From the IMG/VR virus record IMGVR_UViG_3300032226_000446, positions 1-44,593 of that record: DNA of 44,593 bases; one strand, 5' to 3'. Position 1 is the first letter of the stretch. Every line of letters begins with the position of its first letter. The position numbers and the translations under genes were made by a program. This document shows, piece after piece, positions 1 through 44,593 of this stretch. The notes under the pieces are model-generated. The model had not been told where the DNA came from, did no database searches, and worked only from the letters and a program-made list of their open reading frames with translations. Origin of the DNA: a virus. Lineage: Duplodnaviria; Caudoviricetes.

Positions 1-251
1 AACATCACTAGTGCTTCCTCTTTAAGGTATACGGCACTCTTCTCTGAATCCCATGCCCAAACAGGTTGGATCCCATCGAAGTTGTCAGCCCGAGCCAGTG
101 CTTGCTCTGCACTCGGACCAAACTGTGTCCAGAGCCAGTTGCGGACTCTGATCCACTGTTTGATCCTGACATCTGGACCACCGTAGAACTCAACCCTATG
201 CGTAAAGTAGTGATAGCCGTTGTAGTTGCGGGTGAGCTTGACTACATTCAT
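1..251 (-). CDS. hypothetical phage protein, runs off the window edge (MNVVKLTRNYNGYHYFTHRVEFYGG...)
   Basis: Translated by hand. Open frame from ATG at 251, overlapping the stop of 248..868 (ATGA), with no stop before position 1. Confidence 0.75.
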   Translation of the reverse strand, partial: MNVVKLTRNYNGYHYFTHRVEFYGGPDVRIKQWIRVRNWLWTQFGPSAEQALARADNFDGIQPVWAWDSEKSAVYLKEEALVM

Positions 252-868
252 TCTGCAATCAACTGAGCCTTCTTATCGGCTCCGTCCTTGATCCACTGTG
301 TGAGCTCTTCTTCGTTCTCAGCCTCGTATTCACGGATGCTTTCAGAGATCCCAAAGCATTCATCCAGCTCTGGATAGTCACGCTCGATGTCGTCGGCACT
401 CATGTCTTCGAGGCTGAAATCATCGCAGTTACCATCGCTGTAGGTGCCGGCAAAGGCCATACCACTCTCATAGAACTGTGCTTCTACTCGGAAGCCTAGT
501 GCTTCCAATTTAGCATAGGCATTCACAGGAGGGCTCCAAGCAGAGTCAAATGATGCATGTAGCATCCGGCCATCAGGGTGTATATCACTCTGACCTTGAC
601 CACCTACATCCCACTTGGTGCCCCACTCGCCCACGCAGTAGTCATACCAGTTGCCATAGCCATACTTCTTGACATTCTCAGCGGTCTTGCGTTCCAGTTC
701 TTTCTGTTCAACAGGATCACCCACGGATCCCGCAACGATCTGCAGATCTTCTGGCACTGGAATGAACTCTTGCAGGAACTCACAACGCTCAAGTGCGTTG
801 TGTGCTCGGGTGATCATCTCTGGATCATCATGTTCCAGCACTAAGTTGTTATTACACCAATTAGGCAT
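248..868 (-). CDS. DUF1281/Api92-like ferredoxin-fold domain protein
   Basis: MPNWCNN start, WYDY..EWGTKWD and FDSAWSPP motifs; own promoter and RBS. Confidence 0.75.
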   Translation of the reverse strand: MPNWCNNNLVLEHDDPEMITRAHNALERCEFLQEFIPVPEDLQIVAGSVGDPVEQKELERKTAENVKKYGYGNWYDYCVGEWGTKWDVGGQGQSDIHPDGRMLHASFDSAWSPPVNAYAKLEALGFRVEAQFYESGMAFAGTYSDGNCDDFSLEDMSADDIERDYPELDECFGISESIREYEAENEEELTQWIKDGADKKAQLIAE

Positions 869-880
869 ATTCGCTCCTTG

Positions 881-1066
881 TTAGTTTATATGTGTATTAT
901 ACAATCGATTTTCCACTTTGTCAACCAAATCGGTCTCTATACGGTTTATGTTCTTTTCACAGATCTGTGCCACGACTTTGAGGATCTTTCGCTGATCCCA
1001 AAGGGTGGTCTCGGATGATTCCAAGGCCTCAATGGCGGTCTTGAGATACTCTAAGTTAGTGACCAC
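881..1066 (-). CDS. hypothetical protein
   Basis: ORF track; abuts the upstream gene, with AAGGAG before the GTG start. Confidence 0.65.
   Translation of the reverse strand: MVTNLEYLKTAIEALESSETTLWDQRKILKVVAQICEKNINRIETDLVDKVENRLYNTHIN
896..924 (-). promoter_or_regulatory. sigma70 early promoter TTGACA-17-TATAAT
   Basis: -35 at 919-924, -10 at 896-901; lies inside the 3' end of ORF 881..1066; RBS GGAGCGAAT at 869-877. Confidence 0.9.
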
Positions 1067-1330
1067 TTAGGACTCCTTGATCATTTTGGCTAGGTGTTCA
1101 TTCTTCTGCTTCTGTGCTGTGCGTAGCAGTTGCTCGCGGATCTCGGCACGCTTGGCCTTGGGCAACATACTGATCACATCTCCCAACAACACCGTGTAGA
1201 CACCGCAGGCGTAGGCATAAGAACCATCGTGGTTCTCACGAGCAGCCTGCTCTAGCTCGTTGATGGCATCTCGAGTCTCACGGCACTCGTCTAGGTATTC
1301 GTTGAACTTCTGTTGTGCTGATTTAGGCAT
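1067..1330 (-). CDS. hypothetical protein
   Basis: ORF with GGAGCGAAT RBS and own promoter. Confidence 0.8.
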   Translation of the reverse strand: MPKSAQQKFNEYLDECRETRDAINELEQAARENHDGSYAYACGVYTVLLGDVISMLPKAKRAEIREQLLRTAQKQKNEHLAKMIKES

Positions 1331-1355
1331 ATTCGCTCCTTCTTAGTATGTGTAT

Positions 1356-1384
1356 ATTATAGCACCGTCAGCCCAAAACGTCAA
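1356..1384 (-). promoter_or_regulatory. sigma70 early promoter TTGACG-17-TATAAT
   Basis: -35 at 1379-1384, -10 at 1356-1361 with extended TG. Confidence 0.88.
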
Positions 1385-1589
1385 CCGATTTGTAGTCTTT
1401 AACCATACGGTACAAAGGGTCTAATTCTTCTACGTTCTCGAGCTCGAAATCGTCTGACAGCCAATCGATCCATTCCTCGTATTTGACATCAGCATCCCGG
1501 ACCAACTCACGTGCTTCCTCCTCGGATTCTGCTTCCACTTCAAAGGTCTCAGCCACGATACAGTTGCGCCAAAATGTAAACTTCTTCAT
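1368..1589 (-). CDS. hypothetical acidic protein
   Basis: ORF track; FEVEAESEEEA motif common in small phage proteins. Confidence 0.75.
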   Translation of the reverse strand: MKKFTFWRNCIVAETFEVEAESEEEARELVRDADVKYEEWIDWLSDDFELENVEELDPLYRMVKDYKSVDVLG

Positions 1590-1591
1590 AG

Positions 1592-1705
1592 TTACATTCC
1601 TGCGACTGTGGCCAGGCCAGCAGCAGTCAGCAGCAGCACTGTTTGGATGATGCCGGTAACCCAGCCCAGGTATGCTACTGTGATGATTCCAATGAGTTGT
1701 AACAT
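1592..1705 (-). CDS. 37-aa hydrophobic membrane microprotein (MLQLIGIITVAYLGWVTGIIQTVLLLTAAGLATVAGM)
   Basis: Not in ORF track; GGAGCGAA RBS at 1708-1715 and promoter at 1733-1761. Confidence 0.75.
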   Translation of the reverse strand: MLQLIGIITVAYLGWVTGIIQTVLLLTAAGLATVAGM

Positions 1706-1732
1706 AGTTCGCTCCTTTGTTCCAGTATTAGT

Positions 1733-1761
1733 AGTCTAACATCACCCGTCCAAACTGTCAA
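1733..1761 (-). promoter_or_regulatory. sigma70 early promoter TTGACA-17-TAGACT
   Basis: -35 at 1756-1761, -10 at 1733-1738. Confidence 0.8.
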
Positions 1762-1984
1762 CCTTTTGGGTGTTGCAAAATTGCCACATCTTTAGTTCGG
1801 CACCCGTTATCCCCAGCAAGACTCCCTCGAAGTCTCTGTAGCTGCAACAGGCATGAGCCCTGGGCCAACTCATGTAGCCTTCTAACACGGCCTTGTGATA
1901 TCTAGTCACAGCAGCTTTGGCGGGCCCTGGTTTTTTGTAGTATTTTACAAAGTTACCGTTATCGTCGTAGACTACCCATCCCAT
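1742..1984 (-). CDS. hypothetical protein
   Basis: ORF track; N-terminus (WVVYD...YKKPGPAKAAVTR) resembles that of 9952..10257. Confidence 0.75.
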   Translation of the reverse strand: MGWVVYDDNGNFVKYYKKPGPAKAAVTRYHKAVLEGYMSWPRAHACCSYRDFEGVLLGITGAELKMWQFCNTQKVDSLDG

Positions 1985-1986
1985 AA

Positions 1987-2082
1987 TTACTCCATGCTAA
2001 TGGCCAAAAAGGCCAAGATAAACGCCCATAGCAGATGTCCTGTGAGGACCAAAACAATTACTCCAACCCAAGCAGCGATCAT
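1987..2082 (-). CDS. 31-aa membrane microprotein (MIAAWVGVIVLVLTGHLLWAFILAFLAISME)
   Basis: Not in ORF track; ATGA overlap with the upstream gene, AAGGAG RBS, fills the gap. Confidence 0.65.
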   Translation of the reverse strand: MIAAWVGVIVLVLTGHLLWAFILAFLAISME

Positions 2083-2420
2083 ACCATCTCCTTAGTGTGT
2101 TTACAGTTGCCACGGAACGTGAATCCTGGGCAGGTACAGGTTTTGTCCTGGACATTTACCCAGTAAGAGTTACCCTTAGAACCCTTGACTTCCACAGTTG
2201 CATTCTCGGCTGCATTCTCTGGGATCTTGAATGGGTTGGGTTCTAAGCGTTCGAACTTGCGACCCCTACGATCGATCTTGATCTTGCCGCTGCTCCAACG
2301 AATCTCACCAGTGCCCCAAGGACGATAGGCCACGATCTTGTCGCCATCTAGCAGGTAGTCGTGGTTAGGAGTCTGGTAGGTTATCCCGGTCCACTCAGTG
2401 ATCTCACGCACAGCTTCCAT
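2079..2420 (-). CDS. SWIM zinc-finger protein
   Basis: C-terminal GSKGNSYWV...CTCPGFTFRGNCKH; start moved to MEAVRE (2420). Confidence 0.75.
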   Translation of the reverse strand: MEAVREITEWTGITYQTPNHDYLLDGDKIVAYRPWGTGEIRWSSGKIKIDRRGRKFERLEPNPFKIPENAAENATVEVKGSKGNSYWVNVQDKTCTCPGFTFRGNCKHTKEMV

Positions 2421-2509
2421 CACTGCACCCACAGGCAGACCGCTATGATCTGTACAGCGACAATCAAGCCTAGACCTACTGCCAATCTGATTTGGGTTTG
2501 TGGTTCCAT
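2420..2509 (-). CDS. 29-aa membrane microprotein (MEPQTQIRLAVGLGLIVAVQIIAVCLWVQ)
   Basis: Not in ORF track; TAATG and TGATG couplings on both sides. Confidence 0.6.
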   Translation of the reverse strand: MEPQTQIRLAVGLGLIVAVQIIAVCLWVQ

Positions 2510-2775
2510 TAGCGCCAATCCTTCTTGTCACCGAACCGCTCGTTGTAGTTGTAGCCCGCCATGTATTCATCTACGGAGGCTTTGTCATGTACACGCACAC
2601 GCTCACCCGAATCACCACCAACTCCACCGTAGTGTGGCGCAGGTTGACGTCCGTAGTAGGAATCGGCACTGCCACGATCATACAGGCAACCGTGTTGCTT
2701 GCGATCCCACTGCCATCCTTTGAGAGCACTAACAATACGCTCTTGTTCTGTTTGGTTTTCTAATTTGAAATACAT
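2509..2775 (-). CDS. conserved hypothetical phage protein
   Basis: HG..YDRGSADSYYGR...PHY and EYMAGY...GDKKDW motifs; GGAGCGAA RBS. Confidence 0.8.
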   Translation of the reverse strand: MYFKLENQTEQERIVSALKGWQWDRKQHGCLYDRGSADSYYGRQPAPHYGGVGGDSGERVRVHDKASVDEYMAGYNYNERFGDKKDWR

Positions 2776-2804
2776 CTTCGCTCCTATTATCTAACTATGA
2801 CTAT

Positions 2805-2833
2805 AGTATAGCACCAAGCATCCAAACTGTCAA
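2805..2833 (-). promoter_or_regulatory. sigma70 early promoter TTGACA-17-TATACT
   Basis: -35 at 2828-2833, -10 at 2805-2810. Confidence 0.88.
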
Positions 2834-2838
2834 CCAAT

Positions 2839-3036
2839 TTAATCTAGCCAACAATCCCTAGCCGACTGTACGGTTTTATCCTGCCCACCAATATAGCCAC
2901 CCTCAAACCCGTTAGGGCCCGCTTCCAGGAACAGTCTGTCCCCTTCTATGCGGTAGATCCTGCCCGACTGCTCGATATCGCATTTAAACGACACCCAGTC
3001 TCCGACCCTAACGATCTGTCCGTCTATGGTAGCCAT
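2839..3036 (-). CDS. hypothetical protein (small beta-barrel-like)
   Basis: ORF track; coupled to the upstream stop. Confidence 0.7.
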   Translation of the reverse strand: MATIDGQIVRVGDWVSFKCDIEQSGRIYRIEGDRLFLEAGPNGFEGGYIGGQDKTVQSARDCWLD

Positions 3037-3383
3037 TAGTCCAACCTCGAACCAGCGTAGGCTTCAAAGCCATAACGTTTGAACACGGCCGCAGCAGCCT
3101 CAGCACCCTTCTCGAGTGTGTCTACGTTCTGGCAGCCGAAGTTGCTGGGGTTCCACATCTGTAGACCGCCTGAGTAGCTAGGACGGATGTCGCACTCTTT
3201 CAATGCGCGACCGATCTTGGTGTTGCCTTTGACACCGTAGATGTTGACCCAGGCAAAGCCACATGCGAACTGATCTTGGCCTCCCAAGACTCGATCAAAG
3301 TATTCACGTGCCGCTGCATGTGCAGCTGTCTTGGCTTCTTGGACGATTGCAGGGATCTGCTCAGGGGTTGCAGTGATAGTCAT
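3036..3383 (-). CDS. conserved hypothetical phage protein
   Basis: CGFAWV...QNVDTLEKGAEA...SRLD motifs; start moved to MTITAT behind the GGAGCGAA RBS. Confidence 0.8.
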   Translation of the reverse strand: MTITATPEQIPAIVQEAKTAAHAAAREYFDRVLGGQDQFACGFAWVNIYGVKGNTKIGRALKECDIRPSYSGGLQMWNPSNFGCQNVDTLEKGAEAAAAVFKRYGFEAYAGSRLD

Positions 3384-3414
3384 CTTTCGCTCCTTTGTGT
3401 TAAACAATACCTAT

Positions 3415-3443
3415 AGTATAGCACCATGGGTCTAGTCTGTCAA
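3415..3443 (-). promoter_or_regulatory. sigma70 early promoter TTGACA-17-TATACT
   Basis: -35 at 3438-3443, -10 at 3415-3420. Confidence 0.88.
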
Positions 3444-3456
3444 CTTTGGAAAGACC

Positions 3457-3786
3457 CTACTTGCGTCTGGGTTTTAATAGAGCCTGCGCTTCTTTGCGCA
3501 GTTGCCCAGCTTCTCGGTACATCCTATCAGCAGCCTGGGTGAGTTCACGTGATCGTTCCTGGGACATCTTGGTGCCACTGAACTCTCGATCCACGTAGTG
3601 CGCGATCAATGAATTCTTAATCATTGTTGGTAGGTCGTGTCCGTAGTCCTCTGGACAGATGAACCGAACAGGACAGCGACCCCACCCACCGTGCTCCACA
3701 AACTCTGCGTAGTAGCGTCTATGATCTTTATTAGTTGGATCAAACGCCACTAACGGCCTGAGTTTGTACTCTAGTTTGCTCATCAA
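3457..3786 (-). CDS. hypothetical protein
   Basis: ORF track; last gene in a chain of overlapping genes. Confidence 0.75.
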   Translation of the reverse strand: MMSKLEYKLRPLVAFDPTNKDHRRYYAEFVEHGGWGRCPVRFICPEDYGHDLPTMIKNSLIAHYVDREFSGTKMSQERSRELTQAADRMYREAGQLRKEAQALLKPRRK

Positions 3787-3947
3787 CTGTTTACAGTGTC
3801 GTGAGGGTCATAGCTGATAATGTCAAGGCCCGTGATCTCTTCAATTTCGGGAGTGTCAATCCGGGCACTGAGCCAATCATCGATGTCGTCTAGTTGACCT
3901 TCTTCATTGTAGGTAGGATCTTCAACGATCATTCCAAATCGGCTCAT
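3783..3947 (-). CDS. 54-aa acidic hypothetical protein (MSRFGMIVEDPTYNEEGQLDDIDDWL...)
   Basis: Not in ORF track; start and stop overlap both neighbours. Confidence 0.65.
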   Translation of the reverse strand: MSRFGMIVEDPTYNEEGQLDDIDDWLSARIDTPEIEEITGLDIISYDPHDTVNS

Positions 3948-4072
3948 CGTGCGATCTCCACAGACTTCTCTTTGACTGTGTCAACACCTTTGTCCAGCAT
4001 ACGAGCAATTCCTGAGAATCCCACTGTGGCCAATACTAGACCAAATACGGTACCTATGATAAACATCTTCAT
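3944..4072 (-). CDS. 42-aa membrane microprotein (MKMFIIGTVFGLVLATVGFSGIARMLDKGVDTVKEKSVEIAR)
   Basis: Not in ORF track; ATGA overlaps; AAGGAG RBS. Confidence 0.7.
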   Translation of the reverse strand: MKMFIIGTVFGLVLATVGFSGIARMLDKGVDTVKEKSVEIAR

Positions 4073-4218
4073 ACAGACTCCTTGTCTTCAACGTTGGGTT
4101 GAGGGTTGTTACGATTCTTAAAGCGATACCAGAGCATTTGGGGAATGCCCATGCGCCAGGCATACATAAAATCCATTACAATCATACCTGCTACGAATGC
4201 TAAGACTAGTTCCATCAT
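4069..4218 (-). CDS. 49-aa membrane microprotein (MMELVLAFVAGMIVMDFMYAWRMGIPQMLWYRFKNR...)
   Basis: Not in ORF track; AAGGAGCG RBS and promoter at 4250-4278. Confidence 0.7.
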   Translation of the reverse strand: MMELVLAFVAGMIVMDFMYAWRMGIPQMLWYRFKNRNNPQPNVEDKESV

Positions 4219-4249
4219 ATACCGCTCCTTCTTGTGTGTCAGTGTTTAT

Positions 4250-4278
4250 ATTATACGACCAATCTATCTATCTGTCAA
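4250..4278 (-). promoter_or_regulatory. sigma70 early promoter TTGACA-17-TATAAT
   Basis: -35 at 4273-4278, -10 at 4250-4255. Confidence 0.88.
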
Positions 4279-4432
4279 ATCCTAGAGCTACGCACACACA
4301 TAGCAGCGGGGTCTGTGGCAGAAAAACCACAACCCCTGGCACTCTTGTATAGGTGGGCGCAGAATTGGCTCGCGACTGATTCATCTGCTTTAAGGTTGTA
4401 GCCTAGGACTGCCAACAACCACCCGTAGAACA

Positions 4433-5641
4433 TTAAGCCGTCTCCCGCTCGTAGATCACAGTCTGACCAAAGGGTGCTTCTGCTTCTCTGTTACCTTTGA
4501 CGATAAAGATCGTATCGCAGTAATCAGGGTCACCCCAACTACCACAGGGGTAGCCGTCTGTGAACATAATGAACTTCTTAGGAGCAATGCCGTTATCTTT
4601 CATGTAGGTCCAATTGACTTCAAAGTCTGTGCCACCACCACCCTGAGGTTCGTATTCCTCTAGATCATGCCCATTGTCATGTGTGATCTCCTTGTGGTTA
4701 TAGATCTCTGTGTCAAAGCACCACAGGTTGATCTTGAAGTCCTCGTACTGGTCCATGATGCCCTTGACTTCACTGAGAAATACAGTTGCATCCTCTTGCC
4801 CAATCGAACCCGACATATCAATACCAATGCCTACGTCAATGGTAGTGGCTTCTTTCATTCCGGGCAAGACTGCTCCACTGTGCATACTCTTACGATTCAC
4901 CCGTTGGAAGGAATAGTCATTTCGAACGATGCTTTGAATCTCTTGTTGCACCAACTGACGCCAGTCCATCTTAGGCTCAGTCAAGTCCTTGATCATACGC
5001 ATAATACCTGCAGGAGTCTTGCCTGCACCTGCGGCCGCGGCACTCTGGATCATAGCCTGCTTGATCTCATCACGGATGGCCTGTGCTTCTTCTTTGGTCA
5101 TGCCGGGCTTGCCTTTGCCCTCGCCTTCTTTGTCTTCTTTACCCGGACCCGACCCATCTTCGTTGATGTGCTCATCTAAGAGATCACCTAGTTGTTTCAT
5201 CAGTTCGGGCAGACTGATCTTCTCCGCCTTCTCCCACAGATCATCATAGATCTCTTCCCATGCTTTACCACGGTACTTTGAATCGTAGCAGATCTGAACT
5301 TCAGTGATCTTCTCACCAATACGCTCGTCTACAAGGATTTGATTGACGGCATAGTCCTGTGCGATGTTGCTGAGCTGGCGATCGCGACTACCTACACGAC
5401 CAAAGTGATCAAACACGCAGTGACAGATCTCATGGCCGAACAGGAACTCTAGTTTCTTCACCGAGAGCTTCTCAACGAACTTCTTATTGTAATAGAAGTT
5501 TCTGCCATTAGTAGCGGCGGTAGGGCACCAGTCCGATGCATCAATCAGTTGCATACGAGTTGCCATGTTGCCAAAGAATGGTGCTTTGAGCAGAAGTCCT
5601 ACTCGGGCAGTAATCAATTTTTCGACGATTTGATCTTGCAT
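4433..5641 (-). CDS. DUF2201-type putative metallopeptidase + VWA domain protein
   Basis: TAATNG...HEICH (HExxH), IDMSGS MIDAS motif, GGGGTDF, FTDGY; adjacent to an AAA ATPase. Confidence 0.88.
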   Translation of the reverse strand: MQDQIVEKLITARVGLLLKAPFFGNMATRMQLIDASDWCPTAATNGRNFYYNKKFVEKLSVKKLEFLFGHEICHCVFDHFGRVGSRDRQLSNIAQDYAVNQILVDERIGEKITEVQICYDSKYRGKAWEEIYDDLWEKAEKISLPELMKQLGDLLDEHINEDGSGPGKEDKEGEGKGKPGMTKEEAQAIRDEIKQAMIQSAAAAGAGKTPAGIMRMIKDLTEPKMDWRQLVQQEIQSIVRNDYSFQRVNRKSMHSGAVLPGMKEATTIDVGIGIDMSGSIGQEDATVFLSEVKGIMDQYEDFKINLWCFDTEIYNHKEITHDNGHDLEEYEPQGGGGTDFEVNWTYMKDNGIAPKKFIMFTDGYPCGSWGDPDYCDTIFIVKGNREAEAPFGQTVIYERETA

Positions 5642-5670
5642 AATGTTCGCTCTCCTAACTGTATGTATAT

Positions 5671-5699
5671 ATTATAGCACCGCCCGGCACTTCTGTCAA
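5671..5699 (-). promoter_or_regulatory. sigma70 early promoter TTGACA-17-TATAAT
   Basis: -35 at 5694-5699, -10 at 5671-5676. Confidence 0.88.
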
Positions 5700-5701
5700 C
5701 C

Positions 5702-5741
5702 AAAAAGGTGGGCGGGTAGCCCTGAGAAAGCCCCCGCCCCT
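5702..5741 (-). terminator. probable intrinsic terminator after the AAA ATPase gene
   Basis: GGGCGGG...CCCGCCC stem followed by ACCUUUUU on the minus strand. Confidence 0.6.
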
Positions 5742-5755
5742 GCTATGGCGAGGTC

Positions 5756-6841
5756 TTAATTCTCCATAGCACTCAAAACATACTTACCGAAACGCTTGTG
5801 GAACTCGTCGAAGGATTTCATCTTCGTAGCGTCCAGGGGCAGGTTGTAGTTGGTAAGGGCTGTCTTGGCGCCCATCACAACCAACTCTGTTGGGAAATTG
5901 TCCATCATATAGCGGAAGAAGCGATCAGCCATATCGTCCCAGGTCTTGGTCTTCTTCTCTGCACGGTCCTTGAGCTCATAGCAGAGGCTAACCGTCAAAG
6001 AATACATCGCTGACACTTCTTTGACCTGCAGGTCCTTGACCTTACCGTCGAGGATGTCCTCTGCCTTAGGCAGTTTAGACGCAATCTTACGATGAGCCAT
6101 AAACTTTACAGCCAGGCCATCGCCTACGGCACCCGCGATCAAGTTGTGCAGGGTTTCAGTATCAGAATCATCATCATTGAGCAGATCGCTGACGAACACC
6201 CATGAGCGTGGAGTTGCGAAGCTCTTGCTAGGGCTCTTAGGATCAAAGTCATACAAGTCCTGCTTGGCAAAACCTACATAACCTACGACTTCTGGATGCA
6301 CCTTGTTGAGCGTAGCCCAGTCCTGGAAGTCATCAAAGTCCACTTTCATTTCCAAGTGAACGAATCGGTTAGCCAACGGAGCAGGCATACGATAGGTAAC
6401 ACCACGATCACCTTCACGGTTACCTGCGGCGACCACATCAACACCCTTGGGCAATTGATAGGTACCAACACGTCGGTTTAGGATCAACTGATAGGCCGCG
6501 GCCTGGACAGCCGGAGGAGCAGAGTTTAATTCATCTAAGAAGATGATAGCAGTAGACTCGGAGTCCACAGGAAGTTCTGCAGGGGGAGCCCAAACCATCT
6601 TGCCCTGATCGGCATTGTAATAAGGAATACCTTTGATGTCTGTGGGTTCCCACAATGCTAGGCGCACGTCGATGACTTCACGACCTAGATCGTCACCGAT
6701 CTGCTTGACTACGTCACTCTTACCAATACCTGGAGGACCCCACAGAAATGTTGGACGGCGCACCTTCAGTGCTTTACGAATCGCCTTCTTGGCGCTCTTA
6801 GGACCGCATTGGCGGATGCTAATATCTGTAGACTTGCTCAT
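5756..6841 (-). CDS. MoxR/dynein-related AAA+ ATPase
   Basis: Walker A GPPGIGKS, Walker B IIFLDE, AAGNR, LANRF, ATPRSW. Confidence 0.9.
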   Translation of the reverse strand: MSKSTDISIRQCGPKSAKKAIRKALKVRRPTFLWGPPGIGKSDVVKQIGDDLGREVIDVRLALWEPTDIKGIPYYNADQGKMVWAPPAELPVDSESTAIIFLDELNSAPPAVQAAAYQLILNRRVGTYQLPKGVDVVAAGNREGDRGVTYRMPAPLANRFVHLEMKVDFDDFQDWATLNKVHPEVVGYVGFAKQDLYDFDPKSPSKSFATPRSWVFVSDLLNDDDSDTETLHNLIAGAVGDGLAVKFMAHRKIASKLPKAEDILDGKVKDLQVKEVSAMYSLTVSLCYELKDRAEKKTKTWDDMADRFFRYMMDNFPTELVVMGAKTALTNYNLPLDATKMKSFDEFHKRFGKYVLSAMEN

Positions 6842-6874
6842 TTAAGACCTCCTAGTTAGTTTCTCAGTATCATA

Positions 6875-6903
6875 AGTATAGCACCAAACACTCACCCTGT
6901 CAA
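6875..6903 (-). promoter_or_regulatory. sigma70 early promoter TTGACA-17-TATACT
   Basis: -35 at 6898-6903, -10 at 6875-6880. Confidence 0.88.
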
Positions 6904-7535
6904 CTCACGATCTTTACATAGTTGAGCTGTGTTGTTTTATCGCCACGCTGACGTTTGATCTTGCCCTTGACCGTTAGCTCCCCTTTAAGCTCCTTGGTGA
7001 ACCAGAAGTCTACGAAGCTTTCACCCATACGGGCCGTGATCTTGTGCTTGTTGTACTCATTGCTAAATCGGGTGTTAATCACGTGGATCTCACCTTGAAT
7101 AGTGTCCCCTTCAGCTCCCCGGAGCTGTTCCGAGGCATAGACTTCACGTTTGATCTCTTGACGAGTTTGATCACGATGGGCCACAGATGGCAAGCAGCTA
7201 ATCACAGCGAAATCGTACATATCTCGGCCCGTGAATACATCCTTGGCTGCGATCTTCATTGCGGTCTTTTGGAATTCGTTGAGCTGTCCAGTCAGGGCCA
7301 ACAGCGTATAAGACTTGAAGTGATCCCGGGCGCTGCGGCCAGCAGCATAGTCTGCCTCAGTGACTTCTACGAAATTGTTGGTTCTGAGCCAGTCCTTGAC
7401 CAGGCTCTTGTTGGCTCGCTTTTCGAGGAAGGCTGCCGGTGAATTGTGATTCCAGACATCTTCTTTGAAGTAGCCTCCGTTGACACGCTGCGCGGCAGCA
7501 GCACAAGCCCAGACTTGATCAGCAGTGAATTCCAT
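6900..7535 (-). CDS. hypothetical protein with possible C-terminal OB-fold
   Basis: Start moved to MEFTAD behind the GGAGCGAA RBS; C-terminal TVKGKIK...TQLNYVK. Confidence 0.75.
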   Translation of the reverse strand: MEFTADQVWACAAAAQRVNGGYFKEDVWNHNSPAAFLEKRANKSLVKDWLRTNNFVEVTEADYAAGRSARDHFKSYTLLALTGQLNEFQKTAMKIAAKDVFTGRDMYDFAVISCLPSVAHRDQTRQEIKREVYASEQLRGAEGDTIQGEIHVINTRFSNEYNKHKITARMGESFVDFWFTKELKGELTVKGKIKRQRGDKTTQLNYVKIVS

Positions 7536-7563
7536 AGTTCGCTCCGTGTTCTTCATTGTCTCT

Positions 7564-7592
7564 ATTATATAGCCGAGCGCCCAAACTGTCAA
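7564..7592 (-). promoter_or_regulatory. sigma70 early promoter TTGACA-17-TATAAT
   Basis: -35 at 7587-7592, -10 at 7564-7569. Confidence 0.85.
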
Positions 7593-7637
7593 CTGGAGAG
7601 AGTGCCGGTGGTGTGGCTTTTCTACAACACTAGGGTC

Positions 7638-7667
7638 AAAAAGAAAGGCCGCATATAGCGACCTTCC
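7638..7667 (-). terminator. intrinsic terminator
   Basis: GGAAGGUCGC-UAUAU-GCGGCCUUUC followed by UUUUU. Confidence 0.8.
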
Positions 7668-7705
7668 TCAAACCGCCCCGGGAGCGAATCGGCTTGGTTT
7701 GAAAA
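7638..7705 (-). ncRNA. candidate 3'UTR-derived antisense sRNA whose loop (AUUCGCUCC) is complementary to early-gene RBSs
   Basis: Stem formed by 7696-7702 and 7668-7674 (UCAAACC/GGUUUGA); inner CCG/CGG stem; loop is the reverse complement of GGAGCGAAU; terminator follows. Confidence 0.55.
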
Positions 7706-7711
7706 TAGACC

Positions 7712-7984
7712 TTAGATGGTCATGCCAGCTGCTTTGGCTTTGTAGCCTAGGGCAACGATTTCACGGCTTGGCTTGCCAATGCTGTACTCAGTAACGGTAA
7801 CACCGTTGCCAGCTGTACGGCTGTTAGAATAAACAGCGTAACCGTTTTGACGGATACGGCTGGCTTCTGCGGCCAAATTGCCTACGCCAAAACGCTTCTT
7901 GGCTTCTGCTGGGGTCAATGACTCACCATGGTACAATGCGTTAAAAACTTTAAAAGTTTTGGTTTCTGGGTTCAAACGTTTCAT
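7712..7984 (-). CDS. small winged-helix/HTH DNA-binding protein
   Basis: ALYHGESLTPAEAKKRFGVGNLAAEASRIRQNGY pattern; own promoter; RBS AAAGGAAAC. Confidence 0.7.
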   Translation of the reverse strand: MKRLNPETKTFKVFNALYHGESLTPAEAKKRFGVGNLAAEASRIRQNGYAVYSNSRTAGNGVTVTEYSIGKPSREIVALGYKAKAAGMTI

Positions 7985-8038
7985 GTTTTAAGTTTCCTTT
8001 TTTAATATAGCTGATAAAAAGTTGTTCAGCGTGTTAGT

Positions 8039-8067
8039 ATTATATGACCTCACCCGATAAAAAGCAA
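8039..8067 (-). promoter_or_regulatory. sigma70 promoter TTGCTT-17-TATAAT
   Basis: -35 at 8062-8067, -10 at 8039-8044. Confidence 0.65.
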
Positions 8068-8086
8068 TGGGCAATTTCACCAATCA

Positions 8087-8284
8087 TCATTTCCTTACCT
8101 TCACACTGGGCACAGCTACGATGATCGCAGAGGCTAGCCATGTCCAAAACGTGTAGGGCAGCTGACTTCCAGGCCAAAGATGCTGTCCAAATTCGTTGAT
8201 GGCCCAGATAAAGGCCAACGGCCCTATGGCAACGAGGAATACTATCAAAGCCCCGATCCCAAGTAGTTTAAGCAGTGTAGGCAT
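8087..8284 (-). CDS. small membrane protein (2 TM)
   Basis: ORF track; hydrophobic; coupled to the upstream stop. Confidence 0.75.
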   Translation of the reverse strand: MPTLLKLLGIGALIVFLVAIGPLAFIWAINEFGQHLWPGSQLPYTFWTWLASAIIVAVPSVKVRK

Positions 8285-9381
8285 TAGTAGGCACCCTTCA
8301 TAACAGTTACCTTGGCCATGTTCTGCCAGTTAGTAGGAAAGCTCTTGCGCAGATCCGCTACTTTCAGTACAGTACGCAGACTCAATTCACGCATTTGGGC
8401 ACGATTAGTTTCGATGAAGTCCACAACCTCATCGCGAGCTACATCTTCCAATTCGTAGCTGTCCAACATGCCGTCTTTGACGATCTGTTTGATACGCAGT
8501 ACTTTCTCGCGATCTGTGTCCATTCTGAGATCGATGTAGTGGCAACGGCTTTCTAATGCGGCCAAGTGCTCCTGCAACTTCTTAGATCTGACGTTCTCGA
8601 ACTTCAAGTTAGTGATAAAGATAGCACCACCTTTGAACTCAAACTTGTCTGGGATGCCTTCTGAACGAAGCAGACGGCTGTCAGTGTTCCAAGAGATAGT
8701 ACGCTTCTTACTCGAATCCAAAGCGGCTTTTAGGATGTTCAGCGCAATGTCGTCTAACAAAATGCTGTCGCAGTCATCGAACACAAGGATGTTCTTTGCA
8801 TCGCTGTACTGATAGAGCTTAGAATACAGGCCAATGGCACTCATAGCACCTTTGACGATCTCGTAGCGTGGCTTACGCTCGCCCAAGGTATTGAACAGGT
8901 CGTCTTTGCTTAGTACTTCTTCAACACCAAACGATTTGCCCACACCTGGAGGGCCTGTAACGATCATAGCACGGACATCTCCGCCTTTGACAGCTTTGGT
9001 CATGTCTTTGAGGATCTCAAAGCGCAGTCGTGTGCGCTCGATGATCTCTTCATCGGTCTCATGTGCTACAGCCTCGTCTGAGACTTTGGCCTGTGTGAAG
9101 TCCGTGACTTCGGAACCTTTGGCGGGCTTCTTCAGAGCCTGAAGCATAGTTACTCCCTGTGGAATGGGTTTGGCTGAGCCAGCGGTGTTATAGGCACCCT
9201 GCCGGCACTTGATGCGGATTGAACGATCGGGAAAGCCTGGCTGTCCGCCACCTTCTACAGTGACATAGCCCTCACCGCTCTTGGAGACTTTATAGTCTTC
9301 TACTAGTTTAAAAGTCATACCCCCAACATTAGTGGGTTGACCCTTGATATTATACCAGCCCTCGGTAAATGTAATATACAC
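8284..9381 (-). CDS. P-loop/AAA ATPase domain protein
   Basis: GPPGVGKS, LVFDDCD, IFITN, ALESR; GTG start at 9381 behind the GGAGCGAA RBS. Confidence 0.85.
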   Translation of the reverse strand: MYITFTEGWYNIKGQPTNVGGMTFKLVEDYKVSKSGEGYVTVEGGGQPGFPDRSIRIKCRQGAYNTAGSAKPIPQGVTMLQALKKPAKGSEVTDFTQAKVSDEAVAHETDEEIIERTRLRFEILKDMTKAVKGGDVRAMIVTGPPGVGKSFGVEEVLSKDDLFNTLGERKPRYEIVKGAMSAIGLYSKLYQYSDAKNILVFDDCDSILLDDIALNILKAALDSSKKRTISWNTDSRLLRSEGIPDKFEFKGGAIFITNLKFENVRSKKLQEHLAALESRCHYIDLRMDTDREKVLRIKQIVKDGMLDSYELEDVARDEVVDFIETNRAQMRELSLRTVLKVADLRKSFPTNWQNMAKVTVMKGAY

Positions 9382-9414
9382 GTTTTCGCTCCTGTGTGTG
9401 TTCATCATTTTCGT

Positions 9415-9443
9415 AGTATACTGTCTCTGGACTCTGTTGTCAA
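9415..9443 (-). promoter_or_regulatory. sigma70 early promoter TTGACA-17-TATACT
   Basis: -35 at 9438-9443, -10 at 9415-9420. Confidence 0.88.
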
Positions 9444-9469
9444 GTCCGGAAACCCTTGCCCTTGTAGGG

Positions 9470-9889
9470 TTATTCTTCCTCTGCTATCAGCTGGTCAATG
9501 GTGTTAGCAGCTAGGGCATCAACCAAGGGTATCAGCCCACCTTTGATCAATCCGGGTGTGTCATAAACAGCACCCGCATACCAAACTCCGTCCCGCAAGA
9601 CGTAGTAGTACTCAGCACCACAGCTCTCGACCTGCTCGAGGAACTCTTCGAACGTGTGTGCGACCTGCCAGCTGACATCCGTCTCGCCACGATCAGAGTA
9701 GAAGTTCATTTCTTCTAGGGTCTCTTTGACACCCGAATTGTCGCCACGTGCTACCAGTGCATTGGCTAGGGTGGAGTCGTAGTGCTTGTTGAGGATCTCT
9801 CCAGTGTAGTCTAGATAGCCATCGTAGTGGCAGTAGACTGATTTGCAGACATCGCCATGCATGACAGCTACTCGTGAACGTGTACCCAT
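9470..9889 (-). CDS. conserved hypothetical phage protein
   Basis: MGTRSRVAV...SVYCHYDGY...EYYYV motifs; RBS and promoter present. Confidence 0.8.
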   Translation of the reverse strand: MGTRSRVAVMHGDVCKSVYCHYDGYLDYTGEILNKHYDSTLANALVARGDNSGVKETLEEMNFYSDRGETDVSWQVAHTFEEFLEQVESCGAEYYYVLRDGVWYAGAVYDTPGLIKGGLIPLVDALAANTIDQLIAEEE

Positions 9890-9920
9890 TTGTCGCTCCT
9901 TTTTGTTTAACTTAGCCTAT

Positions 9921-9949
9921 ATTATACCATCAACTGCTGCTGCTGTCAA
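9921..9949 (-). promoter_or_regulatory. sigma70 early promoter TTGACA-17-TATAAT
   Basis: -35 at 9944-9949, -10 at 9921-9926. Confidence 0.88.
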
Positions 9950-9951
9950 CT

Positions 9952-10257
9952 CTACATTGACCAGTAGAGCTCAGAGCTGGGATCGCAGCTTCTGGGGGTG
10001 TTGACACTCTGGGTGAACTCCTTGCCCGTCATAAGATTACGCTTGGTCACACGCTGTTCGATCACTGAGTGATACCACGCAGCTTCCGCAGCGGCCATCC
10101 ACGTCAGGGGATCATCTTCGTGCGCATTGCTGCCCGCGACGTAGGGGAAAGCCCTGACATATTTGTTATGGGCCCGGGTTATAGCTGCCTGTGCCGCAGC
10201 CGGTGTCTTGTAGCTGTTGACTATAGCTGATGAACGCCGATCGTATACGTACCACAT
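9952..10257 (-). CDS. conserved hypothetical phage protein
   Basis: C-terminal NLMTGKEF..SVNTPRSCDPSSELYWSM; start moved to MWYVYD behind the GGAGCGAA RBS. Confidence 0.8.
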   Translation of the reverse strand: MWYVYDRRSSAIVNSYKTPAAAQAAITRAHNKYVRAFPYVAGSNAHEDDPLTWMAAAEAAWYHSVIEQRVTKRNLMTGKEFTQSVNTPRSCDPSSELYWSM

Positions 10258-10309
10258 AGTTCGCTCCTTGTTGGTGTTTGTGGGGGCTCTCTCGTTGGCC
10301 CCCGCCACG

Positions 10310-10510
10310 TTACTGCTGTTGCTCTGCGAACATCTTACGGCCCGCATCCATGAACATAGTATACGCTACTCTGTCCTCTTTGTCAAGATCGTCCCAGCTG
10401 GCCCGCATTTCTCTGAGCCCTGCTAGTATGTCCCCGCCCGTGTGTGTTTCAGCATACTCTGTGACTAGGGTGCAGGCATCACTGATGTCCATATAAAGCG
10501 GTGTACCCAT
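10310..10510 (-). CDS. hypothetical protein
   Basis: ORF track; AGGAG RBS. Confidence 0.7.
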   Translation of the reverse strand: MGTPLYMDISDACTLVTEYAETHTGGDILAGLREMRASWDDLDKEDRVAYTMFMDAGRKMFAEQQQ

Positions 10511-10511
10511 A

Positions 10512-10832
10512 TCAATCTCCTCTGGTGTCTGTGTTAAGGGTGGGCCTAAGGGCTCTGCGCAACTCTACTTCACGACGATGTGCATCACTCTTGCCTCGGA
10601 CGATCTCGTGTACGATGATCTCGATGTCTTCTTTTGATGCCAGCTCGCGTAGCGCAGAGCATAACAGCCACTGTTTGGTTTCAGTCCGGGCCCTATAGTA
10701 GTGTTTGGCTGCTCTAGCACGTACACTCTTTAATACAGTGGTCTCTGTCTTGGCAGTGACGCCAATGTAATTGCCCTGCGGTAGTCGCAGTTCATAGATG
10801 ATGTGATTTCTGTCAGTTCTTTTCGCTCTCAT
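10512..10832 (-). CDS. GIY-YIG nuclease-domain protein
   Basis: HIIYEL...NYIGVT, R...H, conserved E and LN; start at MRAKRTDRNH. Confidence 0.65.
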   Translation of the reverse strand: MRAKRTDRNHIIYELRLPQGNYIGVTAKTETTVLKSVRARAAKHYYRARTETKQWLLCSALRELASKEDIEIIVHEIVRGKSDAHRREVELRRALRPTLNTDTRGD

Positions 10833-10841
10833 AGTTTGTAT

Positions 10842-10870
10842 ATTATAGCACCAGTGCCAAGGCCTGTCAA
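10842..10870 (-). promoter_or_regulatory. sigma70 early promoter TTGACA-17-TATAAT
   Basis: -35 at 10865-10870, -10 at 10842-10847. Confidence 0.88.
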
Positions 10871-11004
10871 CCAATCACAGCGATCTCGTGGCCACCCAGA
10901 ACAACACAGCAGCTGCCGCGAACACAGCCGCGAAGATCCCACACTGCTGCAGTGTGGTAGTACGTGCCCATATGCTGCTCTTGTCGTCCATGACGGCTCC
11001 ATTA

Positions 11005-11080
11005 TGGCGCGACCGGGAGGGATCGAACCTCCGACCCACAGCTTAGAAGGCTGTTGCTCTATCCACTGAGCTACGGTCGC
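11005..11080 (-). tRNA. tRNA-Arg(UCU)
   Basis: Cloverleaf GCGACCG...CGGTCGC-G-CCA; anticodon arm ACAGC-CT-TCT-AA-GCTGT; GTTCGA T-loop. Confidence 0.96.
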
Positions 11081-11100
11081 ATGCTGCTGCTCGCAGTGTT

Positions 11101-11178
<78 letters not shown>

Positions 11179-11196
11179 GTATGCTGCTAGGTAACG

Positions 11197-11511
11197 TTAA
11201 TCTGGTGTTGACCCCTCGTGATCATCTTCAGCTGCTATCATACCCTCTGCACGATAGTCTTCTGTAACACTCGCCGCCATCTCATGCTGCTTGAGCATCT
11301 TATATAAGGGTTCCATACGCTGCTGTACAACGTGAGGGGCTGCTAGTTCTAGCTGCTGTAGATCATAGCTGCCTGGATAGTGTCTCAGCGCACTGGCCGC
11401 CCTGGTTCGGATCCCCCGAGGAACCCTAGGAGTCACCTTAGAATCACAGAGGTCCCGTAACAGCTGCTCAGCCATTTTGATTGCACGATATCGCTCATCT
11501 GGTAATGTCAT
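11197..11511 (-). CDS. hypothetical protein resembling the BPSL0761 family
   Basis: MTLPDERYRA...A...LRHYP motif; alternative leaderless start at 11550. Confidence 0.65.
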   Translation of the reverse strand: MTLPDERYRAIKMAEQLLRDLCDSKVTPRVPRGIRTRAASALRHYPGSYDLQQLELAAPHVVQQRMEPLYKMLKQHEMAASVTEDYRAEGMIAAEDDHEGSTPD

Positions 11512-11556
11512 TGATTCTCTCGCTTTAGATAACCGCTTTTTCTTAAGCATGTGTGT

Positions 11557-11585
11557 ATTATACTGTGAATGTCTGCGTGTGTCAA
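11557..11585 (-). promoter_or_regulatory. sigma70 early promoter TTGACA-17-TATAAT
   Basis: -35 at 11580-11585, -10 at 11557-11562. Confidence 0.88.
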
Positions 11586-11601
11586 CTCCCAGCAGCGGGG
11601 C

Positions 11602-11751
11602 CTATAGCCAAAATGCCAGAGAAACAGCCAGCATACAGTAGACTGTGCGCCTAGAGTCACGCCGATGCTGCCAGGACTCCGCAGAGGCGGCTTCCACTGT
11701 GAGTATCAGTATCCAAGGCAGTAGGCTGAGCATGCAGGCCAAATTGATCAC
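11602..11751 (-). CDS. 49-aa two-TM microprotein
   Basis: Not in ORF track; GTG start behind GGGAGCGA at 11755-11762. Confidence 0.5.
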   Translation of the reverse strand: MINLACMLSLLPWILILTVEAASAESWQHRRDSRRTVYCMLAVSLAFWL

Positions 11752-11839
11752 GAGTCGCTCCCTGTGTTATACTGTATATATACAGCCTGAGATCTCGCAG
11801 CGGGGCCACCGTTCAGAACGGTCCAGGAGCGGTCTCCAC

Positions 11840-12090
11840 GGTGAGAAATGGTGTCGAATGGTGTGAAATCGGGTGATCGCACAGTGCGATCACAGTAGAT
11901 CTATCGTGGCCTCATGGTGGATTGACAGACTATGCTCAAATGGTCACACAATTCTGCACTTTTCCACACAAATCCACACGAAAATACACTTTCCTAGAAT
12001 TTGGTTTAACTATAAACACACGCAGCGGGGCCTATATCTAGGCCGCTGTCAACTCCAGGGTCAGTAAATCACACAAAACCACACTTACTG
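11840..12090. repeat. non-coding region with 10-bp phased GTG/CAC repeats in opposite orientations
   Basis: GTGAGAAATG/GTGTCGAATG/GTGTGAAATC at 11841-11870; five CAC-containing 10-mers at 11941-11990; two more at about 12067-12086. Confidence 0.55.
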
Positions 12091-12101
12091 ACTGTGTTTT
12101 C

Positions 12102-12383
12102 CTAGAATTTCCCCTGTGTTTCTTCACAAATAGTACCTATGTCACACAAGTGTTCTATCGTATCTTCTTCAATGACCCACGTGGCAGTCACTCTATCACC
12201 CCCAGGCAGTCTACACAGTTCCACTTCCCAATTGTCTCTGAGTTCACAGCGTTCTAGCCTTTGATCAAAGCCCAAGAGCCTGTTACGGGCTCGCTGGGCT
12301 ATTCGGGCTCCGGCCCGACTCAGATAGTAACGCTCACGTTCTCCAGTATCTCTGTGCGTTAGATAATAAACGGTCTTAGGCAT
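12102..12383 (-). CDS. hypothetical protein
   Basis: ORF track. Confidence 0.6.
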   Translation of the reverse strand: MPKTVYYLTHRDTGERERYYLSRAGARIAQRARNRLLGFDQRLERCELRDNWEVELCRLPGGDRVTATWVIEEDTIEHLCDIGTICEETQGKF

Positions 12384-12484
12384 AGTGCTAACGCAAGCGT
12401 AATCACTGTGGGTTTAGCTAATTGGTATAGTGTCCATGCGGTAACTAGAACGCTAAACTCTAGGGCTTCAACAATAGTTCTCAT
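12359..12484 (-). CDS. 41-aa hydrophobic microprotein
   Basis: Not in ORF track; preceded by TAAGTA (late-promoter variant) 5 nt upstream. Confidence 0.4.
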   Translation of the reverse strand: MRTIVEALEFSVLVTAWTLYQLAKPTVITLALALCLRPFII

Positions 12485-12565
12485 ACTAGTACTTATTAGC
12501 GGCCTGCTAAATTAAATCTCTTGCGGCCCGCATGCTTTTGGTCCACGCCGAGTAAATATGTCAGT

Positions 12566-12754
12566 ATGCTATATACCTTTGCGTTCACTGAACCCGAGCT
12601 GCTGCGTGTCGATGACTATCTAGCCACTTTACCTAGTGAACACAGCCATCAGCGTATACTGGGAGTCGAGCCCGGTGTCACGGCAGATCTAATCTGGGTT
12701 ACCATAGACTGCACAGCGCCTACAGCCATATGGATTGGACTGGCTATCCTATGA
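12566..12754 (+). CDS. hypothetical protein
   Basis: ATG 7 nt after TAAATA (12553-12558); ATGA overlap with the next gene. Confidence 0.6.
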   Translation: MLYTFAFTEPELLRVDDYLATLPSEHSHQRILGVEPGVTADLIWVTIDCTAPTAIWIGLAIL

Positions 12755-12957
12755 ACTATCTACTCTGCTATCGTTATGCCGCATGGACCGAAGACTCTGA
12801 TGTTGACTCAGTGTGGGAGTTTGTGCAACGTCACGGAGGCCATATAGAACAACTGCAGGACACTGTGGACTTTTACATACCCGATCAGTACCAGAGTTTT
12901 TTGCTCATGCGTTTTCCCGGACTGCGAGCCATTCCAGCTTTGGACTATGTGATCTAG
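12751..12957 (+). CDS. hypothetical protein
   Basis: Start moved to MNYLLC. Confidence 0.65.
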   Translation: MNYLLCYRYAAWTEDSDVDSVWEFVQRHGGHIEQLQDTVDFYIPDQYQSFLLMRFPGLRAIPALDYVI

Positions 12958-13200
12958 TCCGTGGACTATATACTGGATGTATGAAGGTCCCCCACCAGAG
13001 TTTCAACTCTGTGATGTTCTCGTAGTTCTCGTAGTCGTTGTTTTATTCACAATTTTCTTTGTGTTTTAAATCGCTACCGCTGCTGCTTCGCAGCTAGAAA
13101 AATTGCGCTGCGCTCCGCGAGAAAAAAATTCGCGCCCCTCCGGGTCTGTTGACTCTGCCAGAAACCACCCCAGCTCTGTCTGTGACCTAGTAAATACCAG

Positions 13201-13821
13201 ATGACAGTTGCTCTAGAACAAAATCACGTCCGCGTTGTGGATCACGCTCTCACAGGAGAGTTCTGTGATCAGTTGGTCACAGCCTTTGAACAGTGCAGTC
13301 GTTGGCACAAAGAGCGCCCCGGAGACTGGGCCAAACTCATAGAGCTGGATCTCAACAGCAGGCACGGCCAGTTGCTGGCTCACAATCGTGGCCAACCCTG
13401 GGTTAAAGCCCGTGGCACACATGAATATGATTTCACTGAGGACTGCGAACGACTACTGGCCGTGACTACTGCGCAGGCACAGGCCTATAGAGATCGCTGG
13501 GACCCCCTCAGGATGATGCCCGAAACATGGTCCGCGGAGAGTTTCCGCATCAAGTGCTATAGACCCAACGGCCGTCACGAGTTTAAGCTACACGCAGATG
13601 GTGTGGGCCGAGAACAGTGCAGCCGATTCGTTAGCTTTCTCTACTATTTGAACGATTCTGATGCGGGCACAGAGTTTCCCCAGCTGGGCCTCACTGTTGA
13701 GGCACGACGGGGTCGGCTCTTGATGTTTCCACCTACTTGGACCTACCCCCATCGCGGACTCATGCCCGGGGACGGTCGTACCAAATACATACTCAGCACC
13801 TATCTACACTATGTTGAATAA
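13201..13821 (+). CDS. 2OG-Fe(II) oxygenase (prolyl-hydroxylase-like)
   Basis: HAD facial triad, YLND, GTEFP, FPPTWTYPH, KYILSTY. Confidence 0.88.
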   Translation: MTVALEQNHVRVVDHALTGEFCDQLVTAFEQCSRWHKERPGDWAKLIELDLNSRHGQLLAHNRGQPWVKARGTHEYDFTEDCERLLAVTTAQAQAYRDRWDPLRMMPETWSAESFRIKCYRPNGRHEFKLHADGVGREQCSRFVSFLYYLNDSDAGTEFPQLGLTVEARRGRLLMFPPTWTYPHRGLMPGDGRTKYILSTYLHYVE

Positions 13822-14380
13822 CTGTTTTACAACGCCCATATGGGTAGAAGATCTCCGTGGCCCTGTGCGATCACAGATAGACACAGAGATAGAACGCAGC
13901 CTGGGTTGGGCTCGAGCAGAACCCACACCCTGGGAAGAGCTGGGCTCTACTACCTTTAGTTTTGAGGGCTGCAATGATGTCATCAAGTTTCGCATGGACA
14001 CCTTGGCCCAGACCCTAGAGCGGTCTGTCAGTGAATTCTGTACAGCCGTGGGCTATGGTCTACCCGCACCCCAGCTGGTTGACTCCTGGTTGAATTGGTA
14101 TGGGCAGGGTGATTTTATGTTTGAACACATACACCCTGATAGACTGATCTCGGGCTGCTACTATCATAGGGTACCCGAGGGTTCAGGTCTGCTCAAGTTC
14201 AAGAACCCCAACCCTCTGATGCAGTGGAAGGCCTGGCCCGCGGATCGCTGCCGCGATCAGGACTTTAGGGTAGAACCCCGTGAGGGTCGATTGGTCTTGT
14301 TCCCTAGCTGGCTGACTCACAGGGTGGCGCCTAATCTAGGCACAGACACTAGGGTCAGCTTGGCCTTTAATTGGAGATAA
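13811..14380 (+). CDS. putative 2OG-Fe(II) oxygenase, TIGR02466-like
   Basis: SWLN, HIH, ISGCYY, FPSWLTH.V, RVSLAFN. Confidence 0.85.
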   Translation: MLNNCFTTPIWVEDLRGPVRSQIDTEIERSLGWARAEPTPWEELGSTTFSFEGCNDVIKFRMDTLAQTLERSVSEFCTAVGYGLPAPQLVDSWLNWYGQGDFMFEHIHPDRLISGCYYHRVPEGSGLLKFKNPNPLMQWKAWPADRCRDQDFRVEPREGRLVLFPSWLTHRVAPNLGTDTRVSLAFNWR

Positions 14381-14384
14381 CATC

Positions 14385-14960
14385 GTGAAGAATCTATTGC
14401 TGACACTGTTTCCTTCGCCTGTGATGATCTGGGATCTCGAGGCCACAGAGCTGGCTGTGATCAGTGCTGCCATTGATCAAGCAGAAGCCCAGAGCCAACG
14501 TCACTGGGACCTGGGCCGCCACAGTGTAGAAACCAGCTATAACCCCCAGGGTGTCAACGACATCATAGACCTAGGCATACAACCCCTGGCCGATGCCATA
14601 CATCAGTGCCAGCGGAGATATTTTGAACGTCTAGGCAGCCCGCCCAAAGATCTCAAGATCGTTGAATCGTGGTTCAATTGGTACAGTGTTGGGGGCTACA
14701 TGGGCGACCATGAACATCCTACCTGCACGGTATCAGGAGTTTATTATCATAGAGCAGAAGAGGATACCGCGGGCACTCTTTGTTTCCGTAACCCTAACCC
14801 TGTGATATTAAATAAGCTGTGGCCCGCAGATGTAGAGGGCATGGAGATAGTAGAAATACCCCCGCAACCAGGACGCTTGGTGATGTTTCCTAGTTGGATG
14901 ACACATTCTGTGAACAGGGTGGAAAACACCAAGACCAGTATCAGTTTTAACATGAGATAA
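14385..14960 (+). CDS. putative 2OG-Fe(II) oxygenase, TIGR02466-like
   Basis: SWFN, HEH, VSGVYY, FPSWMTHSV, SISFN. Confidence 0.85.
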   Translation: MKNLLLTLFPSPVMIWDLEATELAVISAAIDQAEAQSQRHWDLGRHSVETSYNPQGVNDIIDLGIQPLADAIHQCQRRYFERLGSPPKDLKIVESWFNWYSVGGYMGDHEHPTCTVSGVYYHRAEEDTAGTLCFRNPNPVILNKLWPADVEGMEIVEIPPQPGRLVMFPSWMTHSVNRVENTKTSISFNMR

Positions 14961-14966
14961 TATACA

Positions 14967-15590
14967 ATGAGCTTAGAAAATTTATTCAGTATGCCCGTAT
15001 GGGTACACGACTTCGAGGGACAGGCCCTAGCAGAGATTGACGCAGAAATCGATCAATGCTGGCCTCGACTGAGTTTTAGAAAAGACCAAGTCCGGCATCA
15101 GCTGCTGACCACATTCGACTCCAATGGAGTCAATGACATAGTAAAAAACGATCTTAGGACCTTTGCGAGACATGTCTGGGACAATGTCTCGGTCTATTTT
15201 GATTCCATCAAATGCCCGCCCTGCGATCTAGAAATACAGGAAAGTTGGTTCAATCGCTATCAAAAGGGCTTCTTCATGTATGATCATGAACATCCCACCG
15301 GAGTGATCTCAGGAGTCTACTATCATCGAGCAGAACCAGAAGATGGTGGAGACTTTTACTTCCGCAACCCTAACCCATTGATGTTAAACCGTATGTGGCC
15401 TGGAGATCAGCTTAAAGAATATCAGACCTATAAGATCGAAGCAAAAACTGGCCGTTTGATACTATTCCCAGGATGGCTCACACATTCTGTGATGCCAGTG
15501 ACTGGTGATCGAGAAAAAATAAGCCTCAGCTTTAATCTAGCACATCCCATGAAAAAGGCCGACCTAGGACCACATTACTTTCCTAGCTAA
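14967..15590 (+). CDS. putative 2OG-Fe(II) oxygenase, TIGR02466-like
   Basis: SWFN, HEH, ISGVYY, FPGWLTHSV, ISLSFN. Confidence 0.85.
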   Translation: MSLENLFSMPVWVHDFEGQALAEIDAEIDQCWPRLSFRKDQVRHQLLTTFDSNGVNDIVKNDLRTFARHVWDNVSVYFDSIKCPPCDLEIQESWFNRYQKGFFMYDHEHPTGVISGVYYHRAEPEDGGDFYFRNPNPLMLNRMWPGDQLKEYQTYKIEAKTGRLILFPGWLTHSVMPVTGDREKISLSFNLAHPMKKADLGPHYFPS

Positions 15591-15605
15591 TTGGTAAATA
15601 TCTTT

Positions 15606-15989
15606 ATGACTAAGATATTATTGGCTCTACTCACAGCATTCACAGTCACAGGCTGTGCTACGGTGCAGTCTTGGATACCATCATTCTGGGACGACAATCA
15701 AAGTGCGTATATTATCACAGCTAGGCTGTCGGTGGAACGCATCAACTGTGCAGACCCACAACTGGCCCAGGTTCGAGTACTAGCAGAAGATCTACGCAGA
15801 TTCGAACTGTATTCAGAAGCCAAGGGATCTCTACAACGAGATGTCCTGCGGGTGATAGAGCCCATGCAGAGTACAGTCAAAGAATGGACCACACGCGGAG
15901 AAGGTAGTAAAACCTACTGCGAACTAAAGAAGAAGCTGTTGACACAACAGGGTGAGCGAGCCAGCAAAGTCATCCTAGGAAGATGGTAA
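15606..15989 (+). CDS. lipoprotein
   Basis: Signal peptide with lipobox VTGC; TAAATA at 15595-15600. Confidence 0.75.
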   Translation: MTKILLALLTAFTVTGCATVQSWIPSFWDDNQSAYIITARLSVERINCADPQLAQVRVLAEDLRRFELYSEAKGSLQRDVLRVIEPMQSTVKEWTTRGEGSKTYCELKKKLLTQQGERASKVILGRW

Positions 15990-16222
15990 TGATAGAACAA
16001 CTACAATTTTTGAGCAGCTGCGGAAAACCCTGGGCTGAACAACGAGCAGAAATGGCGTTGGCAATAACCGAAGCTCTAAATCGCCAAGAAATATCTGAAT
16101 CAGAATATCAGGCTTTGATGGCTGATATCATCAATTCAGATAAACTGAATGCAGAAGCAGATGACATGGATATAAAAAACATGCTGGTTTCTTGTATTAT
16201 GGTTGGAGCCAAGCTAGTATGA
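15989..16222 (+). CDS. hypothetical protein
   Basis: Coupled to both neighbours. Confidence 0.7.
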   Translation: MIEQLQFLSSCGKPWAEQRAEMALAITEALNRQEISESEYQALMADIINSDKLNAEADDMDIKNMLVSCIMVGAKLV

Positions 16223-16701
16223 GAATTAGTGAAGTCCTATCAGAAAATATCTTTACCTGCGACTATCATTCAGTGATGGGGGCTGTGGCTAAACTCTATA
16301 AAGATCACTATGATGTCAACATTTGGGAATTCGCAGACTTTCATGATGATGCTGCAAAGATATTGATGAAAAATCATCCCAGCCAAGAAGAATTAGACTA
16401 TATCGCAGACACTGGACAACTTCCAGAACGTTTTGTAGATCTAGATTTTCCTATCACCGACGAATTGTTTTCGGGCGGAATAGGCGACACCTTAGATGAA
16501 GAGCCGGCTAGCAGAGAGCTGTGTCAAAGTGGAAAACCAGATTCAGCATTAGGTGCCAGTCAATTATCATCTTGTAAGAGTCAAGGATACAGATCCAGAG
16601 ATGGTGGTAAAAGCCATAAGGTAGGATCAGAGCGTGTCAAAGTCCGCGGCAAAAAGATCAAAGGTAAAAAATACGGCGGCCCACTTCCAGACTGGAGTTG
16701 A
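16219..16701 (+). CDS. hypothetical protein, possible internal head protein
   Basis: MRISEVLSE N-terminus; basic Cys-containing C-terminal module. Confidence 0.7.
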   Translation: MRISEVLSENIFTCDYHSVMGAVAKLYKDHYDVNIWEFADFHDDAAKILMKNHPSQEELDYIADTGQLPERFVDLDFPITDELFSGGIGDTLDEEPASRELCQSGKPDSALGASQLSSCKSQGYRSRDGGKSHKVGSERVKVRGKKIKGKKYGGPLPDWS

Positions 16702-16703
16702 TA

Positions 16704-17261
16704 ATGAAACCTCTGGTAGCCGGTGATCTATTAGTCAGCCCTCCAAATCTTCCAGATCCTAGATTTGATAGAACCGTAATATTCCTTACCTATAACAACA
16801 ATCGAGGTAGCTTTGGTCTCTGCATGAATCGTAGATCAGAACACACCGTCAATGAAATACTAAAACCTCTAGATATTGTACTAGATCAAGATCAACCTAT
16901 GTATTGGGGAGGTCCTGTAAATCCTACTACAGTATGGATGTTGCATGACAGTGATTGGAGCATTGACAATACCGTTCCCATAGATGAACATTGGAGTTTA
17001 ACCAGTAGCACATCTATGTTTGACAAGATAAGTTCAGCAGGATATCCTAACAGATTTAGAATATTTTTTGGACACAGCAGCTGGGGCCCAGAGCAGTTGA
17101 TTCGAGAATTACAGGGCAAAGAACCTTGGCATCATGAACACAGTTGGCTAACTGTGAAAGATCCTGATCCGTCATGGCTGATAGACTGCGATCCTGGAAA
17201 CCTCTGGACTACTAGTTGCAGTATCTGTAGTCAACAAGCGGTTGAGGGCTGGATGAACTAA
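16704..17261 (+). CDS. yqgE: YqgE/AlgH (DUF179) family protein
   Basis: LLVS.P.L.DP.F.RTV, GGPV, G.SSW...QL..E...SW. Confidence 0.85.
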   Translation: MKPLVAGDLLVSPPNLPDPRFDRTVIFLTYNNNRGSFGLCMNRRSEHTVNEILKPLDIVLDQDQPMYWGGPVNPTTVWMLHDSDWSIDNTVPIDEHWSLTSSTSMFDKISSAGYPNRFRIFFGHSSWGPEQLIRELQGKEPWHHEHSWLTVKDPDPSWLIDCDPGNLWTTSCSICSQQAVEGWMN

Positions 17262-18167
17262 ATGAAACACCATCAATTGGTCAGTATACGGCCACAGGGA
17301 TGGTTCTATGTAAATTGGTGGTTGATGAATCATTGCAACTGGAGCTGTTCCTATTGCAATGACCTTATACGTAATGGCAGTATCAATCTTCCCTATATTA
17401 AAGACTGCCGAAACTTCCTAGATCAAGCCGATCGATTTGCTAGAGTAAGAGGTCTAAGGCTTCATCTAGAGTTCACTGGCGGCGAAGTCACTGAATGGAA
17501 TCAATTTCTAGAACTAATAACTTATGCCAATAACGATCTAGATGCTCTTGTAAAATTTAGATCTAACGCCAGTGCCGCGAACGCTCAGTGGCAAGAATAC
17601 ATGAAGCATACTGACATCGTGCTTTTAGAAATACATCCCCAACATACACAGCTTTCACATTTCTTTATCTGTGTACAGTCAGCTAGAGACCAAGATGTAG
17701 AAGTAAACATCAATGTCAATATGTTACCTGAGAGATGGGAAGAACTAGAATCTACTCTAGAAAGGATACAGAATCGCTGGCCAGAGATTGTGATAAATCG
17801 AAAGATGTTGTTTGTTGATCCAGTCTATAACACACAGCCCAAAGACTATTCTGAATCACAGATACACCTGCTAAAGAATCAGAAACAAGATCTAATCTAT
17901 ACTTCAGGTAAACAACAAGAGTATTCTGATTATCAGACTTTGGTGTTGGAAGGAAGGAATCAGTTCACTGGATGGAAGTGTAACATTGGATTGGAACAGA
18001 TCATCGTAGATGCCTGGGGTCATGTATATAAAGGACATTGTAGGAAGAATGGCTACATGGGGCTAATATCTCAGGAGACCTTACACTGGCCGTCGGAACC
18101 AATGATCTGTGATCTGCCTCTGTGCAGAAATGCCTTTGATATCCAGGCAACAAAAAATTCTATTTAA
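17262..18167 (+). CDS. radical SAM protein with C-terminal SPASM/twitch-like Cys
   Basis: CNWSCSYC motif, FTGGE, C-terminal C..G...C...C...C. Confidence 0.85.
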   Translation: MKHHQLVSIRPQGWFYVNWWLMNHCNWSCSYCNDLIRNGSINLPYIKDCRNFLDQADRFARVRGLRLHLEFTGGEVTEWNQFLELITYANNDLDALVKFRSNASAANAQWQEYMKHTDIVLLEIHPQHTQLSHFFICVQSARDQDVEVNINVNMLPERWEELESTLERIQNRWPEIVINRKMLFVDPVYNTQPKDYSESQIHLLKNQKQDLIYTSGKQQEYSDYQTLVLEGRNQFTGWKCNIGLEQIIVDAWGHVYKGHCRKNGYMGLISQETLHWPSEPMICDLPLCRNAFDIQATKNSI

Positions 18168-18828
18168 AGTTTTTCTTAGAGTGGAATACTGTGCGATATG
18201 CTGCCTGCCACAAGAACTCTAATCGACTTCTTTTACGAGGCTGATGCACTGCCGACATCGTCCAATCATCTCTCTTGAACGGTATTACCTGGATGAATGG
18301 TGCTCCTGACTCTATTTTAACTGGTTCATCTGACAATAAAAATCCTGGAATCTCAATGTTTAGGTCATGTTGATCTGTGTCCACTATCGCAGGCAATATC
18401 TGATATCTCTGTTCGAAATGATAGAATGGCTGCTGTATGATACAACTGTAACCCGGAGGTGTTTTGATTATCCAAGGTTGAGCTACTTTAAAGTAATGCT
18501 TCTTTTCTCCAGCAATTGGTACCGGCATCTGTTCGTGATGATGACTACTAATATGTGGTCTGTGTGGACAAATTGCTTGAAACTCTTGGTATTTGGTTTT
18601 AGATTCTGGAACCAAAGTCAGTTCATAAGTATTAAAAATAATATAGCCAGCCAACAGCATATCCTGGGCAGGCATACAGTTTTTAATTGTAGGAGCATCT
18701 ACACCTTCAAAAGGATTCTTTTTCCAAGTAGGTAAATCACGATACCATTCCGGAACGACCTTGTTGGCCGGTTTAGGAGAGAAAAACTCAACTACGGCTG
18801 CGTCATCACAAAAAAATTCTATCTGCAT
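18160..18828 (-). CDS. conserved hypothetical phage protein
   Basis: TIKNCMP, PWIIKTPPGYS, IVDTD, G.P..QVIPFKR motifs. Confidence 0.75.
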   Translation of the reverse strand: MQIEFFCDDAAVVEFFSPKPANKVVPEWYRDLPTWKKNPFEGVDAPTIKNCMPAQDMLLAGYIIFNTYELTLVPESKTKYQEFQAICPHRPHISSHHHEQMPVPIAGEKKHYFKVAQPWIIKTPPGYSCIIQQPFYHFEQRYQILPAIVDTDQHDLNIEIPGFLLSDEPVKIESGAPFIQVIPFKRDDWTMSAVHQPRKRSRLEFLWQAAYRTVFHSKKNFK

Positions 18829-18831
18829 CTC

Positions 18832-19092
18832 TTAGTTATCTGAGTCCTTGATTACATCAAATAATTTATTGCGATCTTCTTTAAATTTGATATAATTATC
18901 ACGTAGGACATCATAGATAAACCATTTAATCATAAAGCACAGAGTAACTGTCAGACCCGTAGTCCAAATGACTATTCCTGCGATTCCTGGAACGGCAACG
19001 CTGATTATCTGCAAGATAACGGCTGCAAAAAAGATCTTCTGCCAGGTTTCCCACTTGTCCCATTGCCAACGTAAAAATTTTACGATTTCCAT
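18832..19092 (-). CDS. membrane protein (2 TM)
   Basis: ORF track; hydrophobic core. Confidence 0.75.
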   Translation of the reverse strand: MEIVKFLRWQWDKWETWQKIFFAAVILQIISVAVPGIAGIVIWTTGLTVTLCFMIKWFIYDVLRDNYIKFKEDRNKLFDVIKDSDN

Positions 19093-19093
19093 A

Positions 19094-20413
19094 TTAAATT
19101 TTCTCTCCTATTTTAAATCCACGGAATCGCATGAATCTGGGGAATCTTAGACTGTAAGTACCATCTTGATTCTGCGTCACAGCATCTGCACGTACCTCTA
19201 CAACTTGTCCGATGAGACTTTCTTGCGCAGCCCAATATTCTTTACGATCACTGTCTGTAAAGCCTGAACCCACATTGACCTGTATTCGTTTACCATCATC
19301 CATTCCTTCACAGATCACCGCACCTAACCTGCCTTCATTACGGCCGGTGCCTTCTTCTACTGCTGTGATCTCAAGGCTGACTTCAATAAATGGTTTTTGT
19401 TTTAACCAATCAGTACTACGTTTACCTACCCACTTGCCATCTACAGATTTAATCATAATTCCTTCGAAGCCTTCTGCAACCATCTGCTTGTTGTAGTCAC
19501 GAAACTCGATTTCATCAGTAAATACATCTAAATTAAATTCACGCTGTGGAATAATTTCAATACAGCCTGAATCTGCGAATATCTTTGAAAAGTTCTCACG
19601 CAAGAAAGCACTACGTCGTCGTTGTCCCATGACGCTTTCGCCTTTCTTAAATTCTACCAGAGGAATCAGATCAAACAACATTAGTTTAGCATCCTGTGCC
19701 TGTGCGTTTTCTTTGCGATGTACTTCTTTCATTAGGGCCTGAAAAGAACTAGATACTACTTCCCCATCAAATACATAACTGCGACCCCAATTGTCCATGT
19801 TGTCTTCAAAGGCCTTGACAATATGCGGAAAGTTATGTAATTCTTTACCATTGCGAGTATACATCATAACTGTACGGCTTTCAAAGTCTACCACAGTGAG
19901 CACACGAACACCATCTAACTTAGGTTCAACTAGTTTCTTGCCTGTGATCTTTGATTCGTGATTAGCACCGTCGTGCGCAAGCATGACTTCGAACACGGGC
20001 ACTGCGTACTGAGGTTTCTTCTGCTTCTTGGCTACGGTGTTCACAGACTTTTCACCAAAACCCGCTCGCATGTCTTTGATAAGGATCCTGCGATACCAAT
20101 CATTCCACTGCGCCTTGGTGGCTACATCCATGGCCAGTTTAACTGCATCACGTGCGGCATGTCCTGTGAGCTCTCTGCGATACAGAGCTTCTGCAAGTTC
20201 AACAAAGTTACTCCAGCTCAATCCTTGCCCATCTTGTTCACTGACAGGAACCTGCTTGATGCCAAATGTGTAGAGTTTATCCAAACCCATTTTAAGACCT
20301 TCGAAGAACTCATCTAGCCCTTCGTTCATTGCTTCTGCTAGGATCTGTTCTTTGGCTAGTCGACTATTGTCTGCTTCTAGCTTTTGGATAACGACTTGTG
20401 GTTGTGTGCGCAC
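19094..20413 (-). CDS. ATP-dependent DNA ligase
   Basis: Motif I EPKLDGVR, FDGE, EGIMIK, WLKQK, OB domain VGSGF, SLRFPRF. Confidence 0.95.
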   Translation of the reverse strand: MRTQPQVVIQKLEADNSRLAKEQILAEAMNEGLDEFFEGLKMGLDKLYTFGIKQVPVSEQDGQGLSWSNFVELAEALYRRELTGHAARDAVKLAMDVATKAQWNDWYRRILIKDMRAGFGEKSVNTVAKKQKKPQYAVPVFEVMLAHDGANHESKITGKKLVEPKLDGVRVLTVVDFESRTVMMYTRNGKELHNFPHIVKAFEDNMDNWGRSYVFDGEVVSSSFQALMKEVHRKENAQAQDAKLMLFDLIPLVEFKKGESVMGQRRRSAFLRENFSKIFADSGCIEIIPQREFNLDVFTDEIEFRDYNKQMVAEGFEGIMIKSVDGKWVGKRSTDWLKQKPFIEVSLEITAVEEGTGRNEGRLGAVICEGMDDGKRIQVNVGSGFTDSDRKEYWAAQESLIGQVVEVRADAVTQNQDGTYSLRFPRFMRFRGFKIGEKI

Positions 20414-20442
20414 TATTGCTCCTAAAATTTAACTGTGACAAC

Positions 20443-20471
20443 AGTATAACACCTTAGGATCGGTTTGTCAA
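20443..20471 (-). promoter_or_regulatory. sigma70 promoter TTGACA-17-TATACT for DNA ligase
   Basis: -35 at 20466-20471, -10 at 20443-20448. Confidence 0.85.
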
Positions 20472-22009
20472 TCAATTATTTCAAATAGTTTCAAACTTTC
20501 AGATTCTTGTTGTTTTTTTAACTCGGGCAGAAAAGATTGAATAGACTTAGTTTCTGCTTCGATATCCAAATTATCTAACCATTCTGTCACAAATGTTTTT
20601 GGTATACAGAAGTAGAATCTACGTCTTTGTTTCTTCTGTTCGCGATACCATTTAGACTCAGATATGTATTTGATATAACTAAAAACCAAAATGTAAGGAA
20701 CATCCTCCCCTACATTTTCTATCCAATATTTCTTAAAGTCATCAGTTAGATTAGTTTCAACATCTGCTAACGGGACAGTGCGACAACAACCAGGACTGCT
20801 GTTCCTTGTTATGTCATAACCGCAGTATCCAAAATAGTCTGTGCTACCATCGCTGGGATTAGAAGTAAAAAAGAAACTGGCACAAGGATTAGGGTTTAGT
20901 TCGTAGACAAATGCACATTTCTTCAATGCTTTGTTTCTAAAATAAAACCTAGTTTCTTTTCTATGTTGTATAGGTTTATAATTGTCGATGTTTGAAAAGA
21001 TACTAAGATCAGAAACATTCTTTCTAATGTCTGCGATATATTCTGCAATCTGTTGTAGTTTCGCATCTATTTTTGTAGAATCCTTGCTAGACAGTATCTT
21101 GAGATTGTATTTGTCTTTGTGTTTAAGATCTTCTCTGAGGCTATCTACAGTTGTTACACTGTTAAATATCTTTACTAATCTATCTTTAAATTCAATTTGG
21201 GTTTCTCCAGGAGAACTCAATAAGAAACTTTCAGCAGGAACACTACCTAAGTTTGTTTTTTTGAAAATAATCTGGAACGGAATATCAGGACTGACTAATT
21301 GCATAACTTCATCAACTGGCTCATCAACACCGTTATGTTTTATGTTGTAGTTTGTTTCATCTCCGCCACGTATCATAGAAAACATTATTAGGCCCTGTGC
21401 GACGTTTTCAAATCGTTTAGGATCTACATCCGATACTGACACAATCTTAAAGTATTTTTTTAAGAAGTTCTTAAATTTAGTATAAAACTTCGAGTCATTG
21501 GTTATTAAACTCTTTGGAATGATATAGTGTATTCCACCTTCATAGTTATTAGAGATCATGATATCTGCTGTCTTGATTATAAAAAACACAGCTTCTTCTC
21601 TAATACCTGTGACTCCGTACTTGTGTGCTAGTTTTTTAACATACTTCTTATGTGTAGTAAGACTGTATGCAGGACTACGGAAGGGAACATTACCAACAAA
21701 CGATACTCGTTTGTTTTCAAACGATAGTTCAGAATCAATATCGTAGAAGTTTGAATGTATGAGATCTAATTTAGGAAATCTTTCTAGACCTTTATCGTAC
21801 CATTCTTTATCTAGTTCAATACCAACGATCTTTTTATCTTTATACTTTGAAACCATTGGTTCGATAAACCCACAGCCACCAAAGCTTGGTTCTACTAATA
21901 TATCAGAATCTATATCAATACCGTCAAGTATTTCTTCTACTAGATCAGTTGGTGTAAAGAATTGTCCTAGTTGATACTTCTTCGACTGTATGTTCTTTTC
22001 TTCTAGCAT
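20468..22009 (-). CDS. amino (N6A/N4C) DNA methyltransferase, gamma-class-like
   Basis: LGQFFTP, VEPSFGGCGF (motif I), GIELD, variant motif IV GNVPF, IIP. Confidence 0.75.
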   Translation of the reverse strand: MLEEKNIQSKKYQLGQFFTPTDLVEEILDGIDIDSDILVEPSFGGCGFIEPMVSKYKDKKIVGIELDKEWYDKGLERFPKLDLIHSNFYDIDSELSFENKRVSFVGNVPFRSPAYSLTTHKKYVKKLAHKYGVTGIREEAVFFIIKTADIMISNNYEGGIHYIIPKSLITNDSKFYTKFKNFLKKYFKIVSVSDVDPKRFENVAQGLIMFSMIRGGDETNYNIKHNGVDEPVDEVMQLVSPDIPFQIIFKKTNLGSVPAESFLLSSPGETQIEFKDRLVKIFNSVTTVDSLREDLKHKDKYNLKILSSKDSTKIDAKLQQIAEYIADIRKNVSDLSIFSNIDNYKPIQHRKETRFYFRNKALKKCAFVYELNPNPCASFFFTSNPSDGSTDYFGYCGYDITRNSSPGCCRTVPLADVETNLTDDFKKYWIENVGEDVPYILVFSYIKYISESKWYREQKKQRRRFYFCIPKTFVTEWLDNLDIEAETKSIQSFLPELKKQQESESLKLFEIID

Positions 22010-22016
22010 GGGATAT

Positions 22017-22745
22017 TTAGTAAACTAAATTTTCGTATTTTGACAAATCAAATCTGCCAAGGTCTGTAATAAATGGTGTACCGATAGTAGCATCTAAAAA
22101 GAACAGCTCGTGGAATCGTTTAGTACGATTGATTTGTCCTTCTACTGTGCCTCCGTCATGCTGACTGCTCAATGGAATCTTTCCAGTTTCATTTTTCTCT
22201 TTGCCAGCTTCTCGACTGATCAAATGATACGGAACCCAGTAATGGAATGCACCGTTAGCATGCACAGCACTGAATAATCCATAGTCAGCATTGGCAGGAT
22301 GTACCTGTTGAAAACTTCCGCCCGATCCGCCTTTGAAAGAACCGTCTTCAGAAGATTCTATGATCTTGCGACGTTCTCCTGCTTCGAGAGCATAACCTCT
22401 TTCGTCAATGTCATTGCCCGAATCTGGAACGGTAATCGCTGAATATTTGATTTCTACTTTGGTACCATGTAGAGAATATTTGTCTACTAGTTCTTGTGAC
22501 AATGTTGCATCGTGCCAAGCATCAGATCGATCACCTAAACTTACACAGTTGTTCCTATACATATCTTCCCAGATGTCGCCTTTGCGTTTAGAAGCGATAG
22601 GTGCGAAGATAGGCCAATACATTACTTCTGGCAAATTATAAACTTCACACCAACGTTTCTTACCCATTTGAATTTCCAATTTACGGTATTGTTCGCTAGT
22701 GAGATTGCCAATATAATTCAGCACATCATCGTCAGTGAGTTGCAT
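22017..22745 (-). CDS. putative PD-(D/E)xK restriction endonuclease-like protein
   Basis: KG..WE, HD...VEIKYS, FQQVHP...DY; adjacent to the MTase; start moved to MQLTDD. Confidence 0.5.
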   Translation of the reverse strand: MQLTDDDVLNYIGNLTSEQYRKLEIQMGKKRWCEVYNLPEVMYWPIFAPIASKRKGDIWEDMYRNNCVSLGDRSDAWHDATLSQELVDKYSLHGTKVEIKYSAITVPDSGNDIDERGYALEAGERRKIIESSEDGSFKGGSGGSFQQVHPANADYGLFSAVHANGAFHYWVPYHLISREAGKEKNETGKIPLSSQHDGGTVEGQINRTKRFHELFFLDATIGTPFITDLGRFDLSKYENLVY

Positions 22746-22767
22746 AGGTTCCCCTGTAAGTGAAGTT

Positions 22768-22796
22768 ATTGTATTACCTACAGAGGTTTTTGTCAA
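22768..22796 (-). promoter_or_regulatory. sigma70 promoter TTGACA-17-TACAAT
   Basis: -35 at 22791-22796, -10 at 22768-22773. Confidence 0.75.
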
Positions 22797-22799
22797 GTA

Positions 22800-23312
22800 T
22801 TAGGACAAGTAAGTCTGCCAACTAATATGTGCTAAATGATACCCTTTACGTTTACGCTTTTCGGCTAGATCCCAAAAATGAGGTTTGTAAGGTGTCTGTT
22901 TTGGTTTGAATTTACCAATGTGAGCAGCCTTGCGATAGTTACAGGGCTTGCAGGCCGTGGTAGAGTTTTCCCAAGTAGTTTTGCCGCCCTTTGAAACAGG
23001 TATTACATGATCCAATGTAGCTGAAGTATCTGATACATCATCACCGCAATATTGGCACAGGTACTCATCTCTCAAGAATACGTTGCGTTTACTCAGTCGC
23101 ATATTATGTTTAGGCTTTTGATATTCTTTAAGCATAAGAACAGCAGGTACACGAGTACTCCACCGTTCAGATCTCACGATCCAATCGTCGTACCATTCCA
23201 GGACTTCAGCCTTGTCCAATACCATATAACGTACGGCCTCCTGCCAATCTACAGTTGACAAAGGCAAAAGACTAATTGGTTGCATATCTGCGTTTAATAA
23301 AAGAGTAGTCAT
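22800..23312 (-). CDS. HNH endonuclease (McrA-like)
   Basis: RD.Y.CQYCG, TLDHVIPVSKGG, WEN...ACKPCN. Confidence 0.9.
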   Translation of the reverse strand: MTTLLLNADMQPISLLPLSTVDWQEAVRYMVLDKAEVLEWYDDWIVRSERWSTRVPAVLMLKEYQKPKHNMRLSKRNVFLRDEYLCQYCGDDVSDTSATLDHVIPVSKGGKTTWENSTTACKPCNYRKAAHIGKFKPKQTPYKPHFWDLAEKRKRKGYHLAHISWQTYLS

Positions 23313-23416
23313 AGTCCTAAAATGGTTTTGCTTATTTAACACAACGATGTTACACTCAGTTTACGATAAATGCAATCGTTTTTTTGATAAAATATACTAA
23401 CCTGGAGAAATACTCA

Positions 23417-24007
23417 ATGACCCTTGTACCGATGGTAGTCGAATCTACATCAAAAGGTGAACGTGCTTTTGACATCTATAGTCGACTACTCAAAGAACGT
23501 ATCATTATGTTAAACGGTCCTGTAGAAGACCATATGGCCAATCTCATAGTGGCACAGTTATTATTTTTAGAAAGTGAAAATCCCGATAAACAAATCAATC
23601 TCTTTATTAATAGCCCCGGCGGAGTGATCACGGCCGGTATGAGCATATATGATGTCATGCAGTTTGTAAAATGTGATATAGCCACTTATGTTATGGGGCA
23701 AGCCTGTTCGATGGGTAGCTTCCTAGCACAGGCAGGTACTACTGGTAAAAGATATATGTTGCCCTACGCTCGTCATATGATACATCAGCCATCAGGCGGC
23801 ACTAGAGGTATGCAGAGTGATATCGAAATACAGTACAAAGAAATTACTAAGATGAAAAAGATACTCACAGAACTCTATGTCAAGCATAATACCAAAGGCA
23901 AGACCTATGAAGATTTCGAGCGTGATATGGATCGTGACACTTTTATGTCAGCACAAGAAGCTCTAGACTACGGGCTAGTTGATCAAATCATCGAGAAGCG
24001 GCCATGA
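23417..24007 (+). CDS. clpP: ATP-dependent Clp protease proteolytic subunit
   Basis: [23 protein letters not shown] (Ser), MIHQP (His), DRD (Asp). Confidence 0.95.
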
Positions 24008-24396
24008 CGCAGTTACAGGGCAAAATAGACAAGGGCTGGGGCTACGAAATTATTTGGGCTACCAACGACAAATATGCAGGTAAGATCTTGGTCTTTGAAC
24101 GAGAAGGAGCCAAGTTCAGCATGCATTTTCACAAAGAAAAAGATGAAACTTGGTTTGTCAACGCAGGTCAGTTTAAATTGGTCTACTGCGATACTAAAAC
24201 AGCTACCTACGTAGAAAAAGTCTTAAACGAAGGTGATGTATGGCATAATCCTCCGATGATGCCTCATCAGCTGATCGCCTTGAAACCAAACTCTATGATC
24301 TTTGAAGTTAGTACCGCAGACAGTGTGGAAGACAATTACAGAATTATACCCGGAGATAGCCAGAATGTCACAGACATCTCAGCAACCCCAACCTAA
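24004..24396 (+). CDS. cupin protein (mannose-6-phosphate isomerase-like)
   Basis: KGWGYE, SMHFH..KDETW, PH, EVST...EDNYR. Confidence 0.8.
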
Positions 24397-24979
24397 GATC
24401 ACGTGGACTGGTGGAGAATTCCGCACCAAATGCGTAGTAGGTCTAGATCGAGACGGAGTAATCAATCGAGACTTGGGAACATACTGTTTCAAAGCAGAAG
24501 ATTTTGATCCCATAGAAGGAAGCCTCGATGCCGTTGCGGCTCTTAGGAGAAAAGGCTACAAGATTGTCATCATCACTGATCAAGGCGGTATTGAAAAAGG
24601 TCTTTACTCTCAACAAGACGTAGACACACTCCACGAACATATGTTAAAATTATTTGGAGAAGCAGGCTGTTTCAGTATCGATGCTATCTACTATAGTGCC
24701 AGTAGTCGTAAGGAAGATCCTTTTGCCAAACCCAATACCGGCATGTTCAAACGCTGTGAAAAAGAGTTTCGAGATATTAGATTCAAAGAAGGCTACTATG
24801 TAGGAGACAAAATCAAAGATCTCAAGGCTGCTGCAAACGTTGGCGCTAAACCTGTGCTGGTGAGAACCGGGTATGGCCTTGATACCGAAAAAGAATTAAA
24901 TCGGTACGCTCACCGTGATCTCAAACGCAGAACCTTGGTGTTCGATACTCTAGCAGATTTTGTTGAAAGCCTCCCATGA
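24365..24979 (+). CDS. gmhB: D-glycero-D-manno-heptose-1,7-bisphosphate phosphatase (HAD IIIA)
   Basis: LDRDGVIN, ITDQGGI, KP..GM, VGDK..D, VRTGYG. Confidence 0.85.
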   Translation: MSQTSQQPQPKITWTGGEFRTKCVVGLDRDGVINRDLGTYCFKAEDFDPIEGSLDAVAALRRKGYKIVIITDQGGIEKGLYSQQDVDTLHEHMLKLFGEAGCFSIDAIYYSASSRKEDPFAKPNTGMFKRCEKEFRDIRFKEGYYVGDKIKDLKAAANVGAKPVLVRTGYGLDTEKELNRYAHRDLKRRTLVFDTLADFVESLP

Positions 24980-25380
24980 AAAAAGTCATAGTAAATGGAA
25001 CTTTTGATATCCTACACCTTGGCCACCTCAGACTATTGGAATATGCAAGAAGCATACCCCAGTCTTATGTGTATGTTCTTATAGACAGTGATCGAAGAGT
25101 CCGGGAACTCAAAGGTTCAGATCGTCCTGTGCATAATGAATATGAAAGAGCCAGCTTCTTGTTCGCTCTCAAAGCAGTAGATCGAGTAGATGTGTTTGAT
25201 ACAGACAGTGAACTTGTAGATTATATCAAGAACTTTAAACCAGATGTAATGGTCAAAGGCAGCGATTATCGAGACAAGCCTATAATCGGTGCAGAATATT
25301 GTAAAGAAATTAGATTTTATGACAGACTCGAACGCTATTCAACTACAAACAAAATACAAGATATTATTGATCGGCGATAA
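24976..25380 (+). CDS. rfaE2: heptose-1-phosphate adenylyltransferase (HldE domain II-like)
   Basis: NGTFDILHLGH, SD..V..LKG..RP, KGSDY, STT. Confidence 0.85.
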   Translation: MKKVIVNGTFDILHLGHLRLLEYARSIPQSYVYVLIDSDRRVRELKGSDRPVHNEYERASFLFALKAVDRVDVFDTDSELVDYIKNFKPDVMVKGSDYRDKPIIGAEYCKEIRFYDRLERYSTTNKIQDIIDRR

Positions 25381-26080
25381 CTGCGAAGACGTTTACCAAT
25401 ACGGAACAGTTGATCGCATCTCCCCCGAAGCTCCAGTACCAGTGTTTAAATTCAGCCACGAAGAAAGGCGATCGGGTATGGCAGGAAATGTCGCTCGTAA
25501 TCTAGAAGCGATGGGCTGCGAAGTGAATTATCTTCATGGCAAAACATCCACTAAGACAAGATTAGTGGATAGGCGCAGCCGTCAACATATCGTTAGGATA
25601 GATAACGATGTGATCTCTGATCCGCTGATCATAGAAAGTGAAATTCCAAATATATATGATGCTATCGTAGTCAGCGACTACGACAAAGGCACAGTCAGCT
25701 ACGAGCTTATAGAAGAACTGATTGCTACTAGTCTTCCTGTGTTCATCGATACGAAGAAAACTGATCTTGAACGTATGCAAGGAGCTTGGGTCAAGATCAA
25801 CGAATTAGAGTATTCTAAGATCAAATCAGAATGCACGGGACTGATAGTAACTCGTGGAGCCAACGGTGCAACTGCGGCCCATTACGATTTAACATTGCCC
25901 GCCCCTCAGGTCGAAGTGGCAGATGTTACAGGCGCCGGTGATACATTTTTAGCAGCACTAACTGTAGAATGGCTGGCCCATCGCAATCTGTCATCGGCCA
26001 TGCAGTATGCAATACGTGCCGCTAGTATTACTGTACAACATTTTGGAGTTTATGCTCCTAGACTAGAGGAAATAAAATGA
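25319..26080 (+). CDS. rfaE1: heptose-7-phosphate kinase (HldE domain I-like, PfkB family)
   Basis: RISPEAPVPV, SDYDKG, DVTGAGDTF. Confidence 0.88.
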   Translation: MTDSNAIQLQTKYKILLIGDNCEDVYQYGTVDRISPEAPVPVFKFSHEERRSGMAGNVARNLEAMGCEVNYLHGKTSTKTRLVDRRSRQHIVRIDNDVISDPLIIESEIPNIYDAIVVSDYDKGTVSYELIEELIATSLPVFIDTKKTDLERMQGAWVKINELEYSKIKSECTGLIVTRGANGATAAHYDLTLPAPQVEVADVTGAGDTFLAALTVEWLAHRNLSSAMQYAIRAASITVQHFGVYAPRLEEIK

Positions 26081-26946
26081 TTGCATTGACAGGTACAGGT
26101 GGATTTATAGGTAGTGTTATACTAGGATATCTAAACAAACAGGGCATCACAGACATCTATTGTTTCGATGATCTTCCCACTGAAGATCAATATAAAAATC
26201 TCTTAGGCAAACAGTATCTAGGCCTGCATTCGACCAAAGAAATTATAACAGATATTAGAGATTTTGATGCCGTTATACATTTCGGAGCCAATAGTTCTAC
26301 ACTGGAAAAAAATTGGTTCAATATATACGAAACCAATGTATTGAGCACTCGACGATGGCACGACCTTTGCAGAAAGAATAATACCAAATTTATCTTTGCT
26401 AGTTCAGCCGCAGTCTACGGTAATGGACAAGGTCCCCTAAATCATTATGCTTTCAGTAAGTCTGTGAGCGAACAGGAAATAACCAATGGCATCGTTCTTA
26501 GATTGTTCAATGTCTACGGTCCTAACGAATATCACAAAGGTCGTATGGCTTCGACTGTTTATCATTGGTACAATCAACTATGTGATACAGATCAAATAAA
26601 GATATTTGAAAACAGCAGATATTATCGTAGAGATTTTGTCTGGGTGGAAGATGTTGCCCGCACAGTCTATCATTTCCTAAATAATTATAAAGAAGGGATT
26701 TATGATCTCGGTGCAGGCATTAGTGTAGATTTTGAATCTATAGCAAACATAGTGATAGAAGAATATGGTCAAGGAAACAAAGAATACATTCCTATGCCCG
26801 AAGATCTTAAATCACAGTATCAATTAGATACCAAGGCTGATACCAACTATCTTAGAGAAGCAGGAGTAACCGTGGACGACTTTCTAGAACCTTGGGAAGG
26901 GATCAAAGAATACTTTAAGTATCTAAAAAACAAAGATCGATATTAA
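26077..26946 (+). CDS. hldD: ADP-L-glycero-D-manno-heptose 6-epimerase
   Basis: [40 protein letters not shown]. Confidence 0.88.
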
Positions 26947-28133
26947 AGACAGATCTTTAAAGCGGAAATCAAATCCTCAATCATTCCGTCGTCATGGTAA
27001 GGAGTAGGAGCGAATCGTAGTCGTTCGGTGCCTACTGCAACCGTTGGAAAGTTTATCGGCTGAACATAGATATTATGATCGTTTAAAAGATTGTCACTGA
27101 TAACTTTGCACTTTTTAGCTTCGCCTATAAGAACAGGAACGATGTGTGTGGTTGAACACTCCATAACTGGAATACCATTGGCATTTAATCTATGTTTGAG
27201 TTTACGAGCACGTTCTTGATGTTTGTCTCTAAGTTCATTATGATCTTTGAGATATTTTACAGCAGCCAAGGCACCAGCACAGCTGACCGGACTCATTGAT
27301 GTAGTAAATATAAACCCTGCAGCCACTGAACGGATAGCATCAACGACATCCGCATCGGCAGCTATGTAACCACCTTGCACTCCATAGGCCTTGCCTAGTG
27401 TTCCATTGACTATATCAATGCGATGTTCAAGTCCGAGTTCTTCAACCTTGCCGCCGCCGTGCGTTCCATAGAGACCTACTGCGTGAACTTCATCGATATA
27501 GGTGATAGCTTCATACTTGTCCGCTAGATCACAGATACCTCGGATATCACCAACATCACCATCCATAGAATACACTGATTCAAATACTATACAGGGTGTT
27601 TGTCCTGCTAGTTTTATTGCGCAAAGTATGTCTTCGAGATGATCGAGATCGTTGTGACGGAACACAGTCTTAGGAGCTCGGCTATGACTGATGCCCACGA
27701 TAAGGCTGTTGTGATTATTAGCATCAGAGACAAAATGTATGTTAGGAATGATTTTTGATAGAGAAATAAGAGTCCACTCGTTGGCCACATATGCTGAGCT
27801 GAATAATAATGCTCGGCTCTTGTTGTGTAACATAGCCAGTTCGTGTTCTAGGGCTACGTGATAATGGCTAGTGCCTCCTATATTGCGAGTACCACCCGAA
27901 CCTGATCCTGTTTGGTCTAGGGCTGTGTGCATGGCATCTAAAACTACTTTGTGCTGCCCCATGCCCAGATAATCGTTTGAGCACCAGTTTACTATGGTTT
28001 TAATGTTGTAAGGACCATACCAGATAGCTCTAGGAAAATCACCTCGCTCGCGGATTATATCATTGAAAACTCTATATTTGCCGTTGGATTTGAGATCTAG
28101 TATAAGTTTTTTGAAGGGTTCTTTGTTTATCAT
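26943..28133 (-). CDS. hemA: 5-aminolevulinate synthase (C4/Shemin pathway)
   Basis: [39 protein letters not shown] (PLP Lys), GFIFTTS. Confidence 0.95.
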
Positions 28134-28138
28134 AACAG

Positions 28139-28154
28139 TATTTAACGCTAAATA
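28139..28154. promoter_or_regulatory. back-to-back T4-late-like TAAATA promoters
   Basis: TATTTA at 28139-28144 (minus, 5 nt from the hemA ATG); TAAATA at 28149-28154 (plus, 7 nt from ATG 28162). Confidence 0.65.
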
Positions 28155-28161
28155 TTAAACT

Positions 28162-28395
28162 ATGGACATTATTAAATTAGACGTTCCCTTATTCATTCGC
28201 TTGCTAGAACTAGCCCGCGAAGAAATTAAAGACGATGCTGACATACACGATGTAGCAGAAATCGTTATTAACATGAGCAAGGACGGTGTTGTCACCATGC
28301 AAAACTACGATGCCATTGTTAAATTTATGAATAAACAAGGTGATCCTGCTACCGAAGAATTAGATCGTATCAAACAACTAGGCGGTATACAATAA
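28162..28395 (+). CDS. hypothetical protein
   Basis: LDVPLFIRLLELARE motif. Confidence 0.75.
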   Translation: MDIIKLDVPLFIRLLELAREEIKDDADIHDVAEIVINMSKDGVVTMQNYDAIVKFMNKQGDPATEELDRIKQLGGIQ

Positions 28396-29141
28396 TGGCA
28401 GCGAACGGAATATCAACATTGGCTACTAGAGAAGCTAGGCAACTAGCCAAACTTAATCTAGCTCAAACTAAACGACAAGCAGCAGGTGATACTACTGCTC
28501 CATACTATAGAGAAAACAATACCTACGATGTAGATAATCTGCCTACTAAGTATTCTGGAAATACACTAGTGAATAATCCAAATCCTGGAGGACTATTATT
28601 AGGACGTCCATGGATCAACGTTGCATCTATTACATTTACCTCTGGAGTTTATCATCGTACAGTAACAGGCACAACAAATGCAAACGGATACTTTGGTACT
28701 GATTTTATTCCTGCCAATGATGATCTAACATTTTTTGATACCTATGCTGCTACTTCTCAAGGCGTTTATACAAGTTTAAACTTAACCAGCCTACCAGAGT
28801 ATACTAGTATTATGCTAATAGGATACTTCTTAGCACCCACTACAGATACCTATACATTCTACACCAGCACCGACGATGCTAGTTATATGTGGATAGGCCC
28901 AGATGCTATTACAGGATATACTCATACCAATGCTGTTGTCCAGAATGGAGGACTTCACGGTCCTACAGAAGTGAGCGGAACTGTTGCAATGACAGCGAAC
29001 ATCTACTATCCTTTCCGTGTGATGTTTGGTAACCTAACAGGACCAGGAACAATGACGGTTAGTTGGGCAAGTAGTACACAGGCTAAAACATCAAACTGGA
29101 CTGGCAAACTGTTTTACAATTCAGCAACTAACGGATTTTAA
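28395..29141 (+). CDS. PA14-domain virion-associated protein
   Basis: GYFLAPTTDTYTFYTSTDDASYMWIG, N.G.H, YP.R. Confidence 0.8.
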   Translation: MAANGISTLATREARQLAKLNLAQTKRQAAGDTTAPYYRENNTYDVDNLPTKYSGNTLVNNPNPGGLLLGRPWINVASITFTSGVYHRTVTGTTNANGYFGTDFIPANDDLTFFDTYAATSQGVYTSLNLTSLPEYTSIMLIGYFLAPTTDTYTFYTSTDDASYMWIGPDAITGYTHTNAVVQNGGLHGPTEVSGTVAMTANIYYPFRVMFGNLTGPGTMTVSWASSTQAKTSNWTGKLFYNSATNGF

Positions 29142-29158
29142 AGATTAAGGAAAAACAT

Positions 29159-29476
29159 ATGAAAATGAGTGAAATATTAAGAAGCCTAGCAGACAAGCTG
29201 GCATCGATCGAACAAGGTGAAGGGCAACCGCAGACTAACAAATCTATGGGCGGCACACCAGTTGAGACAGAGCCCGGAGACAATGGCGGCAGTGAGGTTA
29301 TGATTCCGCCGTTGCAGCAAAAGCTAGAATTGCTAAAGAAAGGTGTCGGTGTACCTAGCGTATACGATCAAGACGGCGACGGAGTTCCAGACGAACTTGA
29401 TACTATTAGAAAGAATGCAGGTGTTAATCCAGCAGTAATTCATATTGCCAGTGACGACGAACCACTAGACGTTTAA
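29159..29476 (+). CDS. hypothetical protein
   Basis: MIPPLQQKLELLKK motif. Confidence 0.75.
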   Translation: MKMSEILRSLADKLASIEQGEGQPQTNKSMGGTPVETEPGDNGGSEVMIPPLQQKLELLKKGVGVPSVYDQDGDGVPDELDTIRKNAGVNPAVIHIASDDEPLDV

Positions 29477-29486
29477 GGATAAGCAG

Positions 29487-31082
29487 ATGGCTATCTATGA
29501 TTTTTTTCTAAGTCGTACAAACGGTCCTACCGTTGACAACTATGTTGGACATGCTGGCAGATTGTTTTATGATTCTGCTGAACGAATACTGAGAATCAGC
29601 GACGGTACAACTGCTGGCGGTGAAGTGTTTAACGGCTTGATCACAGTCGCAAACACTGAACCTACTGATAACTTTCAAGGACAGATTTGGCTCAACCCGC
29701 AAACATTTGAACTAAGCGTTTACCACAACGACAACTTTATTCCCACTATTGATATAGCAACATCAACTAAACTAGGTGGTATCAAACTGGGCCCAGGCGT
29801 CACTGTTAACGGTCAAGGACAGATCATTATTGATTCTGCAGGTTTAGATTTTAGCTTTGGCGATCTTGCTTCTACCACAGGTACATACGATGATTCAACT
29901 TCCTACGCCGTTTTATCTACAATTAACGCCAACGAAGATTTTTATTTGGTATCCAACGGCACAGGCAGTATTGATGTTATTGGCGAGTTTAACGTATACA
30001 AAACTGATGGTGATGTAGAAGGAGCTATTTCAGTCCCTCCAATCTTCACTGTAAAAGGTGATGGACAGATACGAATGTTAGTGCCTGGAGCAGACTCAGC
30101 AGAAGGTGCATTGAATATTATTGGCGGACTAGACGGAGTATTCCAGGCACCAGTTAACACTGGAGTTATGCTTCACATCACGGGTATTGCTGGCTCGCCC
30201 GGCGTACCATCCAGAGTATACAATGATGCACAAAATGCCTTTGCGGCCTTTGTTGCTCGTAGATACAACAATACCGCGGCAAGTCCTTCAGCAGTATTAG
30301 CCAATGAAGAGATCATGCGTCTCAGCGGCACAGCACACAATGGTACTGACATTCCAGGCACAGCCAATCAGCGTATTGTCTATGTAGCCCGAGGCAATCA
30401 AACACTGACCAACCAAGGTGGTGCTATTGAACTATGGGCTACACCCCTAAACTCTATCACACTGGCCAAAGTAGCCACAGTGGACAGCACAGGTATTACA
30501 TTTGAATCAGGCAAGGCACTAACAGGCAATGTTACTGGTAATGCTAGTACAGCAACTTCAGCCGCTACGCTAACAACAGCACGAAACATCAATGGTGTTA
30601 GTTTTAATGGCAGTGCCGACATTACAGTCACAGCGGCTGCTGGCACACTGACTGGCACAACATTGAACGCAACAGTAGTCACAAGTAGTTTGACCACAGT
30701 AGGTACATTGGGCAGTCTAGCAGTTACTAACAACATAACCGCTACTAACTATACTGGACTGGTCACTCACTCTATTAGAAATGCAGGAGCAGTGGGTGGA
30801 ACTACATTAACACTCAATGTGACCACAGACGATATTGTTAGATGCACATTTACAACTGATTTTACTGTGGCATTTAGTAATATTGTTGCTGGTAGAGTAA
30901 TTACACTTATTGCCACTAATACGTCCGGCGCAGACACTGACGTTATTACTTCCGGCATAGCCGCATTGAATACCACCAGCGCCGGAACGTTTACAGTTAC
31001 ACAACAGACCACAGCAGTAATCACCTACTACAGTCTTGACGGTGACACCGCCAACATCTATGCTTCGGCAGTTTACGTTTGA
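29487..31082 (+). CDS. tail fibre/virion structural protein
   Basis: T/G/A-rich; LRISDGTTAGG, ATSTKLGGIK.G, L.TARNINGVSFNGSADIT, SSLTTVGTL fibre motifs. Confidence 0.75.
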   Translation: MAIYDFFLSRTNGPTVDNYVGHAGRLFYDSAERILRISDGTTAGGEVFNGLITVANTEPTDNFQGQIWLNPQTFELSVYHNDNFIPTIDIATSTKLGGIKLGPGVTVNGQGQIIIDSAGLDFSFGDLASTTGTYDDSTSYAVLSTINANEDFYLVSNGTGSIDVIGEFNVYKTDGDVEGAISVPPIFTVKGDGQIRMLVPGADSAEGALNIIGGLDGVFQAPVNTGVMLHITGIAGSPGVPSRVYNDAQNAFAAFVARRYNNTAASPSAVLANEEIMRLSGTAHNGTDIPGTANQRIVYVARGNQTLTNQGGAIELWATPLNSITLAKVATVDSTGITFESGKALTGNVTGNASTATSAATLTTARNINGVSFNGSADITVTAAAGTLTGTTLNATVVTSSLTTVGTLGSLAVTNNITATNYTGLVTHSIRNAGAVGGTTLTLNVTTDDIVRCTFTTDFTVAFSNIVAGRVITLIATNTSGADTDVITSGIAALNTTSAGTFTVTQQTTAVITYYSLDGDTANIYASAVYV

Positions 31083-31093
31083 TAGGGTTTCTA

Positions 31094-31516
31094 ATGTATA
31101 GAAAATATATCAACATCGTAGAAGCAGCCAATAAAGGCTGTCCCATCGCTACCTACGACATAGATGTTAATCTAAAGAATCGTCAAAAGGCCATAGACGA
31201 GTATCATTACGGTCCAGCTAATCCAGACAATCCAGAATCATATTGGAAGGATGCAGCCAAGCAGTGGAACATTACGGAAAAGACTGCAAAGACAATAACC
31301 TGCGGTAACTGTGCGGCTTTTGATGTATCAGACAAGATGTGGACATGTATCGAAGATGGCATCAAAGGCGACAGCAAAGAAACTGATGCTATGGCAACTA
31401 TTCACAAATCAGATCTAGGTTACTGTAACTTTTTACATTTTAAATGCGCTGGTACACGTAGTTGCACAGCATGGGTCACTGGCGGTGCAATAGATGACAA
31501 GGATCGTACAGAATGA
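31094..31516 (+). CDS. Cys-containing hypothetical protein
   Basis: CGNCAAF, GYC, FKCA..R.C.AW motifs. Confidence 0.75.
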   Translation: MYRKYINIVEAANKGCPIATYDIDVNLKNRQKAIDEYHYGPANPDNPESYWKDAAKQWNITEKTAKTITCGNCAAFDVSDKMWTCIEDGIKGDSKETDAMATIHKSDLGYCNFLHFKCAGTRSCTAWVTGGAIDDKDRTE

Positions 31517-32007
31517 ATATTAGAGAACTTATCAATATAGTCGAAGGCAAGTTTAGATCCAAGGATATCGAAGAATACATACCCGCTGATGAAAAACTCA
31601 ATGATCTAAAAAGCAAATACCTTCCAGACTGGGAAATGCTGGATCATCGCACACTACAGGCCAAGTATGTGGCCAAAGACCATCGTCATGCACTGAAGTT
31701 TGTCAGCTTCATAAACAAGCTCAGCGAAAAAATAGATCACTTTGCCGAAGTCACACAAGATGTTGCCGAAGTCACGGTCAAGACCACTACATTTGATGTC
31801 AAAGGTTTAACTATATTAGATTTCAAGTTGGCGATGACTGTCGATCGTTATGCTGAAAACAATGATATAGAACAGGTTAGAATGGCAGGGAACTTTGGCA
31901 TGCACGAAGGGTGGAGCGAAAAATATAAACGTTCAATCAATTGCTCTAATCCAAGAGGATTTAGTCAGAGAGCGCATTGCCAAGGACGTAAGAAAAAAAA
32001 GGAGTAG
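31513..32007 (+). CDS. pterin-4a-carbinolamine dehydratase-like domain with N- and C-terminal extensions
   Basis: LPDW, F....A..F, DHF, TT.DV.GLT..D..LA; C-terminal WSEKYKRSINCSNPRGFSQRAHC. Confidence 0.65.
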   Translation: MNIRELINIVEGKFRSKDIEEYIPADEKLNDLKSKYLPDWEMLDHRTLQAKYVAKDHRHALKFVSFINKLSEKIDHFAEVTQDVAEVTVKTTTFDVKGLTILDFKLAMTVDRYAENNDIEQVRMAGNFGMHEGWSEKYKRSINCSNPRGFSQRAHCQGRKKKKE

Positions 32008-32010
32008 CAA

Positions 32011-32733
32011 ATGGAAAGAGAAGAATTATTAAAGTTCGCGAACATCGCAGCCACTACCTACGAGGACCCCAAAACATCTCGTAAGAAGTTTAAGGATCAA
32101 GGCTACGACATCGTAGAGTTTTTTAACATCAAAGGAGCACAGGCATATCTGCTCAAAGATCAAAACAACGAGCATGTACTGAGTTTCCGTGGCACTGAAG
32201 TCACAGAACCATCAGATGTGTTGGCCGATCTAAAAGCTGGCAAGAACACTGAGACCGCCCAAGGCGGTAAAGTACACGTGGGATTCAAAGGCGAATTAGA
32301 CAAACTGTGGCCCAACATAGAACGAGCTGTGGCTAATATTGAAACAGTTTACGTGACCGGTCACAGTCTTGGTGCTGCTATGGCCACAATCGCTGCCAGC
32401 AGGTTACAGAAAAAAGCTCAGGCTCTTATCACGTTTGGTTCTCCGCGTGTAGGCAATAAACAATTTGTCAATGGTCTGGATGTTCCGCATATGCGAGTAC
32501 AAAACAACTGCGATGATGTTACAAAGGTTCCTCCATATCTCATGGAGTTTAGACATCACGGCACACACAGATATATGAATTATTATGGTCAGTTTCGATC
32601 GCTGACAACATGGCAGCGTATCAAGGATATGATTCGCAGTCGGGTAAAAGGTCGTGTGCGTGGTAAACGCTTTCTTGGTATCAAAGATCATTTGATGGCA
32701 AACTATATCGAAAAACTGGAAAAAGGAGAATAA
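32011..32733 (+). CDS. class 3 lipase
   Basis: FRGT, VH.GF, TGHSLG nucleophile elbow, TFGSPRVG, D.V..VP, DH. Confidence 0.9.
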   Translation: MEREELLKFANIAATTYEDPKTSRKKFKDQGYDIVEFFNIKGAQAYLLKDQNNEHVLSFRGTEVTEPSDVLADLKAGKNTETAQGGKVHVGFKGELDKLWPNIERAVANIETVYVTGHSLGAAMATIAASRLQKKAQALITFGSPRVGNKQFVNGLDVPHMRVQNNCDDVTKVPPYLMEFRHHGTHRYMNYYGQFRSLTTWQRIKDMIRSRVKGRVRGKRFLGIKDHLMANYIEKLEKGE

Positions 32734-32734
32734 C

Positions 32735-33526
32735 ATGGGATGGAATCCATTCAAGAAATCAAGTTGGACAAGTGTAGGAAATTCTATTGCTAGTGGCGTA
32801 TCATCAGCAACAAACGCTGTTGTCAATACTGTTGTAAACACTACAAACACAGTAGTTGATGCAGTTACTTCAACTGCTACCGCCGCATACAACGCAACAA
32901 AAGATTTCGCAGTCAGTTTGGCAAATGATACAGCCAAAGCAGTTGAACATACTGCTTCTGTTGTCGCAAAGAATACAGAAGAATATGCGAAGCAAGGGTT
33001 TGATGTTGCTAGCGATGCATGGAAAGAAGGATCATCACAAGTTGTCAAGTATGCCTCAGAGGGTGTTGAGTATGTCGAGTATGGCGCAATGGAAGCATAT
33101 AAGTGGGCTGACGCTAACGCTTGTCACATTGGTTTGAATGCGGCATTGACCACTGGTTGTGTTTTATACTTTACACCAAAACCTGAACCTGCTGAACCGG
33201 GAACTGTAACTTCTACTGCTATCAGCACAGCGTTTGTTTCTTACATGGTTAAAAAGGGAAGTAATGCTTTAATGGCAAAAGAAGTTGGTGGTATTATCAC
33301 TAAGTCAATTCTATTGATTCCGGGTGTTAAAGGTAATTGCGATGAAAAACTTTTAAATACCGTTATTGTTAATACCGTTGCTACTTGCAACCCAACAGTA
33401 TTGACTGCTAGTTTAGCTACCCCCGCCGGTGTCGGCATCTTCATTGGATCAGTTATTAGCCCTATCATTGCACAATTGATTTGTGATAAGACAGCACCAA
33501 AAGGTTTAACCAAAGCAGTATCATAA
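32735..33526 (+). CDS. hypothetical Ala/Thr/Val-rich protein
   Basis: ORF track; AAGGAG RBS. Confidence 0.7.
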   Translation: MGWNPFKKSSWTSVGNSIASGVSSATNAVVNTVVNTTNTVVDAVTSTATAAYNATKDFAVSLANDTAKAVEHTASVVAKNTEEYAKQGFDVASDAWKEGSSQVVKYASEGVEYVEYGAMEAYKWADANACHIGLNAALTTGCVLYFTPKPEPAEPGTVTSTAISTAFVSYMVKKGSNALMAKEVGGIITKSILLIPGVKGNCDEKLLNTVIVNTVATCNPTVLTASLATPAGVGIFIGSVISPIIAQLICDKTAPKGLTKAVS

Positions 33527-33528
33527 AT

Positions 33529-33744
33529 ATGACACCTAAAGACAAGGTGGTTATGATGTTGGCCGGTGGATTAGTCGGCATCTTGGTGTTTTTAGTCATA
33601 GCCGATTTTTCCATGGCCATCATAGAAAAACGTCCTCCTGATTCCGGTGTCATAGGACTGTTGAAGATGGCTATCACTGGTGTGGTAGGTATCATAGCCG
33701 GATACGTAGCCGGAAAGAGTGAAAGCAAAGACAGGAGCGAATAA
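33529..33744 (+). CDS. small 2-TM membrane protein
   Basis: Two hydrophobic segments; TAAATA directly at the start. Confidence 0.7.
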   Translation: MTPKDKVVMMLAGGLVGILVFLVIADFSMAIIEKRPPDSGVIGLLKMAITGVVGIIAGYVAGKSESKDRSE

Positions 33745-33905
33745 TGGAAAATATCATAGACAACAACGATTATTATTTTAGACTGAAAGGCGATTGTAAA
33801 TTCTGCGGGCATCTCGTACACTGTGGTCATAGCTGTGTGGACGATACCTGTGATCATTGTCCAGAGTGCGGTTGCCTGTCTTGTAAGGCACAGTCAGAGC
33901 AGTAA
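33744..33905 (+). CDS. 53-aa Cys/His-rich metallothionein-like protein
   Basis: Not in ORF track; MENIIDNNDYYFRLKGDCKFCGHLVHCGHSCVDDTCDHCPECGCLSCKAQSEQ; AGGAG RBS; coupled start. Confidence 0.65.
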   Translation: MENIIDNNDYYFRLKGDCKFCGHLVHCGHSCVDDTCDHCPECGCLSCKAQSEQ

Positions 33906-33906
33906 C

Positions 33907-34527
33907 ATGTTCCGCAGGCATGACATTACACTGATGTCAAATCCTGTTTGTCAAAATGCTGTAGAAGAAATATCAGCTGCCGATTTTCAATACTACGACA
34001 AAGACGGATTTGAACTCAATATAGCAGAACAGAAGTTTTATGCTGCTATGAATTTTCCCATCAACTGTCCTATACTGAATCACTGCTGTTGGCAAGAACC
34101 TTGGTTCGAACTCGAAACAGCAATTGATAATCTAATATTAGATCACAGCATATTCTTGTGCCGCGCATCGTATAACGGTGAGGCAATGACTCAGTTAGAA
34201 GAACTAAAGAAAACACAGCCTTTAGCAGATTATCTACTGAGAACTCGAACTAAATGGGGCTATGATTTTGCCCTAGATGCTGTCAGAGATGGAGTAACCT
34301 TCGAAGTCCTGCATGTAGAATACGATAATACAACATTCAATAAATTCCGAGACAGGATGATACAGTTTGATTGGCAGATACGCCACACTGACTGGCAGGA
34401 TGCTGCTGATCGTGTATGGCAACACAAAGATCAGTGGCAACACCTTGTAGGATTTGATCAAAACCATTGGAAAGCGGAGTATCTGTTAGGGTGGCGAAAA
34501 GCCGAATATACTGAAAAGACAGTATAA
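33907..34527 (+). CDS. hypothetical protein
   Basis: Start moved to MFRRHD; DKDGFEL, KWG.DFALD motifs. Confidence 0.75.
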   Translation: MFRRHDITLMSNPVCQNAVEEISAADFQYYDKDGFELNIAEQKFYAAMNFPINCPILNHCCWQEPWFELETAIDNLILDHSIFLCRASYNGEAMTQLEELKKTQPLADYLLRTRTKWGYDFALDAVRDGVTFEVLHVEYDNTTFNKFRDRMIQFDWQIRHTDWQDAADRVWQHKDQWQHLVGFDQNHWKAEYLLGWRKAEYTEKTV

Positions 34528-34530
34528 ATA
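34523..34530 (+). promoter_or_regulatory. T4-type late promoter TATAAATA
   Basis: Exact T4 gp55 consensus upstream of the thermonuclease gene. Confidence 0.7.
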
Positions 34531-34553
34531 TAGTATCTTATTTGGGAACTGAT

Positions 34554-34994
34554 ATGAAATTCTACATTTTTTTAGCCCTTGCTGCCGCCATAGCTATTCC
34601 AGCCTACGCACAGAAACAGCCTAAGGGTGTTACTTATGACGCACAAATTCTTAGAGTAAGCGATGGAGATACTATCGTTATTTCTGCGCCCTTTCTACCA
34701 GCACCGTTAAAACCAGAACTAGCAGTTAGAATCTATGGTGTCGACACACCCGAAAAAGGTCATCGTGCGCAGTGTCCGCAGGAAAATGAGCGGGCACAAT
34801 TAGCCAGCAAATTTACCACACAGTTGATCTCACAGGGCGGAAAGATACAGGTCACTCTGTACGCTTGGGACAAGTTTGGCGGTCGTGTACTAGGTGATAT
34901 CACAGTCAACGGACAGAGCGTTCGAGCTGGGTTGATCCAGAATGGGTTAGCCCGTGAATACTACGGTGATGCCAAGCAGTCATGGTGTAACTAA
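34554..34994 (+). CDS. thermonuclease (SNase-like) with signal peptide
   Basis: DGDT, RIYGVDTPE, DKFGGRVLG, GLAREY. Confidence 0.88.
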   Translation: MKFYIFLALAAAIAIPAYAQKQPKGVTYDAQILRVSDGDTIVISAPFLPAPLKPELAVRIYGVDTPEKGHRAQCPQENERAQLASKFTTQLISQGGKIQVTLYAWDKFGGRVLGDITVNGQSVRAGLIQNGLAREYYGDAKQSWCN

Positions 34995-35864
34995 ATGCAG
35001 ACTAAGAGCTATCAGGTTTTCGCACAGTTATTAGAAGGCTATGTTGACGAAGCGTCAACATCGCTGGATCTAATCACCGGACAGACTGGCGGCAAAGAAG
35101 TCATATTAAAATTACACAAAGAAATGCAGCTGGCACACGACCAGGATTATAGACAGGTAGATAAAATATCTTGGAGCGATCTTAAAGGTTCTTACAAAGG
35201 TGCTTGGGTCGTTATCAAAGGCAGCAAAGGAGTAGGGGCCATCAAAGCCAAAGATGATCGCTACGAAGCTGTGGCCAGCAGTGGCGGTGAAACTAGATCA
35301 GTCAAAGACGGCCGTGGCGGAAATATCATTGATTTTCTCAAAGGTGAAATTGGTAAGCTGCAGAGTTTTTATGTAGGAAAAAATACTTCCGCAGTCGCAG
35401 ACAAACAGCGTAAACGTCGTGATTCCCAAGCAGGGTCAGATGGTTTTGAGGTTTCTGTAGAAACATTGACTAAAAAGTTTAAACCTCTTTGGGTTCGTGC
35501 CCTTACTGCCGCGGTAGCAGATATCAAAGGCCACATTGCCAACCAGATCAAGAACGATGCTTTTGAAAAAGCAGAACGCAAACTAGGTCAAGTTAAAACT
35601 CTACAGAATGCTTTAGATAGCCTAGAATCTGGGTCAGACGAAACACCATCTTCTGTTAAATTGGCAATCAACTCAGCGGTATTGATGGCAGCCAGTCACC
35701 ACTATCCTGAAAAGACTGGATCAATCACGAGAAGCTACGGTAGCGGCTACAACGCACAATTTTCAGAAGGTCCCCAACAGTTGTTGAAAGACATCTCTGC
35801 CGGTGATCAACAGAAACTAGGTACAGTTCTTGGATTCTTTAAAAGGACATTGATATCAGGATGA
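34995..35864 (+). CDS. hypothetical protein, possible internal head protein
   Basis: ORF track; N-terminal ...LLE/VDE propeptide-like sequence. Confidence 0.75.
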   Translation: MQTKSYQVFAQLLEGYVDEASTSLDLITGQTGGKEVILKLHKEMQLAHDQDYRQVDKISWSDLKGSYKGAWVVIKGSKGVGAIKAKDDRYEAVASSGGETRSVKDGRGGNIIDFLKGEIGKLQSFYVGKNTSAVADKQRKRRDSQAGSDGFEVSVETLTKKFKPLWVRALTAAVADIKGHIANQIKNDAFEKAERKLGQVKTLQNALDSLESGSDETPSSVKLAINSAVLMAASHHYPEKTGSITRSYGSGYNAQFSEGPQQLLKDISAGDQQKLGTVLGFFKRTLISG

Positions 35865-36982
35865 AACTAGGTCAAATCATAGTAGAGGCTAATATCGCGG
35901 CCAAACTCAAAGATCCCAAGACTATCAAGATGCTGGGTATTGCCATGCGTCATGACGGCACACTGCCTAAAAACAAAGTAGCAGGACTAGGAACTAAACC
36001 AACTGATGATCAGGTTATCAAATTGTGGAGTGAAATGCTAGATGATAGTCTTAGAAGTACAGACTACGGAGACTTATCTGCAGACAGTAAGTTTGACGAT
36101 TGGTTGACACGTTTATATATGAACGGCGTCGTTGACTACGAAGATATCAACGGTGAAGGCGGCGATGCTCTAGGAGCATGGAAAGCATTGAGCATTCGAG
36201 GAAAACTCAAAGAGCCACATCAAGATTTCAACAAGTTTAAGAGCCTTAAACAGATACAGGCTATAGTCCAGAACAGAGACTATCGAGAAGAACTGCGCCG
36301 TATCAAAGATGCTGAAGTTATTGAGAAGCACAAACGTGAAAAGAAAGAAACAACTCTAATTGATGACGATCGTTTTTTAATCACTCTACCCTACAACTAC
36401 GGTGCCTGCTACAACTTCAACAATGCTCATGGTTACAATGCATCCTTCTGCACAGGATCCAGTTCAGGCGCTCGTTGGTTTGAACGATATGCTCCGGAAG
36501 GCCCAATTATCTCTATCTATGATAAACAGAATCAAGAAGATGAAAACGGCAAGTGGCAGATGCATGCACCTACAGGACAGATGAACAACGGTAACCAAAG
36601 CCTAAGTTACAGCCGCGGCGATCAGAAATTCGCTGAACTGTTCCCTGGACTGATGAAAAACATCATCGCGGCCATGAGAAGTAATGCTGAAGAGATCAAA
36701 CAGAATTCAACTGAAATCACGAGGGGCGGCTATGACTTAGATAAAGCCATAGCTGACATCAAAGATAAGCTGCCCTACTCGTATGCTTCTGAGAAAGAAA
36801 AAGCTGAAGAACCAGAAGTAGAAGATCCCAATGACGGTCCAGGAACTTATCTGGTTACACAGCTTGCTTCAGGTAAAACTGCTCGGATTGAAGGTGAAAG
36901 CCGCCAAGATGTTATTACCAAACTAACAACACGCTATCCAGATAGTACTGAAGCAGACTACACTATCGAGAAGCAAAACTAA
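35861..36982 (+). CDS. hypothetical protein, possible internal head protein
   Basis: MKLGQIIVEA start; DFNKFKSL, FCTG, GP, KWQMH motifs. Confidence 0.75.
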   Translation: MKLGQIIVEANIAAKLKDPKTIKMLGIAMRHDGTLPKNKVAGLGTKPTDDQVIKLWSEMLDDSLRSTDYGDLSADSKFDDWLTRLYMNGVVDYEDINGEGGDALGAWKALSIRGKLKEPHQDFNKFKSLKQIQAIVQNRDYREELRRIKDAEVIEKHKREKKETTLIDDDRFLITLPYNYGACYNFNNAHGYNASFCTGSSSGARWFERYAPEGPIISIYDKQNQEDENGKWQMHAPTGQMNNGNQSLSYSRGDQKFAELFPGLMKNIIAAMRSNAEEIKQNSTEITRGGYDLDKAIADIKDKLPYSYASEKEKAEEPEVEDPNDGPGTYLVTQLASGKTARIEGESRQDVITKLTTRYPDSTEADYTIEKQN

Positions 36983-37080
36983 CATCTACCTTAGGACGTT
37001 ATCGTTACTATAGATGTGCCCGGCTGCTGGGCAGAGCGTTATGGGAGTCGTGCCCCGGAATGGCGTTCTAAGTGAGCACT
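36982..37080 (+). ncRNA. structured intergenic RNA of unknown class
   Basis: Three helices including a 10-bp stem with G-U pairs, plus a possible pseudoknot; fills the whole intergenic space. Confidence 0.55.
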
Positions 37081-37095
37081 TATTAAAGCATTGTG

Positions 37096-37740
37096 ATGAA
37101 AAAGATTGCGTTATTCTTGCATCAACCCAAATGCAGTGTACAAAGCGGCAATGGGATTATGCAAGCACTAAGTTCTCATTACAGTTTTAAAATCTTTACC
37201 CGCCATGAAGTTGAGCGGGATTTCTTTGACGATGTAGACTGTGTTTGCATACCCGGAGGCATAGGCGATGCCAGCAGTTTTGATTATCTGTTCAGTGAGA
37301 ACGCAGATAGTGTCAAACAGTTTGTGCGTGGCGGTGGCAAATATCTAGGTATCTGTATGGGAGCCTATTGGGCCGAACACTATTACTTTGATCTACTCAA
37401 GGATATTCGTGCCGAACAATACATTACCCGTCCAGGCGCTGACACACGCAGGCCACACGCTAAGAATCAAAGAGTAATATGGAAGGGTCAAGAAGAACAT
37501 ATGTTCTTCTATGATGGCTGTGCCCTAGTAGGCCCTGGCATTGACTCAGCCAAAATATGGAGCCTGTACCCCAACGGTGATCCAATGGCCCTAATACAAG
37601 GTAATGTAGGCATAATGGGCTGTCATCTAGAAAGTGAACCACACTGGTATGACAGCTATAGTTGGATGAATAGCTGTTATCATAATGGTAATCATCATAA
37701 ACTTTTACTTGACTTTGTTGACGAATTAGTTTATAAATAA
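37096..37740 (+). CDS. BPL_N / class I glutamine-amidotransferase-like protein
   Basis: IPGG, FV..GGKYLGICMGAY, H.E. Confidence 0.8.
   Translation: MKKIALFLHQPKCSVQSGNGIMQALSSHYSFKIFTRHEVERDFFDDVDCVCIPGGIGDASSFDYLFSENADSVKQFVRGGGKYLGICMGAYWAEHYYFDLLKDIRAEQYITRPGADTRRPHAKNQRVIWKGQEEHMFFYDGCALVGPGIDSAKIWSLYPNGDPMALIQGNVGIMGCHLESEPHWYDSYSWMNSCYHNGNHHKLLLDFVDELVYK
37732..37739 (+). promoter_or_regulatory. T4-type late promoter TATAAATA
   Basis: Exact consensus upstream of the AGGAGG RBS and ATG 37760. Confidence 0.7.
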
Positions 37741-37759
37741 AGTATAGGAGGACTCAACC

Positions 37760-37918
37760 ATGAAACAGCGTAAATTATTAATGAAGCTGTACAAGGCTTG
37801 CGTCGACCATGATACCGAAACAGTTTCCGAACTTCGTAAAAAAGAGTTCGCTAAGATACGGAAACATAAGGCCGAAGGTAAGTCATTTACACGCAAATGG
37901 ACTTTGGTACAGATTTAA
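37760..37918 (+). CDS. 52-aa basic protein (MKQRKLLMKLYKACVDHD...)
   Basis: Not in ORF track; AGGAGG RBS and late promoter. Confidence 0.7.
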   Translation: MKQRKLLMKLYKACVDHDTETVSELRKKEFAKIRKHKAEGKSFTRKWTLVQI

Positions 37919-37962
37919 TCGATCTGTAATCTTACGTGCAAAAAACTGCGGTAAATATTGCT

Positions 37963-38808
37963 ATGCAAAGAACTTATCGCAGTATCTTTATTTCAGACGT
38001 ACATCTTGGCACTAAAGATTGTAAAGCTGAACAACTCAATAATTTTCTCAAACACAATACCTGCGACACACTGTATCTCATAGGTGATATTATAGATGCC
38101 TGGAAGATACAACAAAACAAGTGGCGTTGGAAACAAAGCCATACCAATGTAGTTCGCAGAGTCTTAGGACACGCTAAACGCGGTACTCGCGTAGTTTACG
38201 TAGCAGGTAACCACGATGAGTTCCTGCGTCCTATGATACCTTATGGTTTTAGTTTTGGCCTTATTGAAATACATAATCAAACAGAACACATAGGTGCTGA
38301 TGGCAAACACTATCTAGTAGTACACGGTGATCTATTTGATGGTATTACCAGACTAGCCCCGTGGATAAGTTTTTTAGGAGACAAAGCATATGATATCGTC
38401 CTTACAATCAATAGTAAATTTAATTGGATTCGTCGTCGTATGGGGTTTGGGTACTTTAGCCTTAGCAAGTTTCTTAAATATAAAGTCAAAAAAGCAGTAG
38501 ACTTTATATTTCAGTTTGAAAAAAATCTAGCAGGTTATTGTAAGAAACGTGGTTTTGATGGAGTGATCTGTGGACACATACATCATGCAGAAATAAAACT
38601 TATAGACGATATTGTTTATATGAACGACGGTGATTGGGTAGAATCAATGACAGCACTAGTTGAACACTGGGACGGTCATTGGGAAATCGTAACATGGACC
38701 AAGGAGCGAGATGATGTGGTTGATGATATTGATAGCGGTACACATAAGCAATCCTCAAGACGTACCAGGAAGAATAACCTTACAGTTCCTAACACAACAA
38801 CAATGTGA
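37963..38808 (+). CDS. plcP: PlcP-like Mn-dependent phospholipase C (LpxH-like metallophosphoesterase)
   Basis: SDVHLG, GDIID.W, GNHDE, HGDLFD, LGD.AY, SLS..LK.KVK.AV, CGHIH; followed by a GT4 gene. Confidence 0.75.
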   Translation: MQRTYRSIFISDVHLGTKDCKAEQLNNFLKHNTCDTLYLIGDIIDAWKIQQNKWRWKQSHTNVVRRVLGHAKRGTRVVYVAGNHDEFLRPMIPYGFSFGLIEIHNQTEHIGADGKHYLVVHGDLFDGITRLAPWISFLGDKAYDIVLTINSKFNWIRRRMGFGYFSLSKFLKYKVKKAVDFIFQFEKNLAGYCKKRGFDGVICGHIHHAEIKLIDDIVYMNDGDWVESMTALVEHWDGHWEIVTWTKERDDVVDDIDSGTHKQSSRRTRKNNLTVPNTTTM

Positions 38809-38887
38809 ACAGGCACTACAGAGTATGACCTACTGGTTAAAGTTTGAAAGTTTCAAGGTTGAAGGAAGATGTCAAAAACAATACTAA
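38711..38887 (+). CDS. 58-aa overlapping protein with hydrophobic N-terminus and two Cys
   Basis: Not in ORF track; AAGGAGCGA RBS; overlaps the plcP tail and the GT4 start. Confidence 0.6.
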   Translation: MMWLMILIAVHISNPQDVPGRITLQFLTQQQCEQALQSMTYWLKFESFKVEGRCQKQY

Positions 38888-39861
38888 TAGTCACAGATAA
38901 TTTACAGGATCAGATCAATGGAGTGGTTACGACCTACAAAAATATTGAGGCGATGGCGATTCGGGACAACTATCGTGTTGTATATCTTGATCCCGGGAGG
39001 TTCCGCTATGTTGATTGCCCTGGCTACAACGAAGTCAAGATTGCCTTTCCCAGGAAGGTGGGCAAGATACTTGAGGAGATCAATCCGGATCATATCCACA
39101 TCGCCACAGAGGGTCCTGTGGGTCTGCGTGTTAGACAATATCTTGACAAACATCATATTAGGTACAATACTGCTTATCATACTAAGTTTCCAGAAGGACT
39201 TAGAAAACTATTTGGTATCCCTGAAGCTGTTACTTGGCCTCTAGTACGTTGGTTTCACAAGCATAGTGGCAAGGTACTGACCACCACTGACAGTATGGTT
39301 CAACAATTACGTGATAATGGATTTGATGGAGAAATTATAGCATGGACTCGAGGTGTTGATAGAGACATATTTAAACCAGCAGAACGCAAATCAAATGTAA
39401 AATTTAAATTAGTTTGTGTCAGTCGAGTTAGCAAAGAAAAGAACCTAGAAGATTTCTTTAGGTTAGATTATCCTGGAGCCGAAAAGATCATGGTAGGCGG
39501 TGGCCCAATGTTAGAAGAGTACCGTAAATCTTATCCAGATATTACTTTTGTAGGTTACAAGACAGGATATGAACTTGCAGAATATTATCAACAGGCTGAT
39601 GTATTTGTGTTTCCTAGCCGTTGGGAAACATTTGGACTTGTTATGATTGAAGCGATGGCCTGTGGAACTCCGGTTGCGGCGTATCCTTGTCAAGGACCAT
39701 TGGATGTCATAGACGAAGGAATCACAGGTTACATGAATGAAAATTTAGTGCAGGCAGTGGCTGCTGCTATAAAACTAGATAGACAACAAGTCTGGCAAGG
39801 AAGTCTAAGATGGAGTTGGGAACGAGCATGGGATATCTTTAGAGATAACCTAGTAAATTAA
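38869..39861 (+). CDS. GT4 glycosyltransferase (Agt-like glycolipid synthase)
   Basis: TD..Q.NGV, HIATEGPVG, YHT.FPE, RV..EKN, FPSRWETFGLV..EAMACG.PV. Confidence 0.85.
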   Translation: MSKTILIVTDNLQDQINGVVTTYKNIEAMAIRDNYRVVYLDPGRFRYVDCPGYNEVKIAFPRKVGKILEEINPDHIHIATEGPVGLRVRQYLDKHHIRYNTAYHTKFPEGLRKLFGIPEAVTWPLVRWFHKHSGKVLTTTDSMVQQLRDNGFDGEIIAWTRGVDRDIFKPAERKSNVKFKLVCVSRVSKEKNLEDFFRLDYPGAEKIMVGGGPMLEEYRKSYPDITFVGYKTGYELAEYYQQADVFVFPSRWETFGLVMIEAMACGTPVAAYPCQGPLDVIDEGITGYMNENLVQAVAAAIKLDRQQVWQGSLRWSWERAWDIFRDNLVN

Positions 39862-39902
39862 CTCGCCGGGCTGGTGGCGTAGAGTAGGACAAGTAGCCGG
39901 TC

Positions 39903-39924
39903 AGCCCCTTTCGGGGCTTTTTTT
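39903..39924 (+). terminator. intrinsic terminator
   Basis: AGCCCC-TTTC-GGGGCT followed by a T-run. Confidence 0.85.
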
Positions 39925-40612
39925 ATGACCTGAACAAATACTTCTTATGTAAATGTAGTCGTGCTTGATTATATTGAACAGCAGTTATAACTAGAGCAAC
40001 TGCCCAAGGTACTATTGTTGCGGCCCAAGGAACAAGTCCTGCCCACCAACTAGCCATTAATGGTTCTTTCATTAGCATCAACATAGCAACAGCAAACAAT
40101 ACAAAGCTACCAATAAACACAGTGTCAGGCCAACGTTGTAGAATCTTGCTGACCATAGTAGCACCAAACAAAATAATTGGCACACTGATTAGTAATCCGG
40201 CAATGACTAATACAAAACTTCCATTAGCGGCAGCGGCAATGCCTAGTGCGTTGTCTATACCCATAACAGCATCGGCAACTACAATAGTACTAATAGCACC
40301 CCAGAACGTATCCTTGGCTTCAATGTTGTGTTCGTCATTATTGAATACTAGTTTCCAACCAATCCATATCAATGCGGCTGCACCGATAGCACGTAGTCCT
40401 GGAATCATTAGTAGGTAAGTTAGTGCCGCTACTGATACAAAGCGTATAGCAATAGCACCAAAAGTTCCCCAAAAGATTGCCTTCTTGCGTAAGTGGTCTG
40501 GTAATTTGTTAGCCGCCATTCCGATAACAAGAGCGTTATCACCAGCTAATACAATGTCTATCAAAATGATAGCGAGAAATGCCCAAAGGGCTTGGAGTGT
40601 AAAGAGTTCCAT
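39923..40612 (-). CDS. terC: TerC family (YjbE/YkoY/Alx-like) Mn-related membrane protein
   Basis: IDIVLAGDNALVI, ADAVMGIDNAL.IA, GLLISVPII. Confidence 0.88.
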   Translation of the reverse strand: MELFTLQALWAFLAIILIDIVLAGDNALVIGMAANKLPDHLRKKAIFWGTFGAIAIRFVSVAALTYLLMIPGLRAIGAAALIWIGWKLVFNNDEHNIEAKDTFWGAISTIVVADAVMGIDNALGIAAAANGSFVLVIAGLLISVPIILFGATMVSKILQRWPDTVFIGSFVLFAVAMLMLMKEPLMASWWAGLVPWAATIVPWAVALVITAVQYNQARLHLHKKYLFRS

Positions 40613-40624
40613 AATCTTCCTTAA

Positions 40625-40716
40625 AAGTTATGGTCTCACCTCTTTGTCTATATACCGGGCGTTAGCCGTGTTGACGATATATAGAACCAGCACCTGCTGG
40701 TTAGTTACTCCCCAAA
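40625..40716 (-). ncRNA. yybP-ykoY manganese riboswitch
   Basis: Minus strand UUUGGGGAGUAAC...CGUCAACAC...GGUGAGACCAUAAC hallmarks directly upstream of a TerC gene. Confidence 0.85.
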
Positions 40717-41421
40717 TGTATTTAAAAGTTTTTTTATGCCATGTAAATTTTTATAAGTCAACACAGCATCGCTCATTGAATTTACGCTATCGAGAATTTT
40801 TTTATTCCAAACTTGTTTTAACGGCATCACATTTACATGAACGAAGAATAAACTAGTTTCGTTATCTATTTTTGCTGTGGTCTGTGTTTCAAAACGGAAA
40901 TACAGATCATCTATATTTGTAGGAATAATTTCTTTTTTATTATCGGGATGATTACTAAGATCTGGATTTATTGTAATAGACCATACCCAACGACGAAAGC
41001 TAGGCTGTTCACACATGACTCTTGAAATACCAGGACTGGCCTTTACCAACAGTTCGCCATCGGCAACAGGTTTATGTATGTCTCCTAACAGCATACCTAT
41101 TCGTTCACTGGGTTTGAATCCGCTAGGAAAACAAAAACAAATTGCAGCTAATTTACCTTTGTGCATCACCGCTACATCTTCTTCTAACATAAGAGCAAGG
41201 TCTATGATATGATCTGTATACACATTACAGTATTCGGCAGATTTTTTAACTACGTGTTCGATTCTTGGTTCTTGAGCCCAAAGGTCTGCGCTGTATTTTT
41301 CTAATTCAATTTTTTTCTGTTTAATTATTTCTTGGTTGGGATGAGATATGAAAACAGGTCCTGTATTGCGAATCATATTAGGACCTGTTGTGTAAGGAAC
41401 TTTGACGAAATCAGTCTGCAT
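40705..41421 (-). CDS. DUF3445 / heme-dependent oxidative N-demethylase alpha-like protein
   Basis: EED, CFPSGF.P.E.IG, IH.PV, R..WSI, FR.E.QT. Confidence 0.7.
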   Translation of the reverse strand: MQTDFVKVPYTTGPNMIRNTGPVFISHPNQEIIKQKKIELEKYSADLWAQEPRIEHVVKKSAEYCNVYTDHIIDLALMLEEDVAVMHKGKLAAICFCFPSGFKPSERIGMLLGDIHKPVADGELLVKASPGISRVMCEQPSFRRWVWSITINPDLSNHPDNKKEIIPTNIDDLYFRFETQTTAKIDNETSLFFVHVNVMPLKQVWNKKILDSVNSMSDAVLTYKNLHGIKKLLNTFGE

Positions 41422-41767
41422 GTCTAGTAATATAATTTACTCGTATTTTCTTTGGATGAAAATATTCCTGCACTACCTGTTTGGCTGTTTCTTGGTTAAA
41501 AGGTTTGCAACTAAACACATCAAAATAGGCTGTGCCATCTAGTTCCATAAAATGACCACAGATATTTGATGTTGTGATCAACTGCATAAGACTGTAGCCT
41601 TGTTTAGAATCTCCGGGAAGGAGATATTCAATCACAGGTTCTCCGTGTGCGACCATGTCTATGCGTTCTACTAGATCTTTGATAAACTGATATATGTTAT
41701 CTCTGCTTGAAATTTCTTCGATTTCACAACCTGAACAGTCTAACATCAAATGATAACCCCAATACAT
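41411..41767 (-). CDS. speD: S-adenosylmethionine decarboxylase proenzyme-like protein
   Basis: GYHLMLD, QLITTSNICGHF (pyruvoyl Ser site), DVFSCK.F. Confidence 0.75.
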   Translation of the reverse strand: MYWGYHLMLDCSGCEIEEISSRDNIYQFIKDLVERIDMVAHGEPVIEYLLPGDSKQGYSLMQLITTSNICGHFMELDGTAYFDVFSCKPFNQETAKQVVQEYFHPKKIRVNYITRHAD

Positions 41768-41808
41768 TTCTATCTCCTTTTTACAGGGTTATTTATTAAA
41801 CTAGTAGT

Positions 41809-42396
41809 TTATCGATCTACAATAATATCGTAGACTTCTCGCCAATTTTTAACTACAGGAATATCAGGATTATCGAAGTCTAGACTATGACCGTGTTCCA
41901 TCAAGATACTTTTGAGTCCTAGATTGTGACCTACTTCACAGTTGATTTTCTTGTCCTCGATCCAATAATACCCAGAGTCGCGATAAGGTTCTAAAGCTTC
42001 GTCTTTGTCTGCTCCTGTGTCTAAGAACACAAACTTTTCAAAAGCAGTCTTACCAAAAAGTTTTTGTAGGTTCATTTTGCGCAGAGCCTGTGCATTTTCA
42101 TCCTTGCTCAAACTAGTGATAGCATGAAACACAAACCCGTGTTCTTCATGTAATCGTTTAATATAATACATTGCATCACGCAAGGGAGGCAGGAATCCAA
42201 TGGCTGCACTTTCATTGAAAATGCGTATGAGTTTTTTGGCTTGATCTTTTTCGATGCCGTATCTAGTGCCCATATCGTATTTGAACTGTGAGCCTTCTTG
42301 TTTATTGAAGCCGTGCTGTAGCATCCAAACATCAAAGGCATATTCCCAATCTAATGCTACGCCGTCTATGTCTGTGAGTATGATTTTGGTTTTCAT
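41809..42396 (-). CDS. HAD-superfamily phosphatase (T4 gp30.2 / 5'-nucleotidase-like)
   Basis: LTDIDGV, ITS, K, WIEDK. Confidence 0.8.
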   Translation of the reverse strand: MKTKIILTDIDGVALDWEYAFDVWMLQHGFNKQEGSQFKYDMGTRYGIEKDQAKKLIRIFNESAAIGFLPPLRDAMYYIKRLHEEHGFVFHAITSLSKDENAQALRKMNLQKLFGKTAFEKFVFLDTGADKDEALEPYRDSGYYWIEDKKINCEVGHNLGLKSILMEHGHSLDFDNPDIPVVKNWREVYDIIVDR

Positions 42397-42402
42397 AATC
42401 AT

Positions 42403-42431
42403 ATTATATACGCATTTAATAATTTTGTCAA
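42403..42431 (-). promoter_or_regulatory. sigma70 promoter TTGACA-17-TATAAT (leaderless)
   Basis: -35 at 42426-42431, -10 at 42403-42408; ATG at 42396 sits at the expected +1. Confidence 0.8.
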
Positions 42432-42478
42432 CCTATGCTGTACCGCCATAAATAATGAGCAAATTAGGAGAAACCGAA

Positions 42479-43774
42479 ATGGAATCAACACACCTACAGA
42501 CAGTTAGAAAATTGAAAGCCTATCAAATACAAAAAGATTGGGCTACCAATGATAGATGGAATGGGGTTAAAAGACCTTTTACAGCAGATGATGTGGTGAA
42601 TCTACAAGGTTCACAAGTTTATCCAGATCAATTCGCTGTCAACCAAGCCAATAAATTATGGAATTTATTGAACACAGAATCTTACGTAAACACCCTGGGC
42701 GCATTGACAGGTATGCAGGCCCTACAGCAGGTCAAAGCAGGACTCAAAGCCATATACCTTTCCGGATGGCAGGTAGCAGGTGATGCTAATCTAGCAGGTG
42801 AAATGTATCCCGATCAATCACTGTATCCCGCTGATTCAGTGCCTGCAGTAGTAAATAAAATCAATAATACATTCCGCAGAGCAGATCAGATACAGTGGAT
42901 GGAAGGAGTAGGAGATAGAGATTTCTTCGCTCCTATTGTTGCTGATGCTGAAGCTGGATTTGGTGGAGTGTTAAATGCTTTTGAACTAATGAAGGCCATG
43001 ATCCGTGCGGGCGCCGCAGGAGTTCATTTTGAAGATCAATTAGCGTCCGCAAAGAAATGTGGACATATGGGAGGAAAAGTTCTTGTACCAACCAGAGAAG
43101 CAGTCAATAAACTTGTTGCCGCTCGTCTCGCTGCTGATGTTATGGGAGTTCCTACTCTTGTTATTGCTAGAACGGATGCCGAAGCCGGTGATCTTATTAC
43201 TTCAGATGTTGATAGCAATGACGTTCCTTTTCTTACTGGTGAAAGAACTGTGGAGGGTTTCTATCGAACCCGAGCAGGATTCGATCAAGCAGTTAGCAGA
43301 GCCCTTGCCTACGCACCCTACGCAGATCTCGTATGGTGTGAAACAGGGAAACCCGACCTTGATTTCGCAAGAAGATTCGCAGAAGCAATCCATAAAGAGT
43401 TTCCGGGCAAAATGCTAGCCTATAACTGTTCGCCTTCCTTTAATTGGAAGAAGAATCTAGACGATGCTACTATTGCCAAGTTCCAGCGCGAACTAGGTGC
43501 AATGGGCTACAAATTCCAATTCATTACCTTAGCAGGATTCCATAATCTCAACAATGGTATGTTTGAATTGGCGCATGGTTATGCTCGTGAAGGTATGACA
43601 GCATTCGTTGAGTTACAAGAGCGTGAATTCTCTAATGCTGCTCGAGGATTTGAAGCAGTCAAACATCAACGTGAAGTTGGTACAGGCTACTTCGACCGGG
43701 TTACTACTACTATTGAAGCAGACTCATCTACGCAGGCCTTAAAAGGCAGCACAGAGGAAGAACAATTTCATTAA
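42479..43774 (+). CDS. aceA: isocitrate lyase
   Basis: [28 protein letters not shown] catalytic loop, [14 protein letters not shown]; AGGAG RBS. Confidence 0.97.
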
Positions 43775-43775
43775 A

Positions 43776-44363
43776 ATGATAGTTTATATTCACGGAGCGA
43801 GTGCGACAGCAGAAAGTTTTACGCACATTAGGCATTATGTCAGAGATGAGTTTGAAGAACCTGACATAATGCTTGAATATAAAAGTGACGACGGATTCAC
43901 ACATAATTTATCTGAGATGAAAGGTAAATTAGATGGTGCTGAACGGTTATTCTTTATCAGTCATAGTCTCGGTGGGATATATGCTTTACACCTAGCTGAT
44001 CATTATAAAGATACTACATGCGGTGGTGTTAGTTTAAGTACTCCGTATGGCGGAAGCAAGGAAGCAGATTTCGCCCGATATTTCCTTCCATTTAATCGTT
44101 TAATGAAAGACATCGGAACAGCTAGTCATCCGATGATCAGGGCTAGAGAATTGCCAGCTCCGCCAAATTGGACTCAGATTATTTCCACTGTTGGTCAAAG
44201 TCCTTGGATACATGATGATAACGACGGAGTGGTAACATTGGAAAGTATGCGCTATCGAAAAGACTTTGAAAAGATCGAAGTGCCGCTGAATCATTATGAA
44301 ATCGTTATCAGTGATAAAGTAGTTGACATAATTTTAGATAGAATAAAGCATTCATTACAATGA
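43776..44363 (+). CDS. alpha/beta hydrolase (esterase/lipase-like)
   Basis: IHGA, SHSLGG, STPYGGS, NDGVV, H. Confidence 0.85.
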   Translation: MIVYIHGASATAESFTHIRHYVRDEFEEPDIMLEYKSDDGFTHNLSEMKGKLDGAERLFFISHSLGGIYALHLADHYKDTTCGGVSLSTPYGGSKEADFARYFLPFNRLMKDIGTASHPMIRARELPAPPNWTQIISTVGQSPWIHDDNDGVVTLESMRYRKDFEKIEVPLNHYEIVISDKVVDIILDRIKHSLQ

Positions 44364-44593
44364 TAGAATTTATATATACCTTAGTGATGGTACAAATCAC
44401 TATAGCCTGTGTTACTCTGTATCTGCACAGAAGCCAAACACACAGAGCTGTACAATTTCATCCTGCGGTTAACCATTTTATGCGAGCCTGGCTTTGGCTG
44501 ACCACAGGCATGGTTACTCGTCAATGGGTGGCTATACATCGCAAACACCATCAACGTTCGGACCAAGAAGGAGATCCGCATAGCCCACAGATC
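44360..44593 (+). CDS. desA: fatty acid (acyl-CoA delta-9-like) desaturase, runs off the window edge
   Basis: Translated by hand: MIEFIYTLVMVQITIACVTLYLHRSQTHRAV...WVAIHRKHHQRSDQEGDPHSP (His boxes). Confidence 0.88.
   Translation, partial: MIEFIYTLVMVQITIACVTLYLHRSQTHRAVQFHPAVNHFMRAWLWLTTGMVTRQWVAIHRKHHQRSDQEGDPHSPQI

Follow-up and report, generated by a model that had tools for sequence, protein, structure and literature searches.

A 3′UTR hairpin loop complementary to a ribosome-binding-site tag of early genes in a group of uncultured aquatic giant phages

The stretch of DNA analysed here (the window) is a 44.6-kb piece of a virus record. Its positions 1-12,500 display short minus-strand genes behind near-consensus sigma70 promoters, and phage biology suggests that this is the early region. 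Promoter-SD cassettes are present there, as are two tRNA genes (11008-11080 and 11104-11178, minus strand); four tandem 2OG-Fe(II) oxygenase genes lie at 13201-15590 on the plus strand, and further on a ClpP-like protease, a cysteine dioxygenase and sugar-nucleotide genes are found. Related loci were recovered on contigs of up to 400 kb, and the group consists of many uncultured aquatic giant phages.

Within the early region, a gene at 7712..7984 (minus strand; Pfam HTH_39, E 6e-6; phrog_4973) encodes a 90-aa winged-HTH protein and is the loop carrier in this clade. The protein has a wHTH fold and about 2,400 relatives; its structural model (pLDDT 82) finds winged-helix neighbours with a best E of 0.01, a search by sequence gave no solved structure, and cultured relatives are limited to 36-38% matches in 6 records. 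The first-pass annotation had taken it for a DNA-binding regulator, which the fold supports, but no evidence ties the protein to early promoters. Transcription is predicted to start from a sigma70-like promoter, TTGCTT-N17-TATAAT (8039..8067, minus strand), and the transcript would begin with a folded 5′ stem-loop (8010..8030, minus strand), predicted to protect it from decay, whose pattern fits 48/48 distinct HTH leaders. The ribosome-binding site of the gene (AAAGGAAAC, 7992..8000, minus strand) was said to lack the target of the loop and indeed matches only 3 nt of it, with GAGCG present in 0/48 distinct homologous leaders. RNA evidence comes from two small-share metatranscriptome assemblies, with near-identical contigs over the HTH gene (7726-8021 and 7832-8010) and a few other places, such assembled contigs being unable to show strand, ends or level. 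The contig spanning 7726-8021 ends 10 nt inside the predicted HTH start site and was not counted as support; among the metatranscriptome matches listed, none reaches at least 95% identity over the hairpin described below, and the assembled contigs show no RNA end there.

The anti-RBS hairpin (7668..7704, minus strand) is made of a lower stem, an internal loop, a 3-bp CCG/CGG apical stem and a 9-nt loop, AUUCGCUCC (7681..7689, minus strand), which by sequence match is the complement of the early tag GGAGCGAAU. Directly behind it lies a predicted intrinsic terminator-like hairpin with a U-tract (7638..7669, minus strand), which a simple terminator scan did not call. Hairpin, loop and terminator thus sit where the first-pass annotation had placed them, and its central claim holds on the sequence, the loop at 7689-7681 being the exact reverse complement of GGAGCGAAT, the early ribosome-binding site. 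Small RNAs derived from 3′UTRs occupy the space between a stop codon and an intrinsic terminator and are released by processing or from an internal promoter; the hairpin resembles them in its position between the HTH stop codon and the predicted terminator. Rfam 15 covariance models returned only the two tRNAs in the window at the gathering score, and in eight homologous loci, with E up to 0.5, they gave one tRNA and three sub-threshold matches, none plausible for the hairpin. An antisense ORF using the plus-strand GGAGCGAAT at 7681 was discarded: nothing but TTG-GTT-TGA lies behind it, and homologues do not conserve the TTG.

The accessibility of the loop was borne out across homologues but only in part for the window. 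In 133 distinct homologous copies, the 9 bases of the loop tend to be unpaired (mean probability 0.75-0.94), while for the window copy two folds tie at -11.3 kcal/mol, one opening all 9 nt and a slipped one pairing UUCG and exposing only CUCC; in this copy half of the loop is predicted to be paired, which we count against our preferred explanation. Predicted accessibility and complementarity together give an unpaired C-rich seed that matches the target RBSs.

In the window, GGAGCGAAT with at most one mismatch occurs 17 times versus 7.4 ± 2.7 expected, and 17 was reached in 0/100 shuffles. All 12 early sites listed by the first-pass annotation, which are on the minus strand, match at the lengths it gave. 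The match is 9/9 ahead of a 206-aa gene (869..877; family tagged 11/11) and of an 87-aa gene (1331..1339). It is 8/9 at 1708..1715, at 2777..2784 (family tagged 19/23), at 3386..3393 (18/24), at 7538..7545 ahead of a 211-aa gene downstream of the loop terminator, at 9385..9392 ahead of an ATPase gene, and at 10260..10267, a site which is not directly behind a TTGACA cassette. Seven positions match at 5646..5652, 9893..9899 (family tagged 38/44) and 11755..11761, and six at 4223..4228. The sites at 1331, 1708, 4223, 10260 and 11755 are assigned by sequence match. At 5646, ahead of a DUF2201 gene whose family is tagged 17/19, the tag is kept though offset from the SD core (GGAGAGCGA). The two later small genes proposed to carry the tag are doubtful: the match is 9/9 at 33734, but gene assignment is weak at both places, since the site at 33734 overlaps the last codons of an upstream ORF and precedes a 53-aa ORF that has no PHROG match, and the site at 38703 is inside a phosphoesterase ORF, 4 nt from an ATG. 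The 53-aa ORF (33744-33905, plus strand), behind the 9/9 tag, could encode a Cys/His-rich small protein. The conserved CGAA extension also needs trimming: over 605 leaders the C is kept in 77% and the G in 69%, followed by A in 59% and A in 58%, so that only GGAGCG is strongly held.

The tag is a property of early genes. At least 6 contiguous pairs with the loop are found ahead of 8/27 early versus 0/50 other window ORFs, a count made with a crude start-site picker that missed some tagged starts; in a complete genome of the group (G001), 11/29 early versus 5/414 other ORFs are tagged. Among the 16 largest early protein families, 13 are tagged at 75-100% and 3 at 0%. Outside the tag, cassettes are as alike between tagged pairs (0.38, 0.51, 0.44) as between mixed pairs (0.38, 0.50, 0.43). 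The tag is therefore family-specific and independent of cassette similarity, which argues for selection and not for hitch-hiking, and it persists when shifted off the SD core. Predicted duplexes between loop and RBS range from -12.1 to -17.6 kcal/mol, versus -5.8 to -8.1 kcal/mol for the extended anti-SD (sequence taken from PMC10783764). When the whole hairpin takes part in the co-folding, the gain is only -1.6 to -7.9 kcal/mol, a result that we count against the proposal and that comes from a method which cannot model kissing loops.

The loop is conserved in homologous loci, as had been asked of it: it lies within 150 nt of the HTH stop in 73/80 related loci (selected by their HTH protein as the best 80 of 225), and of the other seven, one is truncated, one interrupted, one has another code and four have few tagged leaders. 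An exact search with the 17-nt core, over 39/64 parts scanned, gave 119 loci, 116 of them within 150 nt of an HTH gene and the other 3 behind a distant wHTH, behind an ATPase, or cut short; the core is invariant in 20/20 aligned loci. Around the loop, the stems vary. Six closing triplets occur in the 133 distinct copies (CCG/CGG 110, ACG/CGG 9, TAG/CGA 6, CTG/CAG 4, AGG/CCT 3, AAG/CTT 1), and exchanging the lower stems between copies lowers their stability in 73/79 distinct flank pairs. This window has one loop hairpin, and other clades have 2-4 per RNA. In locus L039, a contig identical to L037-L043 upstream turns unrelated after 4831, 15 nt past the HTH stop, by insertion or misassembly; at 8330-8426 of L463, a short hairpin repeat is present three times in tandem at the contig end behind the wHTH 3′UTR, possibly as an assembly artefact.

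Between lineages, the loop covaries with the RBS extension, in the way that the first-pass annotation had put forward for comparison, and four pairs are found: AUUCGCUCC/GGAGCG, UGCCCUC/GAGGGC, UUGCUCC/GGAGCA and GUAGUG/CACUA. The natural leader codes GGAGCGAA, GGAGCAA and GAGGGCA stand against the loops AUUCGCUCC, UUGCUCC and UGCCCUC. In class-A loci (loop AUUCGCUCC, n=98), GAGCG is present in 413/660 distinct leaders and AGGG[CT] in 3, whereas in class-B loci (loop GCCCUC, n=36) GAGCG is present in 6/140 and AGGG[CT] in 107/140, the comparison covering 185 loci. Loci with a UUGCUCC loop (n=4) have GAGCG in 0/34 and GAGCA in 23/34 leaders, against 409 and 97 of 673. Where the loop is GUAGUG (n=22), CACTA stands just 5′ of the SD in 102/193 leaders versus 57/673; the GUAGUG loop of these RNAs comes after a GCUCC seed, which appears to be the order needed for pairing with two adjacent leader segments. 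In G001 the HTH gene has no loop and the early leaders read GAGGGCA or AAGGGCA, with hairpins bearing GCCCUC loops behind the ATPase gene (z -7.5), an arrangement seen again in the loci retrieved with the G001 ATPase as query. A further 80 loci came from metagenomes searched with an ATPase of 70% identity, and 22/22 of those with a wHTH in view have a class A or D loop.

Classes A and B lie on opposite sides of the ATPase tree, which implies one switch; the GUAGUG group is sister to the clade of the window (support 92, quick tree), which implies a second. Within the GUAGUG group, GAGCG occurs in 11/133 leaders with a CGCUCC seed versus 0/64 with UUGCUCC (p 0.018). The number of independent switches between lineages is thus about two, to which weaker changes within one clade are added. 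Leaders from phages that are related are not independent observations, and the p-values therefore make the case look stronger than it is. The search seeds L005, L155 and P0122 were picked after their loops or tags had been seen, their neighbours being chosen by protein; a search with the query P0126 found no loci. Some loci count against the match: L017, L314, L315 and L335 keep the loop with GAGCG tags below 30%, and in L462 and L463 the sequence GGAGCAG or GGAGCAC stands in about ten early leaders, yet the wHTH is followed by a CGCUCC seed, no UGCUCC loop being seen in these two incomplete records. Loop-less loci are a weak negative control, as 51 of them gave 49 leaders and only 5 had at least 4 leaders, three of these being misfiled (L024 truncated, L039 interrupted, L244 missed by the rule). 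The labels "B" for AB, BD, L508, L535 and L564 were false ones produced by a loosened loop rule, the class A versus B counts using another rule; the "CG+D" loci L004, L006, L060, L067 and L069 were false D calls and their counts were replaced. Separately, leaders of L290, L310 and L269 repeat AAGGCAA or AGGGCAAA upstream of the RBS, as do those of G001; in the ATPase-ligase group, the region behind the ATPase showed no loop to match. Altogether, the sequences point to a real, conserved and co-evolving system of RNA loop and RBS tag.

The HTH gene is one of several carriers. The most constant neighbour is a NrdC.10-like AAA+ ATPase (8284..9381, minus strand; phrog_1250, with T4-type nrdC.10 and PA5oct matches and an AAA+ fold), whose best cultured match is the PA5oct group at 41%, T4-type nrdC.10 following further down, and whose model has a beta-rich N-terminal domain with no specific structural match. 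No terminator was called between the ATPase gene and the loop, and the transcript can read through to it. Its RBS (9392-9385) is the most faithful target, tagged in 34/35 (A) and 18/19 (B) distinct leaders versus about 60% of other leaders. The second loop carrier is a ~100-aa early protein with a Lys/Ala tail (L017 8500-8826 and homologues, no PHROG match), with 0/9 leaders tagged. A regulator and a small RNA had been placed together on one transcript; this describes the clade of the window, but other clades carry loops behind the ATPase or the second small gene and have an HTH gene without a loop, as in G001 and G002. Since the HTH gene carries the loop only in some clades, the pair is not a conserved unit, and the HTH protein is not an obligatory partner of the loop.

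Complements of a gene's own RBS were also noticed elsewhere. The MoxR gene has the RBS GAGGTCTTAA, to which 10 nt at the stop codon of this gene are perfectly complementary (window 6851-6842 and 5759-5750, minus strand). Distant nrdC.10-like ATPases in L474-L476 and L482 have an own-RBS complement right after the stop and no regulon, and L474 displays the class-A loop and tag on the distant ATPase gene alone. In PA5oct, gp126 (L312 19978-19995, 21147-21189) has an 8-nt complement of a nrdC.10-like RBS extension in a 3′ spacer; it lies inside a 9-bp hairpin stem, its tag is not common to the other 56 listed RBSs, and it may be due to chance. GATTCGCTCCC was not found in the cultured relatives PA5oct or Acj9.

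We propose, with a probability of about 0.58, that the loop pairs with the SD tag of many early genes and blocks ribosome loading on them as a set. Base pairing of loop and tag is very likely, and repression of tagged early mRNAs by a 3′UTR anti-RBS RNA, partly in trans, is likely. Early promoters would drive a few carrier transcripts, namely those of the HTH gene, the second small gene or the AAA+ ATPase; the HTH carrier, having a 5′ hairpin and a terminator, would accumulate, and the two small carriers lack the tag. No known chaperone would be needed for the exposed C-rich loop to initiate pairing, in which it would prevail over the 16S anti-SD. Silencing, and probably degradation, of the tagged early mRNAs would follow, within one molecule (the ATPase and read-through units) as well as between molecules. 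The active species may be the whole mRNA or a processed 3′ piece. The outcome would be a negative-feedback timer or a dosage limiter for the early block, and thereby an RNA counterpart of T4 RegB.

A trans-acting RNA was what the first-pass annotation had in mind, and tagged genes with no loop on their own transcription unit agree with it, 60/125 leaders being tagged although the terminator that follows them has no loop; left out were the ATPase and the possibility that the loop acts in cis only, folding back on the 5′ RBS of its own long transcript in an icaR-like closed loop, so that a finished mRNA shuts itself off and tagged genes head read-through transcripts ending at the loop. We hold cis action alone to be rather unlikely. 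The faithfulness of the ATPase RBS fits it, and tags are enriched where cis pairing is possible, being present in 227/329 leaders where the loop precedes the next predicted terminator and at 60/125 where it does not (145/229 undecided), and upstream of the loop (213/334) versus downstream (125/234, p 0.015). In 19/98 loci a further early block is closed by a second loop, often found 570-900 nt past the homologue of window gene 868, so that the end of the window probably comes shortly before such a loop. The untagged MoxR family has an RBS/stop complement of at least 7 nt in 30/31 homologous units, the distant ATPases of L474, L475, L476 and L482 have theirs, and there are precedents in icaR (PMC3868564) and in distal anti-SD 8-mers that repress in cis in B. 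subtilis (PMC12697547). Against cis action alone, the transcripts of the HTH gene and of the second carrier offer the loop no tag of their own (0/48 and 0/9). The 211-aa gene is tagged in 29/31 units; CGCUCC is absent up to the end of MoxR in 31/31, and in 21/31 a terminator was called at that end. In G001 a single loop cluster has 11 AGGGCAAA sites in the 3.5 kb downstream, and in G002 three tagged genes (331.7-333.2 kb) and the loops (13.8 kb) are about 80 kb or more apart, so that the only loops have tags downstream of them or at a great distance. The presence of 2-4 loops on one RNA also suggests many targets. Terminator calls are crude, hence read-through could explain some of the trans cases; L320 and L322, first taken as evidence against cis for their untagged ATPase RBS, were dropped because the first gene of the operon is tagged. 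On balance we favour a trans regulon, with cis and trans modes probably both operating, and self-pairing of the ATPase mRNA may be the older state.

Other readings are less probable. That the phages have a rewritable RNA address code, in which early mRNAs are barcoded and loop guides, possibly complexed with the NrdC.10-like ATPase, sort them for shut-off or preferential translation, with orthogonal lineage codes that may serve as immunity groups, strikes us as distinctly unlikely. It is very improbable that the main role of the loop RNA is to silence early genes of a related phage that enters second, or to hold a resident phage in a carrier state, the codes being immunity groups: the codes are private to lineages and exclusion-mediating phage RNAs such as STnc6030 and sas are known (PMC12197685), but no integrase or repressor module was found among the 78 ORFs scanned in this genome fragment, four codes over hundreds of loci are little diversity for an arms race, and the same pairing as in our preferred explanation is needed, the difference being one of purpose and not of mechanism. 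Slightly weaker still is the case for a loop that stands in for the anti-SD, or that guides a ribonucleoprotein containing the ATPase or HTH protein, and so brings ribosomes or a nuclease to tagged mRNAs. Here the loop seems to keep the 16S-tail register around CUCC when set beside the anti-SD of PMC10783764, and the constant ATPase has a separate beta-rich N-terminal domain; yet neither an RNA-binding fold nor a nuclease was identified in structure comparisons of ATPase and HTH, the loop is absent from many ATPase homologues, and pairing over an SD normally blocks initiation, as for RsaE (PMC2790875). Least probable of all, and largely refuted by the covariation, is a match that is incidental at the RNA level, the tag having spread by recombining promoter-RBS cassettes like those of PeSL (PMC4122927) or reflecting a DNA operator or an unusual host anti-SD. 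The early cassettes of G001 are repetitive and nearly identical to one another, which fits, but the tag does not track cassette similarity, non-early genes have none, the loop is kept in variable stems and four codes are matched; as for the host, 16S genes made up 0/120 of the genome matches to a 16S tail with this loop pattern (20/64 parts scanned).

The arrangement had not been recognised as a described one, and the literature, mostly open literature, gave no match either, though the supplementary sRNA or motif tables of PMC12197685 and PMC5737381 could list it. The nearest relatives by mechanism are RsaE and RNAIII of Staphylococcus, in which C-rich loops, several per RNA, pair with the RBS of several mRNAs and block initiation, reportedly independently of Hfq (PMC2790875, PMC4615179). 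An unpaired C-rich loop facing several RBSs is common to both; theirs is bacterial with a generic UCCC seed, whereas here a phage-private SD extension co-evolves with the loop and the RNA is the 3′UTR of early phage mRNAs. Cuckoo RNAs of alphaproteobacteria have 2-4 adjacent hairpins with variable stems and a repeated loop, CCUCCUCCC, which is a plain anti-SD (PMC4615179; the word "phage" is absent from the text available). The hairpin number recalls that of our other clades, but CCUCCUCCC is not matched here, where the loops are AUUCGCUCC, UGCCCUC, UUGCUCC or GUAGUG, each with its matching tag. In icaR a 3′ anti-SD element pairs with the SD between the 5′ and 3′ UTRs of one mRNA in cis (PMC3868564). 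Such distal anti-SD pairing fits the ATPase and MoxR mRNAs, and an own-RBS complement of this type is found in 34/35 cases for the ATPase, if its transcript reads through, versus 0/48 for the HTH transcript; unlike icaR, many unrelated genes carry the target and two of the carriers do not.

Among phage systems, T4 RegB uses a GGAG-containing motif with a 3′ extension that marks early mRNAs for shut-off, including the regulator's own mRNA (PMC3014915). RegB is a protein endoribonuclease helped by S1, whereas the reader here is predicted to be RNA, and no RegB match was found among the 78 ORFs scanned in the window, a genome fragment. PeSL cassettes of T4-like phages are repeated sigma70 promoters with an SD ahead of early hypervariable genes, as are the repeated cassettes here, but their stem-loops stand upstream of each promoter and are read as recombination points, whereas our hairpins are at 3′ tails (PMC4122927, in whose available text "antisense" is absent). 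The known phage sRNAs sar, OOP, aQ, VpdS, PreS and STnc6030 repress by base pairing, as single-target antisense RNAs or with Hfq, and none of those described in the text of PMC12197685 addresses a tagged early regulon.

If the proposal is true, the phage has an all-RNA solution in which it extends its own RBSs into a private address and encodes the complementary reader, and a single short RNA could regulate at least a dozen unrelated genes and leave the mRNAs of the host and of late genes untouched. What is understood of the end of early expression in large lytic phages comes, to our knowledge, mainly from T4, in which the SD is read by a protein nuclease. The natural compensatory codes are ready-made specificity controls, which makes the system testable in E. 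coli without culturing the phage. It would also give a first functional handle on the nrdC.10 family and offer short orthogonal translational switches.

Finally, motifs near early promoters were noticed that may concern the HTH protein. A CCGG-type motif is near 73/916 promoters in class-A HTH loci versus 0/578 elsewhere, seemingly often at the one promoter behind the HTH gene. CCGGCACT stands just upstream of the promoter behind HTH in many homologues (window 7608-7601, minus strand), and its complement is in the DUF2201 promoter spacer (5691-5684, minus strand). The palindrome ACCGGTCATGACCGGT is present in several early promoter spacers of L010 (4051-9900), with variants in L021, and these two motifs are candidates for a wHTH operator.
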